64,000 nt of DNA from Candidatus Latescibacterota bacterium (GTDB lineage Bacteria; Latescibacterota; UBA2968; UBA8231). Position numbers and translations under genes: made by a program. The notes under the pieces were generated by a model. The model was not told the origin of the DNA, did no database searches, and saw only the letters and a list, made by a program, of their open reading frames with translations. The DNA is taken from NCBI GenBank assembly GCA_965261395.1, contig OZ253462.1:3904001-3968000 (forward strand), given 5' to 3'. This document shows, one piece after another, positions 1 through 64,000 of this stretch. Position 1 is the stretch's first letter. Every line of letters starts with the position of its first letter.

Positions 1-2437
1 CTTTGTCTTGGAGGATGGACGACCACGCCAACCAGCGACGAATCGCTTCATCCAGGTCCTGCAGGCGGGTCTGGTCCACGGCAAGGAAGACCAGCGTATT
101 GCGAAAAAGGCGCGGGGTGTTGCCGCGATTTTCGAGTATGGCGGTGGCTGCGGCCTGCGCCTTGCTGTTCGACCCGCTGCTGTGTGGGTGCTCAGTCCCT
201 AGCACCACCAGACGGGCCTCCATGTCGTCGGGGATATCAGCGCCGGATTGCGGCACCGTATGGATGCGCTGGAAGTCGCCCGTGGTGCGCAGGTCGGTGC
301 GCAACCGCTGCTCGATCTCGGCCACCACTGGCGCGGGATCGCGCCTGAATTGATCGGCCCGGTCTTCCGCCAGCTTGGTGACAGTCGGCTGCGTTGAGTA
401 CCAGTAGCGCGGGCCATCCTGATAGAGGAAGGTCGCCTGCGTGCTCAGGCGACGCAGGGCATCGCCAAAGATCGCTGGTGTTTCACCCGGCATTGCGCAG
501 CCGAGCTTGATCCGGCGGTCCTCAATGCCGCGATTGGCCACCGAGGTCGTCGGCGCGGAGCCGAGGTACACGGTGCGCGCTACCCGGCGAGTCGCGGAGA
601 ATTTGCCCAAGTTCGCTACCTCGCCGTCAATGCGCTGCGGCAGTGCATTCGGGCCATCGACATCCGCCTCGATGATCGGCGTCCAGTTGTCGGACAGATA
701 GCGGGTCAACTCGTTGCGGACGTGCGGGTCGTCGATGGGGATGTGTGCTGGCATGATCAGCGGGTTGCGGTCGCCGCGGTCCCACAGACTGTGGATGACG
801 GCGGCCATCAGACGCAGGACGCCGCGCGTGCGCTGAAACTTCACTAGCGCGGACCAGTCCGTGTAGAGCCGGTCGAAGACTTCTGGATGGATTGGATAGG
901 CAGCACGCAGGCGGCGCTCGTAGTCGGCGTCCCGGCATTCGGTAGGGAACTCCTGCTGCTGGGCGCGGTAGAAGTCGGCAAAGGTGCGTGAGACATTGTC
1001 GCGGGCCGTGAAATGCTCGCGCTCGCTCAAGGGTTCAAATAGACGGCGGCGCACGATCTCAAAGCCTTCTTCGGTACTCGCTGGCGTCCAGGAGGATTCG
1101 ACGCGGCCAATGACATTCTTGAGCCGCGACAGCGCCGCCCGGCCGCGGAGGCCACCGACTTCCTCGTCTTCACCTTGGGCATGGGGGGAGGTCGCCGTAT
1201 CCGATGACGGCAAGCTGATCACCAGCAGGCAATGGTTCGCCGCCCGCGCGGATTCGGTCAAGGTCTGGGCAAAGCTGAAGTGGGTTTCGAAACTGCCGGC
1301 TGGCAGGTCGGCGTCGTCGTGCAACTGGCGGGCGTAGGCGACCCATTCGTCGATCAGAATGAGACACGGCCCGTATTCGTTCATCAATTCGCGGAGGGCG
1401 TCGCCTGGGTTGGTGGCGCGCTCGTCGTCCTGCCGCACTTTGTCGAATGCCGCTTTGCCGCCGAGTTGCCAAGCGAGTTCGCCCCACAGTGTCCTGACCA
1501 CGGTGCCATCTTCCTTTGCCGACGGATTGCCGGGCGAGATCTTGTTGCCGACCAGCACGACCCGTTTGACATGGTCGGGCCGTGCGGCGATTTCGGCTGA
1601 TGCTATCAGGTCGTCGATACCCAGCAACTCGCCGGTTGGCATTCCTGAGAATAGATGGTACAGGGCTAGCATGGAGTGGGTCTTGCCGCCGCCGAAGTTG
1701 GTCTGTAGTTCCACCACTGGATCGCCGCCCTGACCGCTCAGCCGCTGCATCGCTCCGCTTAGCAGGCTCTTCAGGCTTTCCGTCAGATAGGTGCGGCGAA
1801 AGAACTCCGCTGGGTTGCGGTACTCGTCGGTTCCTTCACCGATATGGACCTGCCACAGGTCCGCGGCGAACTCGGCCTGCTGGTAGCCGCCGCTGGCCAC
1901 GTCGCGATGCGGGGCTACGACCTCGCGCCAGGGCTTCAGGCTGCCGGTGGCTTGGCTCTCGACGGTGTTGCCAGCGCCGCGCCGGCGTTCACTGCGCGCC
2001 TGCTCCTCAAAGATCAGACGGCGCAGTTCCATCTTCATGCGATTGACCTCGTCTGCTTGCGGCGCGGAAACGGCTGTCAGCAGGCGGGCGATAGAGTCGA
2101 GGGTGCGGTCGGCGTCGTCGCTGGAGAAGCTGTCTTGGTGCGCCCACTTGTTGCGCTGGTCGCGGATTTCGTTGACGAGGCTGCGCTCGGCACGGCCCAG
2201 TACAGTGCGGAACACGTCATTCCACGTTTCCCACATGAGCTTGAGAAGTGCGGCTACATCCCACTGGTCTATGGGCTTGTCGGTCAGGTGTGGATCATCG
2301 ACAAAGCGCCGGACGGTGTCCATGTGTACGCCACCGGCCTTGATTTTGTCTTGGACCTCGCGCTCGACAAATGGGCCAAGTCCGGCCTTGAGGAGTTCGA
2401 GTGCTTTGCCGACGCGTTCTTGATTGGTAATGGCCAT
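1..2437 (-). CDS. DUF499-family AAA+ ATPase with N-terminal Swt1-like HEPN domain (3' end runs off the window)
   Basis: Not in the ORF track; translated by hand from ATG at 2437: MAITNQERVGKALELLKAGLGPFVERE...RNKWAH (HEPN RxxxxH)...LKPWREVVAPHRDVASGGYQQAEFAADL...QTNFGGGKTHSMLALYH (Walker A)...LILIDEWVAY (Walker B). Confidence 0.9.
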   Translation of the reverse strand, partial: MAITNQERVGKALELLKAGLGPFVEREVQDKIKAGGVHMDTVRRFVDDPHLTDKPIDQWDVAALLKLMWETWNDVFRTVLGRAERSLVNEIRDQRNKWAHQDSFSSDDADRTLDSIARLLTAVSAPQADEVNRMKMELRRLIFEEQARSERRRGAGNTVESQATGSLKPWREVVAPHRDVASGGYQQAEFAADLWQVHIGEGTDEYRNPAEFFRRTYLTESLKSLLSGAMQRLSGQGGDPVVELQTNFGGGKTHSMLALYHLFSGMPTGELLGIDDLIASAEIAARPDHVKRVVLVGNKISPGNPSAKEDGTVVRTLWGELAWQLGGKAAFDKVRQDDERATNPGDALRELMNEYGPCLILIDEWVAYARQLHDDADLPAGSFETHFSFAQTLTESARAANHCLLVISLPSSDTATSPHAQGEDEEVGGLRGRAALSRLKNVIGRVESSWTPASTEEGFEIVRRRLFEPLSEREHFTARDNVSRTFADFYRAQQQEFPTECRDADYERRLRAAYPIHPEVFDRLYTDWSALVKFQRTRGVLRLMAAVIHSLWDRGDRNPLIMPAHIPIDDPHVRNELTRYLSDNWTPIIEADVDGPNALPQRIDGEVANLGKFSATRRVARTVYLGSAPTTSVANRGIEDRRIKLGCAMPGETPAIFGDALRRLSTQATFLYQDGPRYWYSTQPTVTKLAEDRADQFRRDPAPVVAEIEQRLRTDLRTTGDFQRIHTVPQSGADIPDDMEARLVVLGTEHPHSSGSNSKAQAAATAILENRGNTPRLFRNTLVFLAVDQTRLQDLDEAIRRWLAWSSILQDK

Positions 2438-2712
2438 GATTTTACTTCCTTATAAATAGCTCTTGGTCGCCGTGCGACTGATTGCACTCGTCCACGGTCC
2501 AATTCGAGTACCTTGGAGCCGAGGACGCAAACGAAGAAGTGAAGCATAGTCAGTATTTGCAAGTCTTGGCAATAGGACTTGATCTTAGAGTCAGAAAGGC
2601 CAGCGCATTCCTCTAGGGCAACGGCCTGTCGAGATGCGATTCGCCAATATCTTACGCCACCCCAGCAGCCATTGTATTTAGACAAGTAAAATCTAGTGTT
2701 TATTTTTGAAGT

Positions 2713-3228
2713 ATGAAGAAGCAAACAGCCGTTTTGGACACCTCATTTTGGGTTTTGGGCCATCGAGCGGATGTACTCGCCTCTCTGTTTCGCTTTTTTG
2801 CGGCCGTTGTCCCATCGGCTGTCCAGACTGAAATACGAGCCCGCGATCCGCGTTATACACAGCGGGTATATGGGTATCAAGAACTGTTTGGCCTGATGAA
2901 GCGGCAGGGAGTATTGGCCATCCGCGATCCTGTTCAGCCGTTGGACCAGTTCCACGCAGGAGAAGTAGCTGCTTTGGGGTTGGCGCTCGACGAGAATCTG
3001 TGGCTGCTGGTGAATGAACTGCGTGCTCTGCGCTTTGCTCGGCAGCGCGGCCTGTCAAGGCGCTGACCGTTCCAGAATTCACCGTATATCTATACGAAAT
3101 AGAAGTGCTGTCTTGGCACAGTGTCCACAGATAAGCTGGATAGGATCGCCGCGAATACTGGAACGGCTTTGATGGATGCGGCCCGCCAAGCCGTGCGGAG
3201 CTTGGCCGAATCCCGAGGAGACCTATAG
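2713..3228 (+). pseudogene. PIN-domain protein (DUF3368-like) with two apparent compensating frameshifts
   Basis: AVLDTSFW...EI...HAGEVAALGLA...LLVNELRALRFARQRG is PIN-like. A plausible continuation KALTVPEFTVYLYE follows in another frame after ~3055 and returns to the first frame after ~3129, ending at TAG 3226-3228. Confidence 0.55.
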
Positions 3229-4032
3229 AATGAGTCCTCACAGCAGATGAAAGAGCATAGGGAGTCTAACCGACGACGGTATTCAAGTCGGTCAAGATTT
3301 TATCTACACAGGTTTTACTAAAACCTGTATCGTAATACGTGTAACTATCTTTATTAAAGGGAATAAGAGAGGGAGGCTCTTCATCTTTACATATAACATG
3401 CTTACGGACATCAGGGAGATTGTCGGAAAGGATTTCATTAATATACGGATCACGGAAGGCATACCCGACGAAGATTGCTACATCCGCCCTAAGTGCGGTC
3501 TTCCGTAGATGATCATGGAACATAATAAAAGGTTCTTCTTGGGGCCTTCCTTTAAGTCCTGGATACAAAACTGCTTGTTTTTTTTCATCCCCGGTATAAA
3601 CGGGACTTTGGACAATAGTACCGTCGCTGTTGCGCTGCCAATTCACTGATCCATGCAGCTTGGTCAGCCGCCCGTGACCGTTAATGGATGTGCCGGGACT
3701 ATCCCAAACAGTTGTATCTATGATCGTCTCATAATCATGATGCCTGATACCGTCCTCTATATCTATCCCATACTTTTTGATCGTACTTTCCAATACCAAG
3801 TCATAGTTTGTCGTGAAAATCTCAACAACGGGATCCGAAGATTGGAGATCCTTGAGAAAACGTGCCCAATTGGTTAATTGGTTCTTGTCAGGACGATGTG
3901 TGTATAGATTATGTACTAGGCTATTGATGCTATTTCTTAGATATAAACACTGGTCACTGAAAGATTCTCTATTCCTAATTATAGATTGAGTTTCAGACAC
4001 AGAGGCACCGAATTGAGCGGCCAAGTTATTAA

Positions 4033-4964
4033 GAAGCCGTCTGAAAACCCTTGCTGTAGCCGGTATTTGAATCGGCGTACTCATCGAGCCATATTCAGGT
4101 TTCGCGACAAAATCTGAACAGAAAGGCTCGTATGATGAGTACGCCTAGTAGGCAATATGCCACCGATGTAACCGATGTGCAATGGCGTCGGATCGAACCG
4201 TTGCTGCCGGCTTCGACATGGCAGCCGAACGGTCCGGGTCGGCCACCGCGGGATCGACGCCAGATCGTCAACGGCCTTTTGTATCTGACCAAGACCGGTT
4301 GTCCTTGGGCTTTGTTGCCTTCTTGTTTTGGACCGTGGAAAACGGTGTATGATTACTTTCGTCGCTGGAGTCTACAAGGGGTCTGGCCGCAGGTATTGGA
4401 TCGACTCACCCAGCGGGAACGCCGCCTCAACGGACGGGCTCCAACGCCGTCGGCTGGCGTAGTCGATAGTCAGACGATCAAGACGGCAACCCATGGTAAA
4501 ACAACCGGTTATGACGCCGGAAAAAAGGTCAAGGGGCGCAAGCGTCATCTGTTGGTCGACACCTCGGGCTTGCTTAGACAGGTGGTGGTCACCGCCGCCG
4601 ATGTAGAGGATCGGGACGGCCTCAAGCAGGTGTTGACCCGCTTGGGGGCCTCCGGCGTAGCCCGGTTACGCAAACTGTGGGGCGATGGCGGCTATCGAGG
4701 CGATCCGATCCGAACGTGGGTGGCTAACGTAAAAAAGACGCACAAAATAGACTTGGAAGTCGTCGCCAAACAAGGCCCCGGCTTTGAGGTGTTACCACGC
4801 CGTTGGGTCGTCGAGCGCACGTTTGCGTGGTTGATGAATTTTCGCCGACATGCCCGAGATTATGAGGTGTTGACCCACCATAGCGAAGCCTTGATCCAGA
4901 TTGCTATGATCCACTTGCTGCTCAAACGGATCAAATAGAAAAAATATAGTTTTCAGACGGCTTC
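4033..4964 (+). mobile_element. IS5-family insertion sequence (IS1031-like), 932 bp
   Basis: Perfect 16-bp terminal inverted repeats GAAGCCGTCTGAAAAC (4033-4048) and GTTTTCAGACGGCTTC (4949-4964). Flanks are TAA and TCA. Confidence 0.92.
4132..4938 (+). CDS. IS5-family DDE transposase
   Basis: YATDVTDVQW, TGCPWALLP, VVDSQTIK, KGRKRHLLVDTSG, WGDGGY and RWVVERTFAW motifs. Confidence 0.95.
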   Translation: MMSTPSRQYATDVTDVQWRRIEPLLPASTWQPNGPGRPPRDRRQIVNGLLYLTKTGCPWALLPSCFGPWKTVYDYFRRWSLQGVWPQVLDRLTQRERRLNGRAPTPSAGVVDSQTIKTATHGKTTGYDAGKKVKGRKRHLLVDTSGLLRQVVVTAADVEDRDGLKQVLTRLGASGVARLRKLWGDGGYRGDPIRTWVANVKKTHKIDLEVVAKQGPGFEVLPRRWVVERTFAWLMNFRRHARDYEVLTHHSEALIQIAMIHLLLKRIK

Positions 4965-5400
4965 TCAGCATATTATTACTCATCATCCACCCCATTATAC
5001 TATCGGGATTAAGTGTGGCATCAAAGGTTCTATTAAAATCATCAATAGTCCACAGAACATCCTCGATGTCAATAAGACTTTCTTTCTTTTGGGCTTTAAG
5101 GAATTCATGGATAAAATTATACAAAGCGTTGTTCTTTACGTCTTCTGGAAGACGTTTGAAGAACTCGATAGTGGTAGGGTAATTTTTGGAATCTACAGAA
5201 GCGGAGCTTCCTGCGCCTGCGAAGACTAGAATCATTCTAATTATCCTTGAATTTGGTGGTTCTGACTAAGACGGTTGACGCAAGCAATTTGCAGCGTGAG
5301 ATCAACGGCGTCAAGAGGGGTGTTACTGCAACTCGGTCCGGCCCAATAGGTTGGACCTTGACATCTCAGACGCGTTTTCTTCAACTTCGTCGGATTCGTA

Positions 5401-5646
5401 TTAACACAACGTAACGAACTCGTCGCCTTCGACTTTACCAATAATTTTATCGAACGAAATATTGCCGTCGTCTGATCGAAAAGCCCAAAGCCGTTCGACA
5501 ATGGCACTGGGATATTCTACAGAAACCATTAATTCCAGCGTTATCTGTCCTTTTTTAGAAATTTCAAGCGTCCCAGAGAGTACATTTTCTTCCTCGCTAG
5601 GCAGCCAAAAATATCCATGCCTTTCAATGGAAGCTGCGAGTCGCAT
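5401..5646 (-). pseudogene. Truncated ApeA N-terminal-domain (HEPN/ApeA-like) gene fragment
   Basis: GYFWLPSEEENVLSGTLEI...ITLEL...IIGKVEGDEFVTL resembles the ApeA_NTD1 start. It stops after 81 aa. Confidence 0.6.
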
Positions 5647-5652
5647 AATTCA

Positions 5653-5817
5653 TTATCCTAAATTAGCCTGTGAATCGAGATCGACGGTAATGGTAATCAC
5701 TGGGCGATCCAACTTGGACAGCATCGAGGCAGTATGATATATCAAAGAGGTTTTCCCTACGTCTTCCTTGTTATTGAAGAAGGTCAAGACAGGTGTACTC
5801 CTGATCGTATCCGTCAT
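5653..5817 (-). pseudogene. ParA/Soj-family ATPase N-terminal stub (54 aa)
   Basis: Hand translation MTDTIRSTPVLTFFNNKEDVGKTSLIYHTASMLSKLDRPVITITVDLDSQANLG*, a decayed FNNKGGVGKT...DLDPQANL. Its start overlaps the DUF6615 stop (ATGA). Confidence 0.75.
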
Positions 5818-6707
5818 TCCGTCATCCCCTCGACCAAAAGGAGATGACCGGGCAATCCCTCGGTCGGGGCATCTGATGCTTGCACTTTCCTTGTCTCTAA
5901 CATTATAGAATCCCGCCGTAATTCCTTATGCCGTAATCCCTCATGCCGCAATATCTCATGCCGTAACCTCTCAACATCTTCATCCGATAGCTTTGCGTCA
6001 TCTCGGGACCACAGCCATTCCGGCCAGCCACCGTCAACCGGTTCGAAGTGTACCCAGTCATAGTTTTGCAAGTCATCTACATCTAATGGTAGAAATGACC
6101 CGAGAAATGCGGACAGGCTACGGGAGGAGGCGGGCAGGAAGCGGTGGTCGCGGCCCTGCCGGCAGTCAAAAAGGCAACGCCAAGGCAATGCGGCGCATGA
6201 TGTATGAATCGAGTCAAAGTTCCTAGTTCTAGCCCGGATCGCTTGGCGAATATTCCAGCTTGGCACCAAAGTACAACCTAGTTGCCTTTCGTCGGGACAC
6301 CGACAGCAATGCCAATATGGTTGTATCTTGTGCCGGGCCACGTAGTTGTACAAAAGATAAAGTGGGATGGCGCGTACGCTCCGGGAGTACGTCTCAAGGA
6401 TGTCTATCTGAGATTTCGCTTTGGCGTCGAGACGATAACGCCCCTCGGTTTGATATAGCTTCTTGGCTTGCACTGCAAATGCTGCGGCTCGGTTGCCACC
6501 GGCGTGAATCCGGATTTCCAGATCGGTACCTCGTCTCGATTCCTGACTTTTAGTGCTTTGAAATAGCCTAGTACGACCCTCCATTGAACGTGTGAAATCC
6601 AAAATGAGTAGATCAGTAAGCGTCTCCTCTCCCAACCGGACTTGCACGTCCCATGACTGTTTGAGCCTTCCCCATGTATCCTCTGCGATTTGTTCAGCGG
6701 GGGTCAT
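5814..6707 (-). CDS. DUF6615-family protein (putative PD-(D/E)xK-type nuclease)
   Basis: GEETLTDLL...ESRRGTDLE...AVQAKKL...QIDIL...PLYLLYN...GC motifs. Confidence 0.7.
   Translation of the reverse strand: MTPAEQIAEDTWGRLKQSWDVQVRLGEETLTDLLILDFTRSMEGRTRLFQSTKSQESRRGTDLEIRIHAGGNRAAAFAVQAKKLYQTEGRYRLDAKAKSQIDILETYSRSVRAIPLYLLYNYVARHKIQPYWHCCRCPDERQLGCTLVPSWNIRQAIRARTRNFDSIHTSCAALPWRCLFDCRQGRDHRFLPASSRSLSAFLGSFLPLDVDDLQNYDWVHFEPVDGGWPEWLWSRDDAKLSDEDVERLRHEILRHEGLRHKELRRDSIMLETRKVQASDAPTEGLPGHLLLVEGMTE
5907..5966 (-). repeat. 4 x 15-bp in-frame tandem repeat (LRHEI-LRHEG-LRHKE-LRRDS)
   Basis: Plus-strand units agaatcccgccgtaa / ttccttatgccgtaa / tccctcatgccgcaa / tatctcatgccgtaa. Confidence 0.8.
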
Positions 6708-6718
6708 CTTCGATGTGC

Positions 6719-6778
6719 TTAGTTTGTGTGCCGCTCAAGCCAGCGGCGAGCTTCGTCAACGAGTTCAGGGTCGTTCAT
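6719..6778 (-). pseudogene. Probable HEPN-domain toxin N-terminal stub (19 aa)
   Basis: MNDPELVDEARRWLERHTN* overlaps the MNT 3' end, as HEPN partners do. The ARRWL start is typical of HEPN proteins in MNT-HEPN pairs. Confidence 0.45.
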
Positions 6779-7087
6779 AGAGAACCTTTCCTTCGCGGAG
6801 AGCTGAACGCAATGCGGTTCCCACAAGGTGCCCGCGACTAGCGACTTCCTCGGGAGTCGCTACTACTATGTCCTTGCATACTGGCAGATCGCCCAAGGCC
6901 CGACGGATCTCGATAGCCGTGTGCCGCTTGTCGGACACATTGGGCAGAATTACGAGTAGGTCAACGTCGCTTCATTCGGTTGCCGTGCCCCGTGCATGAG
7001 ATCCGAAGAGGACGACCTGCGAAGGCTGGAAGCCTCTCACGATGCGGTCCACCATAGTTGATATAAACGTTTCCGATGCGGCCACAT

Positions 7088-7091
<4 letters not shown>
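6765..7091 (-). pseudogene. Minimal nucleotidyltransferase (MNT antitoxin) with internal TGA
   Basis: MNVAASETFISTMVDRIVRGFQPSQVVLFGSHARGTATE*SDVDLLVIL...REGKVLYERP. GS...DxD motif, premature TGA at 6972-6974, ATGA overlap with the methylase stop. Confidence 0.85.
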
Positions 7092-9991
<2,900 letters not shown>

Positions 9992-9995
<4 letters not shown>

Positions 9996-10543
9996 TTGCA
10001 GACGGCCAAGAGGTTCGAGTTTGTAGTCAAAACCTCAATGCCGCCAGACGTGAAATCGCTGTCATTCGTAACCAGCTTCCAGCCATTGCGGCGACATGTT
10101 TCGGCCAGCAAGCCATCGTTGAAGTCAGTCGCTCCCGCTGCAAAATTAGCCAGCACTTGGGTGATATTGGCCGCAGCAAAAGGGTGATCGTGGCAGGCAC
10201 AGAGCTTGAGCATAGAGCGTGCAAAAACCGCTGCACCTTTGCCAACCGCCTTGAAGGCCGCCGATTTGCGGAATGATTTGAATCGAGGATACTGTTTCCG
10301 ATGCCGGACCTTCCATTCAATACGGCAGTAGGTGTTCAGATACTCACTGAGCACCATAGCGTCCATGATCAATTCGGCACCTACAGACTGCATGGATTTT
10401 AACCCGTTGCTATATTGCGCGAAGAATTTGCTCTTGCTTGTGGATGGCGGCGGATACAGGTAGAGCCACACGTTAGCATCGAGCAAGAACGTTTCGCCAC
10501 AGCTAAACGAATAGGCCGCCAGATCGTGCGCCTTATTCTTCAT
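9992..10543 (-). CDS. PIN-domain ribonuclease
   Basis: FLLDANVWL...LSEYLN...TDFNDG...LVTNDSDF supplies the acidic PIN tetrad. Start taken as MKNKAH at 10543; its stop overlaps the methylase ATG. Confidence 0.85.
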
Positions 10544-10907
10544 CGCCCAGTTCCTCCTGCCATGCCCGGTCAAAATCCTCGGGCCTGCTGAAATACGCCT
10601 TGGCGTTATAGACGACGTGCGTGAGCATTTCGTGGTCGTCAGCAGCCAAGTCGCGGAAGAAAAGCAACTCGTCAATGCGATCCTCGGACAGCTCGCCGTA
10701 GAGCTGGCCTACCGCCGCGTTCAGAAATGCAGAGATAAGGATATCCACCCGCTCGAAGGAAAGGACAACCGGCGTCCCCGCCTTTAGGAGCGGAGCGATC
10801 TTGTCGTGCAGATGCTGGCCGTCGCTGGCGGATACGCACAGGGGACCGCCGATAATGTCAAACACTTGCACAGTAATTGGTTCAGTCACGGTTTCACTCT
10901 TTCTCAT
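10533..10907 (-). CDS. STAS-like (DUF4325) protein
   Basis: CVSASDGQHLHDKI...VVLSFERVDILISAFLNAAVGQLY is a typical DUF4325/STAS-like pattern with Ser at the anti-anti-sigma phosphosite position. Confidence 0.8.
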   Translation of the reverse strand: MRKSETVTEPITVQVFDIIGGPLCVSASDGQHLHDKIAPLLKAGTPVVLSFERVDILISAFLNAAVGQLYGELSEDRIDELLFFRDLAADDHEMLTHVVYNAKAYFSRPEDFDRAWQEELGDEE

Positions 10908-11780
10908 TTAAGACACGTCGTCCGTGTCGATCTCACTCTTCAAGACGTAGACTCCCTCATCGGCCGTATTGATCCCAATCGTTACGGCAGTTCCGGGGAA
11001 GTCTGCCTCCATCTTCGCAAAGCTTTCCTTGTCGCAGTTCAATTCGTAAAACCCGAAGCGAGAGGCGATCTGAATCTTCCCTCCATTAAGGCGGGCGAAT
11101 TTCTGAAGAAACTCAAGGCCTAGCCCACCGGGGTGAGGGCCACGCTTCGTGGTGTTAAGCGGCTTGAGTGCCCATTTAAGAGCCGGGAGGGAACTGATAC
11201 GGGTATCATTGAAGTAACGACGGACGGTCTCGCGGATTCCGATACCGACATCGGCGATAGTAAAGTCGAGACGATGCTGTTGCGGGAAGAATTGGCCACA
11301 GACAAAGACGCCAAGTTCTGATTCGGAATGGACGACGGCATTCTGATAAACCTCAAAGACCTTTTTCTTGAAAACTCGGCTCGCTCCTTCGGACATCCTA
11401 GGAATACCTCTGCCGCTGAGTTGCCGATGGATATATTCCTCGAACTCGCCTTCGTCACTAAGGCGCAGATGGCGAAAGGGCATCGTTATGCGGTCAGAGT
11501 CATCGAGTGATTCATACCAATAATTGGTTAAGAACCGATTTTTCCGAAGTACCTGTTCCACCTTGTCAGGAACAGCAACGATCTTCACGATGTTGAATTT
11601 GTCAGCCACCTGGGCAAGAATCGCCCCTAGGGGTGCAGCCATGTTGGCGTCGAAAAACGAAACCCGCGACATATTGAGTTGCAGTCGGTCGGCAAAGAGA
11701 CCTTCGGCCGCTTTGGCGAGAGCACCGATGCTCTCGAAGCCTTGGCGGTTACTATGCAAGGTTGGTAGGTAATGGATCAC
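10908..11780 (-). CDS. N-terminal STAS-like domain plus GHKL (HATPase_c) ATPase/kinase
   Basis: LNMSRVSFFDANMAAPL (STAS-like), EVYQNAVVHS (N box), IADVGIGI (G1), GGLGL (G2), FPGTAV. No HisKA His, no TM segment. Confidence 0.85.
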   Translation of the reverse strand: MIHYLPTLHSNRQGFESIGALAKAAEGLFADRLQLNMSRVSFFDANMAAPLGAILAQVADKFNIVKIVAVPDKVEQVLRKNRFLTNYWYESLDDSDRITMPFRHLRLSDEGEFEEYIHRQLSGRGIPRMSEGASRVFKKKVFEVYQNAVVHSESELGVFVCGQFFPQQHRLDFTIADVGIGIRETVRRYFNDTRISSLPALKWALKPLNTTKRGPHPGGLGLEFLQKFARLNGGKIQIASRFGFYELNCDKESFAKMEADFPGTAVTIGINTADEGVYVLKSEIDTDDVS

Positions 11781-11923
11781 TGCGGCACCGTGGTCGCGAA
11801 GAACTTTGGTCTAGCTGACGGATCGTTGACCATCTGCGCAAAAATCACTGCCGACGCCGACGCCGCGTTGATGGCGTCGAGCGGTAAGGCGACTTCGATA
11901 AGCTTTTTACGGTGCCTAGTCAT
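11777..11923 (-). pseudogene. Duplicated, internally deleted 5' stub of the DUF1156 methylase (48 aa)
   Basis: [39 protein letters not shown] matches the start of 9995 but lacks the [15 protein letters not shown] segment. Its stop overlaps the GHKL start (GTGA). Confidence 0.85.
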
Positions 11924-12194
11924 TTTCGATCTACCATTTTTCAATAATTCACTCTTAGTGCGAGTTCGGGCGTTAGCGCCAGCGTGAAGTATCTGCCAGT
12001 TCTTGCATATGCCGTTCCGTTTTTCCGATCTTCGGCAGCCAGCCCGGCAGGACAATAGACAATATCAGTAGGCACGGCTTGTCGTCAGGTAGCGGGCTAG
12101 CAATCAGTTGCCGCCTATTGCTGCCGGCCCGCTCGCGGGAACCAATAATCTTATTATAAGATATGATGTGATGCTTTAGAATGCTCCGCCCACC

Positions 12195-12989
12195 TCAAAC
12201 CCTCCCAGGAAACGACCGTCCCCGCACCTGCTTAAAGGGGGGCATCTTAGGCGCGTCGGTGACCGCCTCGTCGCGCCAAGAAGCCGCGCGCATGTAGTGC
12301 ACGGCATAGCCCCTGCGCCGCGTGCCGGTCCGATTGGCATTGCTCTGGTGCAGCGTCAGGCTGTGGTGGAAGCTGATGCTGCCGGGGCGGAGGGTAGCGG
12401 GCCGGATGGGCCAGCCGTCGCTTTCCAGATCGGCGACAAAAGGAGCCAAGCGCTCGCCCCGCAACATGCCCCAGCGGTGAGTGCCCGGGGCAAAGTTGAG
12501 GCAGCCGTTGTCGAGGGTGGCCGCGTCAATGGCGGTCCAGGCAGAGACCAAATCCATGGGGAAAATATCGCGCCAAGAGGCCGAGTCCTGGTGCCAGCCC
12601 TGAGCCGTACCCGTGCGCGGAGCTTTCATAAAAAGCTGATCGCCATACATCTTGATGTCGTCGGTGCTGAGCAAATCAGCGGCGATGTCGGCGATTTTGG
12701 GGTGGGTGACGTGGGCCCACATCACGTCGTCGTACACTGCTATGTTGTACAATTTGCGCACGGCCAGCACTTGGTCGGTGACCGCTTTTTCGCCGCGACG
12801 GAAGACGGGTTCGAGCTGGATGCTGGTGTCGGGGATGTGGTCTAGCTCGCCGGCGGCAATGCGGTCGGTATGGGCCGCTAAAGCGGCTACCTCGTCGGGG
12901 GTCAGCACATCTTCGACGGTCAGACAGCCGTCGAGTTGGAAGCGCTCTACTTGGTCAGGGGTGAGGTGACGCAGGTTTTGTTGGGTCAC
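12195..12989 (-). CDS. Phytanoyl-CoA dioxygenase (PhyH)-family Fe/2OG dioxygenase
   Basis: WHQDS...AWTAIDAATLDNGCL...PGTH...HHSLTLHQSNANRT. Confidence 0.9.
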   Translation of the reverse strand: MTQQNLRHLTPDQVERFQLDGCLTVEDVLTPDEVAALAAHTDRIAAGELDHIPDTSIQLEPVFRRGEKAVTDQVLAVRKLYNIAVYDDVMWAHVTHPKIADIAADLLSTDDIKMYGDQLFMKAPRTGTAQGWHQDSASWRDIFPMDLVSAWTAIDAATLDNGCLNFAPGTHRWGMLRGERLAPFVADLESDGWPIRPATLRPGSISFHHSLTLHQSNANRTGTRRRGYAVHYMRAASWRDEAVTDAPKMPPFKQVRGRSFPGRV

Positions 12990-13017
12990 GAGACGGTCTC
13001 CTCCTTCAGTATAGACT

Positions 13018-14202
13018 GGCTTTGGTGCATGAATTGGTGTTTTTTTCGGTTGATCGGTTGAATAAAAACAGGCTCCTCAGTAGATTGAGCACGACTTTCG
13101 CCAAAAAACCCATGCTTTCTCGTCCAAGGAACCTGTCATGGCCAACCTATCGTCTTGCCCCTCTTCCGTCAAGCCTGGTCGCTCGCCTCGCCGTCGCTCC
13201 AACGTCGTGTACCGGGTACGTAATTGGGCCGACTATGAGGCCGGGCTGCAACAGCGCGGTAGTCTGACGGTGTGGTTCACGCCCCAGGCCGTCGAAGCTT
13301 GGTATTATCAAGGGCCGCCTCAGCGGGGGGCGCAATATACCTTTTCGGAGGTCGCCATCCAAACGGCGTTGACGCTGCGTCTTTTGTATCACTTGCCCCT
13401 ACGCCAAACCGAGGGGTTTGTCGCTTCGGTGTTGGCCCTGATGGGCTTGGATCTGCGGGTGCCCGATCACACGACCCTGTCGCGCCGTCAGGCGGGTTTA
13501 GCCGTGGCGTGGCCGCCCCAGCGGGGAGACCAACCGATGCACTTGGTGGTGGATTCGACCGGGCTGAAAGTGTATGGCGAAGGCGAATGGAAGGTGCGTC
13601 AGCACGGCTGGAGCAAGCGGCGCACGTGGCGCAAATTGCACCTCGGGGTTAATGAAGCCACCGGCGAGATCGTCGCGCAGACCTTGACGACGAATAGCCA
13701 CGATGATGCGGGGCAGGTGGAGCCGTTGCTGGCACAGATCGAGGCCCCCGTGGAGGCGTTGGGCGGCGATGGGGCCTATGACAAACGCAAGGTGTTCAAG
13801 GCGTTGGCCGCGCCCGAGCAGGGGGCACCTATTCATCCGATCATTCCGCCGCGCAAGGACGCCAAAATCGAGCAACATGGCAACACCAACGCCGAGCCGT
13901 TGCCCCGCGATGAGACGATTCGAGCCATCCGCAAACGGGGCCGTCGAGGTTGGAAACACGAGAGCGGCTATCATCGACGCTCGGTAGCCGAAACGCAGAT
14001 AGGCCGCTACAAACAGATACTTGGTGACACCTTGCGCACCCGAACCCTAACCAACCAACAGACCGAAGCGCGGTTGGGCTGTGCCTTGCTCAACCGGATG
14101 CGGGCGTTGGCGAAACCTGAGTCCTATCCGCTAACCAAAAAAGCGTAAATCACACGCGAAAGAAGCCAACACGGCCCCGACCGGTTTTCATGCAACAAAG
14201 CC
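13018..14202 (+). mobile_element. IS5-family, IS903-group insertion sequence, 1185 bp
   Basis: IRs GGCTTTGGTGCATGAA and TTCATGCAACAAAGCC (15/16 match). Perfect 9-bp target duplication GTATAGACT at 13009-13017 and 14203-14211. Confidence 0.95.
13138..14148 (+). CDS. IS903-group transposase
   Basis: YRVRNWADYEAGLQQRGSLTVW, PDHTTLSRR, VDSTGLKVYGEGEW, RTWRKLHL, GDGAYD and GYHRRSVAET motifs. Confidence 0.95.
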   Translation: MANLSSCPSSVKPGRSPRRRSNVVYRVRNWADYEAGLQQRGSLTVWFTPQAVEAWYYQGPPQRGAQYTFSEVAIQTALTLRLLYHLPLRQTEGFVASVLALMGLDLRVPDHTTLSRRQAGLAVAWPPQRGDQPMHLVVDSTGLKVYGEGEWKVRQHGWSKRRTWRKLHLGVNEATGEIVAQTLTTNSHDDAGQVEPLLAQIEAPVEALGGDGAYDKRKVFKALAAPEQGAPIHPIIPPRKDAKIEQHGNTNAEPLPRDETIRAIRKRGRRGWKHESGYHRRSVAETQIGRYKQILGDTLRTRTLTNQQTEARLGCALLNRMRALAKPESYPLTKKA

Positions 14203-15085
14203 GTATAGACTGATAGTTCTCCGTCCAAGCTTTGAGCGGGATATCCTCGTCTTGGGGCCGCCAATAACGCGACACCGGCAGCACCAAGGGATCGTCGCCC
14301 GCATAGGCCGTGCTGCCGGTGCCCAACTCGCCCAAAAGCTGACGCCGCACCGGGTCGCACCCTGCCAAGACGTCCGGGGCTTGATGCTCGTAATCCGAGG
14401 GGCGGATCCAGCGGTGCTGATAGCCATAGTACAGGCATTTGCGCGGTTGATCGGACAGATTGGGGGTCAAGCAGTGGTACAGGGCCGTGCGCCATACTAG
14501 CGCGGTACCGGGGGCGACGTTGACTTCGACAATGCGTTTGGGATCGACGCGGCGCGCATCCTCGTCAATCCACGGCGATTGGCGATGGCTGCCGCGCACA
14601 ACGCAAATGGCACCGCTTAAAGGTTGGGTCAGGTCGGTCAAATAATAGCCGACTTTCATCTCCATAAACGGCAGCACCCCATCGACCGCGGGCCAGCCGT
14701 AGTTGGGGCCGTCGGCGTGCCAAGGGAAAAAACTGTCTGGGGCACCTAGCTCGTGCTCGCCGTCGGCGGGATCCTGCGGCGGGCGCACGTCGAGGTGCGA
14801 TGTGCGGAGCTGGATATTGTAGCCCATCAGGTCCACAACCAGCGGCAAAATGGGTGGATAGTCCACCAATTCCTTAAAGAGGGAGTTGGCGGCGATATTG
14901 CGCATTTGAAAGGCTTGGCGGGGACCGATATTGCGCTCTTGGCGGTAGCGGTCGTACAACTCGTCGAGCCGTTGCAACAGCGCGGCGATGTGGTCGGGCG
15001 GCAGGGCGTCTTCGACGAGGAAGAAGCCGTCTTCGTCAAATTGACGCTGCTGTTCGGGGGTGATTTTTAAGGAGGGTTTGCTCAT
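14150..15085 (-). CDS. PhyH-family dioxygenase (last ~7 codons replaced by IS sequence)
   Basis: WHADG, GAICVVRGSH and LYHCLTPN. The original end QSILKEETVS* lies left of the IS. Confidence 0.88.
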   Translation of the reverse strand: MSKPSLKITPEQQRQFDEDGFFLVEDALPPDHIAALLQRLDELYDRYRQERNIGPRQAFQMRNIAANSLFKELVDYPPILPLVVDLMGYNIQLRTSHLDVRPPQDPADGEHELGAPDSFFPWHADGPNYGWPAVDGVLPFMEMKVGYYLTDLTQPLSGAICVVRGSHRQSPWIDEDARRVDPKRIVEVNVAPGTALVWRTALYHCLTPNLSDQPRKCLYYGYQHRWIRPSDYEHQAPDVLAGCDPVRRQLLGELGTGSTAYAGDDPLVLPVSRYWRPQDEDIPLKAWTENYQSIRLCCMKTGRGRVGFFRV

Positions 15086-15104
15086 TGGACGATCCTTTAA
15101 GACG

Positions 15105-15902
15105 CTACTTCCAGATGCAAAAGCCGCCGTCCACCACCAAGTTGTGCCCGGTGATATAGTCGGCGGCGGGCGAGGCCAAAAAGCGCACCGCTCCCTTCAG
15201 GTCCATGCCGTCGCGGCCCATGCGGCCCAAGGCGGTGGCTTCGCTATAGGCGTCTATAAAAGCTTGGGGCTGGCCGCGCTCAAAGCCACCAGGCGAAATG
15301 GCGTTGACCCGCACTCCCATCGGAGCCAAATAGGCGGCCGCGTCCATCGTCAGACCGATGACGCCGGCTTTGGCTGCGGCGTAGTCCACCGGTTGCGGCC
15401 GCAAGCCGCTGCGCTGGTACATGCGGCGATCGCGGCCCACCAGACCGGCGATGGAGGCGATATTGATAATAGACCCCGAGCCTTGGTCGGCCATGATGCG
15501 GCCGAAGATTTGGCAGGAGAACAGGGGGCCGGTCAGATTGGTGTCGATGAGCAGGCGGGCATCTTCGGGCTTGCGCTCGAACAGGTCGGTGGTGCTCAGC
15601 TCCAAGCCGCCGCCGGCGTTGTTGACCACCACATCGACGCGGCCTTGCCACTGGCGCACGTCTTGGGCGAATTGGCTGAGGGCGGCGTGGTCGCAAATGT
15701 CGAGGGCGGCGTGGTACACCTCACAGCCATAGGTCTTTTTGAGATGCTCTGCTGTGGCTTGGGCACTGGCTTCTTGGCGCGAAGTAATGGCCAGATGGCA
15801 ACCGGCGTCGGCTAGGCTTTCGGCCATGTCGCGGCCCAAATCGCGAGCCCCGCCGATTACCACGGCAACTTGGCCGGTCAAGTCGAAAAGTTCTGTGCTC
15901 AT
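15105..15902 (-). CDS. Short-chain dehydrogenase/reductase (gluconate 5-dehydrogenase-like)
   Basis: GGARDLG, VNNAG, YAAAK, NAISPG. Confidence 0.92.
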   Translation of the reverse strand: MSTELFDLTGQVAVVIGGARDLGRDMAESLADAGCHLAITSRQEASAQATAEHLKKTYGCEVYHAALDICDHAALSQFAQDVRQWQGRVDVVVNNAGGGLELSTTDLFERKPEDARLLIDTNLTGPLFSCQIFGRIMADQGSGSIINIASIAGLVGRDRRMYQRSGLRPQPVDYAAAKAGVIGLTMDAAAYLAPMGVRVNAISPGGFERGQPQAFIDAYSEATALGRMGRDGMDLKGAVRFLASPAADYITGHNLVVDGGFCIWK

Positions 15903-15949
15903 GGGGATGCTCCTGGCACGGGGCAATATAGGCGTCTAAAGGTGGGGAA

Positions 15950-17404
15950 TCAACCAGATGAAGGCTCCTGAAAGGTCATTGCCGGCCGCTGCTCCCAGCG
16001 GCATTGGTCGGGCGCGTTGGTCTGTTGGGCCCAGTCGCGGATCAAGTCGATATCCGCCAGCCGCTCCTTTAGCCGTGCCGCGACCCGGGCCGGGTCCCAC
16101 CCGTCCAAGACCAAGCTGGTCAACTCGGCCACCAACTCCCGGCACTCCGGGTCTGCGGCCCGGTCCACTCGCTCTTGGGGATCCTCTGCTAGGTTGAACA
16201 ACTGGGGCCGCTCCTGCCAATGGTAGATCAGCTTCCACGGCCCGCGCCGCACCATGCGCTGCACTTGGCCCTCGCGCAGGGCGTATTCCGAAAAGGCCGT
16301 ATCCGACCAATCGCCACGGCCCGTGCGCAGTAACTCCAGCGCTGGTCGCCCCGGCGAGTTGGGTAAGGGCGGGGCACCTAGGGCTTGGAGCATGGTGGCG
16401 TTGATATCCAAGGCGCTCATGACTCGGTCGCAGCGCGTCCCAGCCGGCAAGACGCCGGGCCAGGAGACAATGGCCGGTACTTTGACCGACTCTTCGTAAA
16501 AAGTCCGCTTCATCCACAAGTCGTGCTCGCCGATCGAATCGCCGTGATCCGAGCTGTACACTACCAGCGTGTTGTCGGCCAAGCCATTTTCCCGTAGGGC
16601 CGTTAAAATACGGCCGATCATGCCGTCCATTGCGGCGACCAAGGCCCAATAGGCGGCCCGGGCGTTGAGCACCCATTCCTCGGGCACATCCTGCACCTTG
16701 CCGTGGGCTCGCCACCAGCGGATTGCCGGATGGAGGTGATCGCCAAAAGGCTCGCGCACTGCGGGCGGTTGAATTTTCGCTCGGTAGTAATCGTACAGGG
16801 GTCGCCGCGCCAAATAGGGAGAATGCGGCAGCATAAAGCCGATGCTGAGGCTGAAAGGGCCTTCGGCTTGACCGGCGCGTTTTTGCACACCCAGCCGATT
16901 TAAGAAGTACACGGCCGCTGCGGTTACGTCCTCGTCGTGTACTTGGTATGCGCTCTGGCCCGGCCCGGCCTTCTTCAGATTGTTGCGGCCAATGGCCGGG
17001 GCGACCCCCAAGCCGGGCCAATTAGAGCAGTGGTCGCCCACCGGCCTTGCGGCATAGCCGTGCAACTGGTCGGGACCTATGGAGTGCATGCGGCCGATCA
17101 GCACCGGTCGGTATCCGGCCGCCCCCATGGCGTGGGCCATCGTCGGCACCCCCGAATTGAGGATCTGATTGTTGGTCCACACTTCGATGTCGCTGGGGTA
17201 GCGTCCCGCCAGCATGGCCATGCGCGAGGCCACGCATACCGGCGACGGGCAGTACACCTGAGAGCATTGCACGCCCTCGGCGGCGAGGCGGTCCAAATGC
17301 GGCGTCTCCACCACTGGATCTCCGGCGCAGCCCATGACGTAGGGATTGTGCTGGTCGGAGTGGATGTAGAGTAGATTGGGGCGCGGGTTGGGTGATTGCT
17401 GCAT
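15950..17404 (-). CDS. Sulfatase (choline-sulfatase-like S1 family)
   Basis: PNLLYIHSDQH, CVASR (CxAxR), GRMH, PHSPY, SDHGD, W-MK-FYEES. Confidence 0.9.
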   Translation of the reverse strand: MQQSPNPRPNLLYIHSDQHNPYVMGCAGDPVVETPHLDRLAAEGVQCSQVYCPSPVCVASRMAMLAGRYPSDIEVWTNNQILNSGVPTMAHAMGAAGYRPVLIGRMHSIGPDQLHGYAARPVGDHCSNWPGLGVAPAIGRNNLKKAGPGQSAYQVHDEDVTAAAVYFLNRLGVQKRAGQAEGPFSLSIGFMLPHSPYLARRPLYDYYRAKIQPPAVREPFGDHLHPAIRWWRAHGKVQDVPEEWVLNARAAYWALVAAMDGMIGRILTALRENGLADNTLVVYSSDHGDSIGEHDLWMKRTFYEESVKVPAIVSWPGVLPAGTRCDRVMSALDINATMLQALGAPPLPNSPGRPALELLRTGRGDWSDTAFSEYALREGQVQRMVRRGPWKLIYHWQERPQLFNLAEDPQERVDRAADPECRELVAELTSLVLDGWDPARVAARLKERLADIDLIRDWAQQTNAPDQCRWEQRPAMTFQEPSSG

Positions 17405-17420
17405 CGAGAAGCGTCCTCCT

Positions 17421-18545
17421 TTATAGAGACAAACGAGCCCAGCACACTTCCATGCAGGCGTCGTCGCCAGCGTAATAGACGACCATGACATCGCCGTCGG
17501 GCAGGGCCGCGGCAAAGGGCAGACCAAAACTCCACAGGCCCATTTCGGCCAGCAGGTCGCCGGTGTCTCCTTGGCCGGCAGCGGTTTGCGAGGATTCGAC
17601 TGTTTGACGGTATAGTTCTACTTCGGTGTCCGCGGCAAAAGGGGCGTCTGCCGCCGGGGCTAGACGGGCGCGGATCGAGTGCGATTGAAAGCGATCGACC
17701 CAAGCCAAGACCACGCGGCCGTCGGGCAAAATGGCTGGATGCGCGGCCTGATCGGGAAAACCGAGATCATCGGGGGCGGACCAAGTGGCCCCTTCGTCCG
17801 TGCTGAGGTGGCGCTGGATATTGAGGTACTGGGTCGTCTGCCGGTCATAGGTCCAGGTGAAGGTGACCACGCGGCCGTCGGGGCAGACGCCAGCGCGCTG
17901 GTCCCAGTTGAAGATGCGGCCGGTGGGGTCCTGGCAGGTGGTGACGGGATCGCCCCAGGTCTGGCCCTTATCTTCTGAATACAAATACACCACCCGTTGC
18001 AGCCACTGGCCCTGGTCCCAATAGGTTTTATTGCTCTCGATGCTCAAGGCCAGCCGGCCGCTGGGCAGGACGAGTACGGGGTTGGTCAGGCTGGGCGGGC
18101 CAACATCCGGGGGGACGGGCACGACGCGCCAGTCGGACCAGGTGAGTCCTAGGTCGTGGGAATCGGCTAGGACGATCTCCATGGGCAAGCAGCCTTCAGT
18201 CTCGTCGTTGAAAAGGGGTTGGCCCGGATAGGTCTGGCGGTCAACCCACAGGGCGGCTAGCAACAAGTGGCCGTTGCCCAAGTCAGTGATATAGCCCACC
18301 CGGAGCGAGCCGTTCAGCCCGTTTAAGGTCGTGGCAAAAGGGGTTGCGGGTGTGCTCCAAGATTGCCCGCCATCGTCCGAGCGCTTCAGTTCGAGCGTGC
18401 CGTTCGCCGAATCCTTGGTGCTGCCGACTCGGTAGGTGGCCAGTAGCGAGCCGTCGGCTAGGGGGGTGAGCGCGGGAAAGGTCGAAAAGGCGCGCGGCGT
18501 ATTGGGCTGACCGCGGTTGATGCTGCCGCGATTGATAATTTTCAT
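17421..18545 (-). CDS. BNR-repeat sialidase-like beta-propeller hydrolase
   Basis: Asp-boxes SDDGGQSW, SHDLGLTW, SEDKGQTW and STDEGATW. Confidence 0.85.
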   Translation of the reverse strand: MKIINRGSINRGQPNTPRAFSTFPALTPLADGSLLATYRVGSTKDSANGTLELKRSDDGGQSWSTPATPFATTLNGLNGSLRVGYITDLGNGHLLLAALWVDRQTYPGQPLFNDETEGCLPMEIVLADSHDLGLTWSDWRVVPVPPDVGPPSLTNPVLVLPSGRLALSIESNKTYWDQGQWLQRVVYLYSEDKGQTWGDPVTTCQDPTGRIFNWDQRAGVCPDGRVVTFTWTYDRQTTQYLNIQRHLSTDEGATWSAPDDLGFPDQAAHPAILPDGRVVLAWVDRFQSHSIRARLAPAADAPFAADTEVELYRQTVESSQTAAGQGDTGDLLAEMGLWSFGLPFAAALPDGDVMVVYYAGDDACMEVCWARLSL

Positions 18546-18666
18546 TTTACTACTCCAAGTTAGTCGTTTCTCATTGTGCGGAGCGTGTGTCTTATTATTC
18601 AAAGAGGCCGGGGTATAATAGCGATACTCGGGATGGCTGGACAATGTCCTAAAGAGGAGAACAGCG

Positions 18667-19851
18667 ATGCAGCAACCCCATTACAATAAAGACCTAGACG
18701 TCCGCCAGATAGGACCGGAAGATTTACCTCGTGCCCGCCTAGTGGCCGGACGCGCCTTTATGGAACACGCCGAAGATTGGTACGGGGAGGATGAGACGAC
18801 GCTGGCTGGCTTTGATGGGGAGGGGACTTTGGTGTGCGCCTTGGGCTATCAGCTCGAATCGTTGTGGTGGGGTGCGGCGCAGATTCCGGCTGGGGCTATA
18901 GGTGGGGTGGCCACGGATCCCAAGCATAAGCGGCGCGGTCACGCCGGTGGGCTTATGGTGCGGGCCATTCACATACTGCGGGCACGCGGTTGCTGCATCA
19001 GCCCGCTGTGGCCTTTTTCCTTTAGGTGGTACGGCAAGTTCGGTTGGGCTTGTCCAGCGCCGAGATTGGAACTGAAAGTATGGCCGGATCTGGTGCGCCA
19101 AGCTACGACGGAGGTCGGGACGGTGCGGCGGGCGACCGCGGAGGACACAACCGCCGTGCATCGGCTGCACACCGAAGGGGCGCAATTGCGCAATGGGCAA
19201 TCGGTGCGCTCGGAAGCGTTTTGGCAAAAGGAGGAGATACAGCGCGAGCTTTGGGTGCTGGAGGGGGACGGTGGAAGAGTGGATTGCTCCGCCCTGATCG
19301 AAATAGGGGATTTGGCGCGCGCCGAGGGCAAACGCATTACCGTGCGGGAGCTACATGGGGCCTCTTTCGCCGCCCAATTGAAGCTCGTGCGGTCCTTGGC
19401 CGATATGGATGGGGTAGCCGCCCTGAAGCTTGAACTACCGCCCGATAGCTTGTTGCTCCACGCTTTCCCAGAGCGCTTTGATGTTGTCGTGGAGTACGAC
19501 TTGGCGCTGCGAGTATTGGACGTGGGCCAAGCTCTGGCGCATCTCAAGCCGCCTGAAAATCTGCGGGCGACGGTTGCGTTTGAAGTGGCCGATTGGGTGG
19601 TGAGTGCCGATAAGCCGCTGGCAGTGACAGTCCAAGCTGAAGGGGGTCAAGTGGAGGTCGCGGCCAAGGCAGACAAAGACGCGTTGCGCTGCGATATTAA
19701 AACCTTCACCCAATTGTTTGCCGGCGGCTTGACCGTGGCCCAAGCGCGGGCCATGGGGCGTTTGACCGGCGGTAGTCTAGCGATGGGGACGGCCTGCGAT
19801 GCGTTGCTGCACGGGCGCGTACCGTACCGCTCCGATATCGAGGCAGGGTAG
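18667..19851 (+). CDS. Eis-like GNAT acetyltransferase with C-terminal SCP2-like domain
   Basis: IGGVATDPKHKRRGHAG, LWPFSFRWYGKFGW, LRVLDV..AL. Confidence 0.88.
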   Translation: MQQPHYNKDLDVRQIGPEDLPRARLVAGRAFMEHAEDWYGEDETTLAGFDGEGTLVCALGYQLESLWWGAAQIPAGAIGGVATDPKHKRRGHAGGLMVRAIHILRARGCCISPLWPFSFRWYGKFGWACPAPRLELKVWPDLVRQATTEVGTVRRATAEDTTAVHRLHTEGAQLRNGQSVRSEAFWQKEEIQRELWVLEGDGGRVDCSALIEIGDLARAEGKRITVRELHGASFAAQLKLVRSLADMDGVAALKLELPPDSLLLHAFPERFDVVVEYDLALRVLDVGQALAHLKPPENLRATVAFEVADWVVSADKPLAVTVQAEGGQVEVAAKADKDALRCDIKTFTQLFAGGLTVAQARAMGRLTGGSLAMGTACDALLHGRVPYRSDIEAG

Positions 19852-19884
19852 GGCTGAACGCATAACTCACGGGAGGACAAGATT

Positions 19885-20634
19885 ATGATTTTGGCGACAG
19901 AGACGCACCTGCGGCAATACCGCGAAGAAGGCTATTGCCTAGTCGAAGAATTGATTCCAGCCGATTTAATCGAGGCCGCTCGCCAGCGCACCATGGAAAT
20001 AGCCGGAGCCTTACCCGACTGGTCGACAAGGCATTTCCAGGTACTCGATCCAAGTCGTTATAAGGCCGCCGGAGGCAGTCCGCTGCCGGGCGGTATTCAG
20101 CAGCCGGCCAGCCAAGAGGAGGTGTTCGTGCGGGTAGCCGGCCATCCGCGCTTGGCCGCAGTCATGGCGGGTCTGCTGGGAGGGCCAGTGAAACGCTTTA
20201 CCGATCAGATCGGGGTCAAGCACGCCGCAGTCGTCGAAGAGCAGGGAGGGCGCAGTTATTTCCACCAGGATTCGTTCTACTGGAAAATAGCGCCAGAGTT
20301 GGGTTGCAACTGCTGGATTCCCTTGACGGAAGTCGGGATAGAAGCCAGCGCCTTGGCCGTGATGCCGGTCAGCCACCAAGGCTGGCGACTCATCGAGCAC
20401 GAATCGTACTACGACGATCCGCCCATGGGGCACGTGGACGACGATGGCTTCAAGCCTTTCAAGCGCCATCGGGTTCCCCTAGAGCAGGTGGATTTTGCCC
20501 AGGAGAAACTAATCGCCACTAGGCCGGGAGACGGATTGTTCTTCAGCAATTACACTTGGCACCGCAGCGAGCCGAACCGCAGTGGCCGGTCTCAGGCTTT
20601 TTACGCCATTGCGTACCAGCGCCGCGATTCATGA
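19885..20634 (+). CDS. PhyH-family dioxygenase
   Basis: FHQDSFYW, NCWIPL, WHRSEPNRS. Confidence 0.9.
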   Translation: MILATETHLRQYREEGYCLVEELIPADLIEAARQRTMEIAGALPDWSTRHFQVLDPSRYKAAGGSPLPGGIQQPASQEEVFVRVAGHPRLAAVMAGLLGGPVKRFTDQIGVKHAAVVEEQGGRSYFHQDSFYWKIAPELGCNCWIPLTEVGIEASALAVMPVSHQGWRLIEHESYYDDPPMGHVDDDGFKPFKRHRVPLEQVDFAQEKLIATRPGDGLFFSNYTWHRSEPNRSGRSQAFYAIAYQRRDS

Positions 20635-20694
20635 CAGCGCGTCTCTACAGGAAGCCATACCAACGGCGTGGCGGTATTGTTTAGTTGCCTCTTG

Positions 20695-22965
20695 TCAATA
20701 GACGACCGATATCGTCCGACCGACGGTCTCACTGCGCGCATCCCCCTCCAACTCCATCCGCAGGAGGTAGATCCCCGGCGACACTAGTCGGCCTTCTCCA
20801 TCCCGGCCGTCCCAGACAAACCCCTGCGCGCCGGCCATCGCCTCCCGGTCGATTTCCCGCATCAGCCGGCCCGACAGATCGAAAACCCGCAGTTGTAGAG
20901 GCCGGTTTTCCAGCACGTTCACTAGGTCCAGAGCGATTTCGAGTTGGTCGTTGGCGCCGTCGCCATTGGGGGTGAGCACTGTGGGGCCAATAACTAAGTT
21001 GGCCAACAGATCGCGGCTCACTGGCAGGCTCACCACGTTGGTGCTGCTCTCCACCGCGTCCGTGGCATCGCCCGGATCCACCCGCTGCCGCGCCGAAAGA
21101 TTCCCATCTCCGAGGAAGAGGTCAAAACGCGTGGCCTGCAGGAAGACCGCAGCGGCAAATCGCAGTTCCACCAGATCATCGCTGCGGATCGGGTCTGGAA
21201 AAACCGCTCGAAAACCGGAAGGCGTGGCTTCAGTCTCGACCTCCACCAGCTCTCCATTCAGGTATGCCTCCTGGAAGAGCACCTCTGTGGATGCCTCCAT
21301 CTCTACTCGATCAAAGCCGCTGGCGCGCGTCTCTTGGGATTTCAAGTAATAGGTGAAGTCAATCCATTCTCCTGGCTGCACCTCGACCGGATAGATTTCT
21401 CCGGCCGTGGTATTCGCCAGCGGCGCTGAGAAATCCAGCTCCAGCCAGTCCAGCGTAGCTGCCGCCTGCGGCGTGTCGCTGACTAGGCGCATATCTAGCT
21501 CTACATAGCGTCGCAAGGATGGCGAGAGGAACCTTTCCCCGCCTGGCCGATAGACCCGGCTCCACGGACTCCATCCCTCACCGACGGTGAATACCGTGTC
21601 CACGGGTCCTTTGAAACTGGGTATCAGTTTGTTGTATTTCCTCTCCGTGACCACCTTCCCATCCTTGTCGTGGTAGGTGATCTGCGCCTTGAGGTGATTG
21701 CCCGCGCGACTGCGGATCTCGGCCCTAGTTCCGGGTGGCGTATTCGCTGCCCAGCGCACGGCCGACACATTCTTCAGCCCCCCCAAGTCGAGTATAGGAG
21801 AGACCAGAGGCAACTCCCGAGGATACCCCTCGCCAAAGACCTGGATTTCACTCACTCTGCCGCGCGCATTGCACGGCCAGGGATCCCACAGGCCCGACTC
21901 CTTGCCGCACACCGAATCCCAATACCTCCAGAAGACCCGCAAGTAGCGCACCGGACTCAGCGTGAAGTGGTGATCGACAAAAGGAATATTGGCGCGCTCG
22001 CTGTAGGGAAAAGTGCCCGAGTAGTGTTTATTCCATCTGAGGGTGCCGTCCGGTGACAGCGAGCCGTCCGAGGTCATGAACTCGTAGAACTGAAAGTCAA
22101 AGGTATAGGACCCGCCGATCCCCTGTATGCCGACCAGCCGCGTCTGGTCAACCCAGAACGTCGCTCCCAGGTCCAGGGTCATCATAGAGTTGACATCGCT
22201 GGGGCCGCGCTGGTGTCGCGACTGCCTCAGCCCGCTGGCCAGATTGCCATCCACCATGAGCTGAGCATTGCTCACGACTGTCTTGGCGTTTGGATTTGAA
22301 AGGTTCAGGATGACCTCGAGTGCGCCACCGCGCTCCAGCAATCCTAGGACCATGTTGTCCCCCATAGCCTCCACCTGCACCTCCACGAGCCGGGCCTGCG
22401 GCACGTAGTGCAGTACCTCGAAGCGCAGAAACTGCATTAGCTGCGATCTCGCCCGCTCCAACACGAAGTGCACTTCGCGTCGGTCGTTGCCCCTGAAGCG
22501 ATCTCTGGTGCGATACACTAGAGAGCCAGGTATGGGGACGCCAACTTGGTCAACCTCGGGTTCTCCGTCGGACAGGAATACCTCGAACAGATCCATGGGT
22601 GGGGCCGCCTCGTCGAAGATCAGGATCACGCGCCGGGCGGAAATCCCCCTGCCCAGATCCACTTCCAGCCACCAGTCCTCAGCAGGATCGGTCGGGTCCG
22701 GGCCCCAGCCACTTTGGCGATCGCCGTCCAATACCAGAGATGCATCCGGCAAATTGGAGCCGGCTGCTCTGATGCCGCCGCCGAAATCAGCGGCGTTGAG
22801 CGTCGCCTTGATCCCCTTGCGGCTTTCAACCGGTCGCAGCCGTCCGTCCGGGGTGATCTCCACGGCTCCGGTCGGCACCTTCCAGGACTGCCATTCCCGC
22901 GCGGTGTCGAAGCGGACCTGATCGGCTGACAGAGCCCAGGGGATTAGCATTCCCGTACATGCCAT
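20695..22965 (-). CDS. Large putative secreted protein with discoidin-like domains and a C-terminal CHU_C/FlgD-Ig-like domain
   Basis: WWLEVDLGR and TLDLG discoidin-like strands; C-terminal LTPNGDGAND...VFDLSGR...WDGRDGEG...PGIYL. Paralog of 55798. Start uncertain. Confidence 0.7.
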   Translation of the reverse strand: MACTGMLIPWALSADQVRFDTAREWQSWKVPTGAVEITPDGRLRPVESRKGIKATLNAADFGGGIRAAGSNLPDASLVLDGDRQSGWGPDPTDPAEDWWLEVDLGRGISARRVILIFDEAAPPMDLFEVFLSDGEPEVDQVGVPIPGSLVYRTRDRFRGNDRREVHFVLERARSQLMQFLRFEVLHYVPQARLVEVQVEAMGDNMVLGLLERGGALEVILNLSNPNAKTVVSNAQLMVDGNLASGLRQSRHQRGPSDVNSMMTLDLGATFWVDQTRLVGIQGIGGSYTFDFQFYEFMTSDGSLSPDGTLRWNKHYSGTFPYSERANIPFVDHHFTLSPVRYLRVFWRYWDSVCGKESGLWDPWPCNARGRVSEIQVFGEGYPRELPLVSPILDLGGLKNVSAVRWAANTPPGTRAEIRSRAGNHLKAQITYHDKDGKVVTERKYNKLIPSFKGPVDTVFTVGEGWSPWSRVYRPGGERFLSPSLRRYVELDMRLVSDTPQAAATLDWLELDFSAPLANTTAGEIYPVEVQPGEWIDFTYYLKSQETRASGFDRVEMEASTEVLFQEAYLNGELVEVETEATPSGFRAVFPDPIRSDDLVELRFAAAVFLQATRFDLFLGDGNLSARQRVDPGDATDAVESSTNVVSLPVSRDLLANLVIGPTVLTPNGDGANDQLEIALDLVNVLENRPLQLRVFDLSGRLMREIDREAMAGAQGFVWDGRDGEGRLVSPGIYLLRMELEGDARSETVGRTISVVY

Positions 22966-22995
22966 CCGAGACACGCGGCGAATCTTTGCGAAGGT

Positions 22996-23166
22996 CTTGC
23001 CGATGCTGCGCTCATCGCTCTTGCATTCGACGGCGAATTCCGGGCAGTCGTCGCGCAGCACGACGAAATCGACTTCGCGACTGTTCATATCGCGGAGGAA
23101 ACGGAGACCCATCGCATACCCCTGAGTGTCTTCGACCAAGTGGTAGTATTTCAGCAGATGCTCGGC
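22996..23166 (-). pseudogene. C-terminal remnant of an AAA_14/DUF4143 ATPase, in frame with the downstream gene
   Basis: HLLKYYHLVEDTQG...LRFLRDMNSREVDFVV...AVECK matches the DUF4143 C-terminal EVDF...E-x-K motif. Confidence 0.7.
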
Positions 23167-23319
23167 CCCATGTGCTCAAAGCGAGCTTCGGGAACATCAT
23201 ACTAACGAATGGGATCCCATCCAAATTATTTTTGGTCAAGTAACACATAATTTCATCATGTCAGTGCAAGCCCCATCGGCATAGCAGTTCGCTTGACAGA
23301 CAGGCGTTAAGTAACATTA

Positions 23320-23340
23320 TTTGGAAGTAATAATTCCAAA
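23320..23340. promoter_or_regulatory. Palindromic operator-like site upstream of the AAA_14/DUF4143 gene
   Basis: TTTGGAAGTA-A-TAATTCCAAA (9/10 arms), 12 nt before the ATG and downstream of a TTGACA at 23293. Confidence 0.5.
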
Positions 23341-23352
23341 AAAGAAGAAAAA

Positions 23353-24504
23353 ATGGAAATAAAGAGGCGATTTTTCCAGGCATCGGAGACCAGCTTCTTT
23401 CTCTTTGGCCCTCGCGGTACAGGCAAATCGACTTGGCTGCATGCTCATTTGCAGGACGCCTTGCTCGTGGATCTGCTCGCTCCAGAGACGTATCGGCTCT
23501 ACGCGGCCCGTCCCGAACGACTGCGCGAGCTTATCGCCGGCAATCCCGCCAAGGACACCCTCATCATCGACGAGGTGCAGAAGCTCCCCGAGTTGCTCGA
23601 CGTGGTCCACCAGCTCATTGAGCAGCACCGATCGCTCAGGTTCGTCCTCACCGGCTCCAGCGCGAGAAAACTGAAGCGCACCGGAATTGACCTACTGGCT
23701 GGCCGCGCTGTGCTCAAGACCATGCACCCGTTTATGGCTGCTGAACTGGGGGCTGCTTTTGACCTAGAGCGTGCTCTGCGCTTTGGTCTTGTGCCCTTGG
23801 TCGTGGACTCAGCATCTCCTGCAGAGGCGCTCGGCGCGTATGCCGCCCTTTACCTGCGAGAAGAAGTTCAGATGGAGGGTTTGGTCCGCAATGTCGGCAA
23901 CTTCTCGCGCTTTTTAGAAGCCATCAGCTTTTCTCATGGATCAGTGCTGAGTGTTTCCGCGGTCGCTAGGGAGTGCCACGTCGAGCGGAAAACCGTCGAG
24001 GGGTACATCGACATTCTGGAAGATTTGTTGTTGTGTTTTCGGGTACCGGTGTTTGCCAAGCGGGCCAAAAGGCATCTGATCGTCCATCCTAAATTCTACT
24101 TCTTTGATGCTGGCGTCTTCAAATCGCTGCGGCCGTCCGGACCGCTCGATCGCCCCGAAGAAATACACGGCAGCGCCCTAGAGGGGCTGGTGGCTCAGCA
24201 TCTGCGGGCTTGGAACGCGTACGGCGGCGAGCACTATACCCTGTTCTTCTGGCGCACCAAGTCGGGGAGAGAGGTCGATTTTGTCCTCTACGGGCCGGAA
24301 GGCTTTTGGGCCATAGAAGTCAAAAACACCCGCACCATCCGCCCAAGCGATCTCAACAGCCTGCGCGCTTTCAAACAAGACTATCCCGAAGCCGAGGTGC
24401 GTTTGCTGTATAGGGGAGATGAGCGGGTCGAGATACAGAAAATACGCTGCCTGCCCTGCGACGAATTTTTGCAAGAGCTGGTACCGGGCCGACCTTTGCT
24501 ATGA
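23353..24504 (+). CDS. AAA_14 ATPase with DUF4143 domain
   Basis: GPRGTGKS, IIDEVQK, LTGSSARKL, LAGRA, KFYFFDAG, FWRTKSGREVDF, IEVK. Confidence 0.92.
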   Translation: MEIKRRFFQASETSFFLFGPRGTGKSTWLHAHLQDALLVDLLAPETYRLYAARPERLRELIAGNPAKDTLIIDEVQKLPELLDVVHQLIEQHRSLRFVLTGSSARKLKRTGIDLLAGRAVLKTMHPFMAAELGAAFDLERALRFGLVPLVVDSASPAEALGAYAALYLREEVQMEGLVRNVGNFSRFLEAISFSHGSVLSVSAVARECHVERKTVEGYIDILEDLLLCFRVPVFAKRAKRHLIVHPKFYFFDAGVFKSLRPSGPLDRPEEIHGSALEGLVAQHLRAWNAYGGEHYTLFFWRTKSGREVDFVLYGPEGFWAIEVKNTRTIRPSDLNSLRAFKQDYPEAEVRLLYRGDERVEIQKIRCLPCDEFLQELVPGRPLL

Positions 24505-24553
24505 GGGGTTTTGCCGACCAACCTATTTAGCCTTTAACGCAGGAGTTTGCACG

Positions 24554-25447
24554 ATGACCGATTCCGCCTACCGCATCGCCCCGTCTGGCTTTACCGACGA
24601 CGAGTGGGAAACCTTCAACCGCGAGGGGATCCTCTTCTTTGAAGATGCCCTCGATCAGGAGGCGCTCGACGAACTCGCCGCCGCCGTCGATCGCGTCTGC
24701 CAATCCAGCCCCAAATACCGGGCGGGGGAGACCTTCGGCTGCGAGAATATCGTCGAGCGCGATCCCGCCTTTGCCGCGCTGATTGATCACCCCCGCCACA
24801 TTGGCTACGCCTACGACCTCTTTGGCGAATTGCTCAAGCTGCATCAGAGCCAGTTTTTTATTCGTCCGCCCGGCGGCGACCGCTACAATATCTGGCATCC
24901 CGACGGTGCCCGCGCTGTGCCGTACGGCACCTTCTCGCCCGATTTGCCGCTGCAAATCAAGATCGGCTTGTGGCTGACCGACCTGCCGCAGGCGAAAATG
25001 GGCAACCTAGTGGTCCTGCCCGGCAGCCACCGCAAGCAATACGTCGATGAGTACGACAGCCACGAGCCGATTCCCGGCGAGAAGGTAGTCTGCCTGCGCA
25101 AGGGCACCATGACCGTCATGCACTCGAGCATTTGGCATCGCGTTGAGCCTAACGAGAGCGACGTGGTGCGCAAGAATATCTTCTACGCCTACTGTCCGGC
25201 TTGGATCACCCCAGCCGATCGCGTCCAGTCCGACCCCGCTTGGCTTGAGACGCTCAACCGCGAGCAGCGCATCATCATGCGTTCCTACACCAACGCTTAT
25301 CACAACGCCAAACCCCCGGCCTCTGACTTCCCGCTCTTCCTCGACCGCGAGACCGGCTTAGACCGCGACCCCGACGCCTACCGCGATGAGGTCGCGTTGC
25401 ACCGCCGCAAGCGTCGCACTTGGGCCGAGCGCAAGCGATCCGCTTAG
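24554..25447 (+). CDS. PhyH-family dioxygenase
   Basis: WHPDG, GNLVVLPGSH, IWHRVEPN. Confidence 0.9.
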   Translation: MTDSAYRIAPSGFTDDEWETFNREGILFFEDALDQEALDELAAAVDRVCQSSPKYRAGETFGCENIVERDPAFAALIDHPRHIGYAYDLFGELLKLHQSQFFIRPPGGDRYNIWHPDGARAVPYGTFSPDLPLQIKIGLWLTDLPQAKMGNLVVLPGSHRKQYVDEYDSHEPIPGEKVVCLRKGTMTVMHSSIWHRVEPNESDVVRKNIFYAYCPAWITPADRVQSDPAWLETLNREQRIIMRSYTNAYHNAKPPASDFPLFLDRETGLDRDPDAYRDEVALHRRKRRTWAERKRSA

Positions 25448-26250
25448 GCTTCGGCCCGTTTTTCAAACAGCCACATCCCGAACCCCATGGACGCTAGTCC
25501 GACGAGGATTGAGTACGCGGGGAACATGAAACCGATCTCAAAGGACTCCGAGTCCATGTCCACCTGTAAGCCTTGAGCGGTGGATTCAATCCAGAACGGC
25601 ACTTCGTAGGTGCCGAACAGCTCGGGTAGGGAGAGCACCTCGGGCAGCGTGCTGAAATAGCAGTACAGCACGAAGATGGCGAATGCCGCAGACGCGAGGC
25701 CGGCAAAGCGCCGCACTACCAATCTCAGGCCGGCAACACCGCCGGCAATGCCCAGCATCACCGCCATCGCCGACAGGTAGAACGTGCCGCTGAGAACTAG
25801 GATGTCCATTGCGGTGAGTGGGGCAATGCGTATCTCCGCTACGCGGGTTGCGAACTCGCGCAATTCGCCGACAACGATGATGAAACCAGCGCTGCTCAAC
25901 GCGAATAAGACGATGCCGAGCGTCGCCACAGCTGCAGCCTTGGCTGCAAATATCTGCGTGCGCGATACCGGCAGGGAGAGGAGCAGATAATGGGTCTGCC
26001 CTTTCACTTCTTGGGCGAACGAGTGGCTGAGCAAGAAGGGCAGGATCAGCAGCACCCCGTAAGGCACCACGCTCCACAGGAAGTGGGGCGAGAAGTTCTC
26101 CCCCTGCATATCGGACGACCACACGTCGATGCTGGATTCTAGCGACCATACCGCAACGATCTCCAGAAAGGCCGTCATCGCCACCAGCAAGATGAACAGG
26201 GTGCGGTTGTCTTTCAGTTCTTTTATATACAGCGTTTTCCAAGTATTCAC
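25444..26250 (-). CDS. ABC-2-type transporter permease
   Basis: Six hydrophobic segments; YLLLSLPVSRTQIFAAK motif. Confidence 0.85.
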   Translation of the reverse strand: MNTWKTLYIKELKDNRTLFILLVAMTAFLEIVAVWSLESSIDVWSSDMQGENFSPHFLWSVVPYGVLLILPFLLSHSFAQEVKGQTHYLLLSLPVSRTQIFAAKAAAVATLGIVLFALSSAGFIIVVGELREFATRVAEIRIAPLTAMDILVLSGTFYLSAMAVMLGIAGGVAGLRLVVRRFAGLASAAFAIFVLYCYFSTLPEVLSLPELFGTYEVPFWIESTAQGLQVDMDSESFEIGFMFPAYSILVGLASMGFGMWLFEKRAEA

Positions 26251-26936
26251 GTTACCACCTCCTCGAAAATGTCGCTGAGCGACATACCGCGATTTTGCCT
26301 CAATTCTTCGACGTTGCCGCTGACAGCAATCTCGCCGTGGCGCAGAAAGACCACTTCTTCTATCAGCTCTTCCACCTCGCTGACGAGATGGGTCGATAGC
26401 AGAATCGTCTGCTCCCCGGCGCGAAACTCACTGAGCAGGGTCTCCAGGATGCGTCGGCGCGACGGCGGATCGATCCGTCCCAGCGGCTCGTCCATGAGCA
26501 CCAACTCACTTGGCCGCGAAAAGGCGGATACCACCTTCAACCGCGCCCGCTGACCCTCGGACAGGGTGCCAATTTTCCGGTGGCTATCGACGTTCATCAG
26601 GCCGAGCAGTTCGCGGGATTTGTCCATGTCCCAGCCTGGAAAGAACTCGGCTAGGAATTCGAGCTGCTCGCTGACGCCCATCCAGTCGTAAAACGGATTG
26701 ACCTCGGGCAGGTACGAAGTGATGCGGCGCGTTTCTACGCCGACCGGCTGGCCCGAGATACTGGCGCTGCCTTCGCTGGCGTGAGCGACGCCGGCGAGGA
26801 TTTTGAAGAGCGTGCTCTTGCCGCTCCCATTTTCGCCGAGAATGCCCATTACCCGGCCTTTTTCGACGGTTAGGGAGATGCCCCCCAAGGCCGTCACGCC
26901 GGCGTATCGCTTCCACAGGTTCCTTACTTCTATCAT
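26247..26936 (-). CDS. ABC transporter ATP-binding protein (YtrB-like)
   Basis: GENGSGKS, LSEGQ, LMDEP, STH. Confidence 0.93.
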   Translation of the reverse strand: MIEVRNLWKRYAGVTALGGISLTVEKGRVMGILGENGSGKSTLFKILAGVAHASEGSASISGQPVGVETRRITSYLPEVNPFYDWMGVSEQLEFLAEFFPGWDMDKSRELLGLMNVDSHRKIGTLSEGQRARLKVVSAFSRPSELVLMDEPLGRIDPPSRRRILETLLSEFRAGEQTILLSTHLVSEVEELIEEVVFLRHGEIAVSGNVEELRQNRGMSLSDIFEEVVT

Positions 26937-27304
26937 AGCTTCACCTCCTCTAAGATTTCGCGCAGCAGGTCGTCGATTTGGTCGGGGGAGAGCGCCAAGT
27001 CGCGGATCTCCACGACAAAGCGGTCGCGCGCAGCCCCGGCTAGGGCGCGGCGCTCGCTGTCGATGCGTTTGGCGCTCTTGGTTATCGACGATCCCTCGCC
27101 GCGTCGCGTGGTTATGAATCCTTCGCGCTCCAGTTCCATATAGGCTCTGGACATGGTATTGGGGTTCACGCCCATCTCCTTGGCCATTTCTCGCACCGAC
27201 GGCAAAGGGCCGCCGGGCTGATAGACCCCTTGGACGGTGCGCTTTTTCACCGCCTCGATGATCTGCAGATAGATGGGGCGGGTGGGATCAAAATCGAGCG
27301 GCAT
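26933..27304 (-). CDS. GntR-family regulator, YtrA subfamily
   Basis: PIYLQI...LPSVREMA..GVNPNTMSRAY.ELEREG...RGEG with a short C-terminal domain, preceding ABC genes. Confidence 0.92.
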   Translation of the reverse strand: MPLDFDPTRPIYLQIIEAVKKRTVQGVYQPGGPLPSVREMAKEMGVNPNTMSRAYMELEREGFITTRRGEGSSITKSAKRIDSERRALAGAARDRFVVEIRDLALSPDQIDDLLREILEEVKL

Positions 27305-27354
27305 CTTATTACTCCTTTCTAGTGGTGGGTTCATTTATTGTTCTATTGTATCAG

Positions 27355-27395
27355 TGTTCTATCTACATAGTACAATATTATTGTGGGCAAATCAA
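27355..27395 (-). promoter_or_regulatory. Sigma70 promoter with overlapping YtrA-type operator
   Basis: Minus strand TTGATT-17 nt-TACTAT. The palindrome TGTTCTAT-ctac-ATAGTACA (27355-27374) covers the -10 box. Confidence 0.7.
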
Positions 27396-27477
27396 GAGTT
27401 TTTTTGCGGCGGCTTCTCCCGCTCGGAGGGGCATTTTATATATTGTTATTTATTATGGACTTGCGGAGATTTTGCAG

Positions 27478-27507
27478 CGTAGGGGCGACCGGCCGGTCGC
27501 CCCTACG
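27478..27507. repeat. REP-like 30-bp perfect palindrome
   Basis: CGTAGGGGCGACCGG|CCGGTCGCCCCTACG with the GTAG foot typical of RAYT-associated REPs. It overlaps the thrC stop. Confidence 0.8.
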
Positions 27508-28639
27508 CTAACAACTCGCCGATGGGTTGGGCCGCCTTCAGACCGTGACCCGAAAGCACGGCCACGATCCGCTGACCCGGCTCCACCAGACCGGCGGCCC
27601 GGGCTTGGCGCAGGCCATCCCAGATCACAGCCGAAGTAGGCTCCACGCAAAAACCGGCCCGGCCCAACTGGCGCAGGCCCCGGACTATGGCCTCTTCGGA
27701 GACGGCGACTACAGTACCTGCTGACTGGCGCAAGGCGTTGATGACTTCGCGGTCTCTAACCGGGCGGGGTAGGGCAATGCCCTCGGCCCGGGTGGGGCGC
27801 GGAGAAGCGGCGGGGGCGACCACTTCCAAGCCGGCGTGAAAGGCCTGGAACAGCGGCGAGACGCGCTCGGCCTGTACGGCAATGAGGCGCGGCAGGTGAT
27901 CGACCAGCCCGGCCCGCTGCAAATCGACAAAGCCGCGGTATAGGCCCAGCAAGATGCTGCCGGCCCCGACCGGACAGACCACTGCGTCGGGCGCGGTCCA
28001 GTCGAGTTGCTCGGCCAGTTCAAAGGCCAGGGTTTTGAGGCCTTCTATAAAGAGGGGGTGCCATAGGTGCGAGGCATACACGGCTCCAGTGCGGTCCATG
28101 TATTCGAGCAGGGCCTCGGTGGCCCGGGGGCGTGGGCCTTCCACTGCAACCAGTTCGGCACCGTACAGGCGGATCTGCACCAGTTTGCCCGCCGAGGCCG
28201 CAGCTGGACAAAAGACTTTGAGGCGCATCTTGGCGCGGGCTGCGTACGCGGCTAGGGCGGCCCCGGCGTTGCCCGAGGAGTCCTCTACTGCTTCCTCTAT
28301 GCCCAAGGCGTGCAAATAGCTCATGAGCAGGGCGGCCCCGCGGTCTTTGTACGAGCCGGTGGGCAGGGTGTGGTCGCATTTGGCCAGGACCGTCATACCC
28401 TCCAGATCAAAGGGGATTAGGGGGGTGCGGGCCTCGCCCAGAGAGACGGGATTGCCCACCGGGGGTAGGGCTTCGCGGAAGCGCCACATATCCGCGGGAC
28501 GGGCGGTGATCTGGTCGCGGGGGAAGGTCGGGGTGGGGTACCGGCATTCGAGGGGTGCGTCGCAGGCGAGGCAGCGGTAGGGAGCCGGGACTTGGGGATA
28601 GGGGGTCTGGCAGGCGGAGCAGTGGAAAGTGAGAGCCAT
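27503..28639 (-). CDS. thrC: Threonine synthase-like PLP enzyme
   Basis: N-terminal CxxC/CxxC, PTGSYKDRG, SSGNAG, PVGAG, VEPTSA, SGHGLK. Confidence 0.8.
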   Translation of the reverse strand: MALTFHCSACQTPYPQVPAPYRCLACDAPLECRYPTPTFPRDQITARPADMWRFREALPPVGNPVSLGEARTPLIPFDLEGMTVLAKCDHTLPTGSYKDRGAALLMSYLHALGIEEAVEDSSGNAGAALAAYAARAKMRLKVFCPAAASAGKLVQIRLYGAELVAVEGPRPRATEALLEYMDRTGAVYASHLWHPLFIEGLKTLAFELAEQLDWTAPDAVVCPVGAGSILLGLYRGFVDLQRAGLVDHLPRLIAVQAERVSPLFQAFHAGLEVVAPAASPRPTRAEGIALPRPVRDREVINALRQSAGTVVAVSEEAIVRGLRQLGRAGFCVEPTSAVIWDGLRQARAAGLVEPGQRIVAVLSGHGLKAAQPIGELLA

Positions 28640-28776
28640 GGGTGAATTGGGGATTGGCAGTGTGTGCTGCCGCGACTATCGGTTCTAAGCGGCTAGGATT
28701 ACTTTAAAATTTACGCCTTTTCACAATAATATACCACGTGATGTTTTAGTAGAATTCTTACTTGGAGGACATACCG

Positions 28777-30615
28777 ATGGCCGCCGACGTGCAAGACCTT
28801 GAACCCACTTGGGCCCACCGCACCGACGATGTTGACACCAAGGTCGAGATTCTGCGGCGGGCGCTGCGCACAGGGAACCACGAGCTGGCTCTGGGCGTGG
28901 CCGACTCTATCAAGGACACCATCGCCAATGAGCGCATGCTGCGCGCAGACCCGGGGCCTGTCGACCTACCCGCCACTGGGTGGCACCTGACTGAGCAGCT
29001 ACCCAAGCCCTGGTCCCGATGGGCCGACGGTTGGGAGTTGTGCCAGACCGTGCGGCTTAGCGAGCCCATTGGCCAGGCGCGGCAGTCCGAGCCGCTGGAC
29101 CTCCTCGTGGCGATGCCCGCAGAAAGGGTGACCGCACCGGAACGCGAGCTGCGTGTCGCCCGGCTCGACCGCGGTCGGCCGGGCGAGGTTTGCAGCCAAG
29201 TCTATGGCGGGGTCCGTCGCGGTCCATACTGGTTCGCCCACTTGGTCTTCGAGGCCGATGTCCCCGCTGCTGGTCAGGCCGTGTTTCTCATCTTCTGCGG
29301 CAACCCCGCCGCCGAACTGCCCGACTACCCGAGCCGCCTGAGCATCCGGGGAGAGGGTGTCGGTGTGGAGATCGAGACCCCCCACTACGTGGCCGCCCTC
29401 TCCCGGCAGATGGGCCAACTGGAGTCTCTGACACCCAAGTGGCACCGAGGCGGGCTGCGGTTGTCCACGCACGGGAATGGCCACGGCGAGCCACCCAATA
29501 TCGACTGGGCCCACGACTACACCACGGCCGGTGCCTTTCAGAAAATGCGGGTGACAAACTGGGCCGAGTGTCCCCACTACGAAGTGGTGCGCGGTCCCTT
29601 GTGCGCCCGGGTGCGGCGTTTTGGCTTCCCTCACAGTCCAGTACACCCGCTGTTCACGCCCAGCCGCTTTTTCATGGACCTGACCTATACCTTCTACGCC
29701 GGAGTTCCCTATTTCCTGAAGGATGGCCGCATGGAGGCGACGCGCGACTTCTGTGCGCATGTGGCCCGTGATGACGAGTGGTACTTCGGCGGCCGGCCTT
29801 TCGACGCGTCCCTGTGGATGAACGAAGCCGGTCGCGTCCACGAGGGGCCGGTGCCGCCGGAGCAGATCGACCACGTCTGGGGCGTGGGCTTCTATCATCG
29901 TCAGAGTCGGGATAGCCTATTCGCCATCTATCTGGACCATCACCTCGAAGGATCGCCCACTGCCGGCCCGGGTGCGGCGTCAAAAGCCAAGCTCTATCAG
30001 CACCTCGACGTCACCCTCGACCATGCCATGCTGGGCCAGCCGCCGCACGCGTCGGTCTGGTGCCGGCCCATGCTGCGCGACAACGCTTGGCTCCAGACCG
30101 GCTTGTCTCTTGTGCAGCGCAACGCCTACCTGCTGGCCCCGTACCCCGAGCAGGGCGGTGCCGCTGGGCTGGAAGCGCTGCGCGAGCGACTGTTGTCTCC
30201 TCTGATTGTCGCGGTTGAGGTGCCCGCATTTGCGGACTGGAGCGACGAGGCGTCGGAAGGGGGCCAACCCCTGGCTCGTATCGGCGAGCGCCCCGCTGAC
30301 TGGCCGCGGAAGCGCGCTCTGTGGGAAGCCATGCGGGAGGTCCGCGAGGACCAGTTCAACACCGTGGACGCCAGCTTGGTGGACATGGGCTACATCTACG
30401 ACGTGCGCACGCACGGCAACGACGTTCGTGTGGTGATGACGATGCCGCACCGAGGGCGACCGAAGTACGATTTCCTTGCCCAACCACTGCGGGCGCGGCT
30501 GGAACAGGTGCCGGGCGTCCGTTCTGTCGTTGTTGAATTAACCTGGGAGCCGGCTTGGACGCCGAATCGCCTCACGGACGTCGGCCGCCGGCTGATGGGA
30601 CTGGCCGAAGAGTAA
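28777..30615 (+). CDS. Hypothetical protein with C-terminal DUF59 (FeS_assembly_P/SufT-like) domain
   Basis: C-terminus LWEAMREVRE...SLVDMGYIYDV...VVMTM...VVELTWEPAWTPNRLT; the N-terminal ~500 aa are not recognised. Confidence 0.65.
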   Translation: MAADVQDLEPTWAHRTDDVDTKVEILRRALRTGNHELALGVADSIKDTIANERMLRADPGPVDLPATGWHLTEQLPKPWSRWADGWELCQTVRLSEPIGQARQSEPLDLLVAMPAERVTAPERELRVARLDRGRPGEVCSQVYGGVRRGPYWFAHLVFEADVPAAGQAVFLIFCGNPAAELPDYPSRLSIRGEGVGVEIETPHYVAALSRQMGQLESLTPKWHRGGLRLSTHGNGHGEPPNIDWAHDYTTAGAFQKMRVTNWAECPHYEVVRGPLCARVRRFGFPHSPVHPLFTPSRFFMDLTYTFYAGVPYFLKDGRMEATRDFCAHVARDDEWYFGGRPFDASLWMNEAGRVHEGPVPPEQIDHVWGVGFYHRQSRDSLFAIYLDHHLEGSPTAGPGAASKAKLYQHLDVTLDHAMLGQPPHASVWCRPMLRDNAWLQTGLSLVQRNAYLLAPYPEQGGAAGLEALRERLLSPLIVAVEVPAFADWSDEASEGGQPLARIGERPADWPRKRALWEAMREVREDQFNTVDASLVDMGYIYDVRTHGNDVRVVMTMPHRGRPKYDFLAQPLRARLEQVPGVRSVVVELTWEPAWTPNRLTDVGRRLMGLAEE

Positions 30616-30636
30616 GAAAGGGGCGGGTCGAAAACC

Positions 30637-32214
30637 CTAGACGCGATAGGCAAACAGCTTGGCGCCGAGCATGCGCACCCGGATGCCGACCGCCTCGCCG
30701 GCCGCGGAGATGTTGGAGCGACCTTGCCAAGTTACCACTCGGTCTTCGCAATCGCCCGTTAGACGGTCGCAGTCATCAAAGGTGAACCCCGGTAGCGGGT
30801 CGGCATCGGGGAGCATCAACGACGGCAGCTTCTCCAGCAATTCAATCTGAATCCAGCCGCCCGGCTCGCAGCGATAGTTGAGGCGCAGTTCGTCGTGGGC
30901 GCGGAAGAGAGAGGGCAGGGAGAAGCCGCCCTCGGCACTGGCGCGCACCCCGCAGAACCGGTGTGGCCGCCAGCGCGCCCAGCGAATCTGCTGCGGTTGC
31001 CGCGCAGGAAAGAGCTCGGGCACTTTGTCGGCGGGGCAATCGTGAATGACCGAGAAGGCCGCGTATGGACAGGCCCAGTGGCCATCGGGCAGCTCGACGA
31101 GGCCGCTGCGCCAGAAGTGGGCCATGCATTCGTCGCCCTCGCCCTCGGTACCCAGCGGCAGGATCGGTCGGCGCTCGGGACGGGACCAGTAGAGGCCATC
31201 GCGGCTGAAGGCGATCTGCCCGTCGATGGTGCTGGCGATCTGGTGGTACACGGGGATGAGCATGCCGTGCAGGTCGTCGCGGCCCGGGTACGGGAAGTAG
31301 TTGGCACCGTAAAAGCTGATGTCGGGAGGGTCTTCGGTGTCGGGGTGATGGATCAGCTTCGGCGCGGGCCAGTTGGCAAAGTCGTCGGTGCGCGAAAAGC
31401 CGATCGTGCGGATCTGCATGCCCTGTTCGAGCCGGTTGACACCAATGCCTTCGAGCAGTTCGGCGGGGTAGCCCATTAGCTGGATGTAGGCGAAGTAGTT
31501 GCCGCGATGTTCGTCGTAGCGGGCCGATATGCCGCCGTTGACCGGTCGGTACGCCAGCGGTTCTGCGAGGGGAGTCCAGTGGAGGCCGTCGGATGACGTC
31601 CAAGCGAGCATGTGGCCCGTGATTTCGGCTCTGGGACCGGTGTAGTTCTCTTGCTCCTGCTCGGCCTTGATGCGCCGGGACGGCTCCTCTCCAGACAGCT
31701 CTTCACCGCTGTCTGGATCCCACCAGTACATGCGGCCGCCCATCGCCTTGAAGCGCTCCTTGGGAGGCGCGTTGGGGTCTTCGAAGACTCCGGTAGCCCC
31801 TTTGCATGAGTTGGAGAGTAGGTTGTTGTTGGACGAGCCGTTGAATTCGGCCTCGTTGAGGACGGATCGCGTCCAGCTATACGCATCGTCGCTGACCGCG
31901 TAACACTGGCCGCCCTCGCTGTCGTAGAGCAAGTGATAGCGCCCGTCCCGCTGCCAGATGTAGAGCGGCGAGACGTGGGTGCCTTCCCACTCCATTGCCG
32001 CCTGCAGGATCGGCTCGGACTTAATGGCCTCCTCGATCTCAAAGCGGATGCCAAGCGGGGCGTCATAAAGTTCCAGCTCACCGTGCCGACTGGAGCCACG
32101 GTGTCCTGGAAAGACGTCGATCATGTCAACCAGCGGACTCCAGGCGCCCGTGTTCAGGCGAATGCGGGGCGGGCGGCGTCTGGGAGCCTTTTTTTCGTTG
32201 CTGCGATCAGTCAT
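30637..32214 (-). CDS. Hypothetical protein, probable 5-bladed beta-propeller glycoside hydrolase-like fold
   Basis: YAVSDDAYSW, SSDGLHW, SRTDDFANW and FSRDGLYW repeats; C-terminal ELRLNY...IRVRM..AKLFAY. Confidence 0.6.
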   Translation of the reverse strand: MTDRSNEKKAPRRRPPRIRLNTGAWSPLVDMIDVFPGHRGSSRHGELELYDAPLGIRFEIEEAIKSEPILQAAMEWEGTHVSPLYIWQRDGRYHLLYDSEGGQCYAVSDDAYSWTRSVLNEAEFNGSSNNNLLSNSCKGATGVFEDPNAPPKERFKAMGGRMYWWDPDSGEELSGEEPSRRIKAEQEQENYTGPRAEITGHMLAWTSSDGLHWTPLAEPLAYRPVNGGISARYDEHRGNYFAYIQLMGYPAELLEGIGVNRLEQGMQIRTIGFSRTDDFANWPAPKLIHHPDTEDPPDISFYGANYFPYPGRDDLHGMLIPVYHQIASTIDGQIAFSRDGLYWSRPERRPILPLGTEGEGDECMAHFWRSGLVELPDGHWACPYAAFSVIHDCPADKVPELFPARQPQQIRWARWRPHRFCGVRASAEGGFSLPSLFRAHDELRLNYRCEPGGWIQIELLEKLPSLMLPDADPLPGFTFDDCDRLTGDCEDRVVTWQGRSNISAAGEAVGIRVRMLGAKLFAYRV

Positions 32215-32415
32215 CGGGGCAATCTCTCGGTGAGGGTGGCAGTGTAGTGGACCCGGAAGACTGGATCACTGGTTAAGGTGAAACTATCTTACCGGGGAAG
32301 GACCGGGTCCACCTCCATATCGGTTGAAAGATAAGATATCCATTTGCCTTTCAACAAGGCACCCGATCCTGTGCAGACATCCCGCCCTCCTTGCCTCTGC
32401 TGAAAGGAAAATCCC

Positions 32416-33681
32416 ATGAAAGTCACCAATGTCGAACGCATTATCGTCGATGTCCCGTTCACGCCTAGACAGCAGGAGATAACCCGCCAGTCGGTTTACA
32501 ACTGGTCCATCCTCGAGCTGTGTAAGGTCACCACCGACACGGGCCACGTAGGCTGGGGAGAGACCGTCATTCACTATACCTACGGCCGGGTGACCGATGA
32601 TGCGGTTGCGCGCACAATCGGCCAAAGCCCGGCCGACCTGATGAACGAAGACAGCTTAGGTGCTGGTTTGCAGATGGCGCTGTTGGACGTGGTCGGCAAG
32701 ATACTCGAAGTCCCGGTGCACCGGCTGCTGGGTACCAAAATGCGCGACTGGACGCCGATCTCTTGGTGGTGCAGTCACTCCTCACCGGAAAATTGGGCCG
32801 CCGAAGCAGCCGAGGCCGTGGCGCAAGGGTACACCAATCTCAAGAACAAACCGAGGCCCTGGAACGACATCGTCGCGCAAGTTGACGCCGTAAGCAAGGT
32901 GGTGCCCCCTCATTTCCATCTCGATCTCGATCCCAACGGCTCCTGGGAAAACGCGGCCAACGCCATTCCGATCATCAAGAGGCTCGAGCGCTACGAAAAC
33001 GTGGCCATGTTCGAAACGCCCATCCCGCAGGAGGACATTCTCGGCAATCGCCAGATTCGCCAGGCCGTGAACAGGCCGGTGGCCATGCACTTTGGTTCGC
33101 CGCCGTTTATCACGGCGGTGCGCGAGGAAGTTTGCGACGGCTTTGTGATTGGGGGCGGAAAATCACTGACCATGCGCCAGGGGCAATGCGCCGCGGAAGT
33201 TTCCATGCCGTTCTGGTTGCAGATCGTCGGCAATGGATTGACGACCACGTGGGACGCCCATCTCGGCTCGGTGCTAACGCACGCCCGGTGGCCGGCTATT
33301 AGCTGTATCAATATGTACAGCCACCATCTACTGACCGAGCCTGTTCAGGTGATCAACGGGCACCAGCGGGTCCCCGACGGGCCTGGCCTCGGCGTCGAGG
33401 TTGATGAGGCGGCGGTTGAGCAATACCGCGTGCGGCAGGAGACGCTCGATGAACATGCGCGTCAGGGGCAGCTCTACACCCACCCCAAACCGCGGCTGAT
33501 CAACACCATCGTCTACCCGGACGGCACCTGCATACACATGGACTACCCCAGCGCGCCGGGAACCTATGTGGAGGGAGTGCACACCGAAATCTGGGAGGAC
33601 GATGGCTCGCAAGAATGGCAGAACCTGCACCAGCGCGTCCAAAAGGAGAAGCAGGTGGTCAGTCGGTGGGAGGAGCCGTAG
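32416..33681 (+). CDS. Mandelate racemase/muconate lactonizing enzyme (enolase superfamily)
   Basis: TDTGHVGWGE, ALLDVVGK, KNK, LDPN, FETP, PDGPGLGVEVDE. Confidence 0.88.
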   Translation: MKVTNVERIIVDVPFTPRQQEITRQSVYNWSILELCKVTTDTGHVGWGETVIHYTYGRVTDDAVARTIGQSPADLMNEDSLGAGLQMALLDVVGKILEVPVHRLLGTKMRDWTPISWWCSHSSPENWAAEAAEAVAQGYTNLKNKPRPWNDIVAQVDAVSKVVPPHFHLDLDPNGSWENAANAIPIIKRLERYENVAMFETPIPQEDILGNRQIRQAVNRPVAMHFGSPPFITAVREEVCDGFVIGGGKSLTMRQGQCAAEVSMPFWLQIVGNGLTTTWDAHLGSVLTHARWPAISCINMYSHHLLTEPVQVINGHQRVPDGPGLGVEVDEAAVEQYRVRQETLDEHARQGQLYTHPKPRLINTIVYPDGTCIHMDYPSAPGTYVEGVHTEIWEDDGSQEWQNLHQRVQKEKQVVSRWEEP

Positions 33682-33718
33682 CGACTGTCTCCCGAAAGAG
33701 CCGGCGATTCCTCGACGA

Positions 33719-35389
33719 TTAGCTGGTCACCGCCCCTTGGGCCGCCGACGACACCGAGCGGGCGTATTTGGCCATCACGCCGGAGGTGTAGCGCGGCGGC
33801 GGGGCCTCCCAGGCGGCTAGGCGGGCCTGAAGCTCAGCTTCGTCTAGCGCTACGTCCAAACGGCCGGTCGTGGTGTCGATGGTGATGGTATCGCCGTCGT
33901 GCAGGACGGCGAGGGGGCCGCCCACCGCGGCTTCGGGAGCGACGTGGCCAATCATCAGGCCGCGGGTGGCACCCGAAAAGCGGCCATCGGTGACTAAGGC
34001 TACGGAGTCGCCCAGACCCGCTCCCACAATGGCACCGGTGACGGCTAGCATCTCGCGCATCCCAGGCCCACCCTTGGGTCCTTCGTAGCGGATAACCACC
34101 ACATCGCCGGGCTGGATCTGGCCCTGCTCAATGGCTGGCATGACCTCGTCCTCGCTGTCGAAGACGCGGGCCGGGCCTTGGTGCTGGGCGCGTTCGTGGC
34201 CGGCCAATTTCACCACTGCGCCTTCGGGGGCGAGGTTGCCCTTTAGCACGACTAACCCACCCGATTTTTTCAGCGGTTTATCGACTGGAACCACGACCTG
34301 CTGGCCGGGGGTTTCCACGGCGCGGTCGGCTTCTTGGCCAATGGTGCGGCCCGATACCGTGAGGGCGTCCTCGTGCAACAGGCCGGTTTCTTTGAGGCGG
34401 CGGGCCACCAAGGCGATGCCGCCGGCTTTGTCCAAGTCGGGGGCGACGAAGCGGCCGCCGGGCTTGAGATCGACCATGAGTGGGGTGGAGCTGCTCAAGG
34501 TCTGGAAATCCTCAAGGTCCAATTCCAATCCGGCCTCCCGGGCGATGGCCAGAAAATGCAGCACGCCGTTGGTCGAGCCGCCGGTGGTGGCAATGGAGCG
34601 GATGGCGTTGTCGAGGGCGGGGCGGGTGATGATCTGCGAGGGTTTGCGATTTTGGCGCACCAAGTCGACGGCTAGGGTCCCGACTTGGGTGCCGACGGCT
34701 TCCTTGCGCGGGTCGGTGGCCGGTACCGAGCCCGAGCCCATGAGGGCCACGCCCAAGATCTCGGCTGCAGTGGCCATGGTATTGGCGGTGAATTGACCGC
34801 CGCAGGACCCGGCTCCGGGGCAGGCGTTTTCCTCGATGAGGCGCAATTGGTCGTCGTCGATGCGGCCGGTGGCATGGGCGCCGATGGCTTCGTACACGTC
34901 TTGGATGGTGATGTCGGCTTGGTTGTGGCGGCCGGGCATAATCGAGCCGCCGTAGAGCAGCACCGAGGGGATGTCCAAGCGGCACATGGCCATAATGGCC
35001 CCTGGGGTGGTTTTGTCGCAGCCGGTGAGGGCGACAAAGCCGTCGAGCATGTGACCGCGCACCACCAGTTCCATGGAGTCGGCGATGACTTCGCGCGAAA
35101 TGAGCGAGGTCTTCATGCCTTCGGTACCCATGGTGATGCCGTCGGAGATCACCACCGTATTGAATTCGAGGGGGGTGCCGCCGGCACGGCGGATGCCGGC
35201 CTTGACGTGCTCGGCTAGGCGGCGCAGGCCAAAATTGCAGGGGCCCAGTTCGGTCCAGGTATTGGCGATGCCGATGAGGGGTTTGCGCAGGGCCTCGGCG
35301 TCGAAGCCGGCGGCCCGGTACATGGCGCGGGCTCCGGCCCGGGACGGGCCTTGGGTGATGTGCTTGCTGATGGGGGTGGAGTCGGTCAT
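33719..35389 (-). CDS. ilvD: Dihydroxy-acid dehydratase
   Basis: PCN, SDGITMG, GCDKT, CGGQFTANTM, GGSTN, YEGPKGGPGMREM, TDGRFSG. Confidence 0.95.
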   Translation of the reverse strand: MTDSTPISKHITQGPSRAGARAMYRAAGFDAEALRKPLIGIANTWTELGPCNFGLRRLAEHVKAGIRRAGGTPLEFNTVVISDGITMGTEGMKTSLISREVIADSMELVVRGHMLDGFVALTGCDKTTPGAIMAMCRLDIPSVLLYGGSIMPGRHNQADITIQDVYEAIGAHATGRIDDDQLRLIEENACPGAGSCGGQFTANTMATAAEILGVALMGSGSVPATDPRKEAVGTQVGTLAVDLVRQNRKPSQIITRPALDNAIRSIATTGGSTNGVLHFLAIAREAGLELDLEDFQTLSSSTPLMVDLKPGGRFVAPDLDKAGGIALVARRLKETGLLHEDALTVSGRTIGQEADRAVETPGQQVVVPVDKPLKKSGGLVVLKGNLAPEGAVVKLAGHERAQHQGPARVFDSEDEVMPAIEQGQIQPGDVVVIRYEGPKGGPGMREMLAVTGAIVGAGLGDSVALVTDGRFSGATRGLMIGHVAPEAAVGGPLAVLHDGDTITIDTTTGRLDVALDEAELQARLAAWEAPPPRYTSGVMAKYARSVSSAAQGAVTS

Positions 35390-35627
35390 GGCGCGTGCTT
35401 TCTATGGCAGATTGAGGATGAATTGCGGTTCGTCAAAATCTGAGTGTTATAACATAAATCACTTTTGGGCGGGGGAACAAAAGCCGGCGGAGTAGCGTCT
35501 GAGTTTTACCCCGTCAACTAGGGGCGAAACTTTGCTGCTGGACTCTGTTCACTGTGCTGCGAATGCTGTTTCGGAGTACCTTTATCGCTGTTGCGGTATT
35601 GCCCTTTGCCCTTCAAAGGAGGTCGTC

Positions 35628-36350
35628 ATGCACCAGTTTCTGTCGTCTATCGCGTTCCTCTACCTGCTTGCCCTGCCGCTCGCCGCCCAAGAAGAGGCCC
35701 TTCATGGCACTTGGGAGGGGACCTTTGTCGATGATGAAATCGGCGGGGGGACCATGCGCCTGACCTTCCAAGCGGATGGCACCTTTGACTTTGATCTGTT
35801 CGTCGAGGAACCAATAGACCCCCTGACCGGTGATGAAGTCGAAGTCCCGGATGAACTCTTGGATGAATTGACGGAAGTTATAGAAGTGTTCTCTGCCCTA
35901 GAGGGGATCTCCGCCCACGGCGGCACGTATCAAGTCTCGGGCGACAGCCTCTGGGTATATAATGATAGCGTGGTCGAATACATCGTCGATGGTGAGAGCG
36001 TCGACGTCGTCGAGTTCTGGACTCCGTTCATCCGCTTCTCTGCCCGTTTTTTTGCGGCATTTGCTGCGGCGTTTGAAGAAGTCTCCGAAGAGGACTACCC
36101 GGCGTTTGAACAGGCGATTTTCGACCAGATGCTCGCTGAGATGCTCGCTGAGTTAGATGAGGAACCGCTCGGACTCGGACTCACGCTGAGCGGCACCTAC
36201 GCCATCGAGGGTGCCACTCTGTTCATCACTACTACTACGGAGGAGGATGGGGTCGAAACCGTCGAAACCGTGGAATTCCACCGAGTTGATGTCGCCAGCG
36301 CTGTCGCCCAAACTAGCTGGGGCAGTCTGAAAGCGGCTTGGCGTCGGTGA
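35628..36350 (+). CDS. Acidic secreted hypothetical protein with a C-terminal SWGSLK motif
   Basis: RBS AAGGAGG, signal peptide (LLALPLAA-Q), ends VASAVAQTSWGSLKAAWRR. Confidence 0.75.
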   Translation: MHQFLSSIAFLYLLALPLAAQEEALHGTWEGTFVDDEIGGGTMRLTFQADGTFDFDLFVEEPIDPLTGDEVEVPDELLDELTEVIEVFSALEGISAHGGTYQVSGDSLWVYNDSVVEYIVDGESVDVVEFWTPFIRFSARFFAAFAAAFEEVSEEDYPAFEQAIFDQMLAEMLAELDEEPLGLGLTLSGTYAIEGATLFITTTTEEDGVETVETVEFHRVDVASAVAQTSWGSLKAAWRR

Positions 36351-36399
36351 GCTTCCCTTAGCATCGCTCCTACAATTGAAGTTCTAGCCGTGGTCTGCT

Positions 36400-37431
36400 T
36401 CAGTCGATAAGTACTTTTTCGCGGCGTTGGGCGCTGTCGTACAAGGCGTCGAGTATTTGCATGAAGTGATAGGCGTCTTGGGCATCGACATCGGCTTTGA
36501 CTTGGCCGGCTACGGCGCGGGCGAAGTGTTCGATTTCGTGGTAGAAGAACAGGCCGTCCGCGGGCGGTTGGGTGTGGGGCATATCCGATTCTGCGGCGGC
36601 TTCCCGCGCGGTGAATTGCCCGTCTTCCCAGTGCCATATAACCCCCTGAGATAGGGCACCCTCGCTGCCGTATAATTCCACGGTCGTGGGGGTGTCGCAG
36701 TGCAGCCAGCGCGAGCAGTCTATCTGGATGGTCTTGTCGCCTTCCAGGCCGACCAAGCCGGAAAAATAATCTTCGGCCGCGCCCTCGGGGCCGTGGTACA
36801 GCGGCTCAAGGGTATGCTTGACGGCAAAGGCCCACTGCGGCTTGGGACAGCCCATCCACCACCAAGCTAGGTCGAGTTCGTGCGAGGCGTGCTGGCCTAG
36901 GGCACCGCCCTTGTGACCATACACATTGGTCCAGCCTTCAAAGCTGTCGGCCGACGGGTGCGAATTGAATTTGAGGAAAATGCGGGCGTGGTACGGCTCG
37001 CCGATGCAGCCTCCTTGTACTGCGACACGCAATTTGCGGTTGTGGGGAAAGTGGCGCATGAAGTAGCAGAATTGCAGCGTGGTGCCAGCGCGCTCGGCGG
37101 CCGCGGCGAATTCCAAGATGTGCGCGGCCCGCACCGCGTGCGGCTTTTGCACCAAGACGTGTTTGCCGGCGGCAAAAGCGTCCATGACCATGAGGTAGCG
37201 AGCGGGCGGATTGACGGCTAGGTACACAGCCTGCACTTGGTCGTCGGCCAGCAGGTCTTGGTAGGGGCCGTATTGGCGCGGTACACTTTCTTCGCTGGCG
37301 ACGCGGTTGCGGCGCGGCTCGTCTAGATCGGCCAAAGCAACGACATCGACTAGGGAGCTGGCCTGCGCCGCTTTGACGGCCTGCTGGCCGGCCCAGCCGC
37401 AGCCGACGACGCCGAGTTTGAGCAGTTCCAT
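36400..37431 (-). CDS. Gfo/Idh/MocA oxidoreductase
   Basis: GVVGCGWAG, GKHVLVQKP, GGAL...HELD. Confidence 0.9.
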   Translation of the reverse strand: MELLKLGVVGCGWAGQQAVKAAQASSLVDVVALADLDEPRRNRVASEESVPRQYGPYQDLLADDQVQAVYLAVNPPARYLMVMDAFAAGKHVLVQKPHAVRAAHILEFAAAAERAGTTLQFCYFMRHFPHNRKLRVAVQGGCIGEPYHARIFLKFNSHPSADSFEGWTNVYGHKGGALGQHASHELDLAWWWMGCPKPQWAFAVKHTLEPLYHGPEGAAEDYFSGLVGLEGDKTIQIDCSRWLHCDTPTTVELYGSEGALSQGVIWHWEDGQFTAREAAAESDMPHTQPPADGLFFYHEIEHFARAVAGQVKADVDAQDAYHFMQILDALYDSAQRREKVLID

Positions 37432-37437
37432 TATTCC

Positions 37438-38259
37438 TCATTCCTCCAGCCATTGGTGATAGCGCGTCAGGGCTTCTGCCTGCAGGTCGTCCCACTCGGT
37501 CAGGAGTACCAAGCGAATGGTGAACGTCAGGTGTTGGCCAGCTTGGACATCGTCGCCGCCCAAGTGGAAGTACTGGGCGTTGTGATAGCTGTTGTAACCC
37601 GACAGGCCCAGGCAGTCAGCGGGCCGCGCCATGAGTAGAATGGCGTGGCCGTAGCGGTGCTCTTGCAGAGTCAGGGCATGGGCGTAGTACGGCCCCCGAC
37701 GCCAGTTGAGAGGATAGCCGTCGAGCCAGCGGCCGTCGCGGAACACGGCTTCGGCGTCTTCATCGCGCGCCCACGATTCGGCCTCATTGCGGCCGTACCA
37801 CTGCTTTTGGTACCAAGTGACGCCTTCGGGGTGGGTGCGGTCGTCCTGCACGGGAAAGTACGGCGTGTAGTGGGGGGTAAAATAATTGGCGATAAAGAGT
37901 TCAAAACGTCGATAATCGGCTGCTAGGCGGGCGCTGAAGGTGGCGTCGAGGCTATCGGGTCCAGCGATGCGGTAGCGCGCTTGCAATTCGGCTTGCACCG
38001 CAGGGCAGGTCGCCCAGCGCACCGCGACGCTATCGCCTTCCTGGGCCACCTGATCTGGGGTGCGCTCGCGCGTGATTTCGAGTTGGCGGCCGTCGGCTAG
38101 GGTGCGGTAGATATTGAGCCAAGCAAAGTCGGGCCCCTCGTCGAGGTGAAAGCTGGTCAGGCCGGTCAGACGCAAGCCCTCGGGGCCGAGGACGGTGGCG
38201 ATACCTCGACCCAGAGGGGCTTGGAAAAGAGCGGGACGGGAGACGCGGGCAAAGGCCAT
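37438..38259 (-). CDS. Hypothetical protein (beta-rich), co-transcribed with the oxidoreductase
   Basis: 273-aa ORF with GC-rich codon usage, 6 nt upstream of the next gene. Confidence 0.7.
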   Translation of the reverse strand: MAFARVSRPALFQAPLGRGIATVLGPEGLRLTGLTSFHLDEGPDFAWLNIYRTLADGRQLEITRERTPDQVAQEGDSVAVRWATCPAVQAELQARYRIAGPDSLDATFSARLAADYRRFELFIANYFTPHYTPYFPVQDDRTHPEGVTWYQKQWYGRNEAESWARDEDAEAVFRDGRWLDGYPLNWRRGPYYAHALTLQEHRYGHAILLMARPADCLGLSGYNSYHNAQYFHLGGDDVQAGQHLTFTIRLVLLTEWDDLQAEALTRYHQWLEE

Positions 38260-38441
38260 ACAATCCTCATTTCACAGGTAAAAGTTGCCGTTCGGAGAAC
38301 TCGTTCCAGCCGAAGCCGTCATGCGATCCGCCTGTTCACCGGCCGGAAGCAATTGCGTTTGTAGGGTAAGTTTACATTGATTACTCAAGTGAGCAAGAAA
38401 AAGGAAGAGCTTTTACAGACCATCCCTTAAGGAATAATCCG

Positions 38442-39485
38442 ATGAAATTCATCTACTTCACCGACATTCACCTCGACTCCGGGATAGACGCCTTCCGGGG
38501 ATTTGAGTTGTGTGTGGAATCGATGCTGGAGCATCAGCCTGAAGTCCTGATCAATGGCGGCGACTTGGGCCTCACGCCCGAGGTGCTAGCGCAATACGCC
38601 CAGACCATGGAGAGGGTATCTGTGCCGGTGCTGTTGAGCCACGGCAACCACGAGATGTGCAGCGGTTATCTGCCTCGGGAGCAAGGGGGGACGGCGCACG
38701 CCAGCGCCGATATTAGCGGCGTCCATTTTGTGCTGCTGGACGTGGTGCGCTATTTCGAGCCGACCGAGGATCATCCGTCCAACTGGCACGTCTTGGCCGA
38801 CGAGGGTCTGTTGGAGTGGCTGGCCGCGGATTTGGCGGAGGTGGACCGGGCTACGTCACTGGTGGTGGCCAGCCACGTGCCTCTATCGACGACCTTTCCA
38901 CAGCGCTCGGGTCAGGTGCCGGACATGGCCTTTCCCACCAATGAGATTGCCGGGGCGCGGCGCTTGCTGACGCTATTGCAGCCCTTTGAGCGGGTGATCA
39001 CCTTGCACGGCCACAGCCACGAAAACGACCGCCACTTCGTCGGCTCTATGGAGGTTATGACCACCGCGGCGGTGGCGGGCAATTGGTGGAGGACGGGGCT
39101 GGAAAGCCGCGGCCCGCAAGGACGCGAACCGCAGGGATATCGGGTGGTCGAGGTCGATGCGGAAGGGGGTTTCAGGAGCCAGTATCACGCCTTCCAGCCA
39201 CACCAGGACGAGGCGGTGGAACTGTGTCGGCATCAGGATTCGGGTCGCCGCTTTGTCAATGTGTTCGATGGTTCGCCGCGCACGCAGGTTGAGGTGGGGG
39301 ACTTGGGGCCATTAGCCCCGATCGATCCGCTGGCCGAATCGTCGCGCGATCTGGCGACGCATCTGTGGGAGTTGCCGACCGATTTTGATCGGCAGCAGGT
39401 GGAGGTGCGGGTGGTCTTTGAGGATGGGCGGGCGTGCGAAGGGGTGCTGGAGGAGCGGGTGTGGGAGTCAGCTACCCAAGCCTAA
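38442..39485 (+). CDS. Calcineurin-like metallophosphoesterase
   Basis: TDIH, GGD, GNHE, SHVP, GHSH. Confidence 0.9.
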   Translation: MKFIYFTDIHLDSGIDAFRGFELCVESMLEHQPEVLINGGDLGLTPEVLAQYAQTMERVSVPVLLSHGNHEMCSGYLPREQGGTAHASADISGVHFVLLDVVRYFEPTEDHPSNWHVLADEGLLEWLAADLAEVDRATSLVVASHVPLSTTFPQRSGQVPDMAFPTNEIAGARRLLTLLQPFERVITLHGHSHENDRHFVGSMEVMTTAAVAGNWWRTGLESRGPQGREPQGYRVVEVDAEGGFRSQYHAFQPHQDEAVELCRHQDSGRRFVNVFDGSPRTQVEVGDLGPLAPIDPLAESSRDLATHLWELPTDFDRQQVEVRVVFEDGRACEGVLEERVWESATQA

Positions 39486-39534
39486 AGGCAAAGAGCTTGT
39501 CCCTGCTTTTCCCAGCCGCTCTAACATCCAGCGG

Positions 39535-40884
39535 CTAAGGCTTTCGTAGTTCCACCACAGCTTCATGGAGTTGGTGGGCGTCTTTGGCCTTGGCGACTCG
39601 TACATCGGACTTAATGATGCTGTTGCCCACGCGGGTGGCTCTAGGTATATGGATATCTACCAGTTCTAGCCCGGCGGCTTCAGCAATCGTACCCAGAAAG
39701 CGGTCCGTAGGCACCATTATTCCTTGCAGGATGCTGTTGCCGATCACCGCCAAGGCTGTTCCACCTGGCTTGAGCGCGTAATGAGCTGATTCGGAGAAGC
39801 GGTAGCAATCATTGAAGTACGAGGCGGCGTAATTGGCCCAGCCGTTGCCGCCGTACACGCCTTTTTCCGGGTGTTTTTTTCGTAGCGTCTCCAAGCATCC
39901 TTGGATTTCTAGATCATCTAGTTCAAAGTCGAGGTCTACGCACTCCTTATCCCGGACCGTTTGCCAGAATTTGCCAAAATTTTGCTCTTCTAGTGGCTTG
40001 AGGTCGCGGGGGGCCTCTGCAAATCCCAACCAGTAGAGGTGAGGCCGGGTATTGCGGTTGTAGTGATAGTTGTTCAAATAGGGGGGCGAGGTGATGAGCA
40101 CATCTACTGAGGCGGCGGCAAGGTGGTCTTTGCAGGTAAAGAAAGACTCGGGAAATACCTCGTTGTCGGGATGTGCGCCGTTCAACTGTCCCTTCATCCA
40201 CTCGATATCCTGGGCCATATCCGTGAGTTTCTGAGCAATCGTCTCTCCCACGGGAAAATCCTCAATATCAGCTTTGCCAGCCGTAGATCTGCGGCCCAGA
40301 CTCGGCTCGTAGGAGTAATTCGAGTAGGTGATCATGGTTGCCCCAAAGGCAACCCGAAAGAGGTCTTGTAACAGGCCGTCTTCTAGATCCGCTATGAAGT
40401 CCTGCACGCCGAGCACTTTGTGCAGGACTTTGGGGCTGTAGAATACGCCTCGGGTTTTAAAACCTGGCGGTGGGGTACTGTGCGGTGTGTAGGTGTCCTC
40501 AGACGCCAATTCGTAGAATGTCCAGAACCTCGTGAGCATTGCCCGCACGGTCTGTGGATCGAGGGTACAGGCATTCAGTTTGGTCCGGCAGGCTAGCGCC
40601 GCATAGGGATTGATCTCAAATCCTAGGGCATGATGTCCTGAGAGGATGGCTTCGACTAGGGTCGTCCCTACTCCGGCGAAAGGATCAAGCACCGTCCCCT
40701 GAGTTGGCAGATAGCGCTTGAGGGCGTCCTGGACAAACTGCTGAGAGTATCCGGCAATCCACGGCACCCAGCGGTGGATGGGAAGACGCTTGTTGCCGGA
40801 AAAGGCCGGGTCACTGAAAACCGAGCCGTTATCCGTCGCGTCCTTCTCATTGAACAACGACGCCTGTGATACTCTATGCTCCAT
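39535..40884 (-). CDS. Orphan DNA methyltransferase, probably N4-cytosine, alpha motif order
   Basis: VLDPFAGVGTT (motif I) precedes ITSPPY (motif IV). No endonuclease gene adjacent. Confidence 0.85.
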   Translation of the reverse strand: MEHRVSQASLFNEKDATDNGSVFSDPAFSGNKRLPIHRWVPWIAGYSQQFVQDALKRYLPTQGTVLDPFAGVGTTLVEAILSGHHALGFEINPYAALACRTKLNACTLDPQTVRAMLTRFWTFYELASEDTYTPHSTPPPGFKTRGVFYSPKVLHKVLGVQDFIADLEDGLLQDLFRVAFGATMITYSNYSYEPSLGRRSTAGKADIEDFPVGETIAQKLTDMAQDIEWMKGQLNGAHPDNEVFPESFFTCKDHLAAASVDVLITSPPYLNNYHYNRNTRPHLYWLGFAEAPRDLKPLEEQNFGKFWQTVRDKECVDLDFELDDLEIQGCLETLRKKHPEKGVYGGNGWANYAASYFNDCYRFSESAHYALKPGGTALAVIGNSILQGIMVPTDRFLGTIAEAAGLELVDIHIPRATRVGNSIIKSDVRVAKAKDAHQLHEAVVELRKP

Positions 40885-40912
40885 CCTGACCCTTTCTTAG
40901 CCTTTATCAAAC

Positions 40913-40941
40913 ATTGTCAGAATCCCATGAAACCTCGTCAA
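40913..40941 (-). promoter_or_regulatory. Putative sigma70 promoter of the methylase
   Basis: Minus strand TTGACG-17 nt-GACAAT. Confidence 0.45.
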
Positions 40942-40960
40942 CCCTTGCGAGGCATTGAGA

Positions 40961-42010
40961 TTACCAATCTCGGCGGCCGACGTACAGGCTCCGATTGGTC
41001 ATTGGGAGCGCGACGCGTTGCCCGCCCAATCGGTGCGATTCGATCATGCCCATCAACATCTCCTGGCTCCGGCGAGCGAGGTGAACCGGCCCCTTGGTCT
41101 CGCGGTCCGTATCAATCGCCTCTGCGATGTCCGCGATGCCCATCACTGTTCCGGTGGTGCGGGGTACGTCTGGGAACGGTACCTCTTCAAAGAAGATGTG
41201 ACTCTTTTTGCGGAATTGGCATTCTCGGCTGTTGTTGAGGATGCGGATCTTCCCTTCGCTACCGCAGACCTCGAATTCGGGACCGGTGCCCGCCGTGTTA
41301 TAGCCGTGGACGCCATTGGCAAAACGGACGTAGCCACCGGTAATCGCCGGATCGACGTCCAGCCGATTGCCATCCCAATCCGAATCTCTACAGACGATGG
41401 TTCCCTGGACGAATTCGACTTCCGGGTCGCTGGCGAGGAAGAGCAGCATATCGGCGGCGTGCGTCAAGCCCCAGAGGGCCGAACTCGCGCCGTATTGTGC
41501 GATCGTGCACTGGATATTTCCGATTTCGCCGGCATCCACCAATTCGCGCACCTTGCGATAGACCGGCATATAGCGGCGTTGCGTACCGTAGTTGAATTTG
41601 ACCCCGTACCTTTGGACGACGGCGACCATCGCATCCGCTTCCTCCATCGAACAGCAGAGCGGCTTTTCGCAGTAGATGCCCTTGACGTCGTTCTCAGCGG
41701 CGAAGACCGTGATGTCCGCATGCGGTCCGGGTCGGGTGGCGATGCAGACGATGTCCGGCTTCTCCTTTTCAATCATCTGTCGATAGTCGGTGTAGGCGCG
41801 CTCGGCACCGTAGCGTTGCCGTATGGATTCCGCTTTCTCGGCGGCCACGTCCGCAACCGCGACGAGGTCGGTTCTGTCGCAGGCGACAGCGGCTGCGGCG
41901 TGCGAGAACGGTTGCCACAGATAGCTATCTGGACGGCCTTCGACTTCGTCGTCAATTGTCGCGCCCATCCGTCCACATCCGATCAGGCAGGCTCTGTAGG
42001 TGCGCGGCAT
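40961..42010 (-). CDS. Gfo/Idh/MocA oxidoreductase
   Basis: LIGCGRMG, IYCEKPL, THAAD. Confidence 0.9.
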   Translation of the reverse strand: MPRTYRACLIGCGRMGATIDDEVEGRPDSYLWQPFSHAAAAVACDRTDLVAVADVAAEKAESIRQRYGAERAYTDYRQMIEKEKPDIVCIATRPGPHADITVFAAENDVKGIYCEKPLCCSMEEADAMVAVVQRYGVKFNYGTQRRYMPVYRKVRELVDAGEIGNIQCTIAQYGASSALWGLTHAADMLLFLASDPEVEFVQGTIVCRDSDWDGNRLDVDPAITGGYVRFANGVHGYNTAGTGPEFEVCGSEGKIRILNNSRECQFRKKSHIFFEEVPFPDVPRTTGTVMGIADIAEAIDTDRETKGPVHLARRSQEMLMGMIESHRLGGQRVALPMTNRSLYVGRRDW

Positions 42011-42023
42011 AATTTCTCCTTTA

Positions 42024-43481
42024 TCAACTACCGGTGTAGAGTTTTGAAAAGTAAGGCCTAAAACCAGCAGGGCCCGGGTACCCGTCCCAGTATTGGGCAT
42101 TGGCGGGCAGTTCGCCTTCGCCGCCGTTTCGGAGCCAAGCGATTAATCCGGAGTCCGTGCCGCGGCGTTCGAGTTCGTCAATTGCGGCGGCGTGCATTTG
42201 GGTGACGACCTCTGGATGCGCCTTCTCAACGCAATCCAACGAACCAAGTCGCGCCAAGCGCGAGTGTTCCGGCTTCGCGGCGACTTCGAGACTCCAGGTT
42301 TTGTCAAAGGCAGTAAAGAGGACGAAGTGCGGATTCTGCCTGGCTTGATTCCAGCGTTCGAGGCTCCCACCTGCCAATGCGAGCTGCCGTTCGCCAGCTT
42401 CACCGCGCCGGGCGGGGGTTAAAATATCATAGCCCTCAATGCCTTCCGGTTCCGTTGCGCCGAGGAGCGCGAGGATCGTGGAGAAGAAGTCTTGTGGTTG
42501 CACAATAACATCGCTCCGTCCGGTATCGCCATCTGGTATTCGGATGAAGAGCGGGACATGCGCTTCGGCCTCGCGCACCGGTTGCCCTTTGCCAAAAGTG
42601 CCGCGCTCACCGACGTTGGTGCCGTGGTCGCCGGTTAAGATGACTGCCGTGTTCCCGCCGAGCCCGGTGGATTCGAGCGCGTCCAAGAATTGCCCAAAAC
42701 AGTGGTCCATCCAGGTCAATTTCGCCGGGTATTGCGCTTTGATGTGTTCCTTCGCCTCGTCGGGGAGGTCTTTGTCGTTCCGCCCGCCGAAGAGGCTGCG
42801 CGGGTCAACGCGCCCATCGTAGTCCGGCCGCGCGTCGTACTTTTTCATAAACTCGAGCGGTGCATCCCACGGTTCGTGGGGATCGAAACAATCCACCCAG
42901 AGGAAGAAATTCTCGCGCTGCGCATTGTCTTTGAGGAATTGGGCCGCGCTCCTGAACAACTTTGCGCAGTTCCAATCCTCCGGTTTTTTGCGGTTGCGGT
43001 TCGCCCGGGCGTAGGTCTGGAGGGCCCCGTTTCTCGCGGCGTTTTCGCCGAGGCCTGCAAACATTGGTTGGTGGCACCAGTTGTCCGGCCAAGCCGCGGA
43101 ATCGTCGATCCAGTCGCGATCGACTTCAGCCCCACGGATGAACGTCCACGCGTGAAAGGGCCAATCGAAGTTGTGTCCGCCGTTGACCAGGTGTGGGGTA
43201 TCGTGGATCAGTTGCGTGGCATAGCCGCGTTCGGCCAGCGTCGAGGGGAGGGTCTGTCGTTCGTGTCGCAGCGGCTGCCACGGATGGAAGGGCCCCCCGT
43301 ACTGACCGGTTATCACATCAGTTCGGTACGGGATCGTTGGGAAGCTAGCGCAGAAGGCGCGGTCAAATGCCCATGCTTTCGATGCAAAACGGTCGATATT
43401 CGGCGTTTCGATCGAGGTATTGCCGTTTGCACCGATATAATCGTAGCGGAGGGTATCAATTACAATGAGCGCGATATTCAT
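42024..43481 (-). CDS. Sulfatase-like alkaline-phosphatase-superfamily hydrolase with TxPxR motif
   Basis: IVIDTLRYD, SFPTIPYR, FDPHEPW, GDHG. Confidence 0.85.
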   Translation of the reverse strand: MNIALIVIDTLRYDYIGANGNTSIETPNIDRFASKAWAFDRAFCASFPTIPYRTDVITGQYGGPFHPWQPLRHERQTLPSTLAERGYATQLIHDTPHLVNGGHNFDWPFHAWTFIRGAEVDRDWIDDSAAWPDNWCHQPMFAGLGENAARNGALQTYARANRNRKKPEDWNCAKLFRSAAQFLKDNAQRENFFLWVDCFDPHEPWDAPLEFMKKYDARPDYDGRVDPRSLFGGRNDKDLPDEAKEHIKAQYPAKLTWMDHCFGQFLDALESTGLGGNTAVILTGDHGTNVGERGTFGKGQPVREAEAHVPLFIRIPDGDTGRSDVIVQPQDFFSTILALLGATEPEGIEGYDILTPARRGEAGERQLALAGGSLERWNQARQNPHFVLFTAFDKTWSLEVAAKPEHSRLARLGSLDCVEKAHPEVVTQMHAAAIDELERRGTDSGLIAWLRNGGEGELPANAQYWDGYPGPAGFRPYFSKLYTGS

Positions 43482-43550
43482 TTTTTTCAGCTTCGTTTCT
43501 GAGTCGCGTCGCGTGCTGCGGAAGGTATGGAACGGTATGCGCCACCTGCC

Positions 43551-44537
43551 TCAGGTGCGCGGCCACGGAGTGGCGATGGAGAATTCCTTTGCCACTTCCT
43601 CAAGCCCCTCGACCGCTTGCGCCGAAATCGGCACGCCATCCCTGCGGTACTCGGTTTCTCGCTCCAGTTCCTTGCCGCCGGGCAGGAAGGACTCGCTGAA
43701 GCTGGGCAGTGGCTTCATGCGACTGGTCTCGTCCATCAGGTGATCCACGTCGGCCTTGAAGGCATCGAGATCGGAAAAACAGTTCACATCCATGGCGAGG
43801 AAGAAGCCCGATTGATCTGCGCCTGTAAACTCGACGTTGCCCCGCGAAAACTCCGTTAGCATCTGCCCCCCCAGCGTACCCGACAGGATATTGCCCACGT
43901 GCGAAATGCCGATGGCCTTGATGAAAACCGGCGGGTACTTCAGGAAGGTCTCGTCGTCGATTGCGTAGTGACTGGCGAAGTCGAGCAGGAAGGTTGGTTT
44001 GCCCGCTCTGCCCGGCATGCCGAAGGCCAAAGGCGGGCTGCCTTGGATGGAACCCCGGATCGTCGAATCGCGATCGTAGTGATCGGCGGCATTGCGACCG
44101 GAAGTGGAGATGCCGATCAGGTCTGCGCGCATGGCCATGCGCGCGTAGTTGCCGGTGCTGCCAAGATGAGCGTGGTAGGTTGAGGTGACCGCGCCGATCC
44201 CAACTTCCTGGGCTTTGGAGATAGCTATTTCCATGGCCTTGGTGGCGACGAGGTAGCCCAAGCCGCCGTCGCCGGAGAGAGCGGCGGTGGTCGGTCCTTC
44301 TTTGAGCACGCGGATTTGCGGGTTCGGGTTGACGGTGCCGTCTTGGAATGAGCGGACGTAGCGATTGACTTGGAGGGTGCCGTGGCTGACGACGCCGCGC
44401 AGATCGCATTCGACCAGTTTGCCGGCGATGAGCCGAGCGTGATCTTCCGGGATCGGCACTGCCTTGAAAATATCGACGACCAGTTGCTCAAGGTCGGTGA
44501 CGGCGACGCGGATGCCGTCGGTAGGGGGGACGTTCAT
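43551..44537 (-). CDS. Ldh_2-family (malate/lactate/ureidoglycolate) dehydrogenase
   Basis: DLRGVVSHG, GDGGLG, HLG..GNYA, LPG..E. Confidence 0.88.
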   Translation of the reverse strand: MNVPPTDGIRVAVTDLEQLVVDIFKAVPIPEDHARLIAGKLVECDLRGVVSHGTLQVNRYVRSFQDGTVNPNPQIRVLKEGPTTAALSGDGGLGYLVATKAMEIAISKAQEVGIGAVTSTYHAHLGSTGNYARMAMRADLIGISTSGRNAADHYDRDSTIRGSIQGSPPLAFGMPGRAGKPTFLLDFASHYAIDDETFLKYPPVFIKAIGISHVGNILSGTLGGQMLTEFSRGNVEFTGADQSGFFLAMDVNCFSDLDAFKADVDHLMDETSRMKPLPSFSESFLPGGKELERETEYRRDGVPISAQAVEGLEEVAKEFSIATPWPRT

Positions 44538-44749
44538 AAGTGAGTTCCTTTCTCAATGAATATCTTCACGCATCCGGTCAATTTAGCCGATATACCCTGA
44601 ACGGGAAGGCGCGCCGCAGCGCCGTATTGAAATGGCTCTCCCGAGCAGTGGAGTGTGCAAACTTTGGCGAGGACTCTTTGCCGCACTAAGTTTTACGCCA
44701 GCCTTGTGTCCTTGCAACCTGTCCCAATCACTTTCGAGAAAGGTTCTAT

Positions 44750-46225
44750 ATGAAACGCATCCTTTTAGCCAAATTCAACCACGAAGTCGGCAGCTTTAAC
44801 CCCCAGCGCACCTATTATAGCGACTTCTCGATCCACCGGGGGCCAGACCTGCTAGCAGCCGTCCGCTCGTCCAATTCCACGCTGGCTGGCAATATCGACG
44901 TTCTCGAAGCCCGTCCCGACATCGAACTGGTCCCTACGTACGGGGCTTGGTGCAATACCACCGGCGGCTTGGTCGCCGATCCCGATATGGAGCGCCTCAT
45001 CGGCGAATTGTTGGCCGCCATCGAGGCCCACGCCCCGGCTGACGCGGTTTGTCTTTCCCTGCACGGGGCCATGGCCGGCGAAACCGAAGTTGATCCCGAA
45101 GGCCGCGTCGCGTCCGGCATTCGGGACATCGTCGGGGATGTGCCTATTGTCGCGGCGATGGACTTGCACGCGGTCATTTCGCAACGGCTGGTTGATGCAG
45201 CCGACGCCTTGGTCTTTCTCCACACCTATCCGCACACGGATATGCGCGACACTGGCCAGCGCGCGGCCCGCTTGCTATTGCGCCAATTGGACGGGCATGT
45301 CAAGCCCACCACGGCCCGCGTGCCCATCCCGTTATTGGCTCGCGGCGACGAACTCATCACCGCTAGCGGCTGCTTTGGCCAAGCCATCCGCCGCTGCCAA
45401 GAAATTGAGGCGTCTCTAGGCGGTCTGGCCGCTGGCGTCGTTATTGGCAACCCCTTTACCGACGTGCCCGATCTGCAGTCCAACGCGTTGGTCACCACCG
45501 ACGACGACCCCGCCCGAGCTGAAGAGCTGGCTCTGGAACTAGCCAGATTCATGTGGGAAAACCGCCCCTACTGGATCCCCAAACTCACCCCCCTCGAACA
45601 AGCCGTGCGTCTGGCCGAAGAGACCGAGGGCCTCACAGTGTTCTCCGACGCTGCGGATTCTACGGCCTCGGGCGCCTCCGGCGACAGCAACGCCATTCTC
45701 AAGGGCTTGCTCCAATACAACTACAGCAAGCGCGCGCTCATACCCATAGTGGATGCTTCTGCGGTGGAAGCCGCCTATCGGGCCGGGGTAGGGGGTCGGT
45801 TCACTTGGCCCTTGGGCGGCACTCTCGACTCGGAGCGCTTTGCGCCGGTGGAATTGCCCCTGTACGTCAAAAGCCTGTCCGACGGGGCCTTCACCACCGA
45901 ATACGGCTATGTAGTGCCACCTAGCCGCACCGCCATTTTGACCAGCGGCAAGCTCACGCTGCTGGTGACCCAAGAGGCAGCCCCCATCGTCGGACGCAAG
46001 GTGTACCAGAGCCAAGGGCACGATCCGGCCGATTACGATTTGGTCGTGTGCAAGTCGCCCAATGGTTTCCGCACTCACTACCAGGCCATAGCCGCCCGCA
46101 TTGTTGCTGTCGATGTGCCTGGGTCCACCAGCGCCAACCTCAAAACCTTGCCTTACCAGCACTGTGTGCGCCCCATTTTCCCGCTGGACGACGGGGTGGT
46201 GCCGCCTTTTGCTGAGGCCGAATGA
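44750..46225 (+). CDS. M81-family metallopeptidase (MlrC-like)
   Basis: HEVGSF, LHGAM, DLHA, YPHTD, D..SGASGD, VCKS...R. Confidence 0.9.
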   Translation: MKRILLAKFNHEVGSFNPQRTYYSDFSIHRGPDLLAAVRSSNSTLAGNIDVLEARPDIELVPTYGAWCNTTGGLVADPDMERLIGELLAAIEAHAPADAVCLSLHGAMAGETEVDPEGRVASGIRDIVGDVPIVAAMDLHAVISQRLVDAADALVFLHTYPHTDMRDTGQRAARLLLRQLDGHVKPTTARVPIPLLARGDELITASGCFGQAIRRCQEIEASLGGLAAGVVIGNPFTDVPDLQSNALVTTDDDPARAEELALELARFMWENRPYWIPKLTPLEQAVRLAEETEGLTVFSDAADSTASGASGDSNAILKGLLQYNYSKRALIPIVDASAVEAAYRAGVGGRFTWPLGGTLDSERFAPVELPLYVKSLSDGAFTTEYGYVVPPSRTAILTSGKLTLLVTQEAAPIVGRKVYQSQGHDPADYDLVVCKSPNGFRTHYQAIAARIVAVDVPGSTSANLKTLPYQHCVRPIFPLDDGVVPPFAEAE

Positions 46226-46241
46226 TCGGAAGGATTCCTCC

Positions 46242-46859
46242 GTGCATATCGAAGCTCTCTTCACGCCAGCGCAACAAGCCCTTGTCGCTGGCTTGCACAG
46301 ACGCGACCAGCAGGAGCGCCAGGCTGGCTCCACCGACCCGTTGCGCCTCCGGGCCGTTAGTCCCGAAGTGGCCCATTATCTCTGTCTGACCGCGATCCAC
46401 CAACAGGCCCAGACCTTGGTCGAATTCGGGACTTCGCACGGCTATTCCACCTTGCATCTCGCTGCCGCGGCTCAGCGCACTGGGGGCCGCGTATATAGTT
46501 TGGATCGGATGCCAGAAAAAACAAAGGCGGCCCAAGCCAATTTGCGTCAAGCTGGCCTGGACCACCTAGTGGAATGCTACACTGGGGAGGGGGATGCCTT
46601 TATCGCGGCTCTCCCCGAGCGCGTGAATTTTGTCTTTGTAGATTTTGGCCTGCCCGCTTTTGCGCCCATGTTCACCATGCTGGAAAGCAGTCTGGTGCGA
46701 GGGGCGTTCCTCTTTGTCGATGGCTGGTCCAAAGTCGAACAATGGGATCAGAATCCGGAGTGGGCCGCCTTTAGAAGCCGCTTAGACGAGACTGACGATT
46801 ACCTGACCTACATCCTGCCGCTGGAAAAGTCGCACCTCATTGCCGTTAAGCTGGCCTGA
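46242..46859 (+). CDS. Class I SAM-dependent O-methyltransferase
   Basis: VEFGTSHGYST motif. Confidence 0.85.
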   Translation: MHIEALFTPAQQALVAGLHRRDQQERQAGSTDPLRLRAVSPEVAHYLCLTAIHQQAQTLVEFGTSHGYSTLHLAAAAQRTGGRVYSLDRMPEKTKAAQANLRQAGLDHLVECYTGEGDAFIAALPERVNFVFVDFGLPAFAPMFTMLESSLVRGAFLFVDGWSKVEQWDQNPEWAAFRSRLDETDDYLTYILPLEKSHLIAVKLA

Positions 46860-46891
46860 ACACCAGAGCGTTTGACGAGTGTCGGTGCATT

Positions 46892-46916
46892 CGTCATTTT
46901 TACGGTAAATTTGACG
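46892..46916. promoter_or_regulatory. Palindromic operator-like site upstream of the second AAA_14 gene
   Basis: CGTCATTTTTAC-G-GTAAATTTGACG (10/12 arms), 11 nt before ATG 46928. Confidence 0.5.
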
Positions 46917-46927
46917 GAATCAACGAC

Positions 46928-47252
46928 ATGTACCCTCGAATACTGGAATTGCCCGAGAAGAGCTTTTTCCTGTTCGGCCCACGGGGAACGGGAAAATCCG
47001 TGTGGCTGGAGCAACGGCTCAGCCAAGTGGCCTTGACCATCAACTTGCTGAGGTCCGGTGAAGATCTCCGATTATAAACGCGACCCGTCCCTTCTGGCTC
47101 GAGAAGTGGCAGCACTTAGAAACAAAAACGCTTGGATTATCATCGACGAGATACAGAAGCTCCCGGAATTGCTTGATGAGGTTCACGCGCTCCTATTCGA
47201 GAGCCGAGGTGATTATCGGTTTGCGCTGTCGGGTTCGAGTGCTAGAAAGCTG
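46928..47252 (+). pseudogene. AAA_14/DUF4143 ATPase, N-terminal fragment (frameshift near 47068)
   Basis: MYPRILELPEKSFFLFGPRGTGKS...IIDEIQKLPELLDEVH...LSGSSARKL, then abruptly unrelated sequence. Confidence 0.85.
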
Positions 47253-47317
47253 TGTCAGGGCCCGATTCCTATTCGAGAAGTCTGTCGGGCCTCCTCATCT
47301 TTCTCAAGGAGGCTCTC

Positions 47318-48328
47318 ATGTCCCGCCTTTTCGTAATATTTCTCGCCGTAGTCCCTTCTCTGATAGCTTGCACCAAAGAGAAAATCGTGTACGTCGAGGT
47401 GCCTGTTGAGGTACCGGCTTCGCCACAACCCGTAGTACCGCCTGCACAAACCCCACCTGATCCACCGCCTGTACTTAGTCAATGGGAACGCGAGCGGTTA
47501 GCCAGTATGAAAGAAGACGGCAAGCTGCTGATGGAATTCTATCGCCTTACCGAGGGCGATGGCTGGAGAGAAAAAGACAACTGGGGTAGTTCAGACTGGG
47601 ATCTGACGACTTGGTATGGTGTTTCTTACAGCCAACACAGCTATCGTGCATTCGATAAGCGCGGCTGGGGGGTTTATGGCTTGTACTTGTCGATGAATTG
47701 GTTGAAAGGACAACTACCGGACTTTATCTGGGAATTTAGAGGACTGAAATTCTTGAATCTAAGAGCCAATCATTTATCGGGTCCTATCCCCAGACAGCTT
47801 AGCTGGATGAAGCACCTTGAACAGGTCAACCTTATGGATAACCAGCTAACCGGTTCCATTCCCGATCTATCTGAAAGCCGATTCTTGAACGACCTATCGC
47901 TATGGGACAATCAGTTATCTGGACCACTACCGGCTTGGCTAGGTGAGAACCGATCTATTGGACGCCTATGGTTGGGAAAAAATCAGTTCAGCGGCTCCCT
48001 TGAAACCTCAATGTTGCCCCAAAATATTCGCAATCTCACCTTGGACAACAACCAGCTTTCAGGAGCGCTACCGGTGGATCTTTTGGATAAGCGACCCGAT
48101 TTAGCTGTTTTGCGGCTACACAACAATCAGTTTACCGGATCGATACCTGCTCAGTGGACAAAAGCAGTAACACGAACAGAGGGTAGTCTTTGCCCACAAA
48201 CAGCTCGTTTCTCTTGCCTAAAAGAATTGACCCTATCGGGCAATAAACTGACCGGCTGTATTCCATCCGGCCTATTTAGGTTGCAAAAGCACGATCTCGA
48301 TCAGATTAACTTACCCCAATGTCCATAG
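47318..48328 (+). CDS. Leucine-rich-repeat lipoprotein (plant-type LRRs)
   Basis: Lipobox LIA-C, Pro-rich linker, N-cap FY..TEG..W...NW...WYGV, repeats LxLxxNxLSGxIP. Lower GC. Confidence 0.9.
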   Translation: MSRLFVIFLAVVPSLIACTKEKIVYVEVPVEVPASPQPVVPPAQTPPDPPPVLSQWERERLASMKEDGKLLMEFYRLTEGDGWREKDNWGSSDWDLTTWYGVSYSQHSYRAFDKRGWGVYGLYLSMNWLKGQLPDFIWEFRGLKFLNLRANHLSGPIPRQLSWMKHLEQVNLMDNQLTGSIPDLSESRFLNDLSLWDNQLSGPLPAWLGENRSIGRLWLGKNQFSGSLETSMLPQNIRNLTLDNNQLSGALPVDLLDKRPDLAVLRLHNNQFTGSIPAQWTKAVTRTEGSLCPQTARFSCLKELTLSGNKLTGCIPSGLFRLQKHDLDQINLPQCP

Positions 48329-48364
48329 AAGAGTACACACCTACAACCCGAGGAGGAACCTCAA

Positions 48365-48457
48365 ATGACAGAATCCGTCTTCTTTTTTCTCGTAGCCGTA
48401 GGAGGTATCGGCTGGGCTATTAGGAAAGCCCGAAACGCACGGAACAGGTGGAGATGA
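48365..48457 (+). CDS. 30-aa single-TM peptide
   Basis: RBS GAGGAGG; MTESVFFFLVAVGGIGWAIRKARNARNRWR*; ATGA overlap with the next ORF. Confidence 0.55.
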   Translation: MTESVFFFLVAVGGIGWAIRKARNARNRWR

Positions 48458-48693
48458 GTGAGGAACCTTTAGAGCAAAAGCTGGAGGAACTGGAAGAAAT
48501 TACTCAAGCTCTACTCACGAAGACAACTGCATTTCAGGCGGTAATTACCTGCCTTCTGCGCCTTTCTCCTCTGCTCAATACTCGCAGAGAGCTTCTCACA
48601 GAGCTCGAAAAGCGATTCAAAGTAACCCTTGCCAGTAACCCCGAAATCCGGGCTGAGATTCGATTGATTCTCTCTGAGTTTTTCGACAGTTGA
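48454..48693 (+). CDS. Small helical hypothetical protein
   Basis: MSEEPLEQKLEELEEITQALL..., coupled to the upstream peptide. Confidence 0.55.
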   Translation: MSEEPLEQKLEELEEITQALLTKTTAFQAVITCLLRLSPLLNTRRELLTELEKRFKVTLASNPEIRAEIRLILSEFFDS

Positions 48694-48709
48694 GTTATTC
48701 ATATTTTCT

Positions 48710-49064
48710 CCTTGGCAAGTTTGAAACCTTTATTCTCAATGAATTCAGGGCGCTCAATTCATGGCGGTCTCACGGGGCGCAGTTTTTCTACTGGCGCACG
48801 GAATCCGGCAACGAGGTGGATCTTATATGGAAAAGAGGCCGACAGGCGGTCGGCTTTGAAATAAAATGTTCCACGAACTGGAGAGAAAACTTCAACAAAA
48901 GGCTAAATGTCTTACTGCAATCCGGCGATATCCAACGAGCTTTCGGCGTGTATCGGGGTACGCGAGTGCTGAAGGTTGGTGAGGTAACTGTTCTGCCGTA
49001 CAAAATGGCCGTTGAAATGGCTGCGGAGGGGAGCTTCATTGCGGCTGGGGAGCAATCCAAGTAG
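48710..49064 (+). pseudogene. AAA_14/DUF4143 ATPase, C-terminal fragment
   Basis: FETFILNEFRALNSW...FYWRTESGNEVDLI...GFEIK aligns by eye with the C-terminus of 23353-24504. Confidence 0.85.
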
Positions 49065-49203
49065 GCTCCACGACTCGTTGCGCCTCAAGGCCGTCAGCCC
49101 TCGGCCCACAAGCTGGCGGCCGGACGCGCCTGCTGATGCGCCTGTGCAGCAGCGCGAGAGGATATTGACCAGAGGCTGCTGACTTATTACATAATTGCAC
49201 GGT

Positions 49204-49921
49204 ACTGACCACTAATCCAGCACGGGAATTTTGAGAACGCTCACGACCTAAATTTTTTAGCTTTTTCTTAGCTGATTGACCAAGGGACGACCATTATGAC
49301 CGAGACGATCACGACGGCGGCGACTCCGCAGGCTGCGCTCGACGCGCTGCTGTGCGACCTCCTGCCGCGTCAAGGCTGCTGGAGCGACGAGGAATACCTG
49401 TGGCTGACAGATCACACCAATCGCCTGATCGAATTCACCGATGGCCACATCGAAGAGTTGCCCATGCCGACCGACACCCATCAAGCTATCCTCGCATTCT
49501 TCTATGACTTGTTCTGCGACTATATCCGGCCGCGGGGTATTGTGAGGTTCGCGTCCCTGCGGCTGCGCATCCGCGAAGGCAAATTTCGCGAGCCGGATCT
49601 GCTGCTGCTGCGCGACCGCTCGGACCCTCGCCGCCAAGATCGCTTCTGGCTGGGCGCGGATCTAGTCGTCGAGGTGGTCAGCGCGGACTGTCCGCAGCGG
49701 GATTTGGTCGCCAAGCGCACTGACTACGCGGAAGCCGGCATTCCTGAGTACTGGATCGCCGATCCCCGCAACGCGACGATCCGGGTGCTCGTGCTCGAAA
49801 GCGAGACGTATGTCGAGCACGGAGTGTTTGCCCGCGGCGATACAGCCACGTCGCGGTTGCTCGATGGCCTTAGTGTGGATGTGGATGCGGTGTTCGACGC
49901 CCCGGAGAGTTAGTGGTCAGT
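49204..49921. repeat. 12-bp perfect inverted repeat flanking the Uma2 gene
   Basis: ACTGACCACTAA (49204-49215) and TTAGTGGTCAGT (49910-49921). Confidence 0.6.
49296..49913 (+). CDS. Uma2-family endonuclease
   Basis: IEFTDG...P...HQ...REPDL...LVVEVVS...D...K...YAEAGIPEYWIADP. Confidence 0.93.
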   Translation: MTETITTAATPQAALDALLCDLLPRQGCWSDEEYLWLTDHTNRLIEFTDGHIEELPMPTDTHQAILAFFYDLFCDYIRPRGIVRFASLRLRIREGKFREPDLLLLRDRSDPRRQDRFWLGADLVVEVVSADCPQRDLVAKRTDYAEAGIPEYWIADPRNATIRVLVLESETYVEHGVFARGDTATSRLLDGLSVDVDAVFDAPES

Positions 49922-49974
49922 GGTCAGTCCCCCGCACTGCGCCCTAGGGGCCAGGGAGACTGACTACGTTCTCA

Positions 49975-50892
49975 TTAAAATTTCCCCTCGTATATCTCGT
50001 CGAATAGGACTTTGAGCCCTTCGACGAGCCCCGGCTCTGGCGCTGGATGGGGTGGCCCTAAGCGGTGGTTGGGGTAGAGGCCCTTTAATTGGATGGCCGC
50101 TTTTATGGAAGCCAGCCAATTGTGTTTGATGGCCCACTGCAACCACGGCTCTTCATAGCGGTAGACCAAATCCCAGGCCCCGGCCGCATCGCCGTTGACC
50201 AGCGCATTGTGGAAGGCATTGGCAATGTCGGGTCGGAAGGGTGCTACTGTGCATAAATAGGCGGGGGAGCCGAGCGGGTAGCCAAAGGCAAAATTGCGCA
50301 TTTGCCCGCCGCTGATTACCCCGAAACCCAAGTCTCGCGTCTGGCGGATCAGGTCGTAATACGTGTAGAATTGGTCGCCGTCGTTTTTCATGCCAATGAT
50401 GTGGGGGCGCTGGGCCAGTTCCACGGCTGCTTCCAAGGGGAAGGGGGGTTGGCCGCCAGCCCACAGCAGCAGGGGGATATCAGCGGCCCCTTCCAAAGCG
50501 TCGAAGTAATTGACCAAAACCGGCGTAGTATTGCCTAGATAGGGATGGATTTGGACTTTGACGGCATCCATGCCCACGGCTTGGGCGTGGGCCAGATAAT
50601 CCCGCGTCTTGGCTGGCTTCCAAAAACCCGTACCGCCGATGCAGAAGGCCCGGCCGGCGCAGGCTTGGCCCACGGTCTCGGTCACTGCCCATATATCCTC
50701 GTTGTCCAGGCAGGCGAATTCGCTGCTGCCGTAAGTCAACATCAGAATGGGCGCTCCCTGCGCGCTGAGCCAATCCACGTACGCAGCCACTGCTTGGTGG
50801 TCCACTGCGCCGCTCTCGTCAAAGCACAAATTGAGCGGGACCACCGGTCCCTTCATGCGCGCTAAAGCTGCTGCCGCCTTGTTCATATACAT
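49975..50892 (-). CDS. Dihydrodipicolinate synthase-family aldolase/lyase
   Basis: YGSSEF, IGGTG, PHIIGMKNDG. Confidence 0.85.
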   Translation of the reverse strand: MYMNKAAAALARMKGPVVPLNLCFDESGAVDHQAVAAYVDWLSAQGAPILMLTYGSSEFACLDNEDIWAVTETVGQACAGRAFCIGGTGFWKPAKTRDYLAHAQAVGMDAVKVQIHPYLGNTTPVLVNYFDALEGAADIPLLLWAGGQPPFPLEAAVELAQRPHIIGMKNDGDQFYTYYDLIRQTRDLGFGVISGGQMRNFAFGYPLGSPAYLCTVAPFRPDIANAFHNALVNGDAAGAWDLVYRYEEPWLQWAIKHNWLASIKAAIQLKGLYPNHRLGPPHPAPEPGLVEGLKVLFDEIYEGKF

Positions 50893-50952
50893 CTCCTCTG
50901 GGCGTGATTCACTATAGCCAAGGCGGCCGCAGCGCTTGCGACTGACCCGTTG

Positions 50953-52878
50953 CTAGAAAAAGCGACTCCAGAAGCTTTGCTTCTGCTTCTCTGAGCCACC
51001 GCGATTGGTCTGCTTCTGCTGCGCCGAGCCGCCACGATTAGCCAAGTAGCGATCGAGGTTCTCATTCCCGGTAGGTTGGATCACTTCTATGGTGCCGTAG
51101 ATGCCGCCCATTTCCATCCCGTCGTACACCCGTACTGCAACCACGTTCTGGCCTTTGTATTTGACCGCCTCGCTTATATCGAGGATGAAGGGGGTATTCC
51201 ACCCGTGGTGTTCCCCCACAAAGGAGCCGTTGACGTACACATAGGCGTTGTTATCCACTCCGCCGAAGGCTAGATGCACCGGCCGGCCCTCCTCCGCGTT
51301 CACCTCAATCCGTGCTCGGTACCAAGCCCCCTCGTCGTAGCCGCTATAGCCCTGATCTTCCCAGGCTTGCCCGATGTCGATCTCGGCCCAATTCGAATCG
51401 TCGAGATCGGTATGGCTCAGGCTGGCATCTAGGTTCCCTTCCTCGTAGGGGCTGAATTTCCACTGCACAGGCACCTCGGCGACCTTTTTATAGGTGTAGG
51501 GAATGCGCGGAGGCCGGTGAGCATAACGGCTATAGCGCTTGCCGCTGGTGAAATGGTCCTTAAAAACCGGCCAGCCGTTCCCTTCCACCATCTCCAAGCG
51601 CCCGCCCCGGTTGGTGGCAAAGTCGTCTGTTTTTATCTCGTCCGTGGGCTGATGTACATTAATCAGGCCATACACACCGCCCATGCCGTTGTCGTCATAC
51701 AAGTACAACGCCACCGTATTCTCGCCGTCGCGCACGACGTGGTCGCTTATATCGAGGATGAACGGCCGGTCCCACTGGTCGTAGTGCTGACCGACCAAGT
51801 GGCCGTTGACATACACAAAGGCGTCCTTAGCCCCCAGCCCGCCGAAAGCCATGAGCACCGACCGCACCGAATCAGCCGCCACCGTGAAAGTGGCCCTATA
51901 CCAAGCCCACCCGTCATAGCCAGTGTAGCCCTGATCCTCGTAAGCCTGTCCGATGTTGATTGTAGCCCAATCCGAATCGTCGAAGTCCGAGGTGGCGTAG
52001 GAGCGGTGCCGCTGCGGAGACTTGCTCTCATCGAGGCGGAATTTCCACTGCATGGGTACCTCGGCCACCTCCTCATAGGCGTAGGGGACCACCGGAGGCG
52101 TGTTGGCGTAGTGGTAGTACCGCTGATCCGATCCGCCCTCTAAGAAGTGTCGGGGCCTAATCCGCTCGAAGCTGAAGCCTTGCCGCTCGACCTGCTCCAT
52201 CTGCTGCTCGGCCTGTCTCATTTGCTGCTCCATCTGCCGCTCGGCCTGTTCCATCTGCTGTTTCATCTGCCGTTGGGCGGCCTCTAACTGTCGGCGCACC
52301 TGCTCGTCGATGAACACCGAGTCGGCACCGGTGCTCCGCTTGGCCTGCTCCGTTAGCTGCTTGACTTGTTCCATCTGCCGCTTAGTCTGCTCCGTTAGCT
52401 GCTGCTGGATAGCCTCCATCTGCCGCTCGGTCAGCTCCATCTGCCGCTTAGCCCGCTCCATTACCTGCTGCAACTGTCGGCGGATATAGGATTCAGAGTC
52501 GGTGCGGTGGGACGGTTCCTCGATCACTGCCTCGCGCTGGTGGGTTGATCCCAGACGCCGTGCCGCCTCCGCTCCCACCTGTGGCTGGTCGGGGTACTTG
52601 TCGCGTACGGCTTCGTACGTCTGGCGCGCCTGTGCCAGCCCCAGCTTCTCTTGGCACACCCCGATGCGTAGTTGCGCCCGGGCCGCCATGCTTTCGTCTG
52701 CCTCGCCCTTCTCGTGGGCCTCAATCACTTGCTTATAGAGGCGAATGGCCTCCTCCAGATTGCCCTCGCCCTTTTCCTGCATGAGGGCCGCCTGATAAGT
52801 CTCCTCGACATTGCTGGCCAGCAGACTGCTGGCACTCAGCAATAGGCAACTGAGGAAAATCGCGATAACGCGCTCCAT
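50953..52878 (-). CDS. Secreted protein: TPR-like helices, Q/E/M-rich coiled coil and two tandem GH2-N-type galactose-binding-like domains
   Basis: Signal peptide; GNLEEAIRLY...AQLRIGVCQEKLG; QMEQ repeats; duplicated W.F...DDSxW..I.IGQAxEDQGY.GYD..WYR...FGG...VYVNG...ILDIS. Confidence 0.8.
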   Translation of the reverse strand: MERVIAIFLSCLLLSASSLLASNVEETYQAALMQEKGEGNLEEAIRLYKQVIEAHEKGEADESMAARAQLRIGVCQEKLGLAQARQTYEAVRDKYPDQPQVGAEAARRLGSTHQREAVIEEPSHRTDSESYIRRQLQQVMERAKRQMELTERQMEAIQQQLTEQTKRQMEQVKQLTEQAKRSTGADSVFIDEQVRRQLEAAQRQMKQQMEQAERQMEQQMRQAEQQMEQVERQGFSFERIRPRHFLEGGSDQRYYHYANTPPVVPYAYEEVAEVPMQWKFRLDESKSPQRHRSYATSDFDDSDWATINIGQAYEDQGYTGYDGWAWYRATFTVAADSVRSVLMAFGGLGAKDAFVYVNGHLVGQHYDQWDRPFILDISDHVVRDGENTVALYLYDDNGMGGVYGLINVHQPTDEIKTDDFATNRGGRLEMVEGNGWPVFKDHFTSGKRYSRYAHRPPRIPYTYKKVAEVPVQWKFSPYEEGNLDASLSHTDLDDSNWAEIDIGQAWEDQGYSGYDEGAWYRARIEVNAEEGRPVHLAFGGVDNNAYVYVNGSFVGEHHGWNTPFILDISEAVKYKGQNVVAVRVYDGMEMGGIYGTIEVIQPTGNENLDRYLANRGGSAQQKQTNRGGSEKQKQSFWSRFF

Positions 52879-52955
52879 GATGGACCTCCTTGTTTAGGTG
52901 GGTGAATGCGCGGTTGTGCGCTCACCTTTGAACCTAAACGCCGACATTGTCCGAG

Positions 52956-52975
52956 TTGTCATGGTTTTGTCATGG
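52956..52975 (-). promoter_or_regulatory. OmpR/PhoB-type direct-repeat binding site
   Basis: TTGTCATGG twice with 11-bp period (52956 and 52967), ~80 nt upstream of the 52878 start and next to an OmpR-family regulator. Confidence 0.65.
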
Positions 52976-53003
52976 ACATGCAAAAAGGTTGTACTTTCTG
53001 GCC

Positions 53004-53683
53004 TCACTCCACAAAGCGGTATCCGACCCCGTGTACCGTGAGGATGTGGCGCGGCTGGGCCGGGTCGGCTTCCAAGCGGTTGCGCAATTCGGCGATGTGG
53101 TTGTCCACCGTGCGCGTGGTGGGGTACACTCATAGCCCCACACCTGCTCGAGGATCTGCGCTCGGGTCAGGGCGCGGCCCTTGCTCTCCCACAAGAGGCG
53201 CAGCACGCCAAATGCCTTGGGGGACAGATGTACGGTCCGGCCATCCACGGTCGCCTCGTAGCGGTCGAAGTCGATCCGTGCCTTCCCGAACTCCAGCACC
53301 GTGCCCGCGGCTGGTGCCAACTCGCCGCGCCGCAACACCGCTTTGATCCGGGCCATGAGCTCGCGGACGCCCACCGGTTTGGTGACGTAGTCGTCGGCCC
53401 CTAACTCCAGGCCTAGGACTTTATCGAACTCCTCGCCGCGCGCCGTGAGCATGATGATGGAGGTGGCCGCTCCCTGCGCACGCAGCCGCCGGCACACTTC
53501 GTACCCATCCATAGTGGGCAGCACTATGTCGAGCAGAATCAGGTCCGGCCGCCAAGCCAAGGCCCGCTCCAGTCCCTCAGCTCCATCGGCGACCGCCTCG
53601 GCCTCATAGCCCTCAAAGATCAGATTATCGACCAGCACCCGGGCGATGGCCGCTTCGTCCTCGACGACCAGAATTTTAGGCAT
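53004..53683 (-). CDS. OmpR-family response regulator (one-base deletion near 53129)
   Basis: [24 protein letters not shown]. The winged helix [12 protein letters not shown]...[10 protein letters not shown] continues in a shifted frame. Confidence 0.88.
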
Positions 53684-55608
53684 GGGCGTTCTCCTCGGTA
53701 TGCACCGGGAAGTACAGACGGAATACACTGCCTCCATGCGCCTCGACCACGCTTTTGACTAAGGACAATCCCAATCCTGTACCCGCCGTATTGGCCGCGT
53801 TGACCCCTCGGTGAAATTGCTCAAAGATGCGCTCCTCCTCGCCTGCGGGGAGGCCGACGCCCCGGTCGGCTACTTCTATCGACCACCTCGGCCCCGCGCT
53901 GTTCCACGGCTAGGCGGAGGGCTTTGTGCTGGGATGAGTACTTGACTGCGTTGCCTAGGATATTGGCCACCGCGCCCTCCACCGCTTCTTGGTCGGCCAG
54001 TACTGGGGGCAGTTCCGCAGCAATAGCTTCCTCCACCTCAAAGCCCTCCGCAGTGAATACTCCGCCAAAGGTCTCAAGCGCGTCTCGGACCGCAGTCCCT
54101 AGGTCGCAGGGCTGACGCTGGTAGGTCCGGTCGCCGCGCTCAATGCGAGAGAAATCGAGCACATTATCCACCAAGCGCGACAGGCGTCTGCTCTCGTGCA
54201 GGAGGGTGGTCAGATAGTCCTGCATCTGATCGGTTGATCGGTAGCGGCCCATGAGCAGGGTCTCGGCGTACATGCGGATGGATGTGAGCGGGGTGCGCAA
54301 CTCGTGCGATACATTGGCGACAAATTCGGACCGCAGCCGGGCCACCTGTACCTCGCGCCCCGCGTCCCGCAGGATCATAAGCCCGCCGAGCACCACGGAT
54401 ACGGCCAAGGCGAAAATGCCGCCGCCCACCAGCCAATTGCGCGTGCGATAGTACCCGGTAGCTGCGGAGGCATCGGCCGCCCAGACCCCCAGTCGCACTC
54501 GGTCCATCCAGCGGCTGGCCGGCGCAGTCTCGTAGATGGTCTCCCGATGCGCGGACGCAAAGGCGGCTTCCGCGTCGGCGTCAAACAGGGCAAGGGCAAA
54601 ACCCCGCTCTGATAGACCTTCCACTTGCTCCTGCACTAGGGCCGTCAGCGCGGCCCAGTCGAATAGAATGCCCACCGCGCCTCCTCCATCAGCCGCGCCC
54701 AGGTACATGAGGAAACTCGTCCCATCGGGCCACATGCCCGATATATAACCCCGCTCCCGGGCCATAGCCCATTGGTCCTCCACTACGGGGCCGAAGCGCA
54801 TTGCAAAATCGAGGGCTTTCTCGATCAGGGCCAACCTATCCAGCAGAACGGGGCGGTCCTCCATGTCTGCCAGCCGACTTTGGGCTAACGCGCGGACCTC
54901 TTGCAGGGCCTGCTGGCAGCCTGCGTAGAGGGGATAGCGGCCTGCGAGCAGCGCCTCGGTCCAAGCCATCAGACTGGCTTGGGCTTGCTCGGGCGCGGCA
55001 TAGTGCCCTAGGCGCAAGTGACTCAGGGTGACGGGATGGGCCCCGTCGGCGTCGAAGACGTGACCGTAGAGGGCCACCAGCGTCCGGTGCGCCTTCTCCT
55101 CCATCGCCGCGTCCTTTCCTTTATGTGCGCAGCGGGCAAGGGCGTTGAGGGCTTCGGCTTCCTCTGCGGGACTGGCTGCTTCCTTATAGGCTTGGTGGTA
55201 GAGCTGCACGCCGCCCGCCCAGTCTTGGTGGCCGAATTCGCGCTCTGCGGCCTGCTCCATCTGCGCGGCGAAGGCCGCTCGGCGCTCCTGCAAGCGCAAG
55301 GGCTGCACGGCTGGATGGCGCAGCACTCCAGTGGGATCAACGGCGAAGATTTGGGCAATCTCGGAAAAACCCGCGTAAGAGCGCGGGTCCATTCCGCCCT
55401 CTTCGATATATGCGGCTAGGAGTTGAGCGCGGCTGTTGAGCAAGCGATCGAAGGCATCCTGCGCTAGCACCGCCTTGGAGCGCAATTCTTGGTGCACACT
55501 GTCGCGGACATCGCGCAGCGAGCGCACGCTCAAAAAAGCCAGTAGGGCGGCCGGTACGAGAATGGACAGGAAATAAAGGACTACCCAGCGGATTCCCAGA
55601 CGCGACAT
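53676..55608 (-). CDS. Membrane sensor histidine kinase with TPR-like periplasmic domain (one-base insertion near 53881)
   Basis: Two TM segments, VSHELRTPL, NILGNAVKYS. The G boxes EVADRGVG and GTGLGL lie in a shifted frame. Confidence 0.88.
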
Positions 55609-55701
55609 GAGCTTGGCAGGAGGTGGGGAATGGGGGAGTGCGGATCGTGGCGAGGAATATAGCGGGCGGCCCTTCCGCTTTCAAATTTGTTCCGCGCGCG
55701 T

Positions 55702-55731
55702 TTGACATCTGCGGGGGAAGCGGCCTATAGT
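55702..55731 (+). promoter_or_regulatory. Putative sigma70 promoter
   Basis: TTGACA-18 nt-TATAGT upstream of 55798. Confidence 0.5.
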
Positions 55732-55797
55732 TGCGACCGATACTATAGATTATACCTGATTTGATCGTTACCTGGGTGCGAAAGAATCCACACCGCC

Positions 55798-58700
55798 ATG
55801 AAAAGCGACTCTGTCGTGCAAAAGATCCTCGTCGGCTTGGCGCTGAGCCTGTCACCGGTTGAGGCCCAGCGGGGCTACCAGATAAGCGGCGACGAGGTGG
55901 TGGTCGATCTGGCGCAGCACTGGCGGCAGTGGACCATCCCCGCCCATCTGGCGCATATCGACGAGGCCGGGTCCGTGCGGACGCGCCGGCTGCGGACGGT
56001 GTACAATGTTCTCGAGGATCGCACGCTCAGACGGCCGATAATCATTAACACGGACGACCCGCGCATTGGCACCATCGACAGCACCATGCAGTTCGATGTG
56101 TTTGGCGAGCCGATCCGCAATACGCTCAACGAACTGGTCTTCGACCACTGGGTGCGGCCGGGGATTAGCCGGGTGGGGTCCAATCCGCAGCTAGCAGAGC
56201 ATATCCTCGACGGCGATCCGACCACGTTCTGGGAGCCGGATCCGCGCGACCCCATCGAGCGGTGGTGGATCGAGGTGGATCTGGGCCGTGCCGTGCCCGT
56301 GGAGCGGCTCAAGCTCCAGTTCGTCGACGAAGAACTCGGCGATCCCTTTCTGCAGTTTATCATGCTGATGTCGCGCCGGCAGAGCGCGCTGTTGCACGAG
56401 CCGAATAGCCGCATTGGCTTCCAACTGTTCATTCCGCAGGACGCGCCCAATACCACTCAGCGCGAATACATTTTTGCAAGCGAGCACACCAGCCCCGAAC
56501 TACCTGCGGCCTCCGGGGAGGTCAGCGATAGGCTGCTGATAGAAGCGAGAAAGCCCTCGCCCGAGTGGACGGGCAAGAGCATTGAGACCATCCGCATTGT
56601 GATCACGGATACGCGGGGAGGGCGGGCCGAACAGATTACACAGGAAGCGTGGGAGGGGCTGTCGACCGACGAGCGGGGGGATGTGGTTTACTTCGCGCGG
56701 GACGTGGCCGGGCGCGAGGAGCCGGTGGACGAAGCGACCTATCAGGCTTTGGCCGCAGAGCGGCAGGGGCGGCGGGAGTATTACCGACGGGAGTTGCCGC
56801 GCTTGGCCGAGGTCGAGGCCTGGGGTTGGGGCGACAACATCGGCATCAACTTGGTCAAAAACGGTGGCTCACTCGCACTGACCACGCCGGGCAAGAATCC
56901 GCTGACGGCATTCGACGGGGACGACGCCACCTATTACTCCCACCAAACCCGCAATCCACTCAATCCCGGCGGCAATGTGCTAACCGTCGATATTGGTGGC
57001 GCGGTGTGGCTGGACCAGGTGCGCCTTACGGGGGCGGGTATACGCGGCTATATCATGCGAGCTTCTGCTGGCGGGCGCGATGTCCGCGGCGGTCTCAAAT
57101 GGCAGCGCATCAGTCCACCGGAGCGCGAGTATAGCGTGGCCGAGGCACTGCCACGCGGCGACTCGGGCCGCTTCAGTGCGATTGTCGATCCCCAGGATCC
57201 GCCGCTCAAGGCCCGTCTCCTCGACTTGGTCGTCTTTGCCCACTTTCCCCCGGGTTTTGTCGGCGGTCGCTCCGAAAGCGGAGCTGGGCAAGGGATATTG
57301 GTCAATGCCTTCTGGTCGGTGATCAACGAGATCATGCTGTTTTCCAGCCGTCCGCCGGCCGAGGTGGTACTGGAATCGGACTTGATCGAGCTGCCGGGGT
57401 TGGTGGCCTTGGGTGGGGTTCACTGGGAAGCCGACACCCCGCCGGGCACGGACGTGGAAATCCGCACCCGCACCGGCGACCAACTGTTGCAGCAAATCCG
57501 CTATTTCGACAAAACTGGCAACGCGAAAACCGCCGCCGAATACAAAACCTTGGCCGGCTTTCTCAAAGGGCCTTCGGATACCACAGTGGTCGTTGGACCG
57601 GGGTGGAGCACGTGGAGTCAGCAATATCGGCAGCCGGGGGAGTGGGTGCGTTCGCCGAGTCTGCGGCGCTTTATGCAGCTCCAGGTGCGGCTCAAAAGCG
57701 ACGGCGGCCAGCAGGTGCCCGCGTTGCATCGCCTCTCCGTAGGCCTGCATCAGCCGGTGGTGCAGCGGCTGCGCGCCGAGGTGTGGCCGACGGCGGTGGA
57801 GGCAGGAGTGCTCGACACATTTTCCCTTTTCGTACAGCCCGACTTTTTAACCCAGCCAGTCCAGGAGCGCAGCTTGGGTTTTGACGAGATGCGGGTGCGC
57901 GCCGAGCCGGGGTTAGACCTGCGGCTAGTCGATGTGGCTTTGGGGACGGAAGCGGAGTTAGCGTCCGCAACCCCGTTCCAGCGCTTTGCTCCGGGAGCCG
58001 ACGGACGGTTGCTCGACGCGCAGGGGGCCGAGTTGGCCGTGCGCGCCGAGGGCGATTCGCTGTGGTTGCACTTTCCCCAGACTGTACAGGGTGCGCCCGC
58101 CGAAGCCCTCGCGCCGGTGTACTACCGTGCGGTTGCCCCCGGCGACGAAGTGCCTACCGGGCTGGACCGGAATCTGTTGACCTTTACTTCGTACAGTCTC
58201 CTGCCCGAGGCCGAACAGGGCGCGGTGCGCTATTTCCGGCGGCAGGAGAGTGGCCGGCTGGTCGAGGTGGACGCGGAGGCCTACGAGGCCTTGGCCGCAG
58301 CCGAGCAGGGGTCGGTGCGCTACTTCCGCAAGGTCGTCGGTTTGGGCGATCAGGTTCCCTTTGATGCGGTGGGCGACAGTCTCGACCAGAGCCGCTACAA
58401 CAGGCTGGGGGAGCAGCGAGGTTGGGTGGTGGACCGGGGCCGACTGGTGAGGCTGCGCTTTGCCTCGCGGGTGTATTTGCAGGGGACGCGCCTGGCGGTG
58501 GCGGTGCGGCAGAGCCAGCCCTCGACTGCGTGGCAGGTGGCGGACGGCGGCGATGTGACCGGGCTGAGTCCCGCAAAGAGCTTGGCCATTAGTGCGCAGG
58601 GGACCGACGCGGCCATTGCCCAGGTGGCGATTGCGCCGAATCCTTTTACGCCCAACGGCGATGGGGTCAATGAGGTGGCCGAGATCGCCTTTTCCTTGTT

Positions 58701-58935
58701 CCGGGTGCAGGCGGAGCGGTCGTTGGCGGTGCGGGTCTATACGCTGGCGGGTCGCCGGGTGCGGGAGTTGGAGGCACTGGTCACAGGTGGGCGGCAGCAG
58801 TTTATCTGGGATGGGCGGGACGAGGAGGGGCGAGTCGTGGCGCCGGGCTTGTATTTGTGCAAGATCGAGGTGGACGCGGACGCTACGGCCTTTGGCGGAC
58901 AGAGCCGGGTTCATCTCATCGCCGTAGCCTATTAG
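55798..58935 (+). CDS. 1045-aa secreted protein with discoidin-like domains and a C-terminal CHU_C/FlgD-Ig-like domain
   Basis: Signal peptide (VEA-Q); ILDGDPTTFW...WWIEVDLGR; PNPFTPNGDGVNE...VYTLAGR...WDGRDEEG...PGLYL. Confidence 0.85.
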   Translation: MKSDSVVQKILVGLALSLSPVEAQRGYQISGDEVVVDLAQHWRQWTIPAHLAHIDEAGSVRTRRLRTVYNVLEDRTLRRPIIINTDDPRIGTIDSTMQFDVFGEPIRNTLNELVFDHWVRPGISRVGSNPQLAEHILDGDPTTFWEPDPRDPIERWWIEVDLGRAVPVERLKLQFVDEELGDPFLQFIMLMSRRQSALLHEPNSRIGFQLFIPQDAPNTTQREYIFASEHTSPELPAASGEVSDRLLIEARKPSPEWTGKSIETIRIVITDTRGGRAEQITQEAWEGLSTDERGDVVYFARDVAGREEPVDEATYQALAAERQGRREYYRRELPRLAEVEAWGWGDNIGINLVKNGGSLALTTPGKNPLTAFDGDDATYYSHQTRNPLNPGGNVLTVDIGGAVWLDQVRLTGAGIRGYIMRASAGGRDVRGGLKWQRISPPEREYSVAEALPRGDSGRFSAIVDPQDPPLKARLLDLVVFAHFPPGFVGGRSESGAGQGILVNAFWSVINEIMLFSSRPPAEVVLESDLIELPGLVALGGVHWEADTPPGTDVEIRTRTGDQLLQQIRYFDKTGNAKTAAEYKTLAGFLKGPSDTTVVVGPGWSTWSQQYRQPGEWVRSPSLRRFMQLQVRLKSDGGQQVPALHRLSVGLHQPVVQRLRAEVWPTAVEAGVLDTFSLFVQPDFLTQPVQERSLGFDEMRVRAEPGLDLRLVDVALGTEAELASATPFQRFAPGADGRLLDAQGAELAVRAEGDSLWLHFPQTVQGAPAEALAPVYYRAVAPGDEVPTGLDRNLLTFTSYSLLPEAEQGAVRYFRRQESGRLVEVDAEAYEALAAAEQGSVRYFRKVVGLGDQVPFDAVGDSLDQSRYNRLGEQRGWVVDRGRLVRLRFASRVYLQGTRLAVAVRQSQPSTAWQVADGGDVTGLSPAKSLAISAQGTDAAIAQVAIAPNPFTPNGDGVNEVAEIAFSLFRVQAERSLAVRVYTLAGRRVRELEALVTGGRQQFIWDGRDEEGRVVAPGLYLCKIEVDADATAFGGQSRVHLIAVAY

Positions 58936-58970
58936 GTAGGGAAGATACCCGAAGATTCGGCAGTCGTCTT

Positions 58971-61682
58971 ATGAGCAGAAGACAAAAATTTGCCATACTG
59001 CTCGGCCTTGCGGTCGCCGGCGACAGCGCCGCGCAGGTCGAATACGGCAGTCGGCTGGGTTTGCAGCAGGGTGCGGAAGCCCGGCTGATGACCCTGAGTC
59101 CGGAGGTGTATCTGGCCGCGCTGGACCCGGCGGTGCGGCGCTGGTACGTGCCGCAGGAACTATACGGCGAATACCGCTGGCGGCAGTGGCAGTACACCAA
59201 TCGGGCGCGGCTGCCGTACCGGCGCTACGTGGAAGTCGATCTGCAAGGGGATTACTTCTACGACTTATATGGCAATTACCTGACCCAGGGCTGGCTGGTG
59301 TTCAACACCGCGCAGACGCGGCCCCAAGAGGCGGGCAGCACCCTGTTCAAGACGAATGTGTTCGAGCGGTGGTTCAATCAACTGGTGATCGCCGGGGATC
59401 GAAAGGGCCAGTATCACTACGCACTGACAGTGAGCAACAATCTGCGCACGACCCTGACGCCGCTGGCCTTTTCCAAGCCGCGCTTGAACGGATTCCAACT
59501 GGACTTGGCCATGGACAAGTATCAAATGACCTTCCTCCATTCGCTGATCTCAGGGCCGAGGGCCATCCAGGAGACAGAGCGGGCCTTTACGGACGCAACG
59601 TCTTTGGCAGGAGGCCGTTTTGTGGCGCAGGTGGGCGATTTTGTCGAGGTGGGTTTGCACGCGGTCAGCGCCCATCAAACGAATAGTGTGACGGACGAAC
59701 TCGTGGAGACCTTGTACAAGGGATCCTTGACCAACGAACAGAACCAGACGGTTGGGCAGATCGAGATCCAGTTGCGGGACGACTCGCCGGAGGACGGCCG
59801 CGGCGGGGCGGCCTTTTTCCCGGACGCCTCGGACGTGATCATCACCTATCGCGACGGCACCGTGGAGCAGGGCCGGGACATCCGCTTTGGTCCGGTGATT
59901 GAAGGGGGGTTGGAGCGGCGGGGGTTTCTCAGCGCGGATGGCGACGAGCAAATCAGCCTGCTCTACGATTTTGACAGTGCGTCGTTTGTCAACCGGGCTG
60001 CGGCCGACAAGTCGGAGATTGTCGCAGTAGAATTCCGGCTGGTGCTGGCCAACGACTACCAGGTATGGATGAGTTCCGACCGCCAGTTGGGGCTCCTCGA
60101 TCCGGGCGCGGGGGTGCGGGGACTGGGCGAAGAGGGCTTTACCCGGCTCGACGTAGCGCCGACGGAAAATCCCTTCTTTATGCTGGTGTCCCAAGCCCCG
60201 GACAATGTACAGGACATCTCCAATCTCGGCGTGGTCAGCTTTGCCTACGGTCTGCCCACCGCCACCACCGTGGCCGGCGGCTCTCTCCAGGTGCAGGATC
60301 TGCTCGGGTTCGACGTGTACGGCGAATACGACTTGAGCTGGAGCTGGCGTCAATACCCCAACGTCGCCGCGGAAACCCACACGGCCTCGGCCGGGATTAA
60401 AGGCCAATCCAGCGCGCCGGCCTGGATGCTCAATGTGCGCAAATCTTGGGCACCGTTTTTGTTGTTCGGCGAGTTGTATTCCATTGACCCGCGCTACAAC
60501 ACCCAAGCCTTTGTCACCACGACCTCGGGCCTCGACTACGCTCGGCAGGGCAACCGCTTTGATCTGGTCGAAGACAACGACGACCAAGACCGCTTCCCCG
60601 ATGCCTTCCGCGCCGATTTTTTAGTTGACGACCGGCAGGTCTTTCCCGGCTGGGATCTGAACAACGACTTGGTGCCCGACTTCAATCAAAACGACAACCG
60701 CGTCAAAACCAATGCCATCCCCGACTACCAAGAGCCCTTCCTGCGCTTCCAAGTGGACCGGCCCGAGTTCCTCTTTGGCGTGGACATGAATCACAACTTC
60801 TGGGTTGATCTGTACGAAAACGACACCGAGCCGGACTATCCCTACCGCCGCGATCAGGCCGGTTTTAATGTCTATGGCGGGGTGGGGTTAGGTCGGCACT
60901 GGGAGTTCAAGGTCGGTGCCTTGCGCGAGGAGCAGATTTCAGCCGACCGCCAGAATCACAGCACCTACGTGCAGGTAGGCTACGAGCAGGTGTGGCCGGA
61001 CTGGGGCCGAGTGCGGCTGTTTGAGATGAGCCAGGTGGTCGCGGACGACATTCCCAATCCGCTCTTGCAGTGGCAGCCGGACAACACCTTGCGAGGCGGA
61101 CAGTTGGCCCATTTGACCGATCCGCTGTTGGCGCGGGATACGTGGGTCAATCAGCTCTTTGTCGGACACAGCCTGACCAGCGAAAACCTCCAGGTGATGA
61201 GCAAGCTCAACTGGGTGCTTTTCCGGCAGTTGATGAGCGCACAGCGCCGCCAGCAGCACGCCTTGGCACCGTCGGACTTTTTCTTTGGCTTGATCAACAA
61301 AGCGAGCTACCGCTATGCTTGGCGGGGCGTGACCGTGGAGCCGCGCTGGAAGAGCGAATGGATTCAACAGAGCCGATCGCTGTTTGACCAGGCGAAGCAA
61401 ACGACGCTACTGGAGTTGGTTGCGGTGTTGTTGGAGACTCAGCTTTTGTCGGCGACCAAGGTGCAGGCTGGGGTGGAGTACGCCTTTTTCAACGATTTAG
61501 ATCGAGGTACAGAGGATTTTAACTCGCTGAGTTGGGCTTTTCAGTTGGCGACGGAATCGGCCTATCTAGGGTATCGGATCCAAGCCTTGGTCGGCTTTGT
61601 GGTGGAGCGCAAAGATTTTGCGGAGGCCGAGGCTCTCACGGCCACCCAGAGCTTTGTCACCCTCTATGCCGGGTTGCAGTAA
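58971..61682 (+). CDS. 903-aa exported hypothetical protein, probable outer-membrane beta-barrel with an Asp-rich insert
   Basis: Signal peptide, amphipathic strands, terminal strand SFVTLYAGLQ, DxNxD-type motifs. Confidence 0.65.
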   Translation: MSRRQKFAILLGLAVAGDSAAQVEYGSRLGLQQGAEARLMTLSPEVYLAALDPAVRRWYVPQELYGEYRWRQWQYTNRARLPYRRYVEVDLQGDYFYDLYGNYLTQGWLVFNTAQTRPQEAGSTLFKTNVFERWFNQLVIAGDRKGQYHYALTVSNNLRTTLTPLAFSKPRLNGFQLDLAMDKYQMTFLHSLISGPRAIQETERAFTDATSLAGGRFVAQVGDFVEVGLHAVSAHQTNSVTDELVETLYKGSLTNEQNQTVGQIEIQLRDDSPEDGRGGAAFFPDASDVIITYRDGTVEQGRDIRFGPVIEGGLERRGFLSADGDEQISLLYDFDSASFVNRAAADKSEIVAVEFRLVLANDYQVWMSSDRQLGLLDPGAGVRGLGEEGFTRLDVAPTENPFFMLVSQAPDNVQDISNLGVVSFAYGLPTATTVAGGSLQVQDLLGFDVYGEYDLSWSWRQYPNVAAETHTASAGIKGQSSAPAWMLNVRKSWAPFLLFGELYSIDPRYNTQAFVTTTSGLDYARQGNRFDLVEDNDDQDRFPDAFRADFLVDDRQVFPGWDLNNDLVPDFNQNDNRVKTNAIPDYQEPFLRFQVDRPEFLFGVDMNHNFWVDLYENDTEPDYPYRRDQAGFNVYGGVGLGRHWEFKVGALREEQISADRQNHSTYVQVGYEQVWPDWGRVRLFEMSQVVADDIPNPLLQWQPDNTLRGGQLAHLTDPLLARDTWVNQLFVGHSLTSENLQVMSKLNWVLFRQLMSAQRRQQHALAPSDFFFGLINKASYRYAWRGVTVEPRWKSEWIQQSRSLFDQAKQTTLLELVAVLLETQLLSATKVQAGVEYAFFNDLDRGTEDFNSLSWAFQLATESAYLGYRIQALVGFVVERKDFAEAEALTATQSFVTLYAGLQ

Positions 61683-61691
61683 GTCGAGAGC

Positions 61692-62837
61692 TTAGCGCGC
61701 TCCTTCCTCCCAAGACGGCAAGCTCAAACCGTCCTGATCCCAGACAATTTCGCCAGTCCGCAGGGTCATGCGGCCCTCTATCTTCTGGCTGCCCTGCAGA
61801 GTGCTGCGGGTGGCATCGACAAAACCAAAGTGGCCTTTATGGACGGCCAGCACCGCTACGTCGGCTTCAGCGCCTACGCTCAGGTGGCCCAATTCGGGCC
61901 GGCGAATGACTTCAGCGGGGCGCTGCGTCGAGCGATAAATGACCTCTTGCAGCGGCATTCCCAAGGCCAGCATTTTCGACATGGTGACATTCATGGTGGC
62001 ATTGGGCAACAGGCGGCTGCGGCGGTGCAAGTCGGTGCTGATGGTATCGGGCGGGAAGCCCTGGGCCATGGCTGGCACGGCAATGTGGAAGCGGAAGGAG
62101 GCGTTGCCGTGGCCCAAGTCGAAAATCACGCCGCGCTCGCGGGCCTGCCAGACAAAGTCAAAAATGCGGTCGTTGTCGTCGAGCATGGGCGTGCGCATGG
62201 AGTAGCAGTGGGTGTGGATGTCGCCGGGGCTGTAGCGGGCGAGCAACTCTGGGTACGTGCGGGTGGGCTTGGGCGAGAAATCGACCATGACAATGCTGCC
62301 GGCCCGCCGCGCCGCCTCAATGGCACCTCCGGTTGATTCCCATCCCGGCCCGCCAAAATGGGCCGACTTGACCCCGACTATGTGCTCGGGATAGCGCTCG
62401 ACCGCGGCGGCGCAGGGGATGGGGTCCATATCGGTGGTGTCCTGCTCGGGAGGGCCGGTCATGCCAGCGCCGACGATGTTGACAAAGGCGAGGACGCGGG
62501 TAATGGACTGGTCCATGATGGTCTCTTTGAAATCTACAATATCCTTGTACCCAGCACCGCCCGTATCGACGCAAGTGGTGACTCCGTGCGGCAGGTTGTG
62601 AGGGTCGGGGAACAGCCAGGCATTAAAGCCGCCGTACACGTGTAGATGGATGTCGATGAGGCCGGGGGTGACGTAGAGGCCGGCGACATCGGCTTGTCTT
62701 TCCGCGGTGCCGGGTAACTGCGGTCCCACAGCGGCGATTTTGCCGTCTTTGACAGCGAGGTCGGCCGGGCCGTCAAGGCCGTTTTTTGGATCGATGAGGT
62801 GGCCGTTTTTGAGCAGGACATCGTAGTGTGGAGGCAT
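61692..62837 (-). CDS. Amidohydrolase/deacetylase-family metallohydrolase (dihydroorotase-like)
   Basis: PGLIDIHLH, VGVK, THCY, DLGHG, TISTDLH. Confidence 0.9.
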   Translation of the reverse strand: MPPHYDVLLKNGHLIDPKNGLDGPADLAVKDGKIAAVGPQLPGTAERQADVAGLYVTPGLIDIHLHVYGGFNAWLFPDPHNLPHGVTTCVDTGGAGYKDIVDFKETIMDQSITRVLAFVNIVGAGMTGPPEQDTTDMDPIPCAAAVERYPEHIVGVKSAHFGGPGWESTGGAIEAARRAGSIVMVDFSPKPTRTYPELLARYSPGDIHTHCYSMRTPMLDDNDRIFDFVWQARERGVIFDLGHGNASFRFHIAVPAMAQGFPPDTISTDLHRRSRLLPNATMNVTMSKMLALGMPLQEVIYRSTQRPAEVIRRPELGHLSVGAEADVAVLAVHKGHFGFVDATRSTLQGSQKIEGRMTLRTGEIVWDQDGLSLPSWEEGAR

Positions 62838-62871
62838 GGTGCTCCTTTTGGGATCGCCGAATAGAATGCTG

Positions 62872-63621
62872 TCAGTCGCCGGGGAAGTGCCCTTGGTACT
62901 CCAGACCCAGCAGCTCCCGGGACCGGGCTACGTTGCAGTACTTATCCGCGTCTGGGTGGCTAGCCGTGTGCATAATGTCGAAGTCAATGGTCTCGGATGT
63001 AAGCGCCAAGTGGCAGGCCTCTGCCAGATCGTGCCGGCAGACCCAGCTAATGCCGCCGTGGGCGGGGTGGCCGTCTCGACTGATCCCGAGCCTGCTGTCG
63101 CCAATGCTACAGGGCCGGAAAACGATGATCCTCAGGCCGTAGGCGTCGTGGAACTGGCGGCACATTTCCTCCTGCAGGCGCTTTGATATGCCGTACAGGC
63201 TTCCTTCCTTACTGCGCACCTCCGACGACAGGAAAACGCCGTCTGGATGTTGCACGACGCAGGAGCTCATATGCACCACTCGTTTGAGCTGGTGCCGCCG
63301 GGCCGACTCCAAGACATTCCACATCCCCTTGAGGTTGATGAGAAAGGGGTTCACATCAACCTCGGGCGGGTTCTCGTAGCCGAAGTAGGCGGCGAGATGG
63401 ACGACGCCATCCATACCTTCCAAGGTCCTATGGACGGCGTCGAAGTCGGCGATGTCCCCGTAGAGCTTTTCTCCCTCCCAGTCGCCGTCGAGTCGACGGT
63501 ACGTCGCCCAAGCTTCGGGGCTGTAATCGAAGGCGCGCACTTGGTGGCGACCGGCGAAGCTTTCCAGCACGGCCCGGCCGACCCACCCAGCGGCACCCAT
63601 AATGGCCACTTTCACAAGCAC
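62872..63621 (-). CDS. NAD-dependent epimerase/dehydratase (uronate dehydrogenase-like)
   Basis: GAAGWVG, VVHLAA, YGISK. Confidence 0.88.
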   Translation of the reverse strand: MLVKVAIMGAAGWVGRAVLESFAGRHQVRAFDYSPEAWATYRRLDGDWEGEKLYGDIADFDAVHRTLEGMDGVVHLAAYFGYENPPEVDVNPFLINLKGMWNVLESARRHQLKRVVHMSSCVVQHPDGVFLSSEVRSKEGSLYGISKRLQEEMCRQFHDAYGLRIIVFRPCSIGDSRLGISRDGHPAHGGISWVCRHDLAEACHLALTSETIDFDIMHTASHPDADKYCNVARSRELLGLEYQGHFPGD

Positions 63622-63685
63622 TCCTCCTGAGAAAGGATGTCATAGCCGGGGACCTGCGACCGGCGGCGGGCGAGTAGCTCCGCAG

Positions 63686-64000
63686 TCATTCGCTGTACAC
63701 CGCCTCGATCAGGCCCCTCATGTAGCCAATGGCGTAGAGACGCTCCATCGAGTGCACATCGACGAAGTCTTCGTAGGTTAGCTGTGGGAAATGGTCGGGG
63801 CGGGCGACCCCCTCGTACCCCGTGTCGCGATAGGCCCTGACACAGGCCGCCATGTCGTGCTTGCCGTCGTCGTGGAAGGCCTCGTCGAACTTCTCCGGCG
63901 TGCCCCGGATGTCGCGGAAATGGACGAAGTGGATCTTCTGCTGCTCGCCGAAATGGCGAATGACGCTCGGCAGGTCGTCGGTCATAAGGCCGAAGTTGCC
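63686..64000 (-). CDS. uxuA: Mannonate dehydratase, C-terminal part (5' end outside the window)
   Basis: IHFVHFRDI.G....F.EAFHDDG..DM...RPDH.P...YAIGYMRG. Confidence 0.85.
   Translation of the reverse strand, partial: GNFGLMTDDLPSVIRHFGEQQKIHFVHFRDIRGTPEKFDEAFHDDGKHDMAACVRAYRDTGYEGVARPDHFPQLTYEDFVDVHSMERLYAIGYMRGLIEAVYSE

Follow-up and report, generated by a model that had tools for sequence, protein, structure and literature searches.

A distant, intact copy of the vapKSC toxin-antitoxin genes at the head of a damaged Hma operon in an uncultured Latescibacterota bacterium

Within a 64,000-nucleotide stretch of DNA (the window) from a Candidatus Latescibacterota bacterium, three adjacent genes on the minus strand (9992..11780) are a distant, intact environmental copy of VapKSC, a recently described and already named system. 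The trio very probably acts against phage as a toxin-antitoxin module of three components, one of which is a regulatory kinase. We base this identification on the shared architecture, on the homology of VapS and VapC to characterized proteins, on the conservation of the phosphorylation site, the PIN residues, and the ATP-binding motifs, and on the strict retention of the three genes together. The original prediction had proposed a phosphorylation-gated PIN toxin, serving as a toxin-antitoxin or anti-phage system, and had regarded the architecture as one without a named, characterized system. The claim of novelty fails, as VapKSC had already been described (PMC13373217). The functional claim is unaffected and matches bench results for the homologous Escherichia operon: experiments on a relative have since borne out a mechanism that was read from sequence alone.

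Chambers et al. (EMBO J 2026; preprint February 2026; PMC13373217) described vapKSC from Escherichia sp. E4736 with the same architecture as in the window. They defined it as a STAS-GHKL kinase (VapK), a STAS protein whose C-terminal region is short (VapS), and a PIN-domain VapC, and they reported 289 such operons as well as a crystal structure of VapS with VapC (PDB 9z7o). In their toxicity assays, VapC was toxic and VapS neutralized it, and neutralization was abolished by either VapS S48E or deletion of the VapS C terminus. The operon protected against phage Bas42 by about 2 logs, and protection was gone in VapC D28A, VapS S48A, or VapK F54A. A single-stranded DNA (ssDNA) trigger was put forward without a biochemical demonstration, and VapK was insoluble in that study (PMC13373217). 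Earlier, a PIN subgroup "transcriptionally coupled to DUF4325" (PIN.4) had been listed by Matelska et al. in 2017 (PMC5499597); this is a catalogue entry whose function is given as unknown, and the VapC in the window may belong to it.

The three genes are tightly coupled, as the original prediction held. The first, vapK (10908..11780), encodes 290 amino acids from a GTG start, and its TAA stop (10910-10908) abuts the ATG (10907) of vapS (10533..10907; 124 amino acids). vapS in turn overlaps vapC (9992..10543; 183 amino acids) by 11 nucleotides (10543..10533), and vapC overlaps the DUF1156 methylase gene hmaB by ATGA (9995..9992). For vapC, the list of open reading frames runs to a TTG at 10675, but homologs begin at MKNKAH, so we used the ATG at 10543. 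Upstream of vapK on the same strand (11777..11923) lies what is left of the decayed 5' end of a further hmaB gene, which matches the DUF1156 N terminus (2.5e-4) and has an internal deletion; its TGA stop shares bases with the vapK start (GTGA), and the same remnant is found ahead of vapK in L002 and L003. The GC content is 0.528 across vapKSC and 0.61 in the flanks. Scanning 9800..12400 for promoters and terminators gave 0 and 0 sites, in a scan that is uninformative for this phylum.

VapS matches DUF4325 (3.5e-13), and its best match in PDB, from a single-sequence search, is Escherichia VapS (9z7o_A, E = 7.1e-11), which is also its sole significant match there. With a profile of the family, the same chain was matched at E = 2.8e-22 across positions 12-123 of 125. 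The serine of the ISAF motif, which had been predicted to be the STAS phosphorylation site, is S59; the family alignment has serine in 40 and threonine in 2 of the 42 sequences at this position. S59 aligns with residue 66 of the 9z7o_A chain and would correspond to Escherichia S48 if the 134-residue chain is longer than the native protein (116 residues) by an N-terminal extension of 18 residues. The 124 residues comprise a STAS domain and an acidic tail. Pfam gives DUF4325/STAS only: no helix-turn-helix (HTH) family was matched, there is no winged helix, and the DNA-binding domains of VapBC-type antitoxins (AbrB, RHH, PHD, or HTH) are absent.

For VapC, the PIN match (1.8e-7) is accompanied by a full-length match to Escherichia VapC (9z7o_C, E = 3e-4 from the single sequence). 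The family profile reached 9z7o_C at E = 2.4e-14, the only match in PDB with E of 0.1 or less. D22 aligns with the catalytic aspartate D28 of Escherichia VapC, and the acidic tetrad noted in the original prediction (D22, E67, D143, and D161) is present and invariant in 40 of 40 sequences of the family alignment. The Escherichia proteins are the best, and essentially the only, matches in PDB for VapS and VapC from the window, with the phosphorylated serine and the catalytic aspartate aligned, although the identity is low and the homologs are distant. The two systems also differ in that the host here is an uncultured environmental bacterium and that the module shows translational coupling with the gene of an Hma methylase. 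The models of PADLOC v2.0.0 include none for VapS or VapC and give only a weak DrmA-like match for VapK.

For VapK, the match to HATPase_c (E = 2.4e-4, 22 bits) is under Pfam's cutoff of 26.4 bits, a search of PDB, which holds no VapK structure, returned 0 matches, and the family profile gave only sub-significant matches (E of 0.016-0.29). An AlphaFold2 model (pLDDT 91.1) has a beta-alpha domain at residues 2-105 followed by a GHKL domain. The best compact Foldseek match of this model is SpoIIAB (1tid_C; TM 0.76 on the target, rmsd 2.8 Å), and histidine-kinase catalytic domains were returned as well. Many homologs are annotated with PF13466 (STAS_2), and PF02518 is also recorded on homologs. 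Together, the model, Foldseek, and the PF13466 annotations confirm a predicted GHKL fold with a STAS-like N-terminal domain. The original prediction had described just such a protein, without a transmembrane segment, and no segment of VapK is hydrophobic enough to be one (the maximum Kyte-Doolittle mean over 19 residues is 1.34). Nor is there an N-terminal HTH, as the model begins with a STAS strand at residue 2.

The N-box and G-boxes of VapK are kept across the family alignment: N147, D177, and the glycines of GGxG (G218, G219, and G221) are invariant in 39 of 39 sequences, and G179 and G181 are each present in 38. In the STAS domain, a conserved aromatic residue (F54 in Escherichia VapK, W68 in CapK) was proposed to bind ssDNA (PMC13373217). 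Position F42 here may be its counterpart: among the 39 sequences of the family alignment, 24 have Phe, 11 have Trp, 3 have Ser, and 1 has Val, a composition that fits an F/W site. The probable kinship with Escherichia VapK is drawn from the architecture and from the linked partners VapS and VapC. A predicted complex of VapK with VapS scored 0.30 and 0.27 against a mark of 0.32 and carries no weight either way.

The arrangement recurs in other genomes, as the original prediction had expected of a real module. Searches with VapK found 506 homologs at E of 0.001 or less; among the matches listed, 100 of 120 homologs are exactly 290 amino acids long, and query coverage is 100% for most. The three genes are in the order K-S-C and co-directional at all 44 genome loci. 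At metagenome loci, VapS was found in this order in 77 of 78 evaluable cases and VapC in 61 of 62. Because this gene order recurs in 44/44 and 61/62 evaluable loci, it is far beyond what chance would give.

By homology with the Escherichia system, VapC would be kept inactive in a complex with VapS, whose C-terminal helix would extend towards the VapC active site. Single-stranded DNA arising from DNA damage or phage infection may then activate VapK, which would phosphorylate the conserved serine of VapS (S59 here); phosphorylated VapS would release VapC, which could cut RNA, arrest growth, and limit the spread of the phage. For this organism, we infer the toxicity of VapC, its binding by VapS, the phosphorylation step with its ssDNA trigger, and the protection against phage from the work on the relative (PMC13373217). 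The original prediction had framed this as partner switching, and that framing holds in part. As in SpoIIAB-SpoIIAA and RsbW-RsbV, there is a serine kinase of the GHKL fold and a STAS substrate with its serine on helix 2, and kinase-STAS-PIN gating is the likely logic. Unlike in those pairs, the kinase has a STAS domain of its own, the STAS protein rather than the kinase holds the effector and is itself the antitoxin acting on PIN, and no partner swapping like that of RsbW and SpoIIAB is known for the kinase. Neither a sigma factor nor a PP2C phosphatase is among the Pfam matches of the 26 open reading frames scanned in 1..30615 of the window. The system also resembles type II VapBC, in which a PIN-domain RNase toxin is neutralized by a protein encoded directly upstream, but here the antitoxin has a STAS fold and release would depend on phosphorylation instead of proteolysis.

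With the trio as its first three cistrons, an Hma (Type-1 BREX-related) operon runs in the order vapK-vapS-vapC-hmaB-[cargo]-hmaC-hmaA. The operon encodes all three components of that system together (PADLOC; PMC11232893; PMC12839542): HmaB, a DUF1156 N6-adenine methylase; HmaC, a HEPN-DUF499 ATPase; and HmaA, an Snf2 helicase-nuclease. It differs from the known system in its B-C-A order with vapKSC ahead of hmaB, and in that hmaB (7088..9995, minus strand) is frameshifted. The two pieces of hmaB (9531..9995 and 7088..9703) match the PADLOC HmaB models with E = 0 and 4.4e-47, and near 9717 the gene has one base more than the intact copy at L002, which shifts its frame by +1. Runs X1 and X5 contain this additional base, and X6 and part of X7 lack it; contigs of these four runs rule out an assembly error as its source. 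hmaC (2..2437, minus strand; HEPN_Swt1 and DUF499; match 1e-277) continues past the left edge of the window to 1112 codons in total, with its end at position 5031 of locus L046. hmaA lies outside the window, directly after hmaC (G000 3899569-3903084); it has no stops and is 79% identical to the copy in locus L014.

Most of the neighboring cargo had been described as decayed, which is true of part of it. Between hmaB and hmaC is a variable segment (2438..7087) that is mostly decayed: it contains a SIR2 gene (3266..4084 and 4792..5235) that is split by an insertion sequence (transposase at 4132..4938), fragments related to ApeA (ApeA_NTD1; 5401..5646) and ParA (5653..5817), and a DUF6615 gene (5814..6707). 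Together with the frameshift in hmaB, the split gene and the fragments fit the description, but hmaC and hmaA are intact.

Could VapKSC be a built-in relay of Hma and other restriction-type systems, a second layer of defense rather than a free-standing module? In such a relay, restriction machinery that nicks or unwinds invading DNA, or self DNA when methylation fails, would produce ssDNA that activates VapK, so that failed or ongoing restriction would lead to RNase-mediated growth arrest, an abortive response. In our survey, roughly half of the relatives sampled lie gene to gene within Hma operons: vapKSC is flanked on the same strand by HmaA upstream and HmaB downstream at 48 of the 96 loci with both flanks readable, a fraction that is biased because the patterns used to draw the loci came from the VapK subfamily to which the copy in the window belongs. 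The genes mostly abut. Between HMM envelopes the gap is 0, as an ATGA overlap would give, from HmaA to VapK at 9 of 17 genome junctions and 33 of 40 metagenome junctions, and from VapC to HmaB at 10 of 19 and 21 of 33, respectively. In one clade of VapK, which comprises 68 rows, linkage to Hma is seen in 55 of the 63 that were scored. Other copies lie inside restriction-modification (R-M) operons, either between hsdS and hsdR of type I systems (L033 and L037) or between a type III-like methylase and its endonuclease (L045, L112, L114, L126, and L135), and two are beside BREX (L012 and L036).

The relay would also suit the components, since HmaA is described as a helicase-nickase (PMC11232893), and damage generated by R-M systems was proposed by Chambers et al. 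as the trigger for the related CapK (PMC13373217). However, the gap between hmaA and hmaB is, according to PMC11232893, a hotspot for the insertion of unrelated defense genes (such as Septu, PARIS, and Ppl), with insertions in 66.5% of hma loci, so the linkage may be hitchhiking. Also, 44 of the 96 loci have no Hma neighbor, and several of these are amid housekeeping genes. We therefore consider the relay possible but somewhat doubtful. We found neither the adjacency of vapKSC and Hma nor vapKSC as an insert in Hma loci in the main texts of PMC13373217, PMC11232893, and PMC12839542. If the linkage is functional, it would be a testable example of a DNA-restriction layer chained to a suicide layer via an ssDNA-sensing kinase, and it would suggest the natural trigger of VapK.

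Another reading is that the module is only an addiction cassette, which would stabilize the defense island by postsegregational killing and would have no role in phage defense in this host. The toxin-antitoxin architecture, the lower GC content of the trio, and its patchy distribution (with the genome of the window included, 14 genomes among 168 in the phylum and 6 among 31 in the genus) are all compatible with that. However, plain addiction needs no sensor kinase, and the kinase motifs are conserved here; furthermore, the protection that the homologous operon gives E. coli against phage depends on the kinase's putative ssDNA site (PMC13373217). We consider an addiction role unlikely.

It is even less probable that the three genes are silent, a relic left in an island that is decaying. 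The frameshift in hmaB is real, the nearby cargo is broken, and at about 9 of the 44 genome loci one or another gene of the trio is broken. Indeed, in the closest relative (L002) the 3' end of vapC has been lost, which, along with the damage to the Hma operon here, shows that copies of vapKSC can decay. In the window, however, the three frames are intact and every residue that is invariant in the family is kept, and 9943..12100 is identical in a contig from run X1 and differs by 3 letters in run X5.

Finally, VapK and VapS might respond to DNA damage by switching transcription of the Hma operon downstream of them, in the manner of CapK/CapS, and the PIN gene would then be a passenger. The STAS-GHKL kinase of CapK/CapS also phosphorylates a conserved serine of a STAS partner in response to ssDNA, and the genes of that pair are likewise directly upstream of and co-directional with an immune operon (PMC13373217, which calls VapK CapK-like). 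We rejected this reading as most improbable because CapK carries an HTH at its N terminus and CapS, which represses transcription, a winged HTH at its C terminus, whereas VapK and VapS lack these domains, VapS has no significant match in PDB other than VapS itself, and the PIN gene, the apparent output, is kept at nearly every locus.

We also looked for VapKSC in mobile elements. A scan of IMG/VR with the VapK alignment gave 0 confirmed loci among 43 pattern matches. Searching phages and plasmids with tblastn, we found two phage records that cover at least 80% of the query and one full-length match on a plasmid, from Deinococcus, with none from Escherichia. In RefSeq, the same trio is annotated on plasmid P5 of Deinococcus gobiensis.

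The trio of genes in the window is a new, distant member of VapKSC, an already characterised system, in a conserved context. All three genes are on the minus strand: vapK (10908..11780, 290 amino acids, with a GTG start), vapS (10533..10907, 124 amino acids), and vapC (9992..10543, 183 amino acids from the ATG at 10543). We read each of the tight junctions of the original prediction in the sequence: TAA and ATG back to back between the first two genes, 11 nt shared by the second and third, and an ATGA (9995..9992) shared with the next gene, whose DUF1156 methylase product is HmaB according to PADLOC. The predicted domains were also found by Pfam: DUF4325 in VapS (E = 3.5e-13), PIN in VapC (E = 1.8e-7), and HATPase_c in VapK, with the last (E = 2.4e-4, 22 bits) under the 26.4-bit cut-off. 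VapK has 506 homologues at E ≤ 0.001, many with precomputed PF13466 (STAS_2) or PF02518 assignments. Among the matches listed, 100 of 120 are exactly 290 amino acids long and most span the query completely (100%), which makes GTG the correct start. The GC content of the trio is 0.528, versus about 0.61 in the flanks.

The original prediction named no characterised system with this architecture, but one has been described by Chambers, Rani, Min, Villa and Corbett (EMBO J 2026, PMC13373217; bioRxiv version 2026-02-05); our literature search for "VapKSC" found the name in their work only. By their definition, vapKSC encodes VapK, a STAS-GHKL kinase resembling CapK; VapS, a STAS protein whose C-terminal region is short; and a VapC-like nuclease of the PIN family. 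They catalogue 289 operons, 36% of which have another immune gene no more than 10 kb away. In Escherichia, VapS associates with VapC in a 2:2 complex (crystal structure, PDB 9z7o). VapC is toxic, unlike its D28A mutant; VapS rescues the cells unless it carries S48E or lacks its C-terminal region. Against phage Bas42 the operon confers about 2 logs of protection, which is abolished by VapC D28A, VapS S48A, or VapK F54A. As VapK was insoluble, its proposed trigger, ssDNA, was only deduced from CapK and an AlphaFold 3 model (PMC13373217). A PIN subgroup coupled to DUF4325 genes was already reported by Matelska et al. (2017, PMC5499597), and the RefSeq annotation of Deinococcus gobiensis plasmid P5 has the same trio (ATP-binding, STAS-like, and PIN).

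Two of the window's proteins are homologous to the solved Escherichia proteins. VapS matches Escherichia VapS, 9z7o_A (E = 7.1e-11), with S59 opposite residue 66, which is the native S48 if the 134-residue chain has 18 extra N-terminal residues. VapC matches Escherichia VapC, 9z7o_C, over its whole length (E = 3e-4), with D22 opposite residue 28. Family profiles built from the loci found in this analysis gave E = 2.8e-22 for VapS and 2.4e-14 for VapC against 9z7o, and 9z7o_C was the sole PDB match at E ≤ 0.1 for the VapC profile. A sequence search of the PDB found no solved relative of VapK, and its family profile gave weak matches only. An AlphaFold2 model of VapK (pLDDT 91.1, pTM 0.90) has a beta-alpha STAS-like domain and then a GHKL domain. 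Foldseek ranked histidine-kinase catalytic domains; the best compact superposition was with SpoIIAB (1tid_C, TM 0.76 on the target, rmsd 2.8 Å).

This match to a system studied at the bench (PMC13373217) supports the predicted mechanism, a kinase-gated PIN toxin, and the trio is very probably a functional VapKSC. VapS would hold VapC until VapK, activated by ssDNA, phosphorylates VapS at S59; the freed VapC would then cleave RNA and arrest growth.

The original prediction proposed a survey of gene neighborhoods. We scanned genomes (one per species, 44 loci) and metagenomes (the best 80 of 246 loci), with both scans seeded by peptide patterns from the window's own VapK subfamily. VapS follows VapK in 44/44 genome loci and in 77 of the 78 evaluable loci among the best 80 metagenome loci, and VapC comes next in 44/44 and in 61 of 62 evaluable loci, respectively. 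It is unlikely that the CapK-like kinase and VapS act as a pair in a CapKS-like transcriptional role: VapK lacks an N-terminal HTH, VapS is a STAS domain plus an acidic tail with no winged helix, and the gene order keeps the nuclease with them. The sole exception for VapC is a single metagenome contig (L131, 1923..3935) with the order vapS-vapC-vapK.

The trio might also be a silent relic. Nine genome loci are clearly broken (L002, L022, L025, L035, L040, L041, L042, L044, and L045); all three proteins are at least 90% covered in single frames at 30 of the 44. After removal of broken rows, VapS S59 is serine in 40/42 and threonine in 2/42; VapC D22, E67, D143, and D161 are conserved in 40/40; and VapK N147, D177, and G218/G219/G221 are conserved in 39/39. 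A relic is unlikely, as the window's copy has all three frames intact and keeps every residue that is invariant in the family. Position 42 of VapK is Phe or Trp in 35/39 and may be the ssDNA-binding aromatic residue. VapK is accessory in the phylum (14/168 genomes) and in the genus (6/31), with the window's own genome included. A pure addiction module, with which a toxin and its antitoxin would be compatible, is unlikely for a relative of an operon that protects against phage.

Of 96 loci with both flanks readable (the 44 genome loci and the best 80 of 246 metagenome loci were considered), 48 (16 genome, 32 metagenome) are flanked on the same strand by HmaA upstream and HmaB downstream. Neither gene flanks 44 loci, while 1 locus has just HmaA and 3 have just HmaB. 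Because the patterns used to sample both sets came from the window's own subfamily, these proportions should not be taken as a census. Neighboring HMM envelopes, whose coordinates are approximate, touch with a gap of 0, as genes sharing an ATGA would, at 9/17 genome and 33/40 metagenome HmaA-VapK junctions and at 10/19 and 21/33 VapC-HmaB junctions. In a FastTree of VapK (117 rows, with 8 partial rows left out), the window belongs to a 68-row clade (support 96) in which 55 of 63 scored rows are Hma linked, versus 7/33 in the other large clade; the linkage requires at least 7 state changes, versus 30 in shuffles. In loci outside Hma, vapKSC separates a type I specificity gene from hsdR (L033, L037) or a type III-like methylase from a BPTD_3080 or type III endonuclease (L045, L112, L114, L126, L135), sits next to BREX genes (L012, L036), or, in several cases, is found amid housekeeping genes.

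HmaA, a helicase-nickase, provides defense against T4, and in 66.5% of hma loci other genes (Septu, PARIS, Ppl) are inserted between hmaA and hmaBC (PMC11232893). Hma has been renamed Type-1 BREX-related, and HEPN, PIN, and Schlafen "backup" RNases occur near BREX and BR loci (PMC12839542). The main text of PMC11232893 does not mention PIN, STAS, HATPase, or DUF4325; that of PMC12839542 does not mention STAS or GHKL; and that of PMC13373217 does not mention Hma, DUF1156, or methyltransferase. We did not find the conserved vapKSC-Hma context described in these main texts, and their supplements may tabulate it. The vapKSC module may be coupled in function to the neighboring restriction machinery instead of simply occupying its insertion hotspot, although this is less likely than not.

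After the trio, this genome has hmaB, 4.6 kb of cargo that is for the most part broken, hmaC (HEPN_Swt1-DUF499; HmaC E = 1e-277), and an intact hmaA just past the left edge of the window, and from this succession the operon is vapK-vapS-vapC-hmaB-cargo-hmaC-hmaA. The cargo comprises a SIR2-type defense gene (3266..5235; PADLOC Aga_SIR2, 1.7e-25) that is apparently interrupted by a transposase gene of the IS4/IS5 family (4132..4938), a DUF6615 gene, and remnants of other cargo: an 81-amino-acid ApeA N-terminal fragment (5401..5646) and a 54-amino-acid ParA/MinD-like fragment (5653..5817). Relative to the intact gene of L002, the window's closest relative, hmaB has one extra base near 9717. Contigs from public runs X1 and X5 (two studies) carry this base and those from X6 and part of X7 do not, so the +1 frameshift is real and polymorphic among strains, one caveat being that the source sample may be X1 itself. 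L002 is the reverse: a 249-nt deletion (L002 7514..7516, window 10016..10264) removes the 3' part of vapC and hmaB is intact. This single pair is an anecdote only.

Directly upstream of vapK, with a stop that overlaps the start of that gene, lies a remnant of 147 nt (11777..11923) from the 5' end of another hmaB. Similar remnants with the DUF1156 motif flank cargo at L002 (5729..6004), L003 (5774..6004 and 7747..7881), L005 (7746..7922), and L006 (7744..7998), and synteny between the window and L002 starts within the remnant, at 11852. This suggests that cargo is swapped when the conserved 5' ends of hmaB recombine. The same hotspot holds a PD-T4-4_A/AriA-like ABC-ATPase gene and a small partner gene, after vapC in some genomes (L007, L008, and L010, about 8526..10576) and before the hmaB remnant in L002 (3808..5810).

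We found no second VapK or VapS in the window's genome. It does have a second HmaA gene (G000:C1:5671196-5674717), which, like the hmaA that follows hmaC, is 79% identical to the copy at the related locus L014. The window also contains four PhyH-family dioxygenase genes (12195..12989, 14150..15085, 19885..20634, and 24419..25447), and among them (12195..25447) are a sulfatase, a BNR-repeat protein, and another DDE transposase (13138..14148).
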